Assembly: GCA_035289085.1 (NCBI GenBank)
Contig: DATDYG010000019.1
Coordinates: 1-35,335, forward strand
Origin: Candidatus Bilamarchaeaceae archaeon
GTDB taxonomy: Archaea > Micrarchaeota > Micrarchaeia > Anstonellales > Bilamarchaeaceae
Length of the DNA stretch: 35,335 nucleotides
Direction of reading: 5' to 3'
The translations under genes were made by a program, and so were the position numbers. Positions within the stretch are counted from its first letter, which is position 1, and each line of letters starts with the position of its first letter. Below, piece by piece: positions 1 through 35,335 of the stretch. The notes beneath the pieces are model-generated. The model had not been told where the DNA came from. It was given only the letters and a program-made list of their open reading frames with translations, and did not search any database.

Positions 1-4
1 GTCC

Positions 5-628
5 ATGCCCGGTCTTGGAAAAGCGTTTAAAGGGGGAGTTGCCACCGCTGTCCAAAACCTCAAGGAGGTCGCAGGCTATGCTACGCATGCAGCCGCTTCG
101 CATTGGCTGAACAACATCGTAGGATTCTATCTGGCAACCAAAATCGTCGGCAGGTTTAGGCATTTCTCCCGGCTCCGTTCCGGCATCCGTAATAAAATTG
201 CTGAGACGGATGCAGAAATAGCCGAATTGGATGAAGAAATTCAAAAGCAGGGCTCCCCTGTGCATTCCGCTGAAGCCAGTAAAAGAAAAGCGGTCTCCCT
301 TCAGGCGCGTGGCCAATTGGAAAGCACATTGGAGATAAGTCTGCTTGACCGGGTTAAGTTTTTCCTTCCATTTGCAATTAAGAAGGCCGTATATGCACGC
401 GCGCTTTTGGATATCCCCCAGCTCGTCAACGCTGCCCTTGGAAAATCCCCTCTGGGCGAAAATATTTACGCTACTCCCATGGTGGAAATCAACAGGAGCG
501 CCGTCTTTATGCTGTGGCAGGAACTGCCGGGTATGGTAATGGCTGCCATGGTGGGATTGGCGGTCTATCTCAATGGCATACGCCTACGTCATAAAGAGAA
601 GCAGCAACAGCTGGCCCAGCAGCGGTAA
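5..628 (+). CDS. hypothetical protein with C-terminal hydrophobic segment; possibly 5'-truncated by the window edge
   Basis: 207-aa ORF with no in-frame stop before position 5. It has a coiled-coil-like ETDAEIAELDEEIQKQ stretch and a hydrophobic stretch LPGMVMAAMVGLAVYL near the C-terminus. No family was recognised. Confidence 0.5.
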   Translation: MPGLGKAFKGGVATAVQNLKEVAGYATHAAASHWLNNIVGFYLATKIVGRFRHFSRLRSGIRNKIAETDAEIAELDEEIQKQGSPVHSAEASKRKAVSLQARGQLESTLEISLLDRVKFFLPFAIKKAVYARALLDIPQLVNAALGKSPLGENIYATPMVEINRSAVFMLWQELPGMVMAAMVGLAVYLNGIRLRHKEKQQQLAQQR

Positions 629-640
629 CCTCCCAAACTC

Positions 641-650
641 TTTTAAAATA
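641..650 (+). promoter_or_regulatory. TATA box for the LemA gene (leaderless arrangement)
   Basis: TTTTAAAATA is centred about 25 nt upstream of the ATG at 671. No Shine-Dalgarno site lies between them. Confidence 0.55.
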
Positions 651-670
651 ATTCTTTTTAACTCCTTACT

Positions 671-1219
671 ATGCCATTCATATGGATATTGCTTGGAATA
701 GTTGTTATCCTGTTTCTATGGCTGGTCCTTACATATAACCGTCTTATCTCCCTGCGCAACCGCATTCAAAATGCATGGGCGCAGATAGACGTGCAGTTGA
801 AGCGAAGATACGATCTTATCCCTAATCTGATTGAATCTGTGAAAGGATATATGAAACATGAGAGGGAAACACTCAACGAAGTAACAAAGCTGCGCACACA
901 GCTTATTACAGGAACGCCTGAGCAAAGGATGAAAGCGGATAACATGTTCAGCCAGGCATTGAAAAGCATTTTTGCAGTCGCAGAAAACTATCCCAAATTA
1001 GAAGCAAGCCAGAATTTCAAACTGCTGCAGGAAGAATTGGCCGGCACGGAAAATAAGATTGCCTATATACGGACAGCGTATAATGATAGCGTATTGGAAT
1101 ATACCAATGCAGTCCAGTCATTTCCGACGAATATCATTGCAGGCATATTCGGCTTTGGTGCAAAACCGTATTTAGAGACACCGGCAGCTGAAAGAGAAGC
1201 GGTTAAGGTAAAATTCTGA
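671..1219 (+). CDS. lemA: LemA family membrane protein
   Basis: N-terminal TM helix (IWILLGIVVILFLWLVL) is followed by YNRLISLRNRIQNAWAQIDVQLKRRYDLIPNL and later ENYPKLEASQNF and AGTENKIAYIRTAYNDSV, a typical LemA layout. It sits next to htpX, a common pairing. Confidence 0.85.
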   Translation: MPFIWILLGIVVILFLWLVLTYNRLISLRNRIQNAWAQIDVQLKRRYDLIPNLIESVKGYMKHERETLNEVTKLRTQLITGTPEQRMKADNMFSQALKSIFAVAENYPKLEASQNFKLLQEELAGTENKIAYIRTAYNDSVLEYTNAVQSFPTNIIAGIFGFGAKPYLETPAAEREAVKVKF

Positions 1220-1457
1220 TTATCTGATATGCGTTTGCGAAATGCGACAAGTGATATCTGATATCTAAATGAAACTAATGCTTTTTAGTTTTCTTCGTAA
1301 TATTCCCATACAAAACTTCATCTATTTCTAGGCTGCTTTTCTTACTACCTGGCCCGAAATCTACAGGCTTGAAATCAAAGGCACTCTTCTTTTTCTTGAT
1401 ATCCATAATATTTTTCTAAGCCGAAACTAATTTAATTAGCTAATATATCATACCTAC

Positions 1458-2345
1458 ATGGCATATCAAAAAATCAGCTTTTTCGATGCAATTGGAGCAA
1501 ATAAACGAAATTCGATTTTACTGCTTCTGGCGATATTCTTTTTTTTCCTTATCGTTATAGCCGCATTTTCCTATGCATTTGATCTGGGTGGCATAGGTAT
1601 TTTTGTTGGATTTTTTGCTTTATTGTTTTATGCCTTGGTCAGCTATTTTGCAGGCGATAAGGCGATATTGAGCATGAGCAATGCGCAACCGCTCGATGAG
1701 AAAAAATTTCCATTTGTATATAATGTAGTAGAGGGTTTAAGCATCGCGGCGGGCATACCCATGCCCAAGCTTTATATCATCGAAGATCCGTCTCCCAATG
1801 CCTTTGCAATCGGGCGCGATCCAAAGCATGCGAGCATTGCTGTTACGCGCGGCCTGCTGGAAAATATGAAACGCGAAGAACTGGAAGGGGTGCTTGCGCA
1901 TGAGATTTCGCACATTGCAAATTATGATGTAAGGTATATACTCATCGCAATCGTTTTCGCAGGTGCCATAGCATTAATCGCAGATTTTACCTGGCGAAGC
2001 ATGAGGTTTAGGGGAGGCAGCGATCGCAGAAGCGGAAATGCACTATTTCTCCTAATCGCGGTTTTGCTCATTGTTTTGGCGCCCATATTTGCAGAGCTTA
2101 TCCGTTTAGCACTATCCCGCCAGCGCGAGTATCTTGCTGATGCCAATGGTGCAAAACTAACCCGTTATCCGGCAGGTTTGGCAAATGCTTTGGAAAAAAT
2201 CGCAAAATTCAACCAGCCCGTTGCTGTCGCAACTGATGCAACTGCACCATTATACTTCGCCAATCCGCTGCCAAATAAATTCGCGCATTTCTTCTCCACC
2301 CATCCGCCGGCCGAAGAGCGGGTCAAACGCCTGCGCAGCATGTAA
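1458..2345 (+). CDS. htpX: HtpX-like M48 zinc metalloprotease
   Basis: HEISH (HExxH) zinc motif in VLAHEISHIANYD. Four hydrophobic segments are arranged as in HtpX. C-terminal REYLADANGAKLT and FSTHPPAEERVKRL match the family. Confidence 0.9.
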   Translation: MAYQKISFFDAIGANKRNSILLLLAIFFFFLIVIAAFSYAFDLGGIGIFVGFFALLFYALVSYFAGDKAILSMSNAQPLDEKKFPFVYNVVEGLSIAAGIPMPKLYIIEDPSPNAFAIGRDPKHASIAVTRGLLENMKREELEGVLAHEISHIANYDVRYILIAIVFAGAIALIADFTWRSMRFRGGSDRRSGNALFLLIAVLLIVLAPIFAELIRLALSRQREYLADANGAKLTRYPAGLANALEKIAKFNQPVAVATDATAPLYFANPLPNKFAHFFSTHPPAEERVKRLRSM

Positions 2346-2412
2346 TCCAAATATAAATCTTTTTATTCATGTTTAATCAGCTATTTGTACTTACCGAGAG
2401 GTGAAATGAAAC

Positions 2413-3126
2413 ATGTATGGAGTATCCCCGCAGGCCTATGATCGCGCGATTACGGTATTCTCGCCGGATGGGCGTTTGTTTCAGGTCGAATACGCCAAGG
2501 AAGCGGTAAAACGCGGCGCAACCGCCATCGGCATCGTTGCCAAGGACGGCGTTTGCCTCGTCGCATTCAAGAGCATCCATTCCAAGCTGGTGATGCCGGA
2601 ATCGCTGAAAAAAGTTTTCGAGATTGACAACCATATCGCGGTTACCGCGAGCGGCCTGATCGCCGATGCACGGCGACTGGTGGATATTGCCCGCCTGGAT
2701 GCCCAGCGTCATCGTATTACCTACAACGAAGCCGTAAGCGTGGAAACCATTGCCCGCAGTGTATGTGATCTTATGCAGATCTACACCCAATACGGTGGCA
2801 TCCGGCCGTTCGGCGTATCGCTGCTTATTGCCGGTGTAGACAATGGCACGCCCCAGTTATACGAGGCCGAGCCGAGCGGGGCCATGACCTCCTATCGCGC
2901 GGATTCCATCGGTGCCGGCAAAAAGGAAGTGGACGACATTCTCGATAAATACTACAAGGAAAGCATGACGCTGGAGGATGCGATATCGCTCGGCGTCACC
3001 GCATTGAAAAAGACCCAGGAGCAGAAACTCCAGCCGGAGAATGTGGAAATCTCCTACATCTCCAAAGAAACCAAAAAATTCACTTCCCTGGAAGACAAGG
3101 AAGTGGCTAAGTACCTCAAGAACTAG
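2413..3126 (+). CDS. psmA: 20S proteasome alpha subunit
   Basis: The N-terminal signature YDRAITVFSPDGRLFQVEYAKEAVKRGATAIGI is diagnostic for alpha-type proteasome subunits. SD GAGGTGA (2398-2404) lies 8 nt before the ATG. Confidence 0.95.
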   Translation: MYGVSPQAYDRAITVFSPDGRLFQVEYAKEAVKRGATAIGIVAKDGVCLVAFKSIHSKLVMPESLKKVFEIDNHIAVTASGLIADARRLVDIARLDAQRHRITYNEAVSVETIARSVCDLMQIYTQYGGIRPFGVSLLIAGVDNGTPQLYEAEPSGAMTSYRADSIGAGKKEVDDILDKYYKESMTLEDAISLGVTALKKTQEQKLQPENVEISYISKETKKFTSLEDKEVAKYLKN

Positions 3127-3629
3127 TTTCGTTGCACGGCCACGCGCACCGTCCTCCCGTCTTCCTCTGCTGTAAAGCGCACTACTTCTGCATCTGCTGA
3201 ACTGGGGATAGGTTTTCCTGTTAAAACCTCGTCTGCCCGGCAGAATTTTCCACGCGTGCGCAACAGCTGTTCGTGGGTAACCACTTCCCCGGAGACAAAC
3301 TCATACCATGTGATGCCTGTAGGCGTTACAATTACCACGCTTCTTCCGTTTTCCAGTATCTTTGCTCCTTCGCTTATCTTCTCAAAATTCTCTGTTCGGC
3401 TTACTACGCTTTTCCCCAGGTATATCCGCCAGATGTGCTTATCCGTAACTATCATGAAATAATCCTTGAACTCCTGCTGCGCCAGAACGCGTTCCCCTTC
3501 AAACACCATTCCCCTATTACCGGCTATCTTCTCGCACAAAGGAACAGGAGGTTTGGAGGGCTTCCACGGAATCCGGGATGGAGCAGCGCAACTTGCCGCC
3601 AAAACGACTGCCCATCCGATTCGTCGCAT
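3123..3629 (-). CDS. secreted hypothetical protein (tandem paralog 1)
   Basis: Signal-peptide-like N-terminus MRRIGWAVVLAASCAAP. It shares FEGERVLAQQEFK..VTDKHIW and ILENGRSVVIVTP..WYEF blocks with the neighbouring 170-aa ORF. Its stop overlaps the psmA stop within CTAG (3123-3126). Confidence 0.6.
   Translation of the reverse strand: MRRIGWAVVLAASCAAPSRIPWKPSKPPVPLCEKIAGNRGMVFEGERVLAQQEFKDYFMIVTDKHIWRIYLGKSVVSRTENFEKISEGAKILENGRSVVIVTPTGITWYEFVSGEVVTHEQLLRTRGKFCRADEVLTGKPIPSSADAEVVRFTAEEDGRTVRVAVQRN
3334..3359. repeat. 26-nt block identical to 3874-3899 (inside the tandem paralogs)
   Basis: ACCACGCTTCTTCCGTTTTCCAGTAT occurs at 3334-3359 and again at 3874-3899. It encodes the shared ILENGRSVV peptide on the minus strand. 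Confidence 0.9.
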
Positions 3630-3665
3630 GCTTCATCTCCCATTCGTCTTTTCTTACCTTAAAAG

Positions 3666-4178
3666 CTAATAGTCCACTTCCACGCCTATCTGTATTTTTC
3701 TTCCGTCTTCATCCGATGTAAACGTCATTACCTTCACATCGGGCGGAAGCTTCTCCCCGGGTTTAACCTGTCTCGCCTTGACCGGCCGTATCGGATGGGC
3801 AAACAGCTTCCGGTGGGCGATCCCCCCGTTTTCCGTAAATTCGTACCATGCCATGATATTGGGACCTACGATAACCACGCTTCTTCCGTTTTCCAGTATT
3901 CCGGCAACCCGGCTATCCCTCTCCTGGTTCTCCACGCTCTGCCTAGTACTCCCTGAATACACCCACCAGATCTTCTTGTCCGTTACGACTATCAGGGAAT
4001 TCTTGAATTCCCGGTGCGCCAGGACGCGTTCTCCTGGAAATGTCACCGTCCCGCATTTCCACCGGACTGCAGTCGTTATCCTTTCCGATAACGGCTGCGG
4101 GGCATATTCCATTCTTGGCATCGCACGGGCCGTGGATGCAGCACCTGCCGCCAACAAAACCGCTGCAGCCAACCGCAT
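3666..4178 (-). CDS. secreted hypothetical protein (tandem paralog 2)
   Basis: Signal-peptide-like MRLAAAVLLAAGAASTARA. Blocks FPGERVLAHREFK..VTDKKIW and ILENGRSVVIVGP..WYEF are paralogous to 3123-3629. Confidence 0.6.
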   Translation of the reverse strand: MRLAAAVLLAAGAASTARAMPRMEYAPQPLSERITTAVRWKCGTVTFPGERVLAHREFKNSLIVVTDKKIWWVYSGSTRQSVENQERDSRVAGILENGRSVVIVGPNIMAWYEFTENGGIAHRKLFAHPIRPVKARQVKPGEKLPPDVKVMTFTSDEDGRKIQIGVEVDY

Positions 4179-4184
4179 ATTCTC

Positions 4185-4553
4185 CTACCTCTGCGCCACC
4201 TTCTGCCCCACAAAACGATAGCCGATGGCGCCTCCGGTCGCCCCCTCTTCCTGTTTCAAATCCAGCGCCACCATTATTTTTTTGGATGTATCAAGCGCGG
4301 TTCCATCTGTGTTCCGTATCTCGACCCTGCCGGCTTTCCACGCGCTTTGGAGCATGGTAAGGTTATCCAGGCCCGTTTCCCTCAGGAATGCCTTCAGCGG
4401 GTCTCCCCTGCCGCGGGTGGACGTATAACTGGAAAACGGCTTGGGCGATTGCACAATTATCTGGTATGTTCCATCCCCGATCGTCCGTTCCAACGTTATC
4501 GTATACATCTGCCTTGTTTTTTCGGCTGTTGCCGGGCCTCCTCCTTTCACCAT
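4185..4553 (-). CDS. hypothetical protein (122 aa), first gene of an apparent three-gene minus-strand operon
   Basis: ORF ends 6 nt before the 170-aa paralog. SD-like GGTGAT lies 5 nt upstream of the ATG, and a TTTATAAAA TATA-like element lies further upstream at about 4583-4592. No family was recognised. Confidence 0.5.
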   Translation of the reverse strand: MVKGGGPATAEKTRQMYTITLERTIGDGTYQIIVQSPKPFSSYTSTRGRGDPLKAFLRETGLDNLTMLQSAWKAGRVEIRNTDGTALDTSKKIMVALDLKQEEGATGGAIGYRFVGQKVAQR

Positions 4554-4603
4554 TTCATCACCTTTTTTTCTATTATTGCCAACCTTTTATAAATGTTTAT
4601 TTT

Positions 4604-5293
4604 TCAGGTTTTCTGTGTTTTTACTACCGTCCCGCTGTGCCGTTTTCCATCCAGGGCAGCCATTATATCCCCTACTTTCTTCCCGTTCACGAAGTGCGTT
4701 TCCAGCTTGCTCCGTGCGATGAGTTTACAGGCTAAAATGTCAAACACAAAATTCTCCCCTGCCCGCCGTTGATCGTATTCACAGGCCGCATGGATGAGCT
4801 GGTGGTAGTCCATCCTATCGAATTTCTTTGCCTCTGGATTTTTTTTCGGATCGCTGTCGTACACCCCTTCCACATTGCTGATGTTCACCAGCCGTTTCGC
4901 GCCCAGTGCTTCTGCCAGCAGCGCCGCATCCGCATCCGTCGTAATCCCTGGGATCGTTCCGCCCATGACTACTATCCTGTGCTTTTTGGCCTGCATCCGG
5001 GCTTCGTTAAAATCAGTACAAACCTTTCCATAGGCCATCTTTCCCAATGCGTTTATCACAGCCTTGGCGTTCTCCTTCGTAGCCTGGATGGCCGCTTCAT
5101 CCGCCTCAAACTCGTTCCCCCCCTTTGCACGCACCTTGTCCGCATATTTTCTTGCCGCGTTGCCTCCGCCCACGACAATGCCAAAATGATAATCACTTTT
5201 TTCCAGCAGCTTCCGCAGATTCTCCAAGAAGGATCTATCTATTCCGTTCTCGGTGCTTACCTGGCTTCCGCCCACGGAAAGAACGACATGCAT
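4604..5293 (-). CDS. pyrH: UMP (uridylate) kinase, archaeal type
   Basis: Amino-acid kinase fold motifs are VLSVGGS, GIVVGGGNAARKY, VVMGGTIPGITTDADAALLAEALGA and NVEGVYDSDPKKNP. Length and layout match archaeal PyrH. Confidence 0.85.
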   Translation of the reverse strand: MHVVLSVGGSQVSTENGIDRSFLENLRKLLEKSDYHFGIVVGGGNAARKYADKVRAKGGNEFEADEAAIQATKENAKAVINALGKMAYGKVCTDFNEARMQAKKHRIVVMGGTIPGITTDADAALLAEALGAKRLVNISNVEGVYDSDPKKNPEAKKFDRMDYHQLIHAACEYDQRRAGENFVFDILACKLIARSKLETHFVNGKKVGDIMAALDGKRHSGTVVKTQKT

Positions 5294-5304
5294 GGCTAAC
5301 TACG

Positions 5305-5324
5305 TATTTAAAAACATTTAAAAC
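5305..5324. promoter_or_regulatory. back-to-back TATA boxes serving divergent leaderless genes (pyrH and the translin-like gene)
   Basis: TATTTAAAAA (5305-5314) is centred about 26 nt upstream of the ATG at 5336. CATTTAAAAC (5315-5324, reverse complement GTTTTAAATG) is centred about 27 nt upstream of the minus-strand start at 5293. Confidence 0.6.
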
Positions 5325-5335
5325 CAATCCTATTC

Positions 5336-5881
5336 ATGGATCTCGGAATGGAGAAAATAGAAAAGCAGCTGCGCAAAAAGGAGGAGCAGTTTGACAAGGT
5401 GATGGTGGAAAACCGCCTCATCGTGCGTTCCTGCTCCAATGCGATCAAAGCGGTGCATGCCCACGATTTAGTCCAGGCCAAAAAGCATCTCCAGGAAGCG
5501 GAGAAAGGCCTTGCCAAGCTCCGGAAAGAGGCAGGGGCGTTCCCTTCCCAGCTCCACCATATCCTCCAGGAATACGTGGAAGCGACGGTCGTTATCTCCG
5601 CCGTAGAGAAGAAGCGCATTCCGCCCTACGGCGATTTCGACATTGATCCCGTTCCCTATCTCAACGGCCTGCTGGATGCGACGGGCGAGCTGAAACGGGA
5701 AATGTATGAATCACTGCGTCATGGCAAAAAGAAAGATGCCGAGGGCTATTTCCAGATGATGGAAGGCATATACGATGCGTTGCTTCCGCTGCGTTTTTCC
5801 AACTCCGTCCTGCCTGAATTCCGAAGAAAACAGGACGTGGCCCGGATCCAGATTGAGCAGGCGAGAGGAGAATTATTGTGA
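5336..5881 (+). CDS. translin family protein
   Basis: All-helical 181-aa protein carrying YLNGLLDATGELKRE, which matches the Y..G..D..GEL.R signature of translin/TRAX family proteins. Confidence 0.7.
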   Translation: MDLGMEKIEKQLRKKEEQFDKVMVENRLIVRSCSNAIKAVHAHDLVQAKKHLQEAEKGLAKLRKEAGAFPSQLHHILQEYVEATVVISAVEKKRIPPYGDFDIDPVPYLNGLLDATGELKREMYESLRHGKKKDAEGYFQMMEGIYDALLPLRFSNSVLPEFRRKQDVARIQIEQARGELL

Positions 5882-6495
5882 AGATTGTCGATCTGACAGT
5901 TCCACTCGATTCCAACACCCTAGTGTTTCCTGGCAATCCGAAAATTTTGATCTCTTCTGCCGCCACTATCGAAAAGGACGGCTGCAATGTTCTTTCCTTA
6001 TCCTTGTCCTCGCACGTGGGTACGCATATCGATGCTCCTTTTCATTTTATTAAAAATGGAAAGAAATTGAGCGACTTTGAACCCGGACATTTTGTGGGAC
6101 AAGCCGTGGTTATCGATTGCAGAGGTCAAAAGGAAATTTCACTGGATAGGCAAGCGCTTTCCATCATACAACCCGACGACATAGTATTTCTTTTTACCGG
6201 CCACACCGATGCATGGAACACAGAACGCTATTATTCGGATTATCCTACGCTCTCCAAGCCAACGGCGAAAGCACTCGTTGCAAAACAGGTAAAATTTATA
6301 GGAGTGGATTCTCCGTCCCCGGACAAGAAGCCCTTTCCACTTCACTATATATTTCTGGAAAAAGACATTCTCATAATAGAAAATCTTACCCATCTTCATG
6401 GGTTGGTCGGCAAGCGGTTCCAATGCATTGTGGCACCCCTGAAAATAGAAAACGCCGATGGTGCTCCCTGCCGAGTACTGGGGATCGTGGATTAG
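5878..6495 (+). CDS. cyclase family protein (kynurenine formamidase-like)
   Basis: SSHVGTHIDAPFHF matches the HxGTHxDxPxH metal-binding signature of the putative cyclase/arylformamidase family. The GTG start overlaps the upstream stop within GTGA. Confidence 0.8.
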   Translation: MKIVDLTVPLDSNTLVFPGNPKILISSAATIEKDGCNVLSLSLSSHVGTHIDAPFHFIKNGKKLSDFEPGHFVGQAVVIDCRGQKEISLDRQALSIIQPDDIVFLFTGHTDAWNTERYYSDYPTLSKPTAKALVAKQVKFIGVDSPSPDKKPFPLHYIFLEKDILIIENLTHLHGLVGKRFQCIVAPLKIENADGAPCRVLGIVD

Positions 6496-6530
6496 TTGGT
6501 AAGATCTAAATCCAGCAAGTTAGGGGCGAA

Positions 6531-7082
6531 TTATTGTGACACTGCGACCTTGTCGCCCATGCTGTCGCTGTCCATAAGCCACCACCTAACATCGCCAGTT
6601 TGTGCTACCGATCGCATTCCTACAACTACTCTCTCGCTTATCCATACCCCGTTCATTGTTTGGACGATAATAGCCCCGTCTATATACTCAGGATCCCCTA
6701 TTCTTCCCTGTACTACCTCCGGCGGCAGTTCAACATCCACCGGTTTCCGCACACCTCCATCTTTCCCCAACTCATTTGCAAATGCAACAGAGTCGGCCTC
6801 GTCCGCAAATATCAGTGTGTTTGTTTCCGGGTGCCAGAGGATCGTGGGTTTCCCATCGCCGCAGGATAAAATCTTTGTCTGGGGCAGCACCCATACATCC
6901 AATTCATAACTATCCTTCTTTTCCCCGTCTATCACGGCGTCTATCAGAATCTCCCTGTAGCCCCATCTGCAGTGCAGGCCGTCCGGCCGGGGATCCCGCA
7001 CAATGGCAGGCACCGGCTTTTCGGCGCGGTGGCATGTCGCCATAGCGGCTGCCAGTACCAGCATTCCTAAGCGTCTTCCCAT
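6531..7082 (-). CDS. secreted or lipoprotein-like hypothetical protein
   Basis: N-terminus MGRRLGMLVLAAAMATCHRAE resembles a signal peptide with a Cys. The true start may be the second Met (7064), which sits about 26-34 nt downstream of a TTATAAAAG element. No family was recognised. Confidence 0.55.
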   Translation of the reverse strand: MGRRLGMLVLAAAMATCHRAEKPVPAIVRDPRPDGLHCRWGYREILIDAVIDGEKKDSYELDVWVLPQTKILSCGDGKPTILWHPETNTLIFADEADSVAFANELGKDGGVRKPVDVELPPEVVQGRIGDPEYIDGAIIVQTMNGVWISERVVVGMRSVAQTGDVRWWLMDSDSMGDKVAVSQ

Positions 7083-7144
7083 AGAATCATCTTTTATAAC
7101 CTAATCACAAACAGCATTAAAACCTTTTCCTTCCCCTTTCTTCT

Positions 7145-7423
7145 ATGGAGCGCCTGCACCTCAAGGTATACGGCATCGTACAGGGCGTATTCTTCCGGGC
7201 CAACACCCAACAGATCGCCGCCGGCCTCGGCCTCACCGGCTGGGTGCGGAACTGCCCGGACGGGAGCGTGGAAACAGTTGCGGAAGGAAACAAGGAAAAA
7301 CTAAACGCGTTCCTGCAATGGTGCAGGAAAGGGCCGGAGGGGGCGCAGATAGACAAAGTGGAAAGCACATGGGAAAAAGCAAAAAACGAGTTTCAAACTT
7401 TTCGCATTAAATACTGGGAATGA
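7145..7423 (+). CDS. acyP: acylphosphatase
   Basis: 92 aa. VYGIVQGVFFRANTQQIAAGLGLTGWVRNCPDGSVE matches the acylphosphatase signatures (V.G.VQGV.FR and GWV.N..DG.V). Confidence 0.9.
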   Translation: MERLHLKVYGIVQGVFFRANTQQIAAGLGLTGWVRNCPDGSVETVAEGNKEKLNAFLQWCRKGPEGAQIDKVESTWEKAKNEFQTFRIKYWE

Positions 7424-8082
7424 ATATGTATGAATTAGAGAAGCGAAATGCCGCACGTGGTGCATTGGAATTTGTAAAAAATGGCATGACCGTAGGGTTG
7501 GGCACGGGAAGTACTGCCGCAGAATTTATCCGTTTGCTGACCGATAAGATCAAGTCTGGCTTATCCGTCCAGTGCGTCGCTACTTCCGTAGGTTCGCAAA
7601 AGCTGGCCGAAAGCATGAGTATCGAAGTTGTTTCCTTGAACAAAGTTAAGCAAATCAATATTGCCATTGATGGAGCGGATATCGCAACGAAAACTGCATT
7701 GCTCAAGGGCGGAGGAGGCGCACTCACCAGAGAAAAAGTAATTGATTACGAAGCCAAACAATTCATCGTAATTGCCGATGAATCCAAAATCAAAACAAGG
7801 CTCGAGGGCATAGTCGTTGTCGAGGTTTTGCCTTTTGCTTATCCGCTGGTATTGAAAAAACTTCAGAGTTACAGCCCTTCTGCTGCCATTCGCATGGAAA
7901 AACACGAGCCCGTGATCACGGACAATGGCAATTATCTCATCGATTGCCCGATGCTTGTAAAAACTCCCAAAAAAACCGAAGAGGAAATCAACCAGATGCC
8001 CGGCGTAGTGGAAAACGGCATTTTTACCAAATTCCACAGGATTATAATCGGCAAGAAAGATGGATATGAATTTTGGGTTTGA
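7420..8082 (+). CDS. rpiA: ribose-5-phosphate isomerase A
   Basis: GLGTGSTA, AIDGADIA and LKGGGGALTREK motifs are present. The ATGA start/stop overlap with acyP suggests translational coupling. Confidence 0.9.
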   Translation: MNMYELEKRNAARGALEFVKNGMTVGLGTGSTAAEFIRLLTDKIKSGLSVQCVATSVGSQKLAESMSIEVVSLNKVKQINIAIDGADIATKTALLKGGGGALTREKVIDYEAKQFIVIADESKIKTRLEGIVVVEVLPFAYPLVLKKLQSYSPSAAIRMEKHEPVITDNGNYLIDCPMLVKTPKKTEEEINQMPGVVENGIFTKFHRIIIGKKDGYEFWV

Positions 8083-8083
8083 G

Positions 8084-9031
8084 CTATATAAAAAATAGGT
8101 AGAGCAATGCCTTCGGAGCTATAATCTTTAAAGCATGTAATTGATCAGTTTTGAGTATTTGCTTTGCCAGTAAAGTTTTCTCAGCTTCTTCAAGTTTTTT
8201 GGTATCAGTTGCATCAGATAAAACACGCGTTTCAACATCGTAGAAATTGTTATCCATGTAAACCAAAAGCAATAATACTCTAGCCGCCATAGTCACTAAA
8301 TCTTGGCGTGAGATTCTGCCCTTTACTAGAGTATCCTGAAAGCTTCCGAGTGAATTTGGGGTTATGAAAAATGATGGAGAAGGCATAACTTCGATGCATT
8401 TTAGCAGTGTCTTCTGAACGTCTTCGATGCATTGAACCTCTTTATGGTTTGTGTTTCTCAATCTGTTTTGGTCATAGATAATCTTGTGCCAGTTCTCTTT
8501 CATACCGTCCAGACTCGGCTTGTTATCAAGAAGACAGTTAATATCAAAAATGTCCTTAATAATCTGGGACTGCTCTTCCCCCAGCCGTCCTATTGTTCCA
8601 AAGGCAAGTGACGATAATTTCGATGCAATGAAATAACTTTGCGTGGGCAGCAGGGTTTCAAAGTCTCCAAAGCGTCTTTTTTCTGTTTCTGGAATTATCA
8701 GGTGTGTTATGTCAAGCTTTACCATTACGTCTTTCTTTGTAACTGTGTAAAATACAAAAATTGGATTGCGGCCTTTTCTTTTTACAACACTGTAGCCAGC
8801 ACTCTGGAGTTCATGGATAAGTTTGTCTGTTTCACCAAAATAAGAAATATCAAGGTCAATACTCAGTCTTTTCTGCTCTGGTAAAATGGCTTGAATGGCA
8901 CTGCCGCCAAGGAAAACGATTTGCTTGTCTAATTTTGCCAATATGGCTAATACTTCAAAAACTTCGTTGCTTCTTTTTTCAAAATCCTTGTTCACACACT
9001 CACACTCCCAGGGTTCGCGATACTTTAGCAT
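8084..9031 (-). CDS. AbiEii/AbiGii-family nucleotidyltransferase (type IV TA toxin-like)
   Basis: VFLGGSAIQAIL....KRLSIDLDISY fits the GG[ST]AL...R.S.D[IL]D nucleotidyltransferase core of AbiEii-family proteins. The gene lies in an AT-rich island. Confidence 0.7.
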   Translation of the reverse strand: MLKYREPWECECVNKDFEKRSNEVFEVLAILAKLDKQIVFLGGSAIQAILPEQKRLSIDLDISYFGETDKLIHELQSAGYSVVKRKGRNPIFVFYTVTKKDVMVKLDITHLIIPETEKRRFGDFETLLPTQSYFIASKLSSLAFGTIGRLGEEQSQIIKDIFDINCLLDNKPSLDGMKENWHKIIYDQNRLRNTNHKEVQCIEDVQKTLLKCIEVMPSPSFFITPNSLGSFQDTLVKGRISRQDLVTMAARVLLLLVYMDNNFYDVETRVLSDATDTKKLEEAEKTLLAKQILKTDQLHALKIIAPKALLYLFFI

Positions 9032-9117
9032 TGCTGAGGAGAGACGAACCCTATGCCTTTATTTTTCTTATGTACCACATATGAATCGCCTAAAGCATAT
9101 AAGCATTAGCGAGGGCT

Positions 9118-9732
9118 TTAGCCCTGGGAGTGTGTCACCATTTTTAGCAGCTCAAGATTTTTCATGCCATTCTTGAAGTGCCGTTCGTCAATCTTAATCG
9201 TTGTTTTCTTTGAAAGGTGATACGCAAATATGCTTACAAACCAGCCCAAATATCTTCTAAGCGAATAGCGGTATAACTCATTAAATTTAACAAGATCAGT
9301 ATTTGTTAGATAATGCTCCCAAAGATCCAAAATATCATGCAATGAAATTGGCAAAATGCCTTTTTCTGAGTAATAAAGAAGATCAACAAGGCATTTCTCA
9401 AGTTTTGGACGAGATTCTTCTACTTCTCTTCTAGTTTTGCCTTTCCTTGCCACAATAACTATGCTGGCCTTTTTATCCACTAATCTTATTCTGAGTATTG
9501 GTTTTTTTATCCCTGCATAAATTTCATGATCTGGATAATTTTTAACCATCAATTCAACCAATGAATCTATTGCAACTCGATCGCACTCAATGAAAATTAT
9601 GTTCTTTCTCCAATTATGAAGCATAGGCATAAAAGGGGTTAAATCCCAGATAACAATACTTAACGCTGGCATCTCCCTATGAATCACTTTTGTTATTTTT
9701 CCAGTCTCTTTTCCGAATATAATACTTGTCAT
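9118..9732 (-). CDS. hypothetical protein, candidate cognate partner (antitoxin position) of the 8084-9031 nucleotidyltransferase
   Basis: 204-aa ORF immediately upstream on the same strand, which is the canonical antitoxin-first order. I saw no obvious N-terminal winged-HTH and recognised no family. Confidence 0.45.
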   Translation of the reverse strand: MTSIIFGKETGKITKVIHREMPALSIVIWDLTPFMPMLHNWRKNIIFIECDRVAIDSLVELMVKNYPDHEIYAGIKKPILRIRLVDKKASIVIVARKGKTRREVEESRPKLEKCLVDLLYYSEKGILPISLHDILDLWEHYLTNTDLVKFNELYRYSLRRYLGWFVSIFAYHLSKKTTIKIDERHFKNGMKNLELLKMVTHSQG

Positions 9733-9740
9733 ATAATTAG

Positions 9741-9777
9741 TTTATATGACAAGATATAAAAAGCTATCTTTTGTCAT
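9741..9777. promoter_or_regulatory. palindromic TATA/operator region in the divergent TA promoter
   Basis: TTTATAT(9741-9747)/ATATAAA(9754-9760) is a perfect 7-bp inverted repeat. ATGACAAGATA(9746-9756)/TATCTTTTGTCAT(9765-9777) is an imperfect palindrome. The ATATAAA arm lies 22-28 nt upstream of the minus-strand start at 9732. Confidence 0.5.
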
Positions 9778-9808
9778 CTATGATTTACTAAATTAGCAAA
9801 TCGATAAG

Positions 9809-9819
9809 ATTAAAAATAG
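9809..9819 (+). promoter_or_regulatory. TATA box for the 9839-10513 nucleotidyltransferase gene
   Basis: ATTAAAAATAG lies 20-30 nt upstream of the ATG at 9839. Confidence 0.5.
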
Positions 9820-9838
9820 TTTAATCTTTATTAGTTGT

Positions 9839-10513
9839 ATGGCTATATTTGAAAAATGGGATTGGATAAAAAGAAACTGGCTCTACGTGCTGGAGGAAGC
9901 TGATAAATTAGGCCTTGTTTTCGCAGGTGGCACAGCACTTAACCTAGCTATATTTAGGGAATATCGGGCATCCGAAGATATCGATTTATATAATCCTGAT
10001 TCTAAGGGCGTTGATAATCCAAAAGGTATTGCAGAAAGTGAACTGGCAGCCGAATTAGCAGAGCAGCTTGCAAAAAAAGGATTTGAGATAGTGAAAATCG
10101 AGGGAAGGGTGATCTATACAGGGCCCAATATAAAAATTGAAATTTTTAATGATGGCACGTTATTCAATAAAATAGAAAAAAAGACGATAAAAGAAGTAAA
10201 AATAGCGGTTTTTGATTTGCCTACTTATGCAGAAATGAAAATGTCAGCCCTTCTTTGCAGGACGAATTATGATTCACGCGATCTTATAGATGTTTTTATC
10301 CTCCATACTGGGGGCAAGGTCAAACTTTCTTTCCCAAGAATGGAATGCGAAATTATCGAAAATCAGTTTCACCAGCGCCTTAAAGAAATAAAAGAAACCA
10401 AAAAAGGCGATCTTTACATTTTCCAGACAAAGGAGCAGGTTGATTCTCTTCCATTCAACGAATTTGAAAAATTTAAGTGGTGGTTATCTGACTGGCTATC
10501 AGGATTTCATTAG
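9839..10513 (+). CDS. AbiEii-like nucleotidyltransferase (second copy)
   Basis: VFAGGTALNLAIFREYRASEDIDLY is the GGTAL...R.S.DIDL core motif. A later SRDLIDVF block is also typical of the family. Confidence 0.7.
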   Translation: MAIFEKWDWIKRNWLYVLEEADKLGLVFAGGTALNLAIFREYRASEDIDLYNPDSKGVDNPKGIAESELAAELAEQLAKKGFEIVKIEGRVIYTGPNIKIEIFNDGTLFNKIEKKTIKEVKIAVFDLPTYAEMKMSALLCRTNYDSRDLIDVFILHTGGKVKLSFPRMECEIIENQFHQRLKEIKETKKGDLYIFQTKEQVDSLPFNEFEKFKWWLSDWLSGFH

Positions 10514-10514
10514 G

Positions 10515-11078
10515 ATGTTCAGCGGTGGGGCATTTGTCTCCTCAAAGGAGATTGCACGGAGCTTCAATTTTCCAAAGGCCCTGAGCTCACTGTATATCAT
10601 ACCGACATTCTTCAAGGGCATCTATTATGTCCCATCAGAAAAAGAACGAAAAGGCCATTTCATAGACAAACCAGCACAATTCTTTTCCAATCTTTTCGAT
10701 TTTGCATATGGAAGAAAGAAATGGTACTGGTCGCTAAGTACTGCTGCAAGGCACTATGGTTCGGAGTGGAGTTCTACAAAAATCCTGGAAATAGTGGCTG
10801 TAGGGGAATCAAAAAAACTGGATATTATTTCTAGAGCCGAATCCCTTGGAAGGAAAAGGTCATATCGTTCCAGGACGCTGTCGAAAATCCTGTTATCACT
10901 CGGCATAAACCTTGTCTTCATACATAAGGGAAAAAGGATTTTCTTGAAAGAAATAAAAATCGATTCCGAACTTGGACCTGTGGCAACAAAAGAAAGGCTA
11001 AAAAAGGATGCTGTTTTTTTCCTTCCTCGAAACAAAGATAAATCACTCAGGAGATTGTACAAGAAATACCTGCAATGA
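10515..11078 (+). CDS. AbiEi-like putative antitoxin/transcriptional regulator (start chosen at the ATG just after the upstream stop)
   Basis: The track ORF runs 10440-11078, and the in-frame ATG at 10515 follows the upstream TAG directly (TAGGATG). FFKGIYYVPSEKE and YWSLSTAARHYGSEWSSTKILEIV resemble the RG.Y and S.L..hG blocks of AbiEi-family antitoxins. The gene order here is toxin-first. Confidence 0.5.
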   Translation: MFSGGAFVSSKEIARSFNFPKALSSLYIIPTFFKGIYYVPSEKERKGHFIDKPAQFFSNLFDFAYGRKKWYWSLSTAARHYGSEWSSTKILEIVAVGESKKLDIISRAESLGRKRSYRSRTLSKILLSLGINLVFIHKGKRIFLKEIKIDSELGPVATKERLKKDAVFFLPRNKDKSLRRLYKKYLQ

Positions 11079-11199
11079 AAAATGGTGGAATATCACAAAT
11101 AGTTATTTTTCATGTAAACAAATGGCTTTATAAAACTTTCCATCCATAAATATAATATCTGGGTTAGATATATTATATTAAAAAATGAGAGGTGTGTCT

Positions 11200-11979
11200 A
11201 TGGGTGCTGCAGCAGTTCAACCTGTTCAAAAAGAAAGAGTCAGAGGTCCTTATTTACGTGTATTGGTGCCTAGATCCCAAGGTGTTCCTTTTGAAAGAGC
11301 ATTAGTCTTGGCAGAAGGGGCAAATGGAGTTATTGCTTCCAATAAAAGATTAGATAAAGCTTTAGTTGGTAGTGATGAGTGGCAACGTGTCAAAGAGGTA
11401 TTTGCTGCTTGGTCTGGCACAATGACTGCTTATAAAGAACCAGGTCAAAAATTAGGTAAACAAATTGAATACGTAGATTCTGAAACTGATTTTAGGTGGG
11501 TATTTTCTGTTCCAGAAGCCCATAAGGATAAGAAAAGTGCTATTCTAGTAGCTGAACATCCTGATTATACTTTAGAAGTAGACGGAAGAAACAGAGTTGT
11601 TCATGCTGCAAAAGTTGATTTAGTTGGAGAATTTCCAGCTTCTGATGGTTGGTATTTAACAGATAGAGTTCACGGAATACCGACTGGTGAGCAGGTCCCT
11701 TCTTCAAACGGTGATGCAAGATATTTATGGAGAATAGCCAGTAGAGTGGGCCCTGTTGCTCGTGGCTTCTACGGCAGGCGGTACGTGGGCCTCGTTTACA
11801 GGCCGTCCGACGGTTACGGGGTGGCAGTCGAGGCCAGCGAAGCTGGCGCGCCGCTTGAAACGGGTGCTCCTATACAACTAAAAATGACTAGAGAAGGCGA
11901 TGGCAAACTAATCGTTGAAGGAACTAAAGAGCAGTTAGATGCAGCAACAAGATTAGTTGAAGGACTAAAGCAAAAATAA
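11200..11979 (+). CDS. hypothetical protein with mosaic base composition
   Basis: The track ORF starts at 11185, but AGAGGTG (11188-11194) sits 5 nt before the in-frame ATG at 11200, so I prefer that start. No family was recognised. Confidence 0.55.
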   Translation: MGAAAVQPVQKERVRGPYLRVLVPRSQGVPFERALVLAEGANGVIASNKRLDKALVGSDEWQRVKEVFAAWSGTMTAYKEPGQKLGKQIEYVDSETDFRWVFSVPEAHKDKKSAILVAEHPDYTLEVDGRNRVVHAAKVDLVGEFPASDGWYLTDRVHGIPTGEQVPSSNGDARYLWRIASRVGPVARGFYGRRYVGLVYRPSDGYGVAVEASEAGAPLETGAPIQLKMTREGDGKLIVEGTKEQLDAATRLVEGLKQK

Positions 11980-12122
11980 TTTTCACTAATTTTTAATTCC
12001 TTTTATGCGTTCTATTATTCCCTGGCTTGTAGGCTAACCACCACATCATCCAGCCAGCTAATCTTTAATTATGAAAAGCCCATTACTTATCCTTTAATTT
12101 ACTTTCGCATCTAGCTTTATCC

Positions 12123-13850
12123 ATGTTGCTTTTTCGCGAAGTTGCTGAAGTTTTTCTTGAAATCGAAAAACGCTCTGGCAGGCTGGAGATGACCGATCTG
12201 CTTGCGACACTGTTCAAGCACGCGGATGCACAAGAAATAAACAAGCTTATCTATCTCGTGCAGGGCATCCCGGCCCCGCCCTATGAAGGAATTGATTTGG
12301 GCATGGGCGAGCAGTTCGCCATCCGCGCCATTGCTGCGGCCACGGGTTATGGAATGGCAGAAGTGGAAAAGCACTACAAGAAAAGCGGCGATTTGGGTAT
12401 CACGGTCCATGAACTAATCGGTAAAAAAAAGCAGCAGTCGTTATCCGTCCGCCAAATGGACATCAACTACGTATACAGTGCCTTCCTTAAAATCGCCCAA
12501 ACCGCTGGAAAAGGCAGCCAGGAATTAAAGATCAAATATCTGGCTGAATTGCTCAACAATGCGTCACCATCCGCTGCGCGGTTCATCGTGCGTTTTGCCC
12601 TGGGCCGCTTGCGCTTAGGCGTGGGAGATCCCACGATCCTCGATGCCTTGTCCGTAGCCAAAACAGGCGACAAATCCCTGCGGGAGCCGCTGGAACGCGC
12701 GTATAATGTCTGTGCAGACATGGGTTATGTGGCCCGGATATTTTACGAAACCCCCAAGAAAATAGCCCGGTTCAAGGTCCAACCGTTCAAGCCATTGATG
12801 CCGGCGCTGGCCGAGCGGCTAAGCACGCCGGAAGAAATTGTTGATAAGATCGGTGAATGCGCAATAGAAAAAAAATTCGACGGATTTCGCCTGCAAGTGC
12901 ACAAGCAGGGAAATCGCGTTGCCCTCTACTCGCGAAAACTGGAAGATATGACAAACATGTTTCCTGATGTAGTAAAGGCAGTGCAGCAGCTTAAGGCAAA
13001 AGAAATAATTTTTGAAGGAGAAGCATTGGCCTACAATGAAAAGCAAGGTCGTTATTACTCCTTCCAGCAAACGATGCACAGGAGAAGAAAGCACGGGATA
13101 GAGGCAGCAAGCAGGGAACTGCCGCTTAACGTGTTCTGTTTTGACCTGCTCTATCTGAATGGAAAGGATTTCACCCTACAGCCCTATGCCCAACGGAGAA
13201 AACAGCTCGAAAAGCTCTTCCCTAAAAATATTCTTAAACTCAGTGAAAAAACAAATGTAAAAACCGGAAGCGAGCTAGAGAAAATATTCCAGGAATCGCT
13301 TGCACAGGGTTTGGAAGGAATAATGGCCAAGGATTTACAAGCACCGTATACCGCAGGAAAAAGAAAATTTGCCTGGATCAAGCTGAAGAAATCCTATGGA
13401 AAGGCCTTGGATACGATCGATGCGGTAATCGTTGGCTATTTCCTGGGCAAAGGCGCACGGGCCGAATTCGAATTCGGCGGCCTGCTCGTGGCCGTACGCA
13501 ACGAAGATACGCAAAAGCTGGAAACCGTGGCCAAGGTGGGTTCCGGGTATACGGAAGAGGAAATGGGCCAGCTGCAGAAACTGCTGGAGCGCATCCAAAC
13601 CACGGCTCCGCCTTCCCAGCTCGCCTTCAACGAGGCGCAACAACCGGATTTCTGGGTAGAGCCAAAATACGTCGTAGAAGTTGCATTTGACGAGATCACG
13701 GAATCGCCGACGCACACGTGCGGCATGCATGGTGGAAAAGGCTATGCATTGCGCTTTCCAAGAATGTCAAAATTCCGCGAGGATAAAAGCATAAGGGAAG
13801 CAACAACTACGCAGGAAGTTATCGAATTATATCATAGACAGAGAAAATAA
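12123..13850 (+). CDS. lig: ATP-dependent DNA ligase
   Basis: The adenylation motif EKKFDGFRLQVHK (KxDG) is present, along with FEGEALAYNE, EGIMAKDL and WIKLKKSY motifs. The 575-aa size is typical of archaeal Lig1-type enzymes. Confidence 0.95.
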   Translation: MLLFREVAEVFLEIEKRSGRLEMTDLLATLFKHADAQEINKLIYLVQGIPAPPYEGIDLGMGEQFAIRAIAAATGYGMAEVEKHYKKSGDLGITVHELIGKKKQQSLSVRQMDINYVYSAFLKIAQTAGKGSQELKIKYLAELLNNASPSAARFIVRFALGRLRLGVGDPTILDALSVAKTGDKSLREPLERAYNVCADMGYVARIFYETPKKIARFKVQPFKPLMPALAERLSTPEEIVDKIGECAIEKKFDGFRLQVHKQGNRVALYSRKLEDMTNMFPDVVKAVQQLKAKEIIFEGEALAYNEKQGRYYSFQQTMHRRRKHGIEAASRELPLNVFCFDLLYLNGKDFTLQPYAQRRKQLEKLFPKNILKLSEKTNVKTGSELEKIFQESLAQGLEGIMAKDLQAPYTAGKRKFAWIKLKKSYGKALDTIDAVIVGYFLGKGARAEFEFGGLLVAVRNEDTQKLETVAKVGSGYTEEEMGQLQKLLERIQTTAPPSQLAFNEAQQPDFWVEPKYVVEVAFDEITESPTHTCGMHGGKGYALRFPRMSKFREDKSIREATTTQEVIELYHRQRK

Positions 13851-13852
13851 GA

Positions 13853-14671
13853 TTATTGCGCAGCAACCGCTTCTGCTGTCGTATCCGTCTGCGGCTCCGT
13901 TTTTTGTTCGATGATCTTCCTTAATCTCAGGAGCGCTTCGGTCTTGAGCTGGCATGCCCTGGATACTGTTACCCCCAGCATTTCGCCGATTCTTTGCAAC
14001 TCTACTTCTTCAAAATGATATAAAATAATAATCATCCTATGTCTCGGGCCAAGCTGGTTGATCGCATCTCTTAATGTTAACATGTCCTCCCTGCTGATCA
14101 CATGACCTAGGGCATCCACCTGATTTGCAACTGTTCCTCTGGTTAAGAAGGCAAGGTCCTCCTCTGCTAATGCATCCAGAGGGCGGCTTCGTGCTCTCCG
14201 TGCCAAGACCAGCACTTCCCGTAATTTTTCTATACCCATCTGCGCTCTTTCTGCCAGTTCCTCATCCGAAGGCTCGCGGCACAGCTCCTTCCTGAGTCTC
14301 TCATCTATTCTCTGTACCCTCTTTAATTGGATTCTTTTATCCCTGGAGAGTGGATCCACCATTCTCAGTTCATCCAGCATTGCCCACTTCACTCTTTTTT
14401 CGGTGAATTGGCGCGGGGTGCCTTGTTCCGGATCATGATCCTGGCGCATTCTTTGTACGAATGCCATCCTTCCGGCCTGGGCCAGATCCCTATAATCCAC
14501 CGCATACCTTGTTCTGGCAGCGAGGCGGCGGGCCATTGACTGTATCCATCCGTCATTTTCTCTTAATAATACGTCCATTCTGTCCACAAGGGGCTTTATG
14601 CTGGCCAGTTTTGCCTGTAATCCTGCTCCATGCGCGGGCAGCATGTCCGCCTTTAATGCCACTATCGCCAT
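13853..14671 (-). CDS. sigma-70 family protein, FliA/sigma-28-like (paralog 1)
   Basis: Region 2-like DLAQAGRMAFVQRMRQDHDPEQG..FTEKRVKWAMLDELRMVDPLSRDKR. Region 3-like PSDEELAERAQMGIEKLREVL. Region 4 HTH LGPRHRMIIILYHFEEVELQRIGEMLGVTVSRACQLKTEALLRLRKI. Confidence 0.8.
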   Translation of the reverse strand: MAIVALKADMLPAHGAGLQAKLASIKPLVDRMDVLLRENDGWIQSMARRLAARTRYAVDYRDLAQAGRMAFVQRMRQDHDPEQGTPRQFTEKRVKWAMLDELRMVDPLSRDKRIQLKRVQRIDERLRKELCREPSDEELAERAQMGIEKLREVLVLARRARSRPLDALAEEDLAFLTRGTVANQVDALGHVISREDMLTLRDAINQLGPRHRMIIILYHFEEVELQRIGEMLGVTVSRACQLKTEALLRLRKIIEQKTEPQTDTTAEAVAAQ

Positions 14672-14688
14672 TATTATATATTAGTAAC

Positions 14689-14701
14689 AACTATTTAAAA
14701 A
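14689..14701 (-). promoter_or_regulatory. TATA box (TTTTTAAATAGTT on the minus strand) for sigma paralog 1
   Basis: The plus-strand 13-mer AACTATTTAAAAA begins 18 nt beyond the start codon at 14671. An identical 13-mer sits at the same spacing upstream of paralog 3 (17172-17184). Confidence 0.6.
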
Positions 14702-14726
14702 TGTATTGGATAATGGCTTTTAATGG

Positions 14727-16469
14727 CTATTGCGCAGCCGTTGCACTGTCTGCTATCGCCGCAACTTTCTTCGCATCCGCAGCATTTCCTGCTTCCAGTT
14801 CTTTGTGCAGCCGGTTTCCCAGGCGCGCAAAACCAGCCAGATACAAGTTGATAAGGCTGCCCCTTGGTATTCCCCCTCTTTCCTCGATTAATATACCGTT
14901 TGCGATCAGATCTGCCAGTTCGCCTTCTCTCAACTGCAGGGCATGTTCTGTGTCTTCCCTATCTGCTATCCACCCGTCCAGGGGCGGCAGGTTCGCCATG
15001 CTTGTCGCTCCCAAAAAGGAAATGCGTCTTTTGTTATCCATTAAAACCGGAAAATCCGTTTCCCTGTCCAGCCGGCCTGTATACTGTCCCAGACTTCTTC
15101 TTCCTATTCCTCTGCTGTCATAAATCTCATTATATATTCTTCCGGCATCCAATTTTTCCCGCATCATCACTGCCAGATGCTCCAGAACCAGATCCCTGTC
15201 CTGCTCTGCATAACCTGAAACAATCCTATCCATCCACCGCTGTGCAAACCGATCCAAAAACCCATCCCAAGGATCCTGCTCTGCTACTTGGGTCCTTTCC
15301 CCTACTGGTTCTGCCAGCTCCATCCCCTCCTCTTCGGTCGGCGCCGTCCGTCGCTCATCCCTGCCTGCTTCAGGTGCAGCAACTTCGTACTGCTCTCCAA
15401 GTACTGCCTCCAATACCTCCTGTTCCGCTGCATCTTCCGATCCTACTTCCCTTTCCAGTTCTACAAGCCTCTTCAGCTCCTCTCCCAGTCCCTCAAGTCC
15501 GTCCAGAAACCCATCCAAGTCCGTTCCATCTTCCTCGTTTCTCCCTGTCAATCCCTGCTGTTCCATCGGTGCTGGCGGTCCTTCTTTCTCCTCTACCACA
15601 GCATCTGCTTCCAATTCTGCGGAAGCTGCCTGTAATCGTCCATTGCTTCCCCTGGCTATGTTCTTTGCCGGTACCTTGTCGGATTTTAACATCTCTTTTA
15701 ACTGTTCTCTGGCTTCCCCGAGAAGCTGGCATATCCTGGATTCCGTGACCCCCAATTCTTCGCCTATTTGTCCTTGCGTGCGTTCTTCAAAATAGTAACC
15801 CTCTATTACCCGCCGATGCCTTGGGGAGAGCTCTTGCATAAACACATGTATCTGCATCTCATCCATTCTTCCTACCAAGAGGGTCAGTGAATCCAGCTGC
15901 TCGGCCGGTACATTCGCCAGCAAATCCAATTGATCGGAAGGTGCTCCTGTTCTGTTACGGGGGGTGAAGTAGGCGACTAAGGCGGCCTTCTGCATTATTC
16001 GGACCCTACGTGCCTTCTCCACTGACCAGTCCATTCCTTCAGCCAGTTCCTCGTCCGTGGCATCCCGGCCATGGGATTGGGAGTATCCCCGGTCCACCTT
16101 CCTTGCTCCCCTAACATCCCTTCTCATGTTCCGGCTAAGAGGATCCATATCTCTCAGTTCATCTATTATCGCCCCCCGGACTCTCTCCGCTGCGTATGCC
16201 TCAAAGGCACCTATTTGTTCCGGATCACAGTGGTGGTAAGCCCGGATCAGTCCCTCCATTCCTGCCTGTTCCAGATCCTCCTTCACTCGCACAGCACGCG
16301 GAACTTTTCTGGCATATTGTTCGGCCATCTTTCTTACACGGGGCCCTAATCTTTCCACTACGCTATCCAGTCCTCCCAATCCCTTGATGACCCTGAATTG
16401 CCTTGTTCTTCCGGCCATTTTAGGTTTATTCTGCAACTGCTTAAAGGTCATACCATCTACCATCTGCAA
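14727..16469 (-). CDS. sigma-70 family protein, FliA-like, with a C-terminal extension of about 320 aa (paralog 2)
   Basis: DLEQAGMEGLIRAYHHCDPEQIGAFEAYAAERVRGAIIDELRDMDPLSRNMRRDVR and LSPRHRRVIEGYYFEERTQGQIGEELGVTESRICQLLGEAREQLK are present. The track start at 16469 is a TTG. In-frame ATGs at 16463 and 16451 fit the upstream TATA better, so the start is uncertain by 2-6 codons. Confidence 0.75.
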   Translation of the reverse strand: MQMVDGMTFKQLQNKPKMAGRTRQFRVIKGLGGLDSVVERLGPRVRKMAEQYARKVPRAVRVKEDLEQAGMEGLIRAYHHCDPEQIGAFEAYAAERVRGAIIDELRDMDPLSRNMRRDVRGARKVDRGYSQSHGRDATDEELAEGMDWSVEKARRVRIMQKAALVAYFTPRNRTGAPSDQLDLLANVPAEQLDSLTLLVGRMDEMQIHVFMQELSPRHRRVIEGYYFEERTQGQIGEELGVTESRICQLLGEAREQLKEMLKSDKVPAKNIARGSNGRLQAASAELEADAVVEEKEGPPAPMEQQGLTGRNEEDGTDLDGFLDGLEGLGEELKRLVELEREVGSEDAAEQEVLEAVLGEQYEVAAPEAGRDERRTAPTEEEGMELAEPVGERTQVAEQDPWDGFLDRFAQRWMDRIVSGYAEQDRDLVLEHLAVMMREKLDAGRIYNEIYDSRGIGRRSLGQYTGRLDRETDFPVLMDNKRRISFLGATSMANLPPLDGWIADREDTEHALQLREGELADLIANGILIEERGGIPRGSLINLYLAGFARLGNRLHKELEAGNAADAKKVAAIADSATAAQ

Positions 16470-16481
16470 ATATTTTTATTC
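16469..16481 (-). promoter_or_regulatory. TATA-like element for sigma paralog 2
   Basis: The minus-strand sequence reads GAATAAAAATATT. Its centre lies about 25 nt upstream of the in-frame ATG at 16451. Confidence 0.45.
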
Positions 16482-16503
16482 CCTTGTCCCAGATTCCCAA
16501 AGC

Positions 16504-17154
16504 CTATTCTGTTTTTCCGCCTGGCACTGCCACCAGCCAGGGCCTGCCATTGCCATAGCCGCAGGCGGGTGCCTCCATTGCCGCTTTCAATTCCCCGAGC
16601 GCTTCTTTGATAAGCTTGGATACCATAGGTTGGCGGATGCCCAGTATTTCGGCTATTTCCTTTTGGTCTACGCCGTCAAAAAAGTATAATTTTATTGCCA
16701 GCTGTTTCCTCCTGCCCAGCCGGTGAATTCCTCCCATGAGCCTTCCTATCTGCTGGCTGCGTGCCGTTGCTTCAAAGGGATCCGCATCACGGGACACGGG
16801 TTCGCTGTCCGAGCGCAGGGGAGCAGGAATATCACGGTACCGCAAGTCTCTCAAGTAATCCATCATCCGGCACCGCACTTTCCATCTCGCAAATGCTTCA
16901 AACGTGCCTCTTTCCGGGTCATATCTATGTCCTTCCGCAAGCAGCGCCATTCTTCCTGCCTGCACCAGATCATCCGCATCGGCTCCATGTTCCCAGGCCA
17001 TCCTGCGGGCCATGGTGCGGATCAATGAGTCGTGCTCTCTCAACATGGTTGCATCAGTATGCAGTCCTTCTGCCATCCCGTCCCTGAATCCTCTTCGGGA
17101 TGCAGGGACAGCGCCGGGTTTTGAGGCGTTCTGTAATCGGGTAACTAGTGCCAT
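16504..17154 (-). CDS. sigma-70 family protein, FliA/ECF-sized (paralog 3)
   Basis: DLVQAGRMALLAEGHRYDPERGTFEAFARWKVRCRMMDYLRDL is region 2-like. LGRRKQLAIKLYFFDGVDQKEIAEILGIRQPMVSKLIKEALGELK is a region 4 HTH. Confidence 0.75.
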   Translation of the reverse strand: MALVTRLQNASKPGAVPASRRGFRDGMAEGLHTDATMLREHDSLIRTMARRMAWEHGADADDLVQAGRMALLAEGHRYDPERGTFEAFARWKVRCRMMDYLRDLRYRDIPAPLRSDSEPVSRDADPFEATARSQQIGRLMGGIHRLGRRKQLAIKLYFFDGVDQKEIAEILGIRQPMVSKLIKEALGELKAAMEAPACGYGNGRPWLVAVPGGKTE

Positions 17155-17171
17155 GTGTGTATATATATTAT

Positions 17172-17184
17172 AACTATTTAAAAA
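17172..17184 (-). promoter_or_regulatory. TATA box for sigma paralog 3
   Basis: AACTATTTAAAAA is identical to 14689-14701 and also begins 18 nt beyond the start codon (17154). It lies in the 37-nt gap after the Mrp stop. Confidence 0.6.
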
Positions 17185-17191
17185 CCTATGG

Positions 17192-17977
17192 TTACTCTGT
17201 TATCGCTTTCACTGCATTCACAAAAACATCCCGGAATTCCGTTGTATGCAGGGGTTTTCTTTCCTGCAGATACCGCTGGATTTTTTTATCCAGGGGAAGA
17301 GAGCCGAAAAATGGGAGGTTGAATTCTTTTGCCAGTTTTTTCCCTCCACCCGAACCAAACATCTCCCCGCTCATGTTTTCTATGATTCCATATACATTCA
17401 GCTTTAGCTTTTGTGCAAATTTTATGCTTCTTCTTGCATCCATTATGCCAAGCTCATTGCTGGTAGTTACAATAACGAAGCCGTGGGGCCTGAGCATCTG
17501 GGCTATAGTGAGTGCGGCATCGCTCGATCCGGGCGGCATGTCCAAAACCAGATAATCAATATCCCATTCTACTTTATAGACGAATTCTGTAATTGCAGAC
17601 GAAATCATCGGGCCCCTCCAGAGCATGGCACTCTTCCCGATAATGGCTCCCATGGAAACCACCTGCAGTTTACCCGACACCAGCGGCTGTATCTTCCCTT
17701 CCTTGGCCGTAAGCCGCTCCTCCAGTCCCAATGCCAGCGGAACATTCGGACAGTCGATATCCGCGTCCAGCAATCCCGTCTTTCCTTTTTCGGCGAGTGC
17801 CCAAGCTAAATTGATCGCTATGGTTGTTTTTCCCACCCCTCCCTTTCCGCTCCAAACTGCGATGCGTCTTTTTATCTGATTTAATTTATTTTCTAGCTGT
17901 TTCTGCTGCTGTTCTAATGGAGATTCGCTCCGTTCGCTGAATTTTTTCTTCCGCTCTTCAAATTCCTTAAGTTCCAT
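17192..17977 (-). CDS. mrp: Mrp/NBP35-family P-loop ATPase lacking the CXXC motif
   Basis: Deviant Walker A WSGKGGVGKTTIAINLA, plus LLDADIDCPNVP, VLDMPPGSSD and IIENMS motifs. The CxxC normally found after ENMS is absent (ENMSGEMFGSGGG). Confidence 0.85.
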   Translation of the reverse strand: MELKEFEERKKKFSERSESPLEQQQKQLENKLNQIKRRIAVWSGKGGVGKTTIAINLAWALAEKGKTGLLDADIDCPNVPLALGLEERLTAKEGKIQPLVSGKLQVVSMGAIIGKSAMLWRGPMISSAITEFVYKVEWDIDYLVLDMPPGSSDAALTIAQMLRPHGFVIVTTSNELGIMDARRSIKFAQKLKLNVYGIIENMSGEMFGSGGGKKLAKEFNLPFFGSLPLDKKIQRYLQERKPLHTTEFRDVFVNAVKAITE

Positions 17978-17987
17978 AAAACCAGGT

Positions 17988-18287
17988 TTACACCATTCCT
18001 AAAGCCAGCTTGGCCTTCTCGCTCATCCTGTCCGGGCTCCAGGGAGGGTCCCAGACGATCTCTATCTTTACCCGATCCACTCCGGGCAGTTCTTTTACCT
18101 TGGCCTCAATCTCGCTCAGCAACTGATCCAACAGCGGACAGGCGGGCGTCGTTAACGTCATTTTAATCTCCACACTCCCTCTATTTTCATGAATGTCATA
18201 CACCAGTCCCAAATTCACAATATCCATGGCAATTTCTGGATCGTATACGGTCGTCAATTTATCCAGTATCTCTTGTCGGGTTGCCAT
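17988..18287 (-). CDS. DUF59/MIP18-family (SufT/PaaD-like) Fe-S assembly protein
   Basis: 99 aa. ILDKLTTVYDPEIAMDIVNLGLVYDI and LTTPACPL are the typical DUF59 signatures. Confidence 0.8.
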   Translation of the reverse strand: MATRQEILDKLTTVYDPEIAMDIVNLGLVYDIHENRGSVEIKMTLTTPACPLLDQLLSEIEAKVKELPGVDRVKIEIVWDPPWSPDRMSEKAKLALGMV

Positions 18288-18289
18288 GG

Positions 18290-19276
18290 TTATCTCCCTG
18301 CTACCGGGTTTATCTCTAGTTGGGATTCCTGCTCTGCGGTATGGTGAATGGTTTCCCCGGCATAATATATCTTGTAACCGCTCTTGGCGGTATGCAGCGT
18401 TCTTTCTCCCATCTCCACTGCCGTTACTCCCCTGGCTACGATAACCTCTGCGCGGGTGATGGCCACCGCTCCTTCGGCGGTTTCTTTGGTTAGCATCTCC
18501 GCTATTTTGGGCAAGGCCTTAACCGCTCCTTTCGCCGCCAGTTGCAATGCCTTGGCAGCGGTTATCGTAATCGCCACCTCAATGGCCGCGTTTTTCACAA
18601 ACTCTCCGGAAACCGATAAAAATCCGCTAAGCTGTTCCAGTTCCGCATGGTTCTGCCGGAGCAGGGAAGAGAGGTTTCCGTGTGCATCCCCCAATCCCTC
18701 CATCGCATACGCCAGCCTGTCCTGCGCGGTTTGAAGTTGTTGGCGGTCCCCGGAAAACAACGCGCGGGTCATCTGATTATAGGATTCATAGAAGCTTTCC
18801 AGTTTCATGTCAAAACGCCTGGCTTCCTGGGCGGCCTGGGCCCATACCCTGGTTTGCTTGCCGCTTAAATATTTCCCTGCTTCTCCCAATACCTCTTTCG
18901 TATCCTTTAATGTCACTATCTCTTTCCCACTGGTCCATTCATACAATTGTACAAACGGATGGCCCACAGCCGAGAGCGCTCCTGCTGCCCCGGATCCCAA
19001 TCCAGCGGCAACCTCCTTTGCCCGGCTGGGTTTGTTTGCTGCGAGTTCGGCCTGCATCTGCTGCAGCGCATCGCCACTTGAACTGGCATGTTCGGCTATT
19101 TTTAGCAGCTGCTGTATGGCAGGCCGGTACTGCTGGTACGTGTCCAATGCGGCTTGCTGCTGCTCGGTCAATGGCCGTTGCTCCATCCAGGCGGCGGCCC
19201 GCTGCTCCACATCCCGCAGCTGCTGCACGTTTTGCTGGAATGCCTCCTGCTCCTTGGTCATTTGTTTGAATGCCAT
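18290..19276 (-). CDS. hypothetical Gln/Ala-rich helical protein
   Basis: 328-aa ORF. AGGTGA SD overlaps the upstream stop 4-9 nt before its ATG, and its stop abuts the DUF59 start, which suggests translational coupling. No family was recognised. Confidence 0.55.
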   Translation of the reverse strand: MAFKQMTKEQEAFQQNVQQLRDVEQRAAAWMEQRPLTEQQQAALDTYQQYRPAIQQLLKIAEHASSSGDALQQMQAELAANKPSRAKEVAAGLGSGAAGALSAVGHPFVQLYEWTSGKEIVTLKDTKEVLGEAGKYLSGKQTRVWAQAAQEARRFDMKLESFYESYNQMTRALFSGDRQQLQTAQDRLAYAMEGLGDAHGNLSSLLRQNHAELEQLSGFLSVSGEFVKNAAIEVAITITAAKALQLAAKGAVKALPKIAEMLTKETAEGAVAITRAEVIVARGVTAVEMGERTLHTAKSGYKIYYAGETIHHTAEQESQLEINPVAGR

Positions 19277-19280
19277 ACAT

Positions 19281-20036
19281 TCACCTGCGGCTGGGCACGC
19301 TGTCCCGCACGGAATTCTCCCTGTGCAATTCCAATATCCGCTTCAGTGCCGGATCGTCTGCAACGGCGGCCTGCCACTCCGAGGCTACGCGGGGGTTTAT
19401 GCGTACGGCCCATTGAATAAACAGTCCTTTTTCCGGCAGTGCCACTTCCCCATCTTCTACTTCTGCATGCAACCGTTCCACTGCCTTGGCCGGGTCAATC
19501 AGTTTGTTGTGAAACATCATATACGTTGCAGTCGTTGCAATGCCATGCAGCAGCAAATACTCCTCTGATGAAAACGGCATCCGCATCCCTGCTCCGGCCC
19601 GAACCAGCTGCACCGCTGTTTCAAATCCCTGCTCCCCAAACCGCGCCAGCCCGTATGCCAGCGTTTTCATGTATCGAAACCGCCGGAGATTGGTTTTTCG
19701 GAGCTGGCTGAAATCCTCCGGACTCCTACCCGCCAACAAAACCTGTTTCCGGATCTCTTCGAGCGCTTTTCCTTTGTATCTATCTACAAAGCTCTGCATA
19801 ATGTCAAACCGTGTCTGCTCGCTTAAATCTTCGGCCAGGATGGCAAAAACGATGCTGCGCGCCTTTTCAAACGGCAATTTCTCCATGGCTTCGGCTGCCC
19901 GTTGCTTGGCATTGGATTGAGTTGCAACTATCGCCATATCATCTCCTCCTTTGCATGCAATGTGTTCTACTGCCGGAACCGTTGCCAATACCAGCGATAT
20001 TGCCGTTCTCCGGATTATCTGAAATCGTTGTACCAT
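19281..20036 (-). CDS. hypothetical protein, possible signal or lipoprotein-like N-terminus
   Basis: 251-aa ORF, the first gene of a same-strand run. Its N-terminus reads RRTAISLVLATVPAVEHIAC. No family was recognised. Confidence 0.55.
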   Translation of the reverse strand: MVQRFQIIRRTAISLVLATVPAVEHIACKGGDDMAIVATQSNAKQRAAEAMEKLPFEKARSIVFAILAEDLSEQTRFDIMQSFVDRYKGKALEEIRKQVLLAGRSPEDFSQLRKTNLRRFRYMKTLAYGLARFGEQGFETAVQLVRAGAGMRMPFSSEEYLLLHGIATTATYMMFHNKLIDPAKAVERLHAEVEDGEVALPEKGLFIQWAVRINPRVASEWQAAVADDPALKRILELHRENSVRDSVPSRR

Positions 20037-20592
20037 GCTACTATATTTACTATGGCTTAGCGTTTTAATAGCTTGTTCTTTAATCGATGCTATGCCGGAT
20101 AAAAAATGTGAGGAGCTGGTGAAAGCGGAAAAATACCCGGAGCTGTTGAATTACTGCAACGAGCGGTTGCAAATCCAATCCGATGATGAAACATACCTCT
20201 TTTACCAGGCCGTTGCGTACACCGGCCTTAAAAATTTCCCTTCCGCCACGAACGTTTTTACGAAACTCTTCAACCGCACGAAAAAATATTTTTATCTCCT
20301 CTGCCGCGGCCTGGTGCGCTTTCTGGCCATGGAATTCAGGGAAGGGCGGAAGGATTTGCATACCGCCATCGAAAACGACGATCGCTACGGAAACATGATC
20401 TTTGCCTACCGGATTGCCAGTACCTATTACGACGTAGAAGACGCGCGGGATGCATTGAAAAAGGCCCTGGTCCTTAATCCAAAAGCCAGTATGGAAGAAC
20501 TGGAAAAGTTTTTTGAAAAAATAGCAGAGGACGCATCCGTGCAGGATCGTCTCCTTATCGTCCGGGTGATGGAGCTGCTGAAATCCCTATGA
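20035..20592 (+). CDS. hypothetical helical-repeat (TPR-like) protein; start ambiguous (20035 or 20092)
   Basis: The track ORF starts at 20035 with a hydrophobic MLLYLLWLSVLIACSLIDA, but that start overlaps the divergent gene's start. The Met at 20092 (MPDKKCEEL) sits 20-30 nt downstream of GTTTTAATAGC. The YQAVAYTGLKNFPSA type repeat is TPR-like. Confidence 0.5.
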   Translation: MLLYLLWLSVLIACSLIDAMPDKKCEELVKAEKYPELLNYCNERLQIQSDDETYLFYQAVAYTGLKNFPSATNVFTKLFNRTKKYFYLLCRGLVRFLAMEFREGRKDLHTAIENDDRYGNMIFAYRIASTYYDVEDARDALKKALVLNPKASMEELEKFFEKIAEDASVQDRLLIVRVMELLKSL

Positions 20593-21024
20593 GCCGTTTA
20601 ACTGCCCTACGATCCTGTTCTGCACTTCCTTCATCTCCCCTTCGCCGTACTTCCCGGCCGGCCAGTTGAAACCAAACGCATCGCCCTTGAACCGGGGGAT
20701 CAGGTGCAGGTGAAAATGCATGACGAACTGGTGGGCGATTTTCCCGTTGTTCTGTATGAGATTTAACCCCTCCGCCTCCGCGGCGGTTTTAATGGCCGGT
20801 GCCAGCCGCCCCGCCACGCGGATGATATCGGCCAGTACATCCCCCGGCATCCCGAATATGTCGGCATAGTGCCTTTTCGGTATCACCAGGCTATGGCCCC
20901 TGTTCAAGGGTGCAATGTCCAGGAACGCCAGCGAGTGCTCGGTTTCATACAGTTTTGCGCACGGTATCTCTCCCTGTACAATTCTGCAGAAAATGCAGTC
21001 CCTCATGTCCTCATAGTGGGCCAT
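20587..21024 (-). CDS. HIT family hydrolase
   Basis: CIFCRIVQGEIP, GHSLVIPKRHY and the histidine triad HFHLHLIPR are present. Confidence 0.9.
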   Translation of the reverse strand: MAHYEDMRDCIFCRIVQGEIPCAKLYETEHSLAFLDIAPLNRGHSLVIPKRHYADIFGMPGDVLADIIRVAGRLAPAIKTAAEAEGLNLIQNNGKIAHQFVMHFHLHLIPRFKGDAFGFNWPAGKYGEGEMKEVQNRIVGQLNGS

Positions 21025-21053
21025 GCAGTTAAAAAAACTATCTAAGAATTTCC

Positions 21054-22922
21054 ATGGTGGATGAAATTTATTTCAGGCATGAACGGTTGCGGGCGCATCA
21101 GAGCGAGTTGCTGAAGGACAGCTATGCCTCCGTTTCCAATAGGAAGCATCTGCTGGCCCATGCGGTTACGGGTTTGGGAAAAACCGATGCAACGGTGGGA
21201 GCGGCCCTCACCCATGCGCTTAGGGAAAATCTCACCGTATTCTTCCTCACCCCGAAAATCTCCCAGCACAGAATAGCGCTGGATGTGGTGCGGGGCATCG
21301 AAAACAAGTATCATCTAGGACTGCGTGCGGTGGATATGGTCGGGCGGCGCTACGCCTGCATTGACGATACGCTGGGCGACCTCGACCACGATGGGTTTTA
21401 CTATTCCTGCCAGAAAAAGCGTACGGACGAGACGTGCGAATTCTACGGGAACGCCAGAGGCTACAATCCGCTGGGCGAGGCCAAGGCGAACCAGCGGTTT
21501 GAAAAGATGCTCCAGGGCTATGGTCCCTCCCGTACCCACCATCAGCTCATCCAGCTGGGAGAAGAACACTATTCCTGCCCCTACGAATGGATGATCAAAT
21601 TGGCTGCGCTTTCCAACGTTATCATCGCGGATTATTTCCATCTGCTGGTACCTTCTATCCGGGATATATTTCTTAAAAAGATCAAAAAGGATATCCGGAA
21701 ATCCATCGTTATCGTGGACGAGGGCCATAATTTAGCCCGGCGGGTACGGGAACACCTGTCCAGCACAATAAACTCCTTTATCCTGAGAAAAGCAGAAAAG
21801 GAGATGCACCTGCTGGGAGTGGAAAAAATCCCCCTGGAAAGGGCGTTTAATGCCTGGTGCGAGGAACAATTAAAAAACCAGGATGAAGCTTTGCTTTCTT
21901 CTGCCTCGCTCCATGATTTTCTGCATAGTCTAAACCTGAAAAGCGATGAATGCGCCGGTTATTTCGAGCATCTCGGATCGGTTTTTATCGAGCGTACCAG
22001 TCGCCGGAGCGCCTGTCTAAAACTGTCCAAATTCATCGCCGAATGGGAAGGCGATGGCCCCGGCATTGTCCGTATTTTACGCAAACGTTCCAATGGTTTT
22101 TTCCTCTCCAAGCGGTTTCTCGATCCTTCCAAGGCCACCTCCCTGCTCAACCAGGCCCATGCCTCCATCGTCATGAGCGGGACGCTGCTCCCATTGGAGA
22201 TGCACCGCGATATCCTCGGGATGGAGAAGAACCGCAGCATCCTGAAGCAGTATCCTTCTCCCTTTGACGACCAGCGCCAGATCCATATCATTGCGGATAA
22301 CGTTACTACGCGTTACTCCCAGCGGACGTTCGAAAACTACCAGCAGATGGCCGCGAGCATCGACCGCATCGTGCAGTGCGCCCCTCCTGGCATCGCGCTC
22401 TTTTTCCCTTCCTATACGGTTATGAACGCCGTTGTTCCGCTGATGCAGTCGGCTCCGCTCCTTCTTCAAAGAGAAAGAATGAATTCCAAGGAAGTAGCCG
22501 CGCTCATCCGCCGTTTCCAGGCCGGCAGGCATGTCCTGTGCGCGGTGCAGGGCGGCAGCCTGGCGGAAGGCATCGACTATTCCAATCAGGAGATCCGGAC
22601 CGCGGTGATCGTGGGTGTTGCATTGGACGAAATGTCGCTGGAAGTGAAGGCACTCATCGATTATTACGAGGACAAATTCGGCCAGGGATGGAACTACGGT
22701 TATCTCTATCCGGGCATCATCAAGGCATTGCAGGCGGCCGGCCGCGGCATCCGCAAGGAGAGCGACCGTCTCGCCGTCGTTTTCATGGATGAAAGGTTTA
22801 AATGGAAGAACTACCGAACGCTTCTGGGGAAGAAATCCTTTATCGTAACCGCGGAGCCGGAAAAATACGTGGAAGAATTCTGGAGGGAGCAGGATGTTGT
22901 TCACCGACAAATACGCGCCTAA
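21054..22922 (+). CDS. xpd: XPD/Rad3-type (DinG family) Fe-S DNA helicase
   Basis: Walker A AVTGLGKTDA and VDEGHNL (DEAH-box variant) are present. A Cys cluster (YACIDD, YYSCQKK, ETCEF, YSCPYEW) lies between them as in the XPD Fe-S domain. The C-terminal QAAGRGIR motif is also present. Confidence 0.85.
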   Translation: MVDEIYFRHERLRAHQSELLKDSYASVSNRKHLLAHAVTGLGKTDATVGAALTHALRENLTVFFLTPKISQHRIALDVVRGIENKYHLGLRAVDMVGRRYACIDDTLGDLDHDGFYYSCQKKRTDETCEFYGNARGYNPLGEAKANQRFEKMLQGYGPSRTHHQLIQLGEEHYSCPYEWMIKLAALSNVIIADYFHLLVPSIRDIFLKKIKKDIRKSIVIVDEGHNLARRVREHLSSTINSFILRKAEKEMHLLGVEKIPLERAFNAWCEEQLKNQDEALLSSASLHDFLHSLNLKSDECAGYFEHLGSVFIERTSRRSACLKLSKFIAEWEGDGPGIVRILRKRSNGFFLSKRFLDPSKATSLLNQAHASIVMSGTLLPLEMHRDILGMEKNRSILKQYPSPFDDQRQIHIIADNVTTRYSQRTFENYQQMAASIDRIVQCAPPGIALFFPSYTVMNAVVPLMQSAPLLLQRERMNSKEVAALIRRFQAGRHVLCAVQGGSLAEGIDYSNQEIRTAVIVGVALDEMSLEVKALIDYYEDKFGQGWNYGYLYPGIIKALQAAGRGIRKESDRLAVVFMDERFKWKNYRTLLGKKSFIVTAEPEKYVEEFWREQDVVHRQIRA

Positions 22923-24066
22923 AAAACTGGACGATGTCATCGGGCACGAGGACGCGAAACGCCGCGTAAAGCAGTGGATGCTGAACTGGATGCATGGCAA
23001 ACCCCAAAAGCCGGTTATTCTGTACGGGCCGCCGGGCATCGGAAAAACCGGCATGGCCTACGCCCTGGCGCACGAACTGGACCTGGACGTGCTGGAGCTC
23101 AATGCCAGCATGCTGCGCAACCGGCAGCACGTCGAAAGATTGTTGGGCGGCGCCACCCTGGCGGAATCGCTCAGCGGAAGGAAAAAGCTGTTCCTGGTAG
23201 ACGATGTGGACATATTCCAGAAAAGCGATCGCGGAGGGGTAGCCGCACTGGCCGCCTTCTTAAGAGAATCCCGCTACCCGTTCATGCTTACCGCCCTCAA
23301 TGCCTGGGAGAAAAAACTCGCACCGGTGCGCATGCTGTGCGAACTGCTCCAGCTCCGCCGCGTAAGCAAGCCCGCGCTGCATTCTTTTCTTAAAAAAGTC
23401 GCCCATAGGGAAAAGCTCCCTATCTCCCCCGAAGAAATAGAGCATATCACCGAGCACAGCAGCGGCGATGTGCGGTCGGCATTGAACGACCTCCAGCTCG
23501 GCCGTCGCAGCGACCGCGACCGCGAAGAGGACATCTTCCACCAGGTGCGCACGATCTTCAAGGCGCAGCGCTACATGGACGCCCGCGAAGCGTCCCAGGG
23601 CAATGCGGATTACGACCTGCTCAAGCTATGGATCGATGAGAACATACCGTATGAATACGATAAAACCGCCGATCTTGCCCGTGCGTTTGATCGGCTTTCG
23701 CGTGCCGATGTATTTGAGGGGAGGATCCAAAAATCCCGCTGGGTGCTGCTGCGTTACTGCTTCGATCTGCTGACCGCCGGCGTTGCACTAAGCAAAGAAA
23801 AACCCTACCTGAAATTCACCCGCTATCAGTTTCCCACGTACCTCAAGCAGATGAGCGTGACCGTTGCCCGTCGCGCGCTGCGCAGGGCGGTTTCCAAAAA
23901 AATAGCGGCCCGCACCCATACCAGTGCGCGGGATGCCGTTTCCTATTTTCCGCTGCTGCAGGTGCTGGCCCAACCGGATCCGGAGCGGTTTGCCCTGTTC
24001 TACCGGCTGGAAGAGGAGGAACTGGCCTATCTGCTGGAAACCAGCGTGCATAAAATACGGAAATAG
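22894..24066 (+). CDS. rfcL: replication factor C large subunit
   Basis: FTDKYAPKKLDDVIGHEDA, ILYGPPGIGKTGMAYALA, LELNASMLRN and LFLVDDVD are clamp-loader AAA+ motifs of the large-subunit type. The gene overlaps the xpd 3' end by 29 nt. Confidence 0.85.
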   Translation: MLFTDKYAPKKLDDVIGHEDAKRRVKQWMLNWMHGKPQKPVILYGPPGIGKTGMAYALAHELDLDVLELNASMLRNRQHVERLLGGATLAESLSGRKKLFLVDDVDIFQKSDRGGVAALAAFLRESRYPFMLTALNAWEKKLAPVRMLCELLQLRRVSKPALHSFLKKVAHREKLPISPEEIEHITEHSSGDVRSALNDLQLGRRSDRDREEDIFHQVRTIFKAQRYMDAREASQGNADYDLLKLWIDENIPYEYDKTADLARAFDRLSRADVFEGRIQKSRWVLLRYCFDLLTAGVALSKEKPYLKFTRYQFPTYLKQMSVTVARRALRRAVSKKIAARTHTSARDAVSYFPLLQVLAQPDPERFALFYRLEEEELAYLLETSVHKIRK

Positions 24067-24068
24067 CG

Positions 24069-25835
24069 CTACCCCAGATGGGACAATAAAAACAATATGG
24101 CTGCAATCCCTCCCAGCAATAATAACGGTGCAACGATTTTTGCAATCGCGATAATGGAATTGATCGTGCTTACGATCTCAATAGAATGCTTGGCACCGAT
24201 GACGCGGATGCCAAACCATTTCTTCGCTGCAAACATCCGTGCAGGCTGCATGTCCATCAGCGCTTCCCGGGCGGCACCGCAGATAAGTGCCTGTACGTTC
24301 TTGTCCTCGCGCAGGGGGTTGAGGACTCCTCGCACGCTGTTTACCTTATGGGTATCGGTGGTATATATAGCCACATAGGCCTTTTTTCGATGGGCCTGAA
24401 CAACGTTTTCCACTTCCTGTATCATTCGCTCCCTGAATGAGGGCGTGATGCCGTTGCAGTCGATCAAGACCAGCAGGTAGAGCGGATCGGAGGAAATCGC
24501 CGCAATGCGGATGCCGCCGTTGGCAATAAGGGGATGTTTGGGATACCGCTCCGCCACGCCCAGCCGCAGCGGTTTTGCCGCGCCTTTCTTCCGGAGGGCA
24601 TCGTGCATCGCCTGCAGGTAGTTAAAACTTACTTCACCTCCAGGATCGAAGGTGGTGACTTCTCCGGTTTCGCAGTTATGCTGGTCGACGGCAATCGCAT
24701 GCTCCAGCTGTTTCTCGGCCTCGGCCATCATGCCCAGTCCCACCCCGAAATTGATGTCCTCGGTAACGTAGGGCGCCCGGGTGAAACCTATAAAACCGCT
24801 GTCGCCAATGCGCAGCAAATCCGCCCGGCATTCGTTCGACCGGCCTGCAACAAACGATACCTTGGCCGGACGGAACCGGGCTTCTTTCAACGCCTCCCGG
24901 CAGGTTTCCAGTATGTGGTCTATTTCCTTGGAGGAGATGGGGTTCAGGTCATGCGTAACCGTGCCATGGAATACAAAGCTCCGGACACCCGTTCTTTTCC
25001 TTAGCAGCTGAGGGATCAACGCAGAGAACTCGCTGCCTCCCAAGTTGCCGAACGGTCCAAAATGCACATAGGGCACCAGAAAAAGCACGGTATCGTTTTT
25101 TCGCTTAAAAGCGATCATCCCCAGCAGCGTCTTGGCCCGTTCGCCAATCCGTGCAAAGGTTTTTTCCAGTTCTTTGCTTTCCGAAAGCCACTGCGCCGCA
25201 AATAACGCAATCGCATCGGTACTGCTGATACCGATGTTCTTCTTCATCGGCGCATTGATGATGAAAAAGAAAACGTATACCGCAGCCAGGAGCACCACGG
25301 CCGCCAGGTAGAACTTAGCAACGGAAAGCGGCACTTCGCTTTCAAAATAAAGGATCTGGCTGCTGAGCAAAAACGCCAGGTGAAAGAGCAGCTGGATGCC
25401 CGCAAAGAGCAGCGACCGGTAGCGGAGCGTAAACACCAGGCGCGCAATCACATACCATAAAATAAACACCAGCGCCGCACCAAAGATCACTGCCAGTTGT
25501 GCGTAAAACGGGTTGACGGATGCCAGCCAATAGCCCGTTCCGTACGCCAGCGCATAGATCACTTCGGCAGCGGTAACCAATGCCGCAATCCGCTTGAATG
25601 GCATGCGGAATATCATCAGCTTGACGCTTAGCGCGGACAGCAATGCGGGCAGCGTCAGCAGCAGCAACCCGTCTAGCGCGCCTTTAATCAGCAGGTCGGC
25701 ACCCTGCGCGGCTGAAACGTTGATGGCGATACCAAATACAATACCCAGAATGACAATCGCCACCAGAAAATACCGTACCGGCGGCAGGGAAACGAAATAA
25801 TTGCTAAGCTTGAGCATGCTTTCAACATTCCCCAT
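24069..25835 (-). CDS. polytopic membrane protein, DUF2070-like
   Basis: 588 aa with an N-terminal block of about 6 TM helices, a large soluble domain and a terminal TM helix. This architecture is typical of the archaeal DUF2070 family. The family name comes from architecture only. Confidence 0.6.
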   Translation of the reverse strand: MGNVESMLKLSNYFVSLPPVRYFLVAIVILGIVFGIAINVSAAQGADLLIKGALDGLLLLTLPALLSALSVKLMIFRMPFKRIAALVTAAEVIYALAYGTGYWLASVNPFYAQLAVIFGAALVFILWYVIARLVFTLRYRSLLFAGIQLLFHLAFLLSSQILYFESEVPLSVAKFYLAAVVLLAAVYVFFFIINAPMKKNIGISSTDAIALFAAQWLSESKELEKTFARIGERAKTLLGMIAFKRKNDTVLFLVPYVHFGPFGNLGGSEFSALIPQLLRKRTGVRSFVFHGTVTHDLNPISSKEIDHILETCREALKEARFRPAKVSFVAGRSNECRADLLRIGDSGFIGFTRAPYVTEDINFGVGLGMMAEAEKQLEHAIAVDQHNCETGEVTTFDPGGEVSFNYLQAMHDALRKKGAAKPLRLGVAERYPKHPLIANGGIRIAAISSDPLYLLVLIDCNGITPSFRERMIQEVENVVQAHRKKAYVAIYTTDTHKVNSVRGVLNPLREDKNVQALICGAAREALMDMQPARMFAAKKWFGIRVIGAKHSIEIVSTINSIIAIAKIVAPLLLLGGIAAILFLLSHLG

Positions 25836-25876
25836 GTCGATCGGTTTTTATATGCTAATCGGTCCATTAAAAACCT

Positions 25877-26485
25877 ATGTTGATCTGCCCCAAATGCGGT
25901 GCCCCAAGTACCGAAATAGAATTTATCGAGCCCTTTTGTATCCGTTGCTACCCTGTTCATCTCCGCATACCGAGAAATATCACTATCACCCAGTGCAAGG
26001 ATTGTAAAAAGATAAAGCAGGGCGGGGACTGGGTGAAAAGAGAGGACGCAGCGCTGGCGGAAAACATCATCCAAAAATGCAAGGGCGAATTTGAAAGCGC
26101 CAAATACAACGTGGACCGGCAGGAAGCCGTGTTTACGGTCAAGGGAAAGACCATCATCCGTCCCATTCCGTTGGAAGAAGAGGTCATCCTCTGTCCCAAC
26201 TGCTCCCGCCGCCGGGGCGGCTACTACGAAGCCATCCTGCAGTTCCGCGGCCCGGAAAACCGGGTGAAAAAGCACTCCCAAAGGGCTGTCACATGGCTGA
26301 ACAAACACAGCTGGGTGAGCAAAATCGATGAGCACAAGGACGGTATCGATGTATATGTAGGCAGTTTTCAGTCCGCCCAGCAATTCGTCCAACTGCTTGG
26401 CAGAAAACACACCCTCACCAAAAAGCTGGTAGGCCGGCGAAAAGGAAAGCGGATCTATCGGAGCACGTTTGCGATTCGCCTCTAG
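25877..26485 (+). CDS. NMD3 family protein (archaeal homolog of the 60S export adaptor)
   Basis: Paired Cys motifs CPKCG..CIRC, CKDCKK and CPNCSRR are followed by GGYYEAILQFRG, which matches the NMD3 N-terminal domain signature. Confidence 0.7.
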   Translation: MLICPKCGAPSTEIEFIEPFCIRCYPVHLRIPRNITITQCKDCKKIKQGGDWVKREDAALAENIIQKCKGEFESAKYNVDRQEAVFTVKGKTIIRPIPLEEEVILCPNCSRRRGGYYEAILQFRGPENRVKKHSQRAVTWLNKHSWVSKIDEHKDGIDVYVGSFQSAQQFVQLLGRKHTLTKKLVGRRKGKRIYRSTFAIRL

Positions 26486-27471
26486 TGTTTCATCATATCT
26501 CTCCAATCCATTCTCTGTAAAAGATTCAAGCTGTCCGGCACCGCGATCAGGTTCACCAATGTCGTCTTCACCCGTGCCAACAGGACGAATGCAGCCGCGG
26601 CTGCCGGGCTCACCCCAAACAGCGCCATGACGAGCGTTCCTCCGCCCTCGCTCAGGCCGATACCGGCAAGCGTAGGCGATGGCACGAATTCCAGCATGGT
26701 AATCAAAGGCTGGAAGAAATAGTAAAACACCACCTCCGGAAACGGCGAAACATTGATGGTAATACCCAGGCTTTTAGCTACGAAATACCAGGAGATCGCC
26801 TTCATGCTCCAGGTATACGCCAAAATAACGAGAATATCCGGCGTTTTCTTCACTACGACGTGTGCGTGCTGCTGCATCCGTTTCACCAGCGCAACCATCG
26901 ATCCGACCAGCGGCCAGCGGGAAGCGAATTGAAACAGTCGCAGAAACCTTGCGGAAAACAGCGCCAGGAGCATGATCGCAATGAAAACCGTCATCGCCGC
27001 CGTTCCAAGGAAAAGGATGGAGCTGTCCTCTGCATTCAGGAAATGGATTACGATATAATACACGGCCAGCGTTCCTGCCGTCAATTTCAATGCAAAGTCA
27101 AATATCTGCGGCCCCCATATGGAGAGCAGCGCCCGTTCCGAAGGAACGTCATGCTGGTGGTGCAATGTAGCCGCAGCAGCGAAGTATCCCGCCCGTGCAG
27201 GCGTGAAATCCGCCAGCAGCATGCCCACCCAATGGGAGCGGGCAATCGCCGTCCACGAAGCTTTGACGCCGCTCTCCTCCAGCAAAATCCTGATCCGCGT
27301 GATCATGCCCAGGTACATCAAGAGTAAAAAAACAATTGAAATAAAAAGAAAAAACAAATCCAGCGAGGCGAACGCCCCTAGTACTTCCATGATGCCTACA
27401 TAATAGAGAATAGCCGCAATCAGCACAATGGATATGGCTGCATTGATGAGTAGGATGTGGTTCTGCCGCAT
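26482..27471 (-). CDS. UPF0104 / lysylphosphatidylglycerol-synthase-TM-like (flippase-like) membrane protein
   Basis: 329 aa with about 8 TM helices. Size and topology are typical of the family. This is an architecture-level call only. Confidence 0.55.
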   Translation of the reverse strand: MRQNHILLINAAISIVLIAAILYYVGIMEVLGAFASLDLFFLFISIVFLLLMYLGMITRIRILLEESGVKASWTAIARSHWVGMLLADFTPARAGYFAAAATLHHQHDVPSERALLSIWGPQIFDFALKLTAGTLAVYYIVIHFLNAEDSSILFLGTAAMTVFIAIMLLALFSARFLRLFQFASRWPLVGSMVALVKRMQQHAHVVVKKTPDILVILAYTWSMKAISWYFVAKSLGITINVSPFPEVVFYYFFQPLITMLEFVPSPTLAGIGLSEGGGTLVMALFGVSPAAAAAFVLLARVKTTLVNLIAVPDSLNLLQRMDWRDMMKH

Positions 27472-27531
27472 GGAAAAAAGTTAAAAGGAAAGTATTTATT
27501 ATAGCGCACCTAAGAAAAAACGCGGTGCGCT

Positions 27532-27594
27532 TATATCAAACCAACCTGTGCAGAGCAGTATTCAAACTCCGAAAAACTTTATTGGTTTGATATA
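27532..27594. repeat. perfect 13-bp inverted repeat with 37-nt spacer in a long AT-rich spacer
   Basis: TATATCAAACCAA (27532-27544) pairs with TTGGTTTGATATA (27582-27594). The region is flanked by an 8-bp hairpin AGCGCACC/GGTGCGCT (27503-27531). Downstream lie a T6 tract (27647-27652) and a second 8-bp hairpin CTACCTTA/TAAGGTAG (27716-27740). Confidence 0.85.
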
Positions 27595-27778
27595 GCACCA
27601 CTATTGGCAAGCCAAAAACATTCCATTTTAGTCCTTCTCGTAGCTGTTTTTTCTAGATTAAAGAAACTTTAACCCTAGTGAAAATAGTATTAAAGCTACC
27701 CCGTGCATGTTATCGCTACCTTAAAGTTTTTCTAAGGTAGTAGAAACACATATAAAATCAAAAAGCGTAATCTTTCAA

Positions 27779-28312
27779 ATGAACTCGATTTCCGTTCTGC
27801 GTTTAGGCCACCGCTTACCCCGGGATGAAAGGATCACCACCCATGTAGCGCTGGTAGCCCGTGCCTTCGGTGCACAGGAAATCATCTACACCGGCCAGCA
27901 TGACGGCAGTTTAGAAAAAAGCGTTTCCGGCATTGTGCAGAACTGGGGAGGAACATTCTCCATCCAATACGAAAAAAATGCGATCGCAGCGATAAAAACT
28001 TTTAAAAAAAATAATTTCGCTATCGTCCATCTCACCATGTACGGCATTCCCCTACCCGAGAAAATCCAGCCGGTCCAATCCCGGAAAAACCTGCTCATTA
28101 TCGTAGGCGGCGAGCAGGTGCCCAGAGAAGTTTACGAGCTGGCCGATTACAATATTGCCGTTACTTCCCAGCCGCATAGCGAAGTGGCCGCATTGGCAGT
28201 ATTCCTCAACCAACTACGGCAAACCAAACCGCTACAACGCGAATGGGACGAACAATTCAAAGGAAAAACAAAAATCGAGCCCAGCGAAAAAGGGAAGAAA
28301 CTGAACTCATGA
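27779..28312 (+). CDS. trm56: tRNA (cytidine56-2'-O)-methyltransferase aTrm56
   Basis: VLRLGHRLPRDERITTHVALVARAFGA, HLTMYG and IVGGEQVPREVYELADYNIAVTSQPHSEVAALAVFLN match archaeal Trm56 (SPOUT family) closely, judged from memory of Pyrococcus Trm56. Confidence 0.88.
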   Translation: MNSISVLRLGHRLPRDERITTHVALVARAFGAQEIIYTGQHDGSLEKSVSGIVQNWGGTFSIQYEKNAIAAIKTFKKNNFAIVHLTMYGIPLPEKIQPVQSRKNLLIIVGGEQVPREVYELADYNIAVTSQPHSEVAALAVFLNQLRQTKPLQREWDEQFKGKTKIEPSEKGKKLNS

Positions 28313-28501
28313 TTTTGACTTTAACCAGTCCTTATTTATCGAAGAATAAACCGATTTCAGCAGTTTTGCCTGCTTTTTCGACCAAACCCTATTGGGCTGG
28401 CTTTTTATGATACCGGCTATCCGGTCTATAAACCGTAACGAGGCCCGTATATCCTTTTTTCGTTCCCGTTTCATTTTTCCCAGGTCAAGCAAATGAACCA
28501 C
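28307..28501 (-). CDS. small basic hypothetical protein (64 aa), possible partner of the upstream nucleotidyltransferase-fold gene
   Basis: The ORF overlaps the 3' end of 28485-29108 by 17 nt, and an alternative Met at 28474 avoids that overlap. It overlaps the convergent trm56 stop by 6 nt. No family was recognised. Confidence 0.3.
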   Translation of the reverse strand: MVHLLDLGKMKRERKKDIRASLRFIDRIAGIIKSQPNRVWSKKQAKLLKSVYSSINKDWLKSKS

Positions 28502-29108
28502 CGAGGTTATGCAATTTACTGGAAACTTTTAATTTCTTTGCAAAATGAACAATCTTCCTTTGGTCCAAATGCTCCTTAAATATGTCAAAAAGATATCGTG
28601 CATCCTCCCAATCCTTTTTGGATCCCAGGTACAGTTTATACGCTACCTGAAGTTCCAAAGGAGAAATGTTTATTTTGTGCTTTTTATTGATCGTTACCTC
28701 CACGGGATGGCTAAGCGATAAGAACCCAAGCGCATCTCTGGGTTTTTTTACCTCCATGTTGGGCGAAATCTCATTTTTTCTGGCCACGCGGAACGGATCA
28801 TTATGCTGAAAAAGAAGTTTAAGCGTATCCCAGGATCCCGCGTTAATAATCCAATGATCCTTCTGCAGTTCTTTGTATAATGCAAACAGTTTTTTTTCGT
28901 CTATTTCCTCTATAAAAATATCCACATCCTCTGTAATCCTGGGACGACCGAAAAGCAGGACAACATATCCGGACATTAAAACATATCTTATTCCTACTTT
29001 ACCCAGGATGGCGGTAAAACCCAGGACAAACTCATCCAGTACGTTCAGTTCCTTGTCCAGGCGAATCTTCCCTTCCCCATACCCGTATTCCATGCCCCTA
29101 TTAAGCAA
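28485..29108 (-). CDS. nucleotidyltransferase-fold protein (minimal NTase-like)
   Basis: YVLMSGYVVLLFGRPRITEDVDIFI fits the G[SG]-x(n)-[DE]xD polymerase-beta-type NTase core. The gene is AT-rich like the AbiE island. Confidence 0.6.
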   Translation of the reverse strand: MLNRGMEYGYGEGKIRLDKELNVLDEFVLGFTAILGKVGIRYVLMSGYVVLLFGRPRITEDVDIFIEEIDEKKLFALYKELQKDHWIINAGSWDTLKLLFQHNDPFRVARKNEISPNMEVKKPRDALGFLSLSHPVEVTINKKHKINISPLELQVAYKLYLGSKKDWEDARYLFDIFKEHLDQRKIVHFAKKLKVSSKLHNLGGSFA

Positions 29109-29138
29109 TGAAGCGTTAAAATGCCTTTTCCTGTGGCA

Positions 29139-30191
29139 TCAGTCTTTTTTTGCATCTTTTCTTGAAAAATCCCCAAAAATTTCCAGTCCTGGGGCGGTTC
29201 CTATGCTTGGCAGTGCCTCCAGCGGCATGTCGATAAATAGTTCCCCATCCCCGAATCCATACTCCTCCTCAAAGGCCCTCCGGGCTTCCAGCGCTGCCGT
29301 GAATTCCCCGAATGTTTCCAGTCCTTCCACCGGGCTTACGGAAGGCAGCGGCCGTCTTCTTTGCCGCATAAGCTGCTCTATCTCTGCCGTTATCTGTTTC
29401 GCCAGTCCCTGTCTTTCCTCTCCGCTTAATTCACGGCTCGTTATGCTTAGCCTCCCATCTGCCATCAGCTTAACCGGACTGTAGTAATCCCGAAGACTGG
29501 TAGCTCTGCGATACCTGTCCGGTGCTACAATGGCTAAAAAATTCCTGCCATTAAGGAAATCGGATAACGTCCCCTCATTGTACATCCTAAGGAATTCCTC
29601 TGCCGTATGCACCTCTCCATCAAATTGGAAGGCCCTATTCGTGGTGACGTGCAGGTGGGGGGTTTTCCCTGCCTGTGTATTCCCGCTGATCGCAACGATC
29701 GGTAGGGGCTTACCGGGTTCTGCCCTTATCTCCCTTCCGATGTGCCTTTCGTTCAGCAAGCCCAATGTTGCCCCGGAAAGATGGGCAAAGAGCATGAAAT
29801 ACGGCTTTTCCGGATCCGGCACAAAAAACACCACCCCATTGCCGATGCTTTGGCCGGCATGGCTGTCCTTTTTGCAAACCCCTATCAGAACGACCGTTGG
29901 GGCCGGCAGAAGAACCGGTGTGCCTATGCGCACCACCAGGTCCACACCTGCATGCCGTTTGCTTCCGTGGTTTCTCGATGCGCCGAAATACCGCGTTCCT
30001 GTTCTTTCGATAACCTGGCGAATGGCATGTTTAAACGGATCGGTTCTATGTCTTTCGGGTGCAGAGAAAGTTGGATGAGCGGGTTCCGCATGCACCGGCC
30101 CTTCGCCAAGTACCAGTCCGGATAGTGCAACCGCTGCTGCGCGAACGGTGCCCATGGCTGGCGTGAATGCTCGTGTATGTAGTCTTCGCAT
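29139..30191 (-). CDS. secreted M23 (LytM/lysostaphin-type) metallopeptidase with a C-terminal extension carrying two GLE[TI]FG[ED]F motifs
   Basis: Signal-peptide-like MGTVRAAAVALSGLVLGEGPVHA. M23 zinc ligand motifs are HAGVD (HxxxD, residues 80-84), FAHLSG and TPHLHV (HxH, residues 179-181). The motif copies lie at 29301-29324 and 29166-29189. Confidence 0.75.
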   Translation of the reverse strand: MRRLHTRAFTPAMGTVRAAAVALSGLVLGEGPVHAEPAHPTFSAPERHRTDPFKHAIRQVIERTGTRYFGASRNHGSKRHAGVDLVVRIGTPVLLPAPTVVLIGVCKKDSHAGQSIGNGVVFFVPDPEKPYFMLFAHLSGATLGLLNERHIGREIRAEPGKPLPIVAISGNTQAGKTPHLHVTTNRAFQFDGEVHTAEEFLRMYNEGTLSDFLNGRNFLAIVAPDRYRRATSLRDYYSPVKLMADGRLSITSRELSGEERQGLAKQITAEIEQLMRQRRRPLPSVSPVEGLETFGEFTAALEARRAFEEEYGFGDGELFIDMPLEALPSIGTAPGLEIFGDFSRKDAKKD

Positions 30192-30210
30192 TATCTATCC
30201 CACATATCAC

Positions 30211-30220
30211 TATAAATAAA
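30211..30220 (-). promoter_or_regulatory. TATA box for the M23 peptidase gene
   Basis: The minus-strand sequence TTTATTTATA lies 20-29 nt upstream of the start at 30191. A second TTTAAATAAG lies just upstream at about 30224-30233. Confidence 0.55.
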
Positions 30221-30271
30221 AACTTATTTAAAGATGCGGTATTCTATACCCCTGCTCAAACCCGCCAAAAA

Positions 30272-32449
30272 TTATGCTCCTGCTTCCCCCGTCTTTCGGG
30301 GTTTGATCCCGGCCAGCCGGTCCTTTCTTTTAACCGGAACAGCGGATTCCGGGCCCCATTCGGTATAGGGCTTTGCCTTGCGCGGGTTTCTTAAGGTTCC
30401 TTCGGTGATTTTAAGGTCGTGGTCAGCAAGGTATTCGGCATTTTGCAGGACAGTATCAATCGGCGTACGTGTTCCCTCACCTATTCTGAGGCGAAGGATA
30501 GGGATAGCTACGCCGGGACTATACAAAGCATTCATAATTTCCTTGGCCACTTCTCCTAACCTATATCCTGCAGCGGATTCCGCAACTATCGTCATTGTCC
30601 TGACAAACTTGGCCAGGTCTTCGTCTGTTCGAAGTATCCCCCGATCAAAACCATCCCTGAAAAGGCTTGCCAAAACCTCTTCGGGCTGCTGCAATCCTCC
30701 CTGGGCTGTTGCCGCTATCAACCTAAACACCAACGCCTGGCGGACTGGGCTGTTTCTATAATCGCTTCTATGCTTGACCTTATGTTCAGCAGCCCCGTAA
30801 AGCGGTCTTTCAATATCAAAAACCTCGCCTGATGTTACCCGCCCAAAAAGGTTTATCCCTGGTCCACGTTGCAACTTATCTCCTAACGCTCCTATGGCTG
30901 CCGCATACTCAAGCATAGAATAAGAATCATGTAACAGTCCCGAGCTTATAGCCTTGGAAAGCATCCTTTCCACCAATATGAATTCACCCGGATCTAAATT
31001 GTCAGAGAGCCAACTAACGAAACCGATAGCAAGCGTGTTAAATACTTCCACCCCTGCTCTGGATGCACCTGCAATTACCGGGGTGATAAGGAAATCATCC
31101 ACAGCCTTTCTCTCCGGCGATTTAGTCCGTCCTGCCAAGTATCCGTATGCAACCGCTTCCTGGTTCAAGATTCTTGCGCTGAGGGCACCTTCCTGTGCCT
31201 TACTTGTAGTTTCTGCAAAACTTTTCAATACCCTTTTCGTTAACTCGACCGCAAAGTCCGGGCTGCGGGGCGGCTTAAGCTGGAACGCCTCCAGAAAAGA
31301 GTAATGGAAGGTGGATAAGATAAGAATCTTCTCCAAGTATGTTGTTTCTATCCCCATATTTTGCAGGTTTCGTAGATTCCTGTCTACTTTTTCTACCAAT
31401 CTCTCTCCACCTGGAACTGAAAGCCTTTCTGCCTCTGTTGATGGCCTCTGCCATATATCCTTTAACGCCTGCAGCATTTCCACGTAAATCTTGCTTTGCA
31501 TCTTTTTTGATTTTGCTGCAGCATAAAAGGCATCTATAAACGCCTGCGGGTACTGTTCCTCTATCTGACGTAATTTATCCAGAACGGTTAACAAAAGCAG
31601 GCGTTCCCGCTCTGTCAACAGGTTGTTCTTCGGATCCAGCAGCTCCTTTAGCTTTTCTTCCGTGCTTTTGGACAGGCGCATATCCCTGCCTTTCAAAACA
31701 CTGGGAATGAGTTCTGCTGTAGTCGTCATATAGGCCGCTCTTTCCGCCGGCGTCGTGTCCAGCCATTTGGCCTTTAAGTATAATACCGCATCCTCCAGCT
31801 TTCCTGTTTTACTATGGGTAGCCAGGATCTCTGCAAAAATGGCCTTCAGCAGCTTGGTATCCGGCTCGGGCCTTGCCACCCCTCCAACCTCGTCCTTTGA
31901 TGCGGCTTTTATAAGCTCTGCAAATGCCGTTCGCGCATCCGGCGAGGCATCGCGTCCGTCCAGGGCTTTCTTTACCTCTTCCAGCTGCCTGTTCATCTCG
32001 GCTGGCGTTCCGCCGGCCTGGACGATCTTCTGGTATTCTATTATCGTCTTCATGAATTTTACTACTGCCTCTTCACCATGCTCTGTCATCAGCATGAAGG
32101 TGCCAAACAGGAACAGGTCCTTCTGCTTCGGGGTTAGTGTTATCAAAAAACTCCTGAGTGCTGCACTGGCTTCCTCCGAAGCCCCGCTGTGCTTTAAAAC
32201 GTCAAAAATAATGTCCTCCACCGGCTTCCTTAAATCGACAATACTGTGCCGCACAAGTACAACATACATCCTGTCCAGTTCCTTCATTATCTTCGGCCAG
32301 GACAAATCGCCTTTGGCGATGGTCGGTTCCATGGCATCTTCTATTTGTGTAGGGGTAGCGTGTGTTGGCATACTACTATAATTCGGAGCAGTATTTATTA
32401 ATCTTTGCGGTTGCTTTGCATGGGATAAAGAGGATATGAGTGGTGCCAT
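30272..32449 (-). CDS. large orphan protein (725 aa), mostly helical, basic C-terminal tail; N-terminus uncertain
   Basis: Long ORF with coding-strand composition matching its neighbours. No strong SD or TATA precedes the ATG at 32449. The 81 nt upstream are open in frame and encode a signal-peptide-like RSRHPSALLALTLG. The C-terminus RNPRKAKP..VKRKDRLAGIKPRK is basic. Confidence 0.6.
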   Translation of the reverse strand: MAPLISSLSHAKQPQRLINTAPNYSSMPTHATPTQIEDAMEPTIAKGDLSWPKIMKELDRMYVVLVRHSIVDLRKPVEDIIFDVLKHSGASEEASAALRSFLITLTPKQKDLFLFGTFMLMTEHGEEAVVKFMKTIIEYQKIVQAGGTPAEMNRQLEEVKKALDGRDASPDARTAFAELIKAASKDEVGGVARPEPDTKLLKAIFAEILATHSKTGKLEDAVLYLKAKWLDTTPAERAAYMTTTAELIPSVLKGRDMRLSKSTEEKLKELLDPKNNLLTERERLLLLTVLDKLRQIEEQYPQAFIDAFYAAAKSKKMQSKIYVEMLQALKDIWQRPSTEAERLSVPGGERLVEKVDRNLRNLQNMGIETTYLEKILILSTFHYSFLEAFQLKPPRSPDFAVELTKRVLKSFAETTSKAQEGALSARILNQEAVAYGYLAGRTKSPERKAVDDFLITPVIAGASRAGVEVFNTLAIGFVSWLSDNLDPGEFILVERMLSKAISSGLLHDSYSMLEYAAAIGALGDKLQRGPGINLFGRVTSGEVFDIERPLYGAAEHKVKHRSDYRNSPVRQALVFRLIAATAQGGLQQPEEVLASLFRDGFDRGILRTDEDLAKFVRTMTIVAESAAGYRLGEVAKEIMNALYSPGVAIPILRLRIGEGTRTPIDTVLQNAEYLADHDLKITEGTLRNPRKAKPYTEWGPESAVPVKRKDRLAGIKPRKTGEAGA

Positions 32450-32530
32450 TCCTAACGTCAGAGCCAGCAGTGCGGATGGATGTCTGGACCTGCTGTCCTT
32501 GGGTTTACCGGTAACTATTTTTCCCCATCT

Positions 32531-32677
32531 TTAAATATTTGCCACAAGACTGCTTTTCGACCTGGACTGGATGAACTCCCCGAACGTCTCGAGCCCTGCC
32601 GCTTTGATTTTCGCCAAAAAAGGATTCTTTCTCTTTTTCGATACGGTTTTTGCCTTCTTCTTGGATGGTTTTGCCAT
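32531..32677 (-). CDS. unannotated small ORF (48 aa): basic N-terminus plus GLETFGEF motif
   Basis: My translation is MAKPSKKKAKTVSKKRKNPFLAKIKAAGLETFGEFIQSRSKSSLVANI. AGGTGAGG SD lies 3 nt upstream of the ATG and overlaps the upstream TGA. The ORF carries the same 8-aa motif as two neighbouring proteins and is too short for the supplied ORF track. Confidence 0.5.
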   Translation of the reverse strand: MAKPSKKKAKTVSKKRKNPFLAKIKAAGLETFGEFIQSRSKSSLVANI

Positions 32678-32682
32678 GGACC

Positions 32683-33834
32683 TCACCTTTTTTTCCTTTT
32701 CGCCGGTTTCTCTTCCCCCCCTTCTCTCCTTCTTCTTGAAAATTCACCCAGCGTTTCTACGCCCGGAACGGTTGGCGGAAGCTCGACTCTGGGCAGTTCG
32801 GCTTCTCCCGCTTCCCCTGCCGCTGCCGCCTCTGCCGGCTTCCCTGCATCCTCCAGATCCCTCAAAAACCCTGCTTTCTTCTCGTTTTCCCAGCTGCCTC
32901 TCTGTATGATGTTGTAGATCGCCAGCACGGTCGCCATCTTCTCATCCAATACGCCGTCCATGGTAAAGCCGGTCACGGTCCTGAATCCTTCCCTTTCTTC
33001 CATCACCGGCTTTCCCTCCTCGAGCCTGATCATGCCGGTTTCCTGCAACGCATTCAGAAAGGCGCGCGCCTTGTCGGAGTCCTTCTGCGCATAGTAACTC
33101 AGGAATACCTCCAACTGCGTTACCATATGGTTGAAACTGTCGTCGTATCTGCCGTTCGGTCGTACGCCCATCCCTCCGCCGGCTGTTTTCACAAACTGCT
33201 TGAACTCTTCATCTCCCTGCAACAACTTCAGGTAGAGCCGTTGGACCGTTTCCACCCGTCCCTGCTCCAGTTTCCTCCGTGCATTTTGCTGGGTATATTC
33301 TCCCCCGATATCCTGCCGCTGGCCTTCGGGGCCCACCAGACCCATGGTGATCAGCGCTTCCGCCGGTTTGGGCCCGCCCTGGAAAAACAAATGCGCCATC
33401 TGTTCCGGATTCTCCATCCGTGCGCCCGGCACGTACAGCCGTTCCAGCCGTGCAGTGAGCGTTTTCCGTTGTTTTGCCAGTTCCCTCCATACAGCAACCG
33501 CACCTCTTTGATCAAACCTTGCTTTTAACCGATCATCAAAAATCGCATTAAACTGCGTCGTTAATCGCGGCCCCAGCGCCTCCTTCATCCCATCCCTGAA
33601 CTTTTCATCGCGCAGGTTGTCCACTGTAAATAACCGTATAAATGACCTTCGGTCTCCTCTTCCGGTTTCAATGAATCTCCGCAGTTCTTCGCCTGCCTTC
33701 CTGCCTTCCTCTTCCAGCGATTGTGCTTGGGCCTGTGCTGCCATCATCATATGTTCCCCGAATGGTTTTTTAAAGCTAAATGCGCTCACCGCAACTACGC
33801 CGCTTAGCGCTAAGCGCAAAACCCTTCTCCCCAT
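32683..33834 (-). CDS. secreted orphan protein (383 aa) ending in GVETLGEF plus an Arg/Lys tail
   Basis: Signal-peptide-like MGRRVLRLALSGVVAVSAFSF. The C-terminus reads PGVETLGEFSRRRREGGEEKPAKRKKR, with the motif at 32740-32763. A TATA-like AATTTATTC/TTTAAAG lies in the 38-nt upstream gap. Confidence 0.6.
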   Translation of the reverse strand: MGRRVLRLALSGVVAVSAFSFKKPFGEHMMMAAQAQAQSLEEEGRKAGEELRRFIETGRGDRRSFIRLFTVDNLRDEKFRDGMKEALGPRLTTQFNAIFDDRLKARFDQRGAVAVWRELAKQRKTLTARLERLYVPGARMENPEQMAHLFFQGGPKPAEALITMGLVGPEGQRQDIGGEYTQQNARRKLEQGRVETVQRLYLKLLQGDEEFKQFVKTAGGGMGVRPNGRYDDSFNHMVTQLEVFLSYYAQKDSDKARAFLNALQETGMIRLEEGKPVMEEREGFRTVTGFTMDGVLDEKMATVLAIYNIIQRGSWENEKKAGFLRDLEDAGKPAEAAAAGEAGEAELPRVELPPTVPGVETLGEFSRRRREGGEEKPAKRKKR

Positions 33835-33872
33835 ATATTCATTATGACTTTAAATGAATAAATTCTTTTACA

Positions 33873-35324
33873 TCAAAGATTCGGTATCCGTCCTCTCCTG
33901 CGCCCTCTTCCATGTCTCGTTCGCCGTGGTTTGGCTTCTGCTGGTTTCTTCTCCCGTGTTTTTTCTGCTGCTTCTTCTGTTATCACTTCCTCCACCTTCT
34001 TGGGCGCTTTCAACAGCCCTCGTCCTGCGTAAATTGCCTGCAGGGAATCCGACAGCATCAATCCGTCCAATCGCTGATCTTCTTTCGCAAGCTGGTCAAG
34101 CAGTTGCATCTCCTTTCCTTCGGCTACGTTTTCCTTGAACCAGTCCTGCGCCATCCTGCCTGCAGCCTGATAGATGGAATGGATGAGCCAGGGGATTGTT
34201 TTCCCGGTAATCACCGGTGAAGGCGGCCGTGCCCTTCCCAGCGTTGCTTCCCGGAGTTCCTGCAGACTTTTAAATCTGAATCGCAGGCGCGGAACCGTCT
34301 CTGGCCCTATCTCCGTGGCGAGATGCTGCGTGCCGTAGCCGACCGTTCGCTTTAAGTAATAGAAGAATACCGGCGACAGGAGCAGCTGCATGTCCGGGTT
34401 GGCCCGGGCCATCGCATACGGAATACGGAAAGGTAGCTTGGCTCCCCACCGTCCTAATCGTACTACATCCGCCCCCAATCCTATTGCCGTTTCAAAAACC
34501 AGTGCGGTTTGTGCAAGCTCCGCACTTATCTGCGCGTGGCGCATAGCGGTCTGCTGGCCTTCTGCCGTTGTAATATCTGCTTTGGCCAGCTGCTGGGTAA
34601 GTCCTCTTTGCTCTTTCCATAACTCAATGAATCGTGCGACGGGTCGTGTTCCGTATAACCGCTCCAGCAGTCCGCGCGTCTTCTGGGCCTGTGCCATGGC
34701 TTTGGGGCCCAAACGGCCTGCCGCGCCAGCGGCCATCTGCGCCAGCCATCCGGCTTTTTGAACTACCCATGGGCCGGCTGCCCCATGCTCGGCTGCGGCC
34801 GCCCTGCTCATTGCCGTCTGGATGGCATCCCGGTCTGCCTGCAAAAAGGCGATCCTGGCTTCTACTTCTGCGGAGGGTTTGCCTGCATCCTGCAATCCCT
34901 TTAACTCTTTTTGCGCATCCCCTAGCCCCTCCAATACCGTCTTCATATTTGCTTCCAATGCTTCCCTTCCGGTTGCCTTGGCGCCCTCTTTCTCCGCGGC
35001 TTCGGCCGCTTCCTGCGCAAGGCGCTGTAAATGTTTTGGCGACATCTCGGCCATTACCTGCAGCTGGTATGCCTCCAGCACCTGCAATCGCGTTGCATCG
35101 TCCATTTTCGGGATATCATCGGTGAGCTGCTGCAGCATTTTTCTAAAGCGTTGCGGGGTGCTAAGGTATTTCCATATCTCTTCCGCGGCCGCCAGCTGTG
35201 CCCGGCGTAACCGGCTGCCTTCCCGGGCGTCGGTTGCCAACCGGTTTTTTATCTGTTTCCCGCTTTCCCACAATGCGGTCCGCGCATTTTTCAGCTCTTC
35301 CCCTTTCATTCCCCGCTTGCCCAT
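33873..35324 (-). CDS. orphan helical protein (at least 483 aa) with an Arg-rich C-terminal tail; may extend beyond the window
   Basis: Long ORF with no in-frame stop between the Met at 35324 and the window edge. The C-terminus reads KPRRTRHGRGRRRGRIPNL. No family was recognised. Confidence 0.6.
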   Translation of the reverse strand: MGKRGMKGEELKNARTALWESGKQIKNRLATDAREGSRLRRAQLAAAEEIWKYLSTPQRFRKMLQQLTDDIPKMDDATRLQVLEAYQLQVMAEMSPKHLQRLAQEAAEAAEKEGAKATGREALEANMKTVLEGLGDAQKELKGLQDAGKPSAEVEARIAFLQADRDAIQTAMSRAAAAEHGAAGPWVVQKAGWLAQMAAGAAGRLGPKAMAQAQKTRGLLERLYGTRPVARFIELWKEQRGLTQQLAKADITTAEGQQTAMRHAQISAELAQTALVFETAIGLGADVVRLGRWGAKLPFRIPYAMARANPDMQLLLSPVFFYYLKRTVGYGTQHLATEIGPETVPRLRFRFKSLQELREATLGRARPPSPVITGKTIPWLIHSIYQAAGRMAQDWFKENVAEGKEMQLLDQLAKEDQRLDGLMLSDSLQAIYAGRGLLKAPKKVEEVITEEAAEKTREKKPAEAKPRRTRHGRGRRRGRIPNL

Positions 35325-35335
35325 CTCGATGCTCA

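Follow-up and report, generated by a model that had tools for sequence, protein, structure and literature searches.

What are bacterial-type sigma factor genes doing in an archaeon? Three of them, here termed S1, S2 and S3, lie in tandem within the window, by which we mean the whole 35,335-nt (35-kb) stretch of DNA analysed, and their presence is odd, since transcription in archaea does without sigma factors. The host contig is archaeal and belongs, according to NCBI, to the 'Candidatus Bilamarchaeaceae archaeon' MAG (DPANN, Micrarchaeota, Micrarchaeia), from a tiny archaeon of symbiotic type. The first-pass annotation had described FliA-type bacterial sigma-70 genes within an archaeal chromosome, and had stated that sigma factors have no established function in archaea; the domain matches and archaeal neighbours given below confirm the former, the genes being most like group-3 FliA/WhiG, and the latter is upheld.

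The locus and its sigma domains

S1, S2 and S3 are minus-strand ORFs of 272, 580 and 216 amino acids, with coordinates and lengths as first listed. The features of the locus are:

12123..13850, plus strand: archaeal DNA ligase (ATP-dependent), which converges on S1 and ends 2 nt from it; context, and anchor for synteny
13853..14671, minus strand: S1, 272-aa sigma-70 family protein (sigma2-sigma3-sigma4), from ORF, profile matches and conserved-column count
14692..14699, minus strand: S1 TATA box TTTAAATA within the exact 13-mer TTTTTAAATAGTT; the box has leaderless spacing, its end lying 20 nt upstream of the S1 ATG
14727..16469, minus strand: S2 ORF, 580 aa, TTG start; likely true start Met7 at 16451
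14730..15269, minus strand: S2 orphan C-terminal region, aa 401-580; helices predicted at low confidence
15270..15674, minus strand: S2 acidic linker, aa 266-400 (pI 4.05, net charge -25), for the most part disordered or modelled at low confidence
15693..16358, minus strand: S2 sigma core, aa 38-259, canonical FliA-like regions 2, 3 and 4, from profiles, alignment, model and Foldseek
16471..16478, minus strand: S2 A/T-rich TATA-like box TAAAAATA, putative and less strong than those of S1 and S3
16504..17154, minus strand: S3, 216-aa two-domain sigma (sigma2-sigma4), from ORF, profile matches and conserved-column count
17175..17182, minus strand: S3 TATA box TTTAAATA within the exact 13-mer TTTTTAAATAGTT, ending 20 nt before the S3 ATG
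17192..18287, minus strand: DUF59 and Mrp/NUBPL Fe-S assembly gene pair, co-oriented with S3 and directly upstream of it (context)

Annotation of the neighbours bore out the archaeal nature claimed for both flanks, which hold the ATP-dependent DNA ligase, the Mrp/NUBPL ATPase, DUF59, XPD, an RFC-like AAA+ protein, DUF2070, NMD3, aTrm56 and proteasome alpha. The block itself comprises the three sigma genes only, and housekeeping genes adjoin it on both sides. Flagellar genes were not found near the trio, no FlgM-type anti-sigma was seen among its neighbours, and the RNAP subunit genes of the MAG lie outside the window. An AbiEii/DUF6577 low-GC island is located approximately 2 kb from the sigma block. 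The ligase/S1/S2/S3/Mrp order was found again in at least five other assemblies produced from other samples with other pipelines (including MEGAHIT-style k141 contigs, an ANAN16 scaffold and JGI contigs), which are 99.5-99.9% identical to the window and yet differ by SNPs. Because the same junctions are reproduced on both flanks, the contig is not chimeric, and the chimera that the first-pass annotation had allowed for is excluded.

Matches to the Pfam sigma-70 region 2, 3 and 4 profiles were significant overall. S2 matched all three (r2 5e-10, r3 5e-7, r4 5.5e-16), S1 matched r4 (4e-13) and r3 (4e-10) and only weakly r2 (0.0026, below the gathering score), and S3 matched r2 (3e-12) and r4 (8.5e-8) and gave no Pfam r3 match. 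With the TIGR02937 sigma-70 superfamily model, S1, S2 and S3 scored 65.9, 96.4 and 87.4 bits, all above the cut-off of 42.9. FliA/WhiG-type HMMs scored best for S1 and S2 and were a close second to the superfamily model for S3; however, the curated FliA/WhiG scores (128, 139 and 86 bits, respectively) are all below the threshold of 189.6. The earlier 'FliA-type' label thus stands insofar as the proteins are sigma-70 family members most like group 3, but none of them reaches the curated family cut-off.

The paralogues differ in how much of the family they retain. Of 55 FliA-conserved columns, 48 are kept in S2 (87%), 37 in S1 and 25 in S3, the bacterial mean being 47.1. The S2 core contains the motifs DLEQAG, FEAYAAERVRGAIIDELR and GVTESRICQL, aligned over the full sigma length to the solved FliA structures 9wsf and 6pmi (about 1e-22), was modelled with a pLDDT of 80-98, and had exclusively sigma factors as Foldseek matches. 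The FliA blocks quoted in the first-pass annotation agree with E. coli FliA (chain 6pmi_F) as aligned here. Region 2.3/2.4 of S1 is degenerate (FTEKRVKWAMLDELR) and its region 4.2 helix, GVTVSRACQL, is kept. In S3 the corresponding helix, GIRQPMVSKL, is divergent; reading its region 4 as FliA-like did not hold, since the recognition helix is not FliA-like and region 3 is absent. The core-binding helix motif DLxQAG is common to all three despite their approximately 30% overall identity. The acidic orphan tail of S2 totals 315 aa, and no homologue of aa 401-580 was detectable. Altogether, the locus is a set of three intact paralogous sigma-70 genes of bacterial group-3 (FliA/WhiG-like) ancestry in a DPANN archaeal chromosome.

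Duplication, promoters and population variation

Among approximately 15 billion proteins, no homologue of the trio with more than 42% identity was found; the nearest kin checked are bacterial, cellular bacterial FliA proteins being approximately 40% identical. In the three closest relatives the ligase-side locus lacks the sigma genes and synteny breaks exactly at the trio, which therefore appears from these comparisons to be lineage-restricted, and apparently species-restricted. The paralogues are 28-35% identical to each other (approximately 65-70% protein divergence). DNA-level repeats nevertheless connect their region 2.2, 3 and 4.2 coding blocks, and also the promoters and first codons of S1 and S3, and in the paralogue pairs the same codon was used at the same residue 41 times versus 30.9 expected (P=0.017), 35 versus 23.1 (P=0.002) and 29 versus 22.6 (P=0.06). 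S1 and S3 also have the N-terminal motifs LRE[NH]D..I..MARR and DL[AV]QAGRMA in common. These repeats, codon identities and common motifs substantiate the earlier proposal that the genes are paralogues. The residual DNA and codon similarity, together with the S1/S3 promoter and N-terminal similarity, suggests that the duplication took place inside the archaeon, and S3 appears to derive by deletion from an S1-like three-domain paralogue. The composition of the trio is ameliorated and host-like: GC3 is 0.51-0.56 and the codon-usage distance 0.84-1.03, within the host range of 0.67-1.38. By contrast, GC3 in the AbiE island is 0.33-0.39.

That each gene lies behind its own TATA box, as had been proposed, proved correct for S1 and S3, which have consensus leaderless boxes, but S2 lacks TTTAAATA and has the weaker TAAAAATA instead. 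The S3 box falls within the 37 nt between the Mrp stop codon and S3. The S2 box is upstream of both candidate starts, 1 nt from the listed TTG and 19 nt from the in-frame Met7 ATG (16451-16449), and likely fits translation start at Met7; in other assemblies S2 is called as 578 aa. Within the window, TTTTTAAATAGTT is present without mismatch at S1 and S3 alone. With up to 2 mismatches it occurs 10 times in the window versus 1.8 expected, several times just upstream of gene starts, and a box-to-ATG gap of 19-22 nt is the commonest spacing among window genes with a recognisable box. The S1 and S3 boxes are invariant across all assemblies compared. A search of the 35-kb window for sigma28-type promoter motifs found none, a result that says nothing on the rest of the genome.

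No stops or indels occur in S1, S2 or S3 in six other assemblies. S1 has zero SNPs in five of them and two in the sixth (L019). Synonymous/non-synonymous SNPs number 3/6 in S2, 10/10 in S3 and 22/8 in the ligase; in these small counts, polymorphism looks relaxed in S2 and S3 relative to the ligase. The acidic linker holds 4 of the 6 non-synonymous SNPs of S2. S3 forms a SNP hotspot, and its haplotypes are mosaic.

Proposed function and competing explanations

As a whole, the locus is best, if tentatively, explained by a bacterial sigma gene that was acquired, duplicated, diverged and co-opted as DNA-binding regulators, a mechanism that we infer. A single bacterial sigma gene would have been gained by horizontal transfer, placed under a native archaeal leaderless TATA promoter and duplicated in tandem. 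Its copies would then have diverged rapidly, with S2 staying canonical and gaining the acidic orphan tail of 315 aa, S1 losing canonical region 2.3/2.4 residues, and S3 losing region 3 and altering its recognition helix. The three proteins are presumably produced within the archaeon and may be sequence-specific DNA-binding transcription regulators acting via the sigma4 helix-turn-helix, possibly with help from sigma2/sigma3. Their sites of action would be TBP/TFB/RNAP-dependent promoters, modulated in the manner of other archaeal regulators of the bacterial HTH type, with no replacement of TBP/TFB, and three unlike recognition helices would imply three unlike DNA targets. The conserved DLxQAG helix may, in addition, touch the archaeal RNAP clamp. 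Against a plain DNA-binding role, free sigma factors are often poor DNA binders without core RNAP. In addition, the near-full set of core-binding and promoter-recognition residues of S2 is unneeded for a plain HTH regulator, and an RNAP-binding role or recent arrival fits better. Consistent with co-option, PMC2995911 describes the regulators of archaeal basal transcription as mostly bacterial-type HTH proteins, and isolated sigma region-4 domains are already known in archaeal regulators (PMC5413776).

It is unlikely that the genes are neutral or near-neutral passengers of horizontal transfer, that is, a sigma gene in a variable spot that was duplicated and is drifting to loss with no role in the archaeon. 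The trio is missing beside the ligase in the three closest relatives, where synteny breaks, and has no orthologue above 42% identity among the approximately 15 billion proteins; therefore, no cross-species conservation argues for function. Many family-invariant residues are gone in S1 and S3, and non-synonymous SNPs are relatively numerous against synonymous ones in S2 and S3. However, S1, S2 and S3 (272, 580 and 216 codons) are uninterrupted and indel-free in all assemblies compared despite their strong divergence, which counts against neutral drift, as such drift would be expected to bring stop codons and frameshifts. The perfectly preserved consensus TATA boxes, the ameliorated composition and the 87% of invariant columns present in S2 speak against it too.

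We consider it improbable that the proteins are promoter-specificity subunits for the archaeal RNAP, with sigma2 on the Rpo1 clamp coiled-coil directing or biasing initiation at special promoters, with or replacing TFB/TFE. The fold of the archaeal clamp coiled-coil matches that of the site bound by sigma2 in bacteria (the beta-prime clamp helices). In favour of such subunits, DLxQAG persists in all three divergent paralogues, the FliA determinant set is essentially complete in S2, and the clamp coiled-coil is presented in PMC3223566 as a factor-docking site for TFE and Spt4/5. However, TFE or Spt5 normally occupies this clamp tip, DLxQAG was possibly kept for folding or by simple inheritance, and the window has no sigma28-like promoter.

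It is likewise improbable that the genes came as cargo on a provirus, another mobile element or a conflict system, such as the remnant of a sigma-carrying DPANN virus or a defence/offence module. Divergent sigma genes annotated rpoS are reported from two viral genomes of DPANN, of which one is a prophage (PMC12647753), and the lineage-specific locus at a synteny break, the fast protein divergence, the mosaic S3 haplotypes and the AbiEii/DUF6577 island nearby would agree with such cargo. However, viral hallmarks such as an integrase, capsid or terminase are absent near the block, no att-like repeats flank it, and PADLOC returned no system match. IMG/VR and phage records are at best 24-31% identical, cellular bacterial FliA being closer, and the block holds nothing but three host-like sigma genes between housekeeping flanks.

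Very improbable, and entirely speculative, is that these are true sigma factors for bacterial RNAP, passed by an episymbiont to a bacterial partner and acting as phage sigma factors do. S2 is indistinguishable from a working bacterial FliA at conserved positions, a state not readily accounted for where bacterial RNAP is lacking, and many DPANN archaea are, according to PMC8204110, predicted symbionts, some being known episymbionts of other archaea. However, Pfam scans of the neighbours show no secretion signal or delivery system, the hosts named for DPANN of acid mine drainage belong to the archaeal Thermoplasmatales (PMC12647753), and a rich metabolism with possibly less dependence on hosts has been described for Anstonellales (PMC12892359). 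An assembly or binning artefact that fused a bacterial fragment to an archaeal contig, for which nothing but the oddity of the gene content speaks, is effectively refuted by the junctions that recur in assemblies differing by SNPs and by the archaeal promoter sequences and host-like codon usage of the sigma genes.

Comparison with known systems

The sigma2-sigma3-sigma4 architecture of S1 and S2 is that of bacterial group-3 FliA (sigma28)/WhiG/SigD (TIGR02479, NF005413; 6pmi, 9wsf, 1rp3, 6pfv), and S2 has the FliA motifs DLxQAG, F..YA..R.RGA..DELR and GV.ESR..Q in addition to its 48 of 55 conserved columns. Unlike that group, the trio has an archaeal host, no flagellar genes nearby and no FlgM-type anti-sigma among its neighbours, scores under the curated family cut-offs, and lies behind putative archaeal TATA promoters; S2 has its orphan extension, S1 a non-canonical region 2.3/2.4, and S3 no region 3. 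S3 resembles ECF (group-4) factors in having sigma2 and sigma4 only, with a short linker, and in passing the TIGR02937 sigma70-ECF superfamily model, but its best matches after that model are FliA/WhiG, in two pieces, and no ECF subgroup cut-off was reached among the best 25 matches listed. The functional analogy that we favour is with archaeal Tfx, LuxR/GerE-type and HTH_10 regulators, which use a sigma4-type helix-turn-helix as DNA-binding module (PMC5413776) but lack sigma2 and sigma3, whereas S1-S3 have all or almost all of the parts of a sigma factor.

An earlier study described sigma-70 genes of DPANN archaea as fam00359 (Castelle et al. 2021, PMC8204110), likewise as bacterial-type genes on otherwise archaeal contigs, with no anti-sigma found and alongside TBP/TFB/TFE. 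Compared by description only, that report stresses Woesearchaeota without gene-level analysis, whereas the tandem trio is from Micrarchaeia (Bilamarchaeaceae). The rpoS-annotated genes reported in 2025 on DPANN viruses or prophages (PMC12647753) are, as here, divergent sigma-family genes tied to DPANN genomes, but they lie on viral/prophage contigs from acid mine drainage, and the trio has no viral neighbours or close IMG/VR or phage match. NCBI already labels S3 as a sigma-70 family sigma factor. Because these two reports and this label precede our analysis, the novelty is smaller than first implied; what is distinct from the earlier DPANN sigma reports, as described there, is the tandem three-paralogue array in Bilamarchaeaceae.

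Domain content and residue conservation of the sigma-70 family proteins

Three consecutive minus-strand open reading frames (ORFs) had been described by the first-pass annotation, and all 3 were present with the peptide stretches that it had quoted. They are listed here with the genes on either side.

13853-14671, minus strand: S1, sigma-70 family ORF, 272 aa
14727-16469, minus strand: S2, sigma-70 family ORF, 580 aa, TTG start
16504-17154, minus strand: S3, sigma-70 family ORF, 216 aa
12123-13850, plus strand: ATP-dependent DNA ligase, beside S1
17192-18287, minus strand: Mrp and DUF59 pair, beside S3

Matches of S1, S2 and S3 to sigma-70 models (Pfam-A E-values and bit scores; gathering scores or cut-offs in brackets)
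Sigma70_r2 (24 bits): S1, 0.0026 and 18 bits, under the gathering score; S2, 5e-10 and 39.5 bits; S3, 3e-12 and 46.6 bits
Sigma70_r3: S1, 4e-10; S2, 5e-7; S3, none
Sigma70_r4 (24.1 bits): S1, 4e-13 and 49.1 bits; S2, 5.5e-16 and 58.3 bits; S3, 8.5e-8 and 32.0 bits
TIGR02937, sigma-70 superfamily (42.9 bits): S1, 65.9; S2, 96.4; S3, 87.4
TIGR02479 (189.6 bits): S1, 128.1; S2, 139.1; S3, 85.7
NF005413 (201 bits): S1, 132.8; S2, 144.4; S3, 81.4

The identity of the 3 proteins as bacterial sigma-70 family members was borne out by their Pfam region matches and by TIGR02937, whose cut-off each of them passed. Region 2 of S1, which scored under the Pfam gathering score, was contained in a full-length FliA HMM alignment (NF005413 positions 25-239). 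Of the specific models, those for FliA/WhiG ranked first with S1 and S2; with S3 they ranked a close second. The proteins can therefore be called FliA-like, as had been proposed, but not members of the curated FliA/WhiG families, because every score was below the TIGR02479 and NF005413 cut-offs. S3 consists of 2 domains (r2, amino acids 38-105, and r4, amino acids 143-190) with no Pfam match to r3. The sigma domain of S2 aligned over its full length to the solved FliA structures 9wsf and 6pmi (approximately 1e-22) and also to WhiG (6pfv). Its AlphaFold model had pLDDT values of 80-98 across amino acids 20-265, and Foldseek searches with this model returned sigma factors only. The FliA blocks quoted in the first-pass annotation were exactly those in the printed alignment with E. 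coli FliA.

We compared residue conservation at 55 columns, each conserved to at least 70% across 148 FliA-like matches from the exhaustive search described below; every context inspected for these matches was bacterial. S2 keeps 48 of these columns (bacterial mean 47.1, minimum 37), including the motifs DLEQAG in the core-binding helix, FEAYAAERVRGAIIDELR in regions 2.3/2.4, and GVTESRICQL in the -35 recognition helix. S1 keeps 37 of the 55, with altered regions 2.3/2.4 (FTEKRVKWAMLDELR) and a preserved ..SR..Q recognition helix. S3, which has no region 3, keeps 25 and has a different helix (GIRQPMVSKL). S2 additionally carries a C-terminal extension of 315 residues, made up of an acidic linker (amino acids 266-400, net charge -25, pI 4.05) and approximately 180 distal residues for which AlphaFold predicted helices at low confidence. 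No homologue of this extension was found in Pfam, PHROGs, the protein databases, or the proteins retrieved for comparison, nor by BLAST. Speculatively, the acidic tail might serve for autoinhibition or for interactions.

Archaeal context, ancestry and probable duplication of the trio

The gene context is archaeal, as had been reported, and comprises proteasome alpha, the ligase, the Mrp/NUBPL ATPase with DUF59, an XPD-type helicase, an RFC-like AAA+ protein, DUF2070, NMD3, and aTrm56. NCBI names the MAG, which includes proteins HLC68320-HLC68347, 'Candidatus Bilamarchaeaceae archaeon' (Micrarchaeia, Anstonellales, DPANN) and already annotates S3 as 'sigma-70 family RNA polymerase sigma factor'. 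The ligase has many homologues, 66-79% identical, in Micrarchaeota and Bilamarchaeaceae MAGs, and no bacterial RNA polymerase (RNAP) genes were found in the window. The order ligase, S1, S2, S3, Mrp, with an identical S1 protein, was found in 5 other assemblies, which were built from different samples with different pipelines and match the window at 99.5-99.9% DNA identity, with SNP differences; a metagenome scan yielded a sixth assembly with the same arrangement. Because both junctions between the trio and its archaeal neighbours recur across assemblies of different samples and pipelines, a chimeric contig can in practice be excluded.

Beyond their own 90% clusters, S1 and S2 retrieved in word-indexed searches only sigma factors with 29-37% identity. 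When the S2 sigma domain was run exhaustively with HMMER against 1.84 billion representatives, 15,798 matches were obtained; the best match outside the S2 cluster was 42% identical, and S1 ranked approximately 64th. Neither a close orthologue nor an archaeal sigma clade above 42% identity appeared in the word-indexed searches, HMMER, GTDB genomes, or metagenomes, and no closer relative came from GTDB genomes, IMG/VR, phage records, or JGI metagenomes. Every close match with a readable gene context was bacterial. One of them lies in a fliL-fliM-fliN operon, one in an exopolysaccharide locus, and others adjoin two-component and sigma54-activator genes; one named close match is from Myxococcota. 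On the archaeal side, the 3 relatives with the most similar ligases (79%, 73%, and 72% identity) conserve the gene order upstream (LemA, M48 peptidase, proteasome alpha, amino-acid kinase, translin, cyclase, acylphosphatase, ligase), and none of the 3 has sigma genes after the ligase, which in the closest relative directly adjoins DUF59. Since the nearest matches are bacterial and the locus is sigma-free in these relatives, the trio is lineage-specific, lies at a synteny break, and has bacterial group-3 (FliA/WhiG) ancestry. The sigma homologues nearest to S1 or S2 adjoin NtrC-type sigma54-dependent response regulators in 3 unrelated bacterial contigs (L007, 1021-4777; L023, 7932-9380; L024, 4403-5818), with no flagellar genes directly beside them. 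This hints that the nearest bacterial relatives form a non-flagellar FliA-like subgroup.

The genes for ribose-5-phosphate isomerase and the ligase flank a low-GC island (8084-11979, GC 0.34-0.40, GC3 0.26-0.39), whose products include AbiEii-family nucleotidyltransferase toxins and DUF6577, besides unknown ORFs. The related archaeal contigs L010, L011, and L012 lack it in their syntenic region, and it has the look of a toxin-antitoxin or abortive-infection island acquired recently. No Pfam or PHROG match was obtained for 2 ORFs (18290-20036, 328 and 251 aa) that lie upstream of DUF59 on its strand, and the 328-aa ORF gave only marginal matches to coiled-coil SMC-like models. These ORFs are likewise part of the variable region because the closest relative (L010) has other genes in their place. 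A Cas12f1/TnpB-like gene and Fic-domain genes are found in or beside the otherwise syntenic block of Micrarchaeota relatives (L011, 1231-2484 and 4225-5133; L012, 10731-11606), which again marks the ligase neighbourhood as an insertion hotspot. At 28485-35324, a run of 5 minus-strand ORFs (207, 350, 725, 383, and 483 aa) had no Pfam match, and their sole PHROG match was a weak one to a metallo-endopeptidase in the 350-aa protein. A viral or phage origin of the trio was not supported by IMG/VR, the phage database, or PHROG searches with the unknown ORFs of the window. No att-like repeats flank the trio block; the repeats found there represent similarity between the paralogues.

S1, S2, and S3 share 28-35% pairwise protein identity. 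At the DNA level, direct-repeat similarity between the genes was detected in the blocks encoding region 2.2, region 3, and region 4.2 (for example, 78% over 45 nt for S1-S2, and 87% over 23 nt for S2-S3), and the promoters and first codons of S1 and S3 align with 72% identity over 46 nt. When identical codons at aligned identical residues were compared with the expectation from codon usage, the observed numbers were 41 versus 30.9 for S1-S2 (P = 0.017), 35 versus 23.1 for S2-S3 (P = 0.002), and 29 versus 22.6 for S1-S3 (P = 0.06). S1 and S3 also have in common 2 N-terminal motifs that are atypical of FliA, LRE[NH]D..I..MARR and DL[AV]QAGRMA. Each of these signals is modest; because the DNA repeats, the codon excess, and the shared N-terminal motifs occur together, we favour a scenario in which a single acquired gene would have gained an archaeal promoter, been duplicated in tandem, and diverged fast at the protein level. 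The trio is a set of paralogues, probably duplicated within the archaeon.

Promoters and population variation

An archaeal TATA box had been proposed before each gene. This held for S1 and S3, in which the minus-strand box TTTAAATA (14692-14699 and 17175-17182, respectively), within the exact 13-mer TTTTTAAATAGTT, ends 20 nt before the ATG, but not for S2, which has the weaker TAAAAATA in place of TTTAAATA. The copies of TTTTTAAATAGTT upstream of S1 and S3 are the sole 2 perfect ones in the window. With up to 2 mismatches the 13-mer occurs 10 times versus 1.8 expected, several times closely upstream of gene starts, and the commonest gap between box and ATG among window genes with a recognisable A/T box is 19-22 nt. 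This motif excess and spacing suggest that leaderless archaeal promoters are in common use in the organism and that those of S1 and S3 are consensus versions. The S2 box (16471-16478, minus strand) lies 1 nt from the TTG and 19 nt from an in-frame ATG at 16451. The start of S2 is ambiguous (16449-16469): the TTG opens the ORF, an ATG 2 codons further on is called in other assemblies (578 aa), and the spacing of the A/T box suits the third in-frame ATG, at 16451 (Met7, 574 aa). S2 may therefore begin at Met7 from a weaker promoter, or be expressed partly by read-through from S3. Elsewhere in the window, the short divergent intergenic region between amino-acid kinase and translin (5294-5335) contains 2 overlapping TTTAAA-type boxes (TTTTAAATGTTTTTAAATA) and is apparently a compact bidirectional promoter.

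Across the assemblies compared, neither stop codons nor indels occurred in S1, S2, or S3. The consensus promoters of S1 and S3 were unchanged, with TATA boxes invariant in all assemblies and SNPs in the S3 spacer of 2 of them. Both the GC3 and the codon usage of S1-S3 are within the range of the host; the AbiEii/DUF6577 island nearby, by contrast, is clearly foreign. Synonymous and non-synonymous polymorphisms numbered 0 and 0 in S1, 3 and 6 in S2, 10 and 10 in S3, and 22 and 8 in the ligase, SNPs being too few for a firm dN/dS. With these small counts, the polymorphism of S2 and S3 weighs against strong constraint. SNPs are concentrated in S3, where they form mosaic haplotypes: approximately 3% of the sites of this gene are polymorphic versus approximately 0.3-0.5% region-wide. 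Because its SNP clusters (16716-16765 and 16845-16982) are combined differently between assemblies, recombination between alleles or diversifying selection is suggested. We argue, by reasoning and not by measurement, that S1-S3 are probably functional, since free drift to such divergence would have brought stop codons.

Candidate function and relation to known systems

S1, S2, and S3 are intact sigma-family proteins of bacterial origin in an archaeal host that carries archaeal promoters before them. Most likely they act inside the archaeon as sequence-specific DNA-binding regulators. Sigma4 would be the DNA-binding part, the 3 differing recognition helices would confer 3 specificities, and the proteins would modulate TBP/TFB-dependent promoters like other bacterial-type helix-turn-helix (HTH) regulators in archaea. 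Sigma region-4 modules are already present in archaeal regulators (PMC5413776), which provides a precedent for this role. The chief difficulty for this reading is that S2 retains the complete set of residues for core binding and promoter recognition, which a plain HTH regulator does not need; docking on the archaeal RNAP clamp, a fairly recent arrival, or action on a bacterial RNAP would explain its retention. It is unlikely that S1-S3 are alternative promoter-specificity factors on the archaeal RNAP, with sigma2 on the Rpo1 clamp coiled-coil and sigma4 on DNA. This would amount to a hybrid bacterial/archaeal initiation mechanism that arose recently as a transferred gene was duplicated and its products adapted fast to a new polymerase. 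The sigma28 promoter consensus was absent or at chance level in the window, 35 kb being too little to judge. A defence-system reading (e.g., MzaA of MZA) was rejected because PADLOC was negative and partner genes are absent; MzaA matched S3 alone in PADLOC, marginally (E=0.0056, 13 bits), gave no match there to S1 or S2, and reached 30 bits in NCBIfam versus a cut-off of 800.

In textbooks, bacterial transcription initiation is distinguished from the archaeal/eukaryotic kind by its use of sigma factors in place of TBP/TFB. Intact, duplicated sigma genes behind archaeal promoters raise the question of whether a polymerase of the other type can re-use a bacterial initiation factor, and the canonical S2, S1 with altered DNA-melting residues, and the minimal two-domain S3 make a compact test case. 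If the proteins are ordinary HTH regulators, the locus nonetheless illustrates clearly how foreign regulators become domesticated in DPANN genomes.

The phenomenon itself is already on record. Sigma-70 genes (fam00359) were described in DPANN genomes, especially Woesearchaeota, by Castelle et al. 2021 (PMC8204110), who excluded mis-binning, saw no anti-sigma factors, and did not settle on a mechanism. In 2025, divergent sigma genes carrying an rpoS annotation were reported from 2 DPANN viral genomes, of which one is a prophage (PMC12647753). Two Micrarchaeota genomics papers make no mention of sigma factors. The first-pass interpretation was largely right, and overstated FliA membership, the S2 TATA box, and, given these reports, the degree of novelty. 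What is new is the Micrarchaeia host and the apparently species-restricted, tandem array of 3 paralogues, together with consensus archaeal promoters on 2 of the 3 genes, evidence of in-place duplication, a graded series from canonical to reduced copies, and the orphan acidic extension of S2. The locus offers a clean example, amenable to experiment, of a question that is still open, and it is not the first one reported.

Among known systems, ECF group-4 sigma factors share the two-domain sigma2-sigma4 layout of S3, which differs from them in reaching no subgroup cut-off among its best 25 matches listed and in having no anti-sigma-like gene among the neighbours scanned. The FliA/WhiG layout (sigma2-sigma3-sigma4) with conserved FliA residues is found in S2 with all regions above the gathering score, in S1 in part, its regions 2.3/2.4 being altered, and not in S3, which lacks region 3. 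The true relative noted above in a fliL-fliM-fliN operon (P0065) has flagellar neighbours, whereas the window proteins scanned included neither flagellar genes nor anti-sigma domains (FlgM/RsiG). As with the DPANN family fam00359, the sigma-70 genes here reside on a contig that is otherwise DPANN archaeal.

Follow-up and report, generated by a model that had tools for sequence, protein, structure and literature searches.

The window analysed here, a 35,335-nt stretch of DNA, comes from Candidatus Bilamarchaeaceae (Micrarchaeota, DPANN), a tiny, symbiotic-type archaeon. At one end of it (29139-35335), five open reading frames, designated A to E, lie on the minus strand (Table 1). This agreed with the preliminary description of five minus-strand genes across about 6.2 kb, all coordinates of which were confirmed. 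The characterization of the locus as an orphan cluster was also upheld, since four of the five products (all but that of gene E) had no match in Pfam, PHROGs, NCBIfam or PADLOC, and the anti-phage defence models of PADLOC matched none of A-E.

Table 1 Genes and features of the cluster (positions are those of the window)
Feature	Position	Strand	Remarks
Gene A, Ala-rich helical orphan	33873-35335 (ORF 33873-35324+)	minus	483 C-terminal codons in window
Gene B, 383-aa helical orphan	32683-33834	minus	ORF
Gene B, tag copy (TVP)GVETLGEF	32740-32763	minus	basic tail next
Gene C, 48/51-aa miniprotein	32531-32677/32686	minus	called as a gene on contigs L002 and L003
Gene C, tag copy (KAA)GLETFGEF	32573-32596	minus	
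Gene D, 725-aa all-helical protein (predicted)	30272-32449	minus	ORF; 699 aa from gene-caller ATG at 32371
Gene D, N-terminal domain, about residues 60-250	31700-32272	minus	
Gene D, conserved core, about residues 263-700	30350-31663	minus	
Gene E, 350-aa divergent M23 (lysostaphin-type) metallopeptidase, predicted secreted	29139-30191	minus	
Gene E, predicted signal peptide, about residues 1-35	30087-30191	minus	
Gene E, catalytic core, residues 79-184	29640-29957	minus	H80, D84, H137, H179, H181
Gene E, C-terminal extension, residues 262-350			two tag copies; absent in homologues
Gene E, tag copy 1, (SPVE)GLETFGEF	29301-29324	minus	preceded by RQRRRPLPSV
Gene E, tag copy 2, (TAP)GLEIFGDF	29166-29189	minus	followed by SRKDAKKD and the stop codon

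The cluster is placed in the core genome, with ftsZ and aglB on one side and trm56 on the other, and is divergent from ftsZ. All contigs carrying the whole cluster represent one population (99.8-100% identity). Its base composition had been described as matching the core genome, which is correct for bulk GC but not for third codon positions: compared with the neighbouring XPD, RFC, DUF2070 and NMD3 genes, the cluster has a reduced GC3 (0.51-0.61, the neighbours 0.66-0.71) and more third-position purine (0.58-0.69, the neighbours 0.44-0.49). TATA-like boxes are located in the intergenic gaps before B, D and E, suggesting separate promoters rather than one operon.

The five products

Judged by its sequence, the product of gene E is a very divergent M23 metallopeptidase with a complete set of catalytic residues. 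Its HxxxD motif (H80-A-G-V-D84) aligns with the HxxxD motifs of TagE 5j1l and of 2hsi and, like H137 (FAHLS) and H179-L-H181 (HxH), is invariant in all three sequences, E350, P0003 and P0004. The M23 assignment made earlier is supported by these residues, but the profile score, 18.2 bits for PF01551 (E 0.0028), stays below the Pfam gathering cut-off of 28.7. The match to NCBIfam MepM was at E 0.53, all four matches in a PDB profile search were M23 enzymes with E values of only 0.016-0.8, and an identical protein is named "M23 family metallopeptidase" at NCBI. Only two homologues were found in 5.8 billion proteins; both stand alone in unrelated gene contexts and have no tagged tail, so the tag on gene E appears to be an add-on acquired in the cluster. 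No recognised cell-wall-binding domain (PG_binding_1, LysM, SH3b) was detected in the protein.

Gene D gave only a self-match in a word search of the 5.8 billion proteins, but exhaustive phmmer comparison with 1.84 billion representatives recovered five other clusters, relatives being counted as 50%-identity clusters, with 29-30% identity and E values from 1e-40 to 7e-16. Additionally, metagenome loci were found by tblastn (E 5e-50 to 8e-36). The family, defined here as D725, P0006-P0010, L021 and L022, is significantly similar over the full length of the core, and a six-sequence alignment has 31 invariant columns; the C-terminus of D carries a conserved ITxGTLRNPxKAKP followed by a basic tail. 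No match was obtained in Pfam, PDB or Foldseek, and AF2 models consisted of helices throughout, with low confidence (pLDDT 41 and 54). The relatives are all located on contigs of uncultivated organisms (with archaeal markers where checked) and are surrounded by housekeeping genes. On this evidence, the D family is a rare, undescribed and, as predicted, all-helical protein family.

The end of the window cuts gene A, leaving its N-terminal 295 or so residues outside. The full length, read from overlapping metagenome contigs (L002:1143-3479 and L024), is 774-795 aa as called and 778 aa from the first ATG; a GGTGA ribosome-binding site and a TATA-like box lie upstream in L002, and the next gene upstream on the overlapping contigs is the divergent ftsZ. 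The 778-aa protein had no match in family libraries, PDB, phage genomes or local comparisons. It lacks the shared motif described below and ends in an Arg-rich tail, KPRRTRHGRGRRRGRIPNL, with 9 K/R in the last 20 residues. Gene B, which gave only a self-match in the word search of 5.8 billion proteins and no PDB, phage or family match, encodes a signal-peptide-like N-terminus (about residues 1-21) and a Pro/Ala-rich linker, followed by the tag PGVETLGEF and the basic tail SRRRREGGEEKPAKRKKR. The miniprotein C consists of a Lys-rich N-terminus (9 K/R in 20 residues) and then the tag AGLETFGEF, and is essentially a free-standing tag. Its ribosome-binding site, GGTGAGG, 5-6 nt ahead of the ATG, and the five synonymous codon differences that separate its GLETFGEF from that of E indicate that C is probably a real gene.

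The peptide tag, basic tails and export signals

The short motif reported to be common to three of the genes was found in B, C and E as G[LV]E[TI][FL]G[ED]F. In the six-frame translation of the 35-kb window, it occurs four times, each time inside the cluster. The tag stands close to, or at, C-termini and follows Pro-rich linkers; LP[SP]x often precedes it. In C and E, the peptide GLETFGEF is identical although five of its eight codons differ, every difference being synonymous, which argues for selection on the peptide and not for a recent DNA copy. No hydrophobic segment follows the tag at any copy; the motif runs straight into charged residues, and an archaeosortase/sortase sorting signal (PGF-CTERM, LPXTG) was ruled against because the hydrophobic transmembrane helix after the motif is missing. 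Mimicry of the FtsZ C-terminal tail, the SepF-binding peptide, was also rejected: the archaeal FtsZ CTD consensus centres on a GID motif (PMC8178401), which the tag lacks, and the tag carriers are predicted to be exported.

A Lys/Arg-rich terminus had been attributed to every product. Four of them do have one, with 7-10 K/R per terminal 20 residues against 0-6 in the other proteins of the window (8 in one protein), but the last 20 residues of the peptidase contain 4 K/R and 4 D/E, and this terminus is not net basic. Export was assessed by a crude, home-made rule based on hydrophobicity and the cleavage site. This rule flagged B (383 aa) and E (350 aa), in agreement with the expectation of at least two signal-peptide-like N-termini, and no cytoplasmic housekeeping protein. 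Secretion of the cluster products is consequently predicted for B and E but not for the 778-aa, 48-aa and 725-aa proteins (A, C and D), which were not flagged by the same rule.

Recurrence of the tag beside relatives of gene D

A gene bearing a similar tag was found at four loci (L013, L015, L021 and L022) of one other divergent archaeal lineage, immediately upstream of the D-family gene, on the same strand, and encoding a helical product of 326-492 aa. These proteins end in GELETFEEF, IEGLPSYDKYV, PVEGLPSYKGFV or VGFKTFDQW, in each case with a poly-Lys tail after it; the forms in this lineage, PVEGLPSYKGF among them, can be compared with PVEGLETFGEF in gene E. The consensus of the motif is approximately [VI]-E-G-L-[EP]-[TS]-[FY]-x-x-[FY], with a Lys/Arg-rich tail behind it. 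In the window, at about 50% GC, the tails are Arg/Lys-rich, and in the relatives they are poly-Lys, so the charge is what is conserved. A tag-bearing, same-strand gene precedes the D-family gene in the window, where it is B (C lies between B and D), and at those four loci; since all four belong to one broader lineage, the association is known from no more than two independent lineages. In a third lineage (L019, L020 and L025), the D-family gene stands without any tag. Moreover, a tag-bearing neighbour accompanies the D-family proteins that possess the N-terminal domain (D725, P0006, P0007 and L021), and none accompanies two of the three proteins without this domain (P0008 and P0009), the third, P0010, being encoded just downstream of P0006 in L013.

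In the other lineage, the D homologues and tag-bearing neighbours have a signal anchor or a lipobox at the N-terminus (P0007 has LLVVSC and the L022 protein PALGC; in L013, upstream starts had been missed). In that lineage, the tagged gene adjoins secDF and a gene for a protein of about 150 aa that also has a poly-Lys tail. Comparison of A and B with its tag-bearing proteins gave hhalign E values of 0.02-0.04, at which homology is not demonstrable; for residues 46-257 of A, the observed score was reached in 2 of 120 shuffles. The co-conservation expected of a functional cluster is thus partial: the pairing of a tag protein with the 725-aa family recurs in one other lineage, but the M23 homologues occur in unrelated contexts, and the 383-aa and 778-aa proteins had no homologues in what was searched.

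A possible surface module, its alternatives and known systems

The presence of a similar tag in distant relatives makes the cluster look like a small, undescribed cell-surface system. We tentatively favour its interpretation as a lineage-specific cell-surface module: a short tag at the C-terminus, used for docking or sorting and combined with a basic tail, would recruit proteins, the peptidase included. The conserved core would be gene D paired with an exported helical protein that carries the tag and a Lys/Arg-rich tail; here, the tag carriers would be the helical B, the tag-only miniprotein C and the secreted peptidase E, twice on its C-terminal extension. Lying in a disordered tail, the tag may serve in docking or sorting and gather the tagged proteins at a shared partner; the N-terminal domain of the D-family protein is the best candidate for this role, and C might occupy the docking site in competition or regulate it. 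The polybasic tails may hold the assembly on an anionic surface, either the cell's own membrane or envelope or the envelope of a partner or prey, where the M23 enzyme would then cut peptide cross-links, e.g., in bacterial peptidoglycan. We infer the docking, the receptor, the enzyme substrate and a surface location for A and D from this arrangement, and a role in partner-cell interaction may be envisaged on the same basis. The extracellular location suggested in the preliminary description gains some support from the signal-peptide-like B and E and from the signal anchors or lipoboxes of the relatives, but A, C and D have no predicted signal peptide, and D, if it were both the receptor and cytoplasmic, could not meet the secreted B and E.

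A doubtful, though conceivable, alternative is that the tag and basic tail act like LPXTG, PGF-CTERM or the type IX CTD, as a general signal at the C-terminus for sorting, retention or processing that machinery for export or anchoring, encoded outside the cluster, would read, with the neighbours all being cargo and D an unrelated cargo or a chaperone. The site of the tag after Pro-rich linkers with LP[SP]x often ahead, its occurrence on proteins with predicted N-terminal export signals, and the secDF and 150-aa poly-Lys-tailed protein adjoining the tagged gene in the other lineage all fit such a signal; the absence of a transmembrane segment after the motif, the internal copy in E, the tagging of C, which has no predicted signal peptide, and the position of the tagged gene right before a D-family gene in each of the two tag-bearing lineages do not. 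We consider it unlikely that there is no functional module at all, only an isolated secreted M23 hydrolase that serves antibacterial antagonism or the scavenging of bacterial cell walls, beside fast-evolving lineage-specific orphans, the motif being a local duplication of a tail segment. The M23 homologues do stand alone in other contexts, archaeal peptidoglycan hydrolases that act alone are documented (PMC12352652), and promoter-like boxes separately precede B, D and E. Additionally, the variation within the population (5 non-synonymous against 2 synonymous changes, numbers too small to test) fits relaxed constraint. Against this, four copies of the motif are concentrated within 6 kb, the synonymous-only divergence of identical copies argues for selection on the peptide, and a tag-like motif with a basic tail persists beside D-family genes at about 26-30% protein identity.

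A cytoplasmic module, nucleic-acid-binding or linked to cell division, with tails that bind DNA or RNA and a tag that mimics an FtsZ-tail-like partner peptide, appears improbable. It would account for the divergent ftsZ, whose product ends in APAEETLQYL, loosely like PGVETLGEF, as well as for the lack of signal peptides in A, C and D and for tails resembling nucleic-acid-binding or NLS-like stretches. However, B and E have predicted signal peptides, E is of the lysostaphin type, the GID motif is absent from the tag, and the relatives, encoded next to secDF and not ftsZ, are exported as lipoproteins or anchored proteins. The domesticated viral structural or lysis module offered earlier as an alternative, in which tape-measure-like helical proteins would accompany an M23 lysin, is highly improbable. 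In PHROGs, the M23 core weakly matched phage metallo-endopeptidases (E 2e-4) and a tape-measure protein (E 0.06), and tape-measure proteins were the top BFVD Foldseek rows for the D model, but at E 0.08 and a TM of about 0.1 these scores are noise level for a model with a pLDDT of 54. A-D had no PHROG match, the D family had no relatives in IMG/VR, and A, B and D had no tblastn match in 50,697 phage genomes. Furthermore, no capsid-, portal-, terminase- or integrase-like gene and no tRNA was found among the called genes over about 6 kb upstream and 29 kb downstream; the flanks consist of ftsZ, aglB, trm56, NMD3, DUF2070 and RFC, and the D relatives reside among housekeeping genes. The cluster resembles phage tape-measure proteins with M23 domains in bringing long helical proteins together with an M23 peptidase, but this peptidase is a separate, secreted protein (as predicted), without phage neighbours and without sequence or credible structural similarity to the phage proteins.

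Extracellular M23 enzymes and other murein hydrolases have already been reported in DPANN and other archaea (PMC8561730, PMC8204110, PMC12352652), among them an extracellular M23B enzyme in Micrarchaeota LFWA-II (PMC8561730) and the halophile M23 hydrolase "Woldo" (PMC12352652). Like these lysostaphin/zoocin-type enzymes, gene E is archaeal and has the HxxxD motif, the catalytic His, HxH and a predicted signal peptide, and its likely target would also be a peptide cross-link in the wall of a foreign cell. It differs in scoring far under the Pfam cut-off (18 against 28.7 bits), in having two homologues only, and in carrying a two-tag tail of about 90 residues instead of a cell-wall-binding domain. 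The fam00969 proteins of Woesearchaeota and Pacearchaeota are large, extracellular and contain a murein-transglycosylase domain; they are DPANN-specific, secreted and largely uncharacterised, and have been proposed to mediate attachment to other cells (PMC8204110). Both cases would concern DPANN surface proteins, here predicted, with bacterial cell-wall hydrolase activity, but the fam00969 enzyme is a domain within one giant protein, whereas here a small M23 enzyme has its own gene, the cluster genes are linked only by a peptide tag, and the hydrolase class differs.

The favoured module can finally be compared with docking and sorting systems such as cohesin-dockerin, SLH, LPXTG/sortase, PGF-CTERM/archaeosortase and the type IX CTD. 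The element of the cluster comprises about 8-11 residues and a polybasic tail and is disordered, without a folded domain or a following transmembrane helix, and the likeness is a functional analogy only. As in those systems, several exported (here, predicted) proteins of one locus have a C-terminal element in common, and its presence on these proteins, an enzyme included, suggests a common destination.

Gene content, setting and composition of the cluster

The ORF list contains five consecutive minus-strand ORFs, genes A to E, from position 29139 to the window end, so the cluster claimed in the preliminary description was confirmed, as was that observation overall, with the corrections given below. 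The same genes were found at 99.8–100% identity on three overlapping metagenome contigs (L001–L003) and on a fourth, 29-kb contig (L024), and all of these whole-cluster contigs represent a single population. The samples behind these contigs are JGI 3300025323 and ENA ERZ27254752, ERZ4903055 and ERZ4903072. Gene A is truncated by the window end; on the overlapping contigs it encodes 778 aa from the first ATG, which is preceded by a GGTGA ribosome-binding site. Upstream of A lie a divergent ftsZ gene and then a gene for an AglB-type oligosaccharyltransferase with the WWDYG motif, and downstream of E lie a low-GC 202-aa orphan gene, trm56 and the genes for NMD3, DUF2070, RFC and XPD. Given these flanks, the cluster is chromosomal and belongs to the core genome of this member of the Bilamarchaeaceae, a family in the Micrarchaeota order Anstonellales, DPANN (PMC8561730). 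Nothing similar to an integrase, capsid, portal or terminase was found among the genes called near the cluster, and the window contained no tRNA and no Rfam family at gathering score. TATA-like boxes are present in the spacers that precede B, D and E, so a single operon for the five genes is not required. The orphan gene directly downstream of E, on the same strand, is conserved on every overlapping contig, and its product gave no family match.

Coordinates of the cluster genes and of other features in the window and on related contigs
Feature	Position	Strand	Details
Gene A	33873-35324+	minus	483 codons within the window
Gene B	32683-33834	minus	383 aa
Gene C	32531-32677	minus	48 aa
Gene D	30272-32449	minus	725 aa; 699 aa from the ATG preferred by gene callers
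Gene E (M23)	29139-30191	minus	350 aa
Orphan downstream of E	28485-29108	minus	202-207 aa; GC 0.41
Mrp/NUBPL-type ATPase, then two orphans	17192-20036	minus	orphan products 328 and 251 aa long
Three sigma-70-type genes	13853-17154	minus	272, 580, 216 aa; Pfam regions 2, 3, 4
Low-GC island	8084-10513		GC 0.35-0.39; two AbiEii-type nucleotidyltransferase toxin genes
Small secreted orphan	6531-7082	minus	
Two paralogous small signal-peptide proteins	3123-3629, 3666-4178	minus	42% identity
Purine-rich third-position class, strongest	3123-4553, 6531-7082, 13853-20036, 29139-35335	minus	
FtsZ adjoining the cluster	L024 4796-5959	minus	
Poly-Lys-tailed family	L013 6645-7097; L015 8315-8845, 12873-13277; L021 7976-8455; L022 2767-3216	minus	~135-175 aa
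N-termini missed by late gene calls	L013 7154-7339, 8355-8576		(K/R)FGR type
Giant secreted orphan	L025 8238-12989	plus	1583 aa
Giant secreted orphan	L017 3429-8657	minus	1742 aa

The base composition had been described as that of the core genome, which holds for bulk GC and not for the codon-position statistics, which differ modestly: GC3 is 0.51–0.61 in the cluster versus 0.66–0.71 in XPD, RFC, DUF2070 and NMD3, and the third-position purine fraction is 0.58–0.69 versus 0.44–0.49 in the same four genes. The sigma-factor block at 13.8–20 kb has the same bias as the cluster. Throughout the window, such purine-rich third positions with lower GC3 mark one class of minus-strand genes, to which the cluster, the sigma block and a number of small orphans belong, and are absent in neighbouring housekeeping genes on either strand; the pattern could reflect the level of expression, a bias in amino acids or a shared foreign origin. 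Within the sigma block, the 580-aa protein carries an acidic C-terminal extension of ~320 residues; sigma-70 genes have been reported in DPANN, with a role described as unclear (PMC8204110). The ATPase gene and two orphans directly adjoin the sigma-factor genes, and in the 251-aa orphan a signal peptide is accompanied by a lipobox-like EHIAC. Neither of these two orphans gave a family match except for coiled-coil noise, and the three small secreted proteins gave none.

A Lys/Arg-rich terminus, previously attributed to every product, was found for A, B, C and D, where the terminal 20 residues contain 7–10 K/R versus 0–6 (8 in one protein) in the other window proteins; the terminus of E contains equal numbers of basic and acidic residues. 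Signal-peptide-like N-termini had been claimed for at least two products, and B and E were indeed flagged by a simple hydrophobicity and cleavage rule that flags 0 cytoplasmic housekeeping proteins. The same rule detected no signal peptide in A, C or D.

The M23 peptidase and the short shared motif

The product of gene E scored 18.2 bits against Pfam M23, under the 28.7-bit cut-off, and contains HxxxD (H80, D84), the catalytic H137 and HxH (H179, H181). Only two homologues, P0003 and P0004, were detectable among 5.8 billion proteins (45–49% identity across residues ~50–253), and these residues are invariant in both; P0004 also has a similar signal, ending in AHA. All matches of the three-sequence profile in the PDB were M23 enzymes, at weak scores (E 0.016–0.8), and the identical protein is named 'M23 family metallopeptidase [Candidatus Bilamarchaeaceae archaeon]' at NCBI. 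Both homologues are located in unrelated gene contexts and stop where the last 90 residues of E start. Since the catalytic residues are invariant and the homologues end before the tail, E is a very divergent, putatively secreted and apparently active M23 enzyme, with a tail that, in these comparisons, is found in this cluster alone.

This tail carries two copies of the short motif that had been noted as common to three products, with one further copy near the C-terminus of B and one in C. These four occurrences of G[LV]E[TI][FL]G[ED]F, referred to below as the tag, were the only ones in a six-frame translation of the 35-kb window, and apart from the tag, A, B, D and the 18–20 kb orphans have nothing in common that would suggest paralogy. 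The tag copies follow Pro-rich linkers (LPSVSPVE-, LPSIGTAP-, LPPTVP-) and adjoin basic stretches. The GLETFGEF peptide is the same in E and C and 5 of its 8 codons differ, all synonymously; the two copies thus do not stem from a recent DNA duplication, and the divergence indicates that selection acts on the peptide itself. The same codon divergence, together with a GGTGAGG ribosome-binding site preceding it, supports C as a real gene. Scanning IMG/VR with GLETFGEF-type DNA patterns yielded 7 stretches against ~3.5 expected by chance; only the occurrence of LPMQGLETFGEF in an IMG/VR phage protein of 1200–1404 aa was suggestive, yet this protein has nothing else in common with the cluster, and it was rejected.

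The D family and its tagged partners in other lineages

Searches with A–D in Pfam, PHROGs, NCBIfam, PADLOC and the PDB sequences gave no match, and B and D matched only themselves in a word-indexed search of 5.8 billion proteins. An exhaustive HMMER search of 1.84 billion representatives revealed five remote relatives of D (29–30% identity, E 1e-40 to 7e-16), and a metagenome scan added three more D-family loci. Relatives of D were absent from the GTDB representative genomes (two scans) and from IMG/VR (scan with the D-family alignment). Co-conservation of the five genes was borne out only in part: a tagged helical protein is paired with a D-family protein in one other lineage, described below, and the M23 homologues lie in unrelated contexts. 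The family shares a helical core (residues ~263–700 of the 725-aa protein) in which 31 positions are invariant, as well as the element ITxGTLRNPxKAKP at the C-terminus; an N-terminal domain (residues ~60–250) is common only to D itself, P0006, P0007 and the L021 protein. No weak Pfam match recurred across the members. The AF2 models of D are all-helical and of low confidence, with pLDDT 41 for the single-sequence model and 54 for the one built on an alignment of 6 sequences; Foldseek of the low-confidence model against the PDB gave nothing at E<=0.001 (TM-scores ~0.1), and PDB sequence and profile searches with A, B, D and the partner family described below gave no match.

Contig L021 encodes an archaeal-type GlyRS, SecD/SecF and a geranylgeranyl-reductase-family protein and is therefore archaeal; L013, L015 and L022 have the same gene order and related proteins. 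All four loci contain, in order, secD-secF, a ~150-aa poly-Lys-tailed protein (divergent), a helical protein of 326–492 aa and the D-family gene. The helical partners terminate in GELETFEEF-KKRM...KKKKKK, IEGLPSYDKYV...KKKK, TPVEGLPSYKGFV...KKKKKK and VGFKTFDQW...KKKKK, that is, in a motif of the B/E type followed by a polybasic tail (cf. SPVEGLETFGEF). Both partner and D-family protein carry N-terminal signal anchors or lipoboxes in this lineage, which in L013 are seen only from upstream ATGs missed by the gene caller. These four loci form one broader lineage, so the association of the tag with D rests on two independent lineages. In a third lineage (L019, L020, L025), D is shorter, has neither the N-terminal domain nor a tagged neighbour, and adjoins the gene for a secreted giant protein of 1583 aa. 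Homology of A or B to the partner family was not significant by BLAST, hmmsearch or hhalign (E 0.02–0.04), and for residues 46–257 of A, 2 of 120 shuffles reached the observed score, a weak hint only.

Several further observations were made at these loci. In the other lineage, partner and D-family protein have an unusual N-terminus in common, with (K/R)FGR, a hydrophobic stretch and then xFINN in 3 of 4 loci; the L013 gene calls start downstream of this N-terminus and so omit it. Immediately ahead of the two start codons the DNA is likewise conserved, with the in-frame reading ...HLFICM(A/T)TQ. The poly-Lys-tailed proteins form an undescribed family, always encoded between secF and the tag-bearing gene, with no Pfam or NCBIfam match. 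Giant secreted orphans are encoded beside or near D-family genes on L025 and L017; the C-terminal region of the 1583-aa one is rich in Gly and beta-like in appearance, and its last residue is aromatic.

Interpretation of the locus

The best-supported reading is that of a surface module that is specific to the lineage and exported at least in part, in which a D-family protein recurs together with a helical partner bearing a short C-terminal motif and a polybasic tail; here, the motif is also carried by the putatively secreted M23 peptidase and the miniprotein. The proposal of a surface or partner-interaction apparatus is supported in part, by the signal-peptide-like N-termini of B and E and by the signal anchors or lipoboxes of the other lineage, and its main internal difficulty is the lack of a recognisable signal peptide in D, A and C. 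Because the tag always adjoins D, co-occurs with the D N-terminal domain and is an add-on in E, it may tentatively be read as a docking or sorting peptide, although we consider this improbable as it stands. The basic tails may bind an anionic surface, and the peptidase may cut the peptide-cross-linked wall of another cell. The more specific idea that the tag and polybasic tail (an ~11-residue motif) constitute an unrecognised DPANN 'tag-and-dock' signal, docking on the N-terminal domain of D, is similarly doubtful. Under it, the D-family protein would bind the disordered C-terminal tag peptide through its N-terminal domain, and this docking would gather exported proteins, among them a peptidoglycan-type endopeptidase and a regulatory miniprotein made up of the tag alone, at the cell surface or where the cell touches a partner or prey.

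The likeliest of the four rival explanations is that the tag is a general sorting or processing signal, the machinery for which is encoded elsewhere; next in likelihood comes the absence of any functional link, E being a hydrolase that works alone and merely neighbours orphan genes. Third is a role inside the cytoplasm, in division or in the binding of nucleic acids, which is suggested only by the adjacency of ftsZ and a loose likeness to the local FtsZ tail; the export signals speak against it, as does the archaeal consensus, since archaeal FtsZ C-terminal tails have a near-invariant GID motif (PMC8178401). Mimicry of the FtsZ tail by the tag was rejected for the missing GID consensus and the predicted export of its carriers. 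The FtsZ adjoining the cluster itself ends ...QLAPAEETLQYL, without the GID motif. Least likely is a domesticated phage module, the alternative raised in the preliminary description: PHROGs gave no match for A–D, a tblastn search of 50,697 phage genomes with A, B and D found no hit, the IMG/VR scan with the D-family alignment found no relative, and Foldseek of the low-confidence D model against BFVD was at noise level. A defence system was likewise rejected, PADLOC being negative.

DPANN archaea rely on contact with other cells, and to our knowledge, hardly any components of their surface machinery have been identified. The locus offers a testable handle: a selected short tag recurs in two deeply divergent lineages, the tag always has a member of the rare D family beside it, and an M23 enzyme of predictable activity appears to have been recruited by gaining the tag. 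Should this peptide prove to be a docking or sorting signal, genome scans for it would list surface or effector proteins of these organisms, and the M23 enzyme would suggest that the partner or prey of this Micrarchaeota lineage has a wall and is probably a bacterium; if not, the locus is merely another orphan cluster beside a divergent secreted peptidase. For most lineage-specific protein families of DPANN, no function is predicted (PMC8204110). Murein hydrolases that act outside the cell, M23 enzymes among them, have been reported in Micrarchaeota, other DPANN and haloarchaea (PMC8561730, PMC12352652, PMC8204110), so E itself adds a member to a known kind. E is thus a divergent member of a known family, and the D family, the partner proteins and the tag are undescribed; the locus overall can be seen as a variation on a known DPANN theme, a secreted wall hydrolase with accessory surface proteins.

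Follow-up and report, generated by a model that had tools for sequence, protein, structure and literature searches.

The window analysed here (the whole stretch of DNA, 35,335 nucleotides in length) encodes, on its minus strand, four copies of a short peptide, G[LV]E[TI][FL]G[ED]F, distributed among three gene products, and this peptide is a real short linear module that is selectively maintained. All four copies lie exactly where a preliminary description of the sequence had placed them (Table 1), the two DNA strings that it quoted for the GLETFGEF copies are exact, and the copies are, as it also proposed, common to members of one gene cluster, being carried by an M23-like protein, a 48-aa peptide and a 383-aa protein; no fifth copy was found in any frame of the 35-kb window. 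The motif is new, and belongs to a familiar kind of element, the short linear tag. The function that we tentatively assign to it, at a little under an even chance, is that of a docking tag by which cluster proteins meet one common partner.

Table 1. Genes of the cluster, copies of the motif within them, and the motif in four related loci
Feature	Position or locus	Strand	Remarks
Last same-strand gene	28485..29108	(-)	207 aa (202 as called); 30 nt downstream of M23 gene
M23/LytM-type metallopeptidase gene (putative)	29139..30191	(-)	350 aa; 338 aa from second Met
C-terminal extension of M23-like protein	29142..29429	(-)	approximately residues 255-350; both motif copies
Motif copy GLEIFGDF	29166..29189	(-)	350-aa M23-like ORF, 8 residues before C-terminus
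Motif copy GLETFGEF	29301..29324	(-)	M23-like ORF interior, 53 residues before end
725-aa protein	30272..32449	(-)	699 aa as called; predicted all-alpha; directly downstream of motif carrier
Small ORF, MAKPSKKKAKTVSKKRKNPFLAKIKAAGLETFGEFIQSRSKSSLVANI	32531..32677	(-)	48 aa from ATG (JGI, ENA call)
Motif copy GLETFGEF	32573..32596	(-)	small 48-aa ORF
383-aa protein	32683..33834	(-)	signal-peptide-like N-terminus; motif in tail
Motif copy GVETLGEF	32740..32763	(-)	383-aa ORF, 18 residues before end
First cluster gene	33873..35335	(-)	cut by window end; 778 aa in full (L088 1143-3479)
Orthologue motif GLPSYKGF	L097		
Orthologue motif GLPSYDKY	L089		
Orthologue motif ELETFEEF	L093		
Orthologue motif GFKTFDQW	L098		

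That the peptide and not the DNA is conserved, as had been suggested, is seen most directly in the two identical GLETFGEF copies of the M23-like and 48-aa proteins, which diverge at synonymous sites only: five of their 24 bases differ, every one of them in the third position of a codon, and, given that 23% of possible single changes are synonymous, the probability that all five would be so is approximately 6e-4. A repeat conserved at the level of DNA, or an ORF on the opposite strand, was rejected on the grounds that the variation is limited to third positions of the minus-strand frame. Across the motif copies the DNA identity is 67-83%, and a 41-nt region around the terminal M23 copy is 71% identical to the corresponding copy of the 383-aa protein, with which it shares the longer peptide T[AV]PG[LV]E[IT][FL]G[DE]FSR[KR].

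The restriction of these differences to synonymous sites also speaks for translation of the 48-aa ORF. That ORF, which yields 51 aa when read from the GTG at 32686, is called as a gene in independent assemblies; its product has a net charge of about +11, is without a signal peptide, and gave no match in Pfam, PHROGs or PADLOC. A strain variant carries the substitution A9T, which lies outside the motif. Identical motif copies recur in independent assemblies from several samples, while the close strain variants (L001, L087, L088 and L109-L112), which are at least 99.7% identical, say nothing on constraint because they are too similar.

The separation of the motif from background sequence was quantified in several ways. 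A BLOSUM profile of the four copies scored those copies at 33.5-38.5 and the next-best 8-mer in the six frames of the window at 21, while the identical pair scored 43, as compared with a mean maximum of 35.3 +/- 1.7 and a highest value of 41 in 60 within-protein shuffles of 39 window proteins. The preliminary description had held that its claim would fail if random proteins of the same genome showed the motif at a similar frequency, or if it were not conserved in orthologues. Back-translated GLETFGEF, sought in 185,579 GTDB species genomes, gave 85 single and unrelated matches, many in non-coding frames, with no archaeal match and no genome containing two copies, and in IMG/VR it gave seven single matches; neither scan found relatives, which indicates that the exact 8-mer is not widespread. 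A widened pattern (composed after the orthologue copies had been seen) had no match in 593 kb of unrelated loci and exactly one in each related locus, so that the motif is absent from the background in both the species-genome scan and the unrelated loci. Two other resemblances within the window, DGLEGLGEEL (15477-15500) in a 580-aa sigma-like protein and YGLARFGEQ in a 251-aa protein, were set aside as noise (scores 18-20). The string 'ATLGQFS' in a divergent neighbour of L095 becomes 'ALTQFS' in L099 and is thus unconstrained.

Conservation in orthologues was found through the 725-aa protein, which alone among the cluster proteins has detectable relatives (approximately 26-30% identity); five of these came from an exhaustive HMMER search and a metagenome scan added those of L097 and L098, while word-indexed homology searches, whether with the 383-aa protein or with the 725-family alignment, recovered nothing beyond the cluster of the query itself. 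In all four related loci that encode the long form of the 725-aa family, the gene directly upstream ends in the motif, located 26-35 residues from the C-terminus and followed by a polybasic tail. The motif thus stands at a matching place in the tails encoded by four loci that are only distantly related, and on this point the claim of the preliminary description withstands its own refuting condition. When the window 383-aa protein was aligned by hhalign with the orthologue profile, only residues 340-369 (its tail) aligned, which indicates that the tail is the best-conserved part of that protein. The cluster position adjoins SecDF and is syntenic in four lineages, which argues for vertical inheritance; a provirus or defence-system origin is without support, because the family-library searches found nothing. 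The window organism is a DPANN-type archaeon from Rifle groundwater, and the cluster would so far appear to be known only from it and from a few uncultured relatives.

Comparison of these copies defined a core of G-hydrophobic-x-[T/S]-aromatic-x-x-aromatic, usually flanked by a Pro/Glu-rich stretch (ELPxLVExxPVE) before it and by basic residues after it. The first reading of the window had stated that basic residues follow each copy, which holds for three: the terminal M23 copy is followed by SRKDAKKD and a stop codon at the extreme C-terminus, and that of the 383-aa protein by SRRRREGGEEKPAKRKKR and then a stop, whereas the internal M23 copy, preceded by RRRPLPSVSPVE, continues into TAALEARRAFEEE and a predicted helix (beginning at T294 in a low-confidence AlphaFold2 model). 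The tails of the motif carriers are of low complexity and are probably unstructured. The properties expected in general of short linear motifs were therefore found together: an 8-residue core with four constrained positions, tails of low pLDDT and low complexity, three unrelated carriers, orthologues that align in the tail alone, and M23 homologues that are without the motif.

That last observation indicates, as judged from sequence, that the motif is modular. Both detectable homologues of the M23 catalytic domain (P0056 and P0057, 45-49% identity) stop at the point at which the extension with its two motif copies would begin. The zinc-binding residues of the latter, HxxxD (H80, D84) and HxH (H179, H181), are invariant across three homologues, which supports a putative M23/LytM assignment with a fold that is only predicted (AlphaFold2 pLDDT 43); the corresponding sequence matches are weak, at E 0.0028 and 18.2 bits for PF01551 (under its curated cut-off of 28.7 bits), 2e-4 for a PHROG metallo-endopeptidase, and 0.016-0.05 for M23 entries in the PDB. 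Like the 383-aa protein, the M23-like protein has a signal-peptide-like N-terminus, and within the cluster its gene is found in the window lineage only.

On these grounds the tag may have originated in the tail of a signal-peptide-bearing protein of approximately 370 aa, encoded upstream of the 725-aa-family gene, and may in the window lineage have been added onto an M23-type peptidase (in two copies) and onto a basic peptide of 48 aa. Peptide-in-groove docking would be the most likely mechanism, with the tag binding one shared receptor and thereby bringing unrelated proteins to the same place. Copies within one genome are more alike than orthologous copies, all four window copies reading E-T-x-G-[ED]-F and those of L089 and L097 reading P-S-Y, as expected if all copies track one receptor. 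The constrained positions (G1, T/S4, and the aromatics at 5 and 8) go beyond amphipathicity alone and, together with the acidic tail segments of the M23-like protein, are more readily reconciled with binding in a protein groove than with binding to a lipid surface.

The best candidate for such a receptor or scaffold would be the adjacent 725-aa helical protein, acting through an N-terminal domain unique to the long forms of its family. In long-form loci the gene for this protein always lies directly downstream of the motif-bearing gene, and a motif-bearing neighbour is present in every such locus, a co-occurrence that spans five lineages and has to that extent a thin basis; the short forms P0005 and P0006 lack the region corresponding to query residues 1 to approximately 260, and their loci are without a motif-bearing neighbour. 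A third short form, P0007, is a tandem paralogue within the long-form locus L093 and is uninformative on this point. No match for the 383-aa, 725-aa or 778-aa proteins was found in Pfam, NCBIfam, PHROGs, PADLOC or PDB sequence searches. The 778-aa protein is predicted all-alpha and has a polybasic C-terminus, no motif and no signal peptide, and no relatives of it were found in the related loci; at the other end of the cluster, membership of the 207-aa gene is uncertain.

Several observations count against the docking reading. The 383-aa and M23-like proteins look exported, whereas the 48-aa, 725-aa and 778-aa proteins have no signal peptide, which makes the topology puzzling (orthologues of the 725 family do carry a signal or lipobox). 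The models are poor (AlphaFold2 pLDDT 53 for the 725 family, predicted all-alpha, as well as the value given above for the M23-like protein), and the motif, which was scanned for across the window, may occur outside the cluster as well. A more elaborate version of the docking reading, which we regard as a long shot, holds that the tag serves as docking code for a cell-surface apparatus peculiar to these DPANN-type archaea, in which a 725-aa-family scaffold captures tagged secreted proteins, and into which, in the window lineage, a peptidoglycan-cutting M23 peptidase and the cationic 48-aa peptide were plugged by acquiring the tag, yielding a modular 'dock-and-lyse' device directed against or onto a bacterial host.

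It is rather unlikely, and still the strongest competing explanation, that the motif is instead an envelope- or membrane-targeting segment, in which an amphipathic aromatic motif and a polybasic tail hold exported proteins on an anionic surface, whether that of the organism's own membrane or wall or that of a bacterial or archaeal host; for the M23-like protein the tag would then act as a cell-wall-targeting domain. In five of eight tail segments no 11-mer is more amphipathic than the motif (muH 0.52-0.63), and five of the eight copies are followed by a strongly basic run, which in L089, L093 and L097 contains as many as about 20 Lys. The signal-peptide-like N-termini of the 383-aa family and of the M23-like protein are in keeping with such a role, and DPANN archaea have been reported to possess extracellular enzymes that lyse cell walls, with hosts as their supposed target (PMC8204110). 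Against it stand the low mean hydrophobicity of the motif and the two acidic residues in every window copy, the net acidity of both M23 tail segments (charges of -6 and -3), which shows that a basic tail is not obligate in the module, and the position-specific Gly and Thr/Ser, which are unexpected in a helix that binds lipid. Motif-less proteins of 150 aa and 134 aa in related loci bear polybasic tails too, and such tails may therefore be a separate trait of the lineage.

A role in processing or export is distinctly unlikely. Under this explanation, cleavage at the motif, possibly by the cluster's own M23-like enzyme, would shed the basic tail or switch the enzyme on; alternatively, the motif would be a C-terminal signal for secretion or sorting that cluster proteins recognise in the cytoplasm. 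Enzymes of the M23 type usually cleave at glycine, and the window lineage is alone both in having Gly at motif position 6 (F-G-[ED]-F) and in having an M23 gene in its cluster; that correlation amounts to a single lineage, however, and the motif is kept in four lineages without an M23 gene in the locus. The occurrence of the motif on carriers both with and without N-terminal signal peptides would be more easily explained if it were read before export, but the cluster showed no gene resembling that of a sortase, a rhomboid or an ABC exporter, and no transmembrane segment separates the motif from the basic cluster, unlike the arrangement in sortase-type signals.

The preliminary description had also named PCNA and the sigma-like proteins as possible partners, and a peptide docking to PCNA, to a sliding clamp or to a sigma factor is highly improbable. 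The PIP box, a PCNA-interacting peptide with the consensus Qxx[LIVM]xx[FY][FY], is common to many unrelated proteins that meet one hub, and the resemblance to it is real in part: the window motif is likewise a C-terminal tail peptide with hydrophobic and aromatic anchors and with basic residues after it, a feature of many PIP-box proteins, and the window encodes an RFC large subunit, a DNA ligase and three sigma-like proteins. All eight motif copies, however, lack the Gln, and their aromatics stand at i and i+3 where those of the PIP box are adjacent, so that the consensus is not matched. PIP-box carriers are cytoplasmic DNA-transaction proteins, while those described here are an M23-like peptidase and orphans with signal-peptide-like N-termini, two of the three motif-bearing proteins looking exported. 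No PCNA gene was found among the window ORFs (30 of which were scanned against Pfam, the remainder being identified by reading their translations), and the only resemblance in a sigma-like protein was the noise-level match noted above. Finally, chance or compositional coincidence, or a recent functionless duplication of DNA, is scarcely credible, since even for a short motif whose pattern was defined after the fact it is contradicted by the shuffle and background tests, by the synonymous-only divergence, by retention of the motif in four other lineages, and by recurrence of the same copies in independent assemblies from several samples.

The docking reading has a close parallel in the FGDF motifs by which alphavirus nsP3, USP10 and HSV ICP8 attach to G3BP, at its NTF2-like domain; nsP3 carries two tandem copies with a helical spacer between them, LTFGDFDEHEVDALASGITFGDFDD (PMC4967826; PMC4450067), and in the core both Phe residues and the Gly are essential (PMC4450067). 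Like these, the window motif is a short peptide of aromatic, Gly, acidic and aromatic residues in a disordered C-terminal region, and the M23 tail repeats the tandem arrangement, with LETFGEF followed by 37 residues including a predicted helix and then by LEIFGDF. That system illustrates how a tag might recruit or cross-link a partner via a hydrophobic groove; it belongs, however, to eukaryotic viruses and their hosts, whereas the window motif is archaeal. Exact FGDF is present in one window copy only, with FGEF in two and LGEF in the fourth, and the orthologues, which read YKGF, YDKY, FEEF and FDQW at this position, drop the Gly and Asp of FGDF and keep the upstream G-L-x-T/S. Archaea are not known to possess G3BP, and no Pfam match to an NTF2-like/SnoaL domain was found in the cluster proteins or the other window ORFs scanned. 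The likeness is accordingly one of kind and not of membership.

Three further systems resemble the motif in part. The archaeosortase-type sorting signals of archaea (PGF-CTERM, PEF-CTERM and similar) consist of a signature, a transmembrane helix of approximately 20 residues and a basic cluster at the extreme C-terminus; they share with the window motif an archaeal setting, a C-terminal position, a Pro/Gly-containing signature, a basic end and exported carriers. In the window, however, the basic residues follow the 8-mer by one or two positions (GVETLGEF-SRRRR; GLEIFGDF-SRKDAKKD), without an intervening hydrophobic stretch; one copy lies inside its protein, another is on the 48-aa peptide, which lacks a signal peptide, and no archaeosortase gene was found in the window. 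The cargo-loading peptides of encapsulins are likewise short, Gly-containing C-terminal tags on flexible linkers, borne by unrelated cargos that are encoded beside their receptor, but here an all-alpha fold is predicted for the candidate receptor, the motif is unrelated to the published cargo consensus, and no HK97-fold shell gene was found, the neighbours having no match in Pfam, NCBIfam or PHROGs. The membrane-targeting sequences of MinD and FtsA similarly place a C-terminal amphipathic segment beside basic residues; the motif differs from these in its conserved acidic residues, Gly and Thr, and in having carriers that appear exported and are not cytoplasmic division proteins.

DPANN archaea encode many lineage-specific proteins to which no function has been assigned, some of them suspected to serve a symbiotic lifestyle. 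The motif by itself overturns nothing that is known. Being the best-conserved feature of an orphan cluster, and having been grafted onto a peptidase of a wall-cutting type, it offers an experimental handle through which orphan genes could become a testable interaction network: the motif could serve as an index of tagged proteins in such genomes, and the tail peptides as bait for the receptor. Tail peptides that bear the window motif, in the range of 20-25-mers, include AELPRVELPPTVPGVETLGEFSRRRR and PLPSVSPVEGLETFGEFTAALEARR.

Four minus-strand copies of the peptide G[LV]E[TI][FL]G[ED]F (the tag), which a preliminary description had reported from this window, are all present, two of them in a 350-aa protein (see the table). 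When the six frames of the window were scored with the copies' own profile, the four reached 33.5-38.5 and everything else 21 or less, and matching sequence was recovered, at 99.7% identity or above, in independent assemblies from several samples. The genes that bear the motif form a single, tightly spaced minus-strand cluster, bounded by FtsZ and aTrm56. Its 350-aa product is M23/LytM-like (sequence matches are weak, yet every homologue keeps HxxxD and HxH unchanged), and searches of Pfam, NCBIfam, PHROGs, PADLOC and PDB sequences matched none of the other cluster proteins. A 795-aa product called in one strain variant (L109, 3995-6382), as compared with 778 aa in another (L088, 1143-3479), runs into the beginning of the following gene and owes its extra C-terminal residues to a different stop position, reflecting either strain polymorphism or an assembly difference.

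Coordinates of features in the window and in related loci (L-numbers)
Feature	Position	Strand	Remark
Motif GLEIFGDF	29166-29189	minus	C-terminal part of 350-aa ORF
Motif GLETFGEF	29301-29324	minus	C-terminal part of 350-aa ORF
Motif GLETFGEF	32573-32596	minus	small ORF, 48 aa from its ATG
Motif GVETLGEF	32740-32763	minus	18 residues before end of 383-aa ORF
778-aa gene		minus	cluster; truncated at window end, complete in L088
383-aa gene	32683-33834	minus	cluster
48-aa ORF	32531-32677	minus	cluster
725-aa gene	30272-32449	minus	cluster; 699 aa as called
350-aa gene	29139-30191	minus	cluster; 338 aa from second Met
207-aa gene		minus	cluster; 202 aa as called
725-aa orthologue	L093 8379-10571
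725-aa orthologue	L097 7683-9776
725-aa orthologue	L089 10001-12007
Upstream-protein tail	L097		KELPELVEYTPVE-GLPSYKGF-VNEWEKEHSKKKEQPKEEPKKKKKKGKKKKKGE
Upstream-protein tail	L089		PPPELVEVGKIE-GLPSYDKY-VEKYISKTKKKQK...
Upstream-protein tail	L093		KKEG-ELETFEEF-KKRMVEEEKSKKK...KKKKKKGKKKKKGK
Upstream-protein tail	L098		PEVEGWGAEV-GFKTFDQW-EKEKMAEEKEK...KKKKKEKK
134-176-aa orphan	L089 8315-8845
134-176-aa orphan	L089 12873-13277
134-176-aa orphan	L093 6645-7100
134-176-aa orphan	L097 5976-6455
134-176-aa orphan	L098 2767-3216
Sigma-70 gene	13853-14671	minus	NCBIfam
Sigma-70 gene	14727-16469	minus	NCBIfam
Sigma-70 gene	16504-17154	minus	NCBIfam
AbiEii-type nucleotidyltransferase toxin	9839-10513		low-GC island
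DUF6577 protein	9118-9732		low-GC island
Putative nucleotidyltransferase ORF	8084-9031		low-GC island; likeness judged by eye

The two GLETFGEF codings, quoted exactly in the preliminary description, differ at five third-codon positions, and all five changes are synonymous where the synonymous share of single changes is 23% (P ~6e-4); identity among the motif copies at the DNA level is 67-83%. This pattern indicates constraint on the minus-strand peptide rather than the DNA, as had been claimed, and rules out a DNA element as the constrained unit, while the synonymous-only third positions likewise rule out the overlapping plus-strand ORFs. Purifying selection thus acts on the motif peptide.

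Homologues of the 383-aa protein were sought and none was detectable; for its neighbor, the 725-aa protein, a search of 1.84 billion representatives recovered five, at ~30% identity, and a metagenome scan added two further loci of that family. The long-form gene of the family adjoins SecDF in all four of L089, L093, L097 and L098, and upstream of it in each is encoded a 364-492-aa protein with a signal-peptide-like N-terminus. In a profile-profile comparison with these orthologues the window's 383-aa protein aligned over its tail (residues 340-369) and nowhere else. The consensus of the motif is G, hydrophobic, x, T/S, aromatic, x, x, aromatic. A Pro/Glu-rich stretch often comes before it; the basic residues said to follow every copy do form a run in the upstream-gene tails, but are missing after the internal M23 copy. 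A widened pattern, composed after the copies had been seen and so informative for its zero background, matched once per related locus, 26-35 residues from the upstream protein's C-terminus, and not at all in unrelated loci (593 kb, 786,000 open-frame residues). The earlier claim was to fail if orthologues did not conserve the motif; found once at the same tail position in each of the four related loci, and absent from unrelated ones, the motif is conserved in relatives. The cluster in these loci is flanked by a conserved orphan of 134-176 aa with a poly-Lys tail (...NAINMINANAAVxALLITRPFNLxPHYLPPP...), which has no window counterpart.

The tag has also spread as a module. P0056 and P0057 (45-49% identity), the sole homologues of the M23-like protein, end where the catalytic domain ends and lack the ~95-residue extension that holds both copies, and none of the 778-aa, 48-aa, M23 and 207-aa genes has a counterpart in related loci; this distribution places the ancestral site in the tail of the protein encoded upstream of the 725-family gene, the window lineage having added the tag to two further, unrelated products. 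A second string, EYG[YF]G[ED]G, is shared by the spacer between the two motif copies of the M23 tail (29205-29246, EEEYGFGDGELFID) and the N-terminus of the downstream ORF (29061-29096, MEYGYGEGKIRL); at 36 it scores about as high as the top pairs that arose by chance in shuffles, and the sharing may be meaningless.

The preliminary description had proposed a docking, sorting or processing motif common to cluster members. A real short linear motif of one cluster is upheld, and docking, though tentative, is the function we favor: leucine and aromatic side chains would occupy a groove on a shared partner and so bring the 383-aa protein, the basic 48-aa peptide and the M23 peptidase to one place. 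Copies within a genome resemble one another (E-T-x-G-[ED]-F in the window, P-S-Y in L089 and L097), as expected if all tracked one receptor. The most likely partner would be the adjacent 725-aa protein, a doubtful identification in its own right. Short forms lacking query residues 1 to ~260 (P0005 and P0006) occur at loci without a motif-bearing neighbor whereas every long-form locus has one, which hints weakly at the N-terminal helical domain as the receptor (in a structure model that is poor elsewhere, this domain is predicted best); P0007 is also short, but is a tandem paralogue within L093. Orthologues of the 725-aa protein begin with a basic stretch and then a hydrophobic signal or lipobox (for example, LLVVSCGSS), neither of which the window ORF has, and the basic 48-aa ORF occupies the exact place of their N-terminal region; the gene may have been split, or a signal peptide lost. 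The family also conserves I[TD]xGTL[RK][NK]PxKAKP near its C-terminus (window 30272-30400; P0003, P0004 and the L097 orthologue) and, in P0003, L097 and more loosely the window protein, a terminal ...PKK[AS]GxxYA; these strings could be a second tail signal of the cluster.

Binding to the envelope or membrane through an amphipathic motif plus polybasic tail is somewhat unlikely: of eight tail segments, five have the motif as their most amphipathic stretch, but it conserves acidic residues along with Gly and Thr, and the net charge of the M23 tail segments is negative. A role in processing or export, which we consider improbable, would accord with Gly at position 6 being found in no lineage but the one with the M23 gene, and with tags on proteins with and without signal peptides, a topology puzzle (the 48-aa/725-aa arrangement is part of it) that docking leaves unexplained. 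A PIP-box or sigma-docking peptide is very improbable, its consensus being unmatched, and chance is scarcely credible; the identical pair scored 43, and the shuffled maximum averaged 35.3 (SD 1.7, highest 41; 60 shuffles of 39 window proteins).

In form, the nearest analogue is the FGDF pair that alphavirus nsP3 carries in its disordered tail (LTFGDFDE, helical spacer, ITFGDFDD), a pair that binds to the NTF2-like domain of G3BP in a hydrophobic groove (PMC4450067, PMC4967826). The window's M23 tail reads LETFGEF, 37 residues, LEIFGDF. Membership of that system was rejected, because Gly and Asp, unlike in FGDF, are not conserved in the archaeal orthologue motifs and no NTF2-like partner was found among the cluster proteins and the other window ORFs scanned; G3BP is not known from archaea. 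PIP boxes, archaeosortase signals and encapsulin cargo peptides each failed at least one tested defining feature. In generic terms the peptide is a short linear motif. The tail motif of these orphan proteins from a likely DPANN-type archaeon is real and selected; it appears previously undescribed (no prior description was found, the literature not having been looked through for the motif itself) and is one more of a familiar class, short docking or address tags, so that a specialist would not find it surprising in itself. It offers a handle on an uncharacterized, possibly host-interaction, gene cluster.

By gene content the window is archaeal, with a proteasome alpha subunit, aTrm56 and DUF2070 (Pfam), an NMD3-domain protein (precomputed Pfam, same locus in L087), an RFC large subunit and XPD-type helicase (precomputed Pfam domains) and an ATP-dependent DNA ligase (read from the translation); FtsZ and an AglB-like gene lie just past its right end. 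The names of the samples (ANAN16, SRR39893xx) suggest groundwater from Rifle. On this contig, archaeal in other respects, three FliA/WhiG-type sigma-70 genes stand in tandem (NCBIfam E 1e-25 to 5e-42), the middle product bearing a 300-residue acidic C-terminal extension. Sigma-70 genes are on record from DPANN archaea, Woesearchaeota above all (PMC8204110), which makes an archaeon of DPANN type the likely source of the window. A low-GC island (8084-11078; GC 0.35-0.39 vs ~0.50 elsewhere) is probably a mobile toxin-antitoxin insertion. Adjacent paralogous minus-strand ORFs of 168 and 170 aa (3123-3629 and 3666-4178), without a family match, have lipoprotein-like signal peptides and share the blocks ILENGRSVVIV and VTDKxIW, and similar orphan ORFs, higher in GC and Ala/Arg-rich (6531-7082, 11185-11979 and 18290-20036), are interleaved with housekeeping genes.
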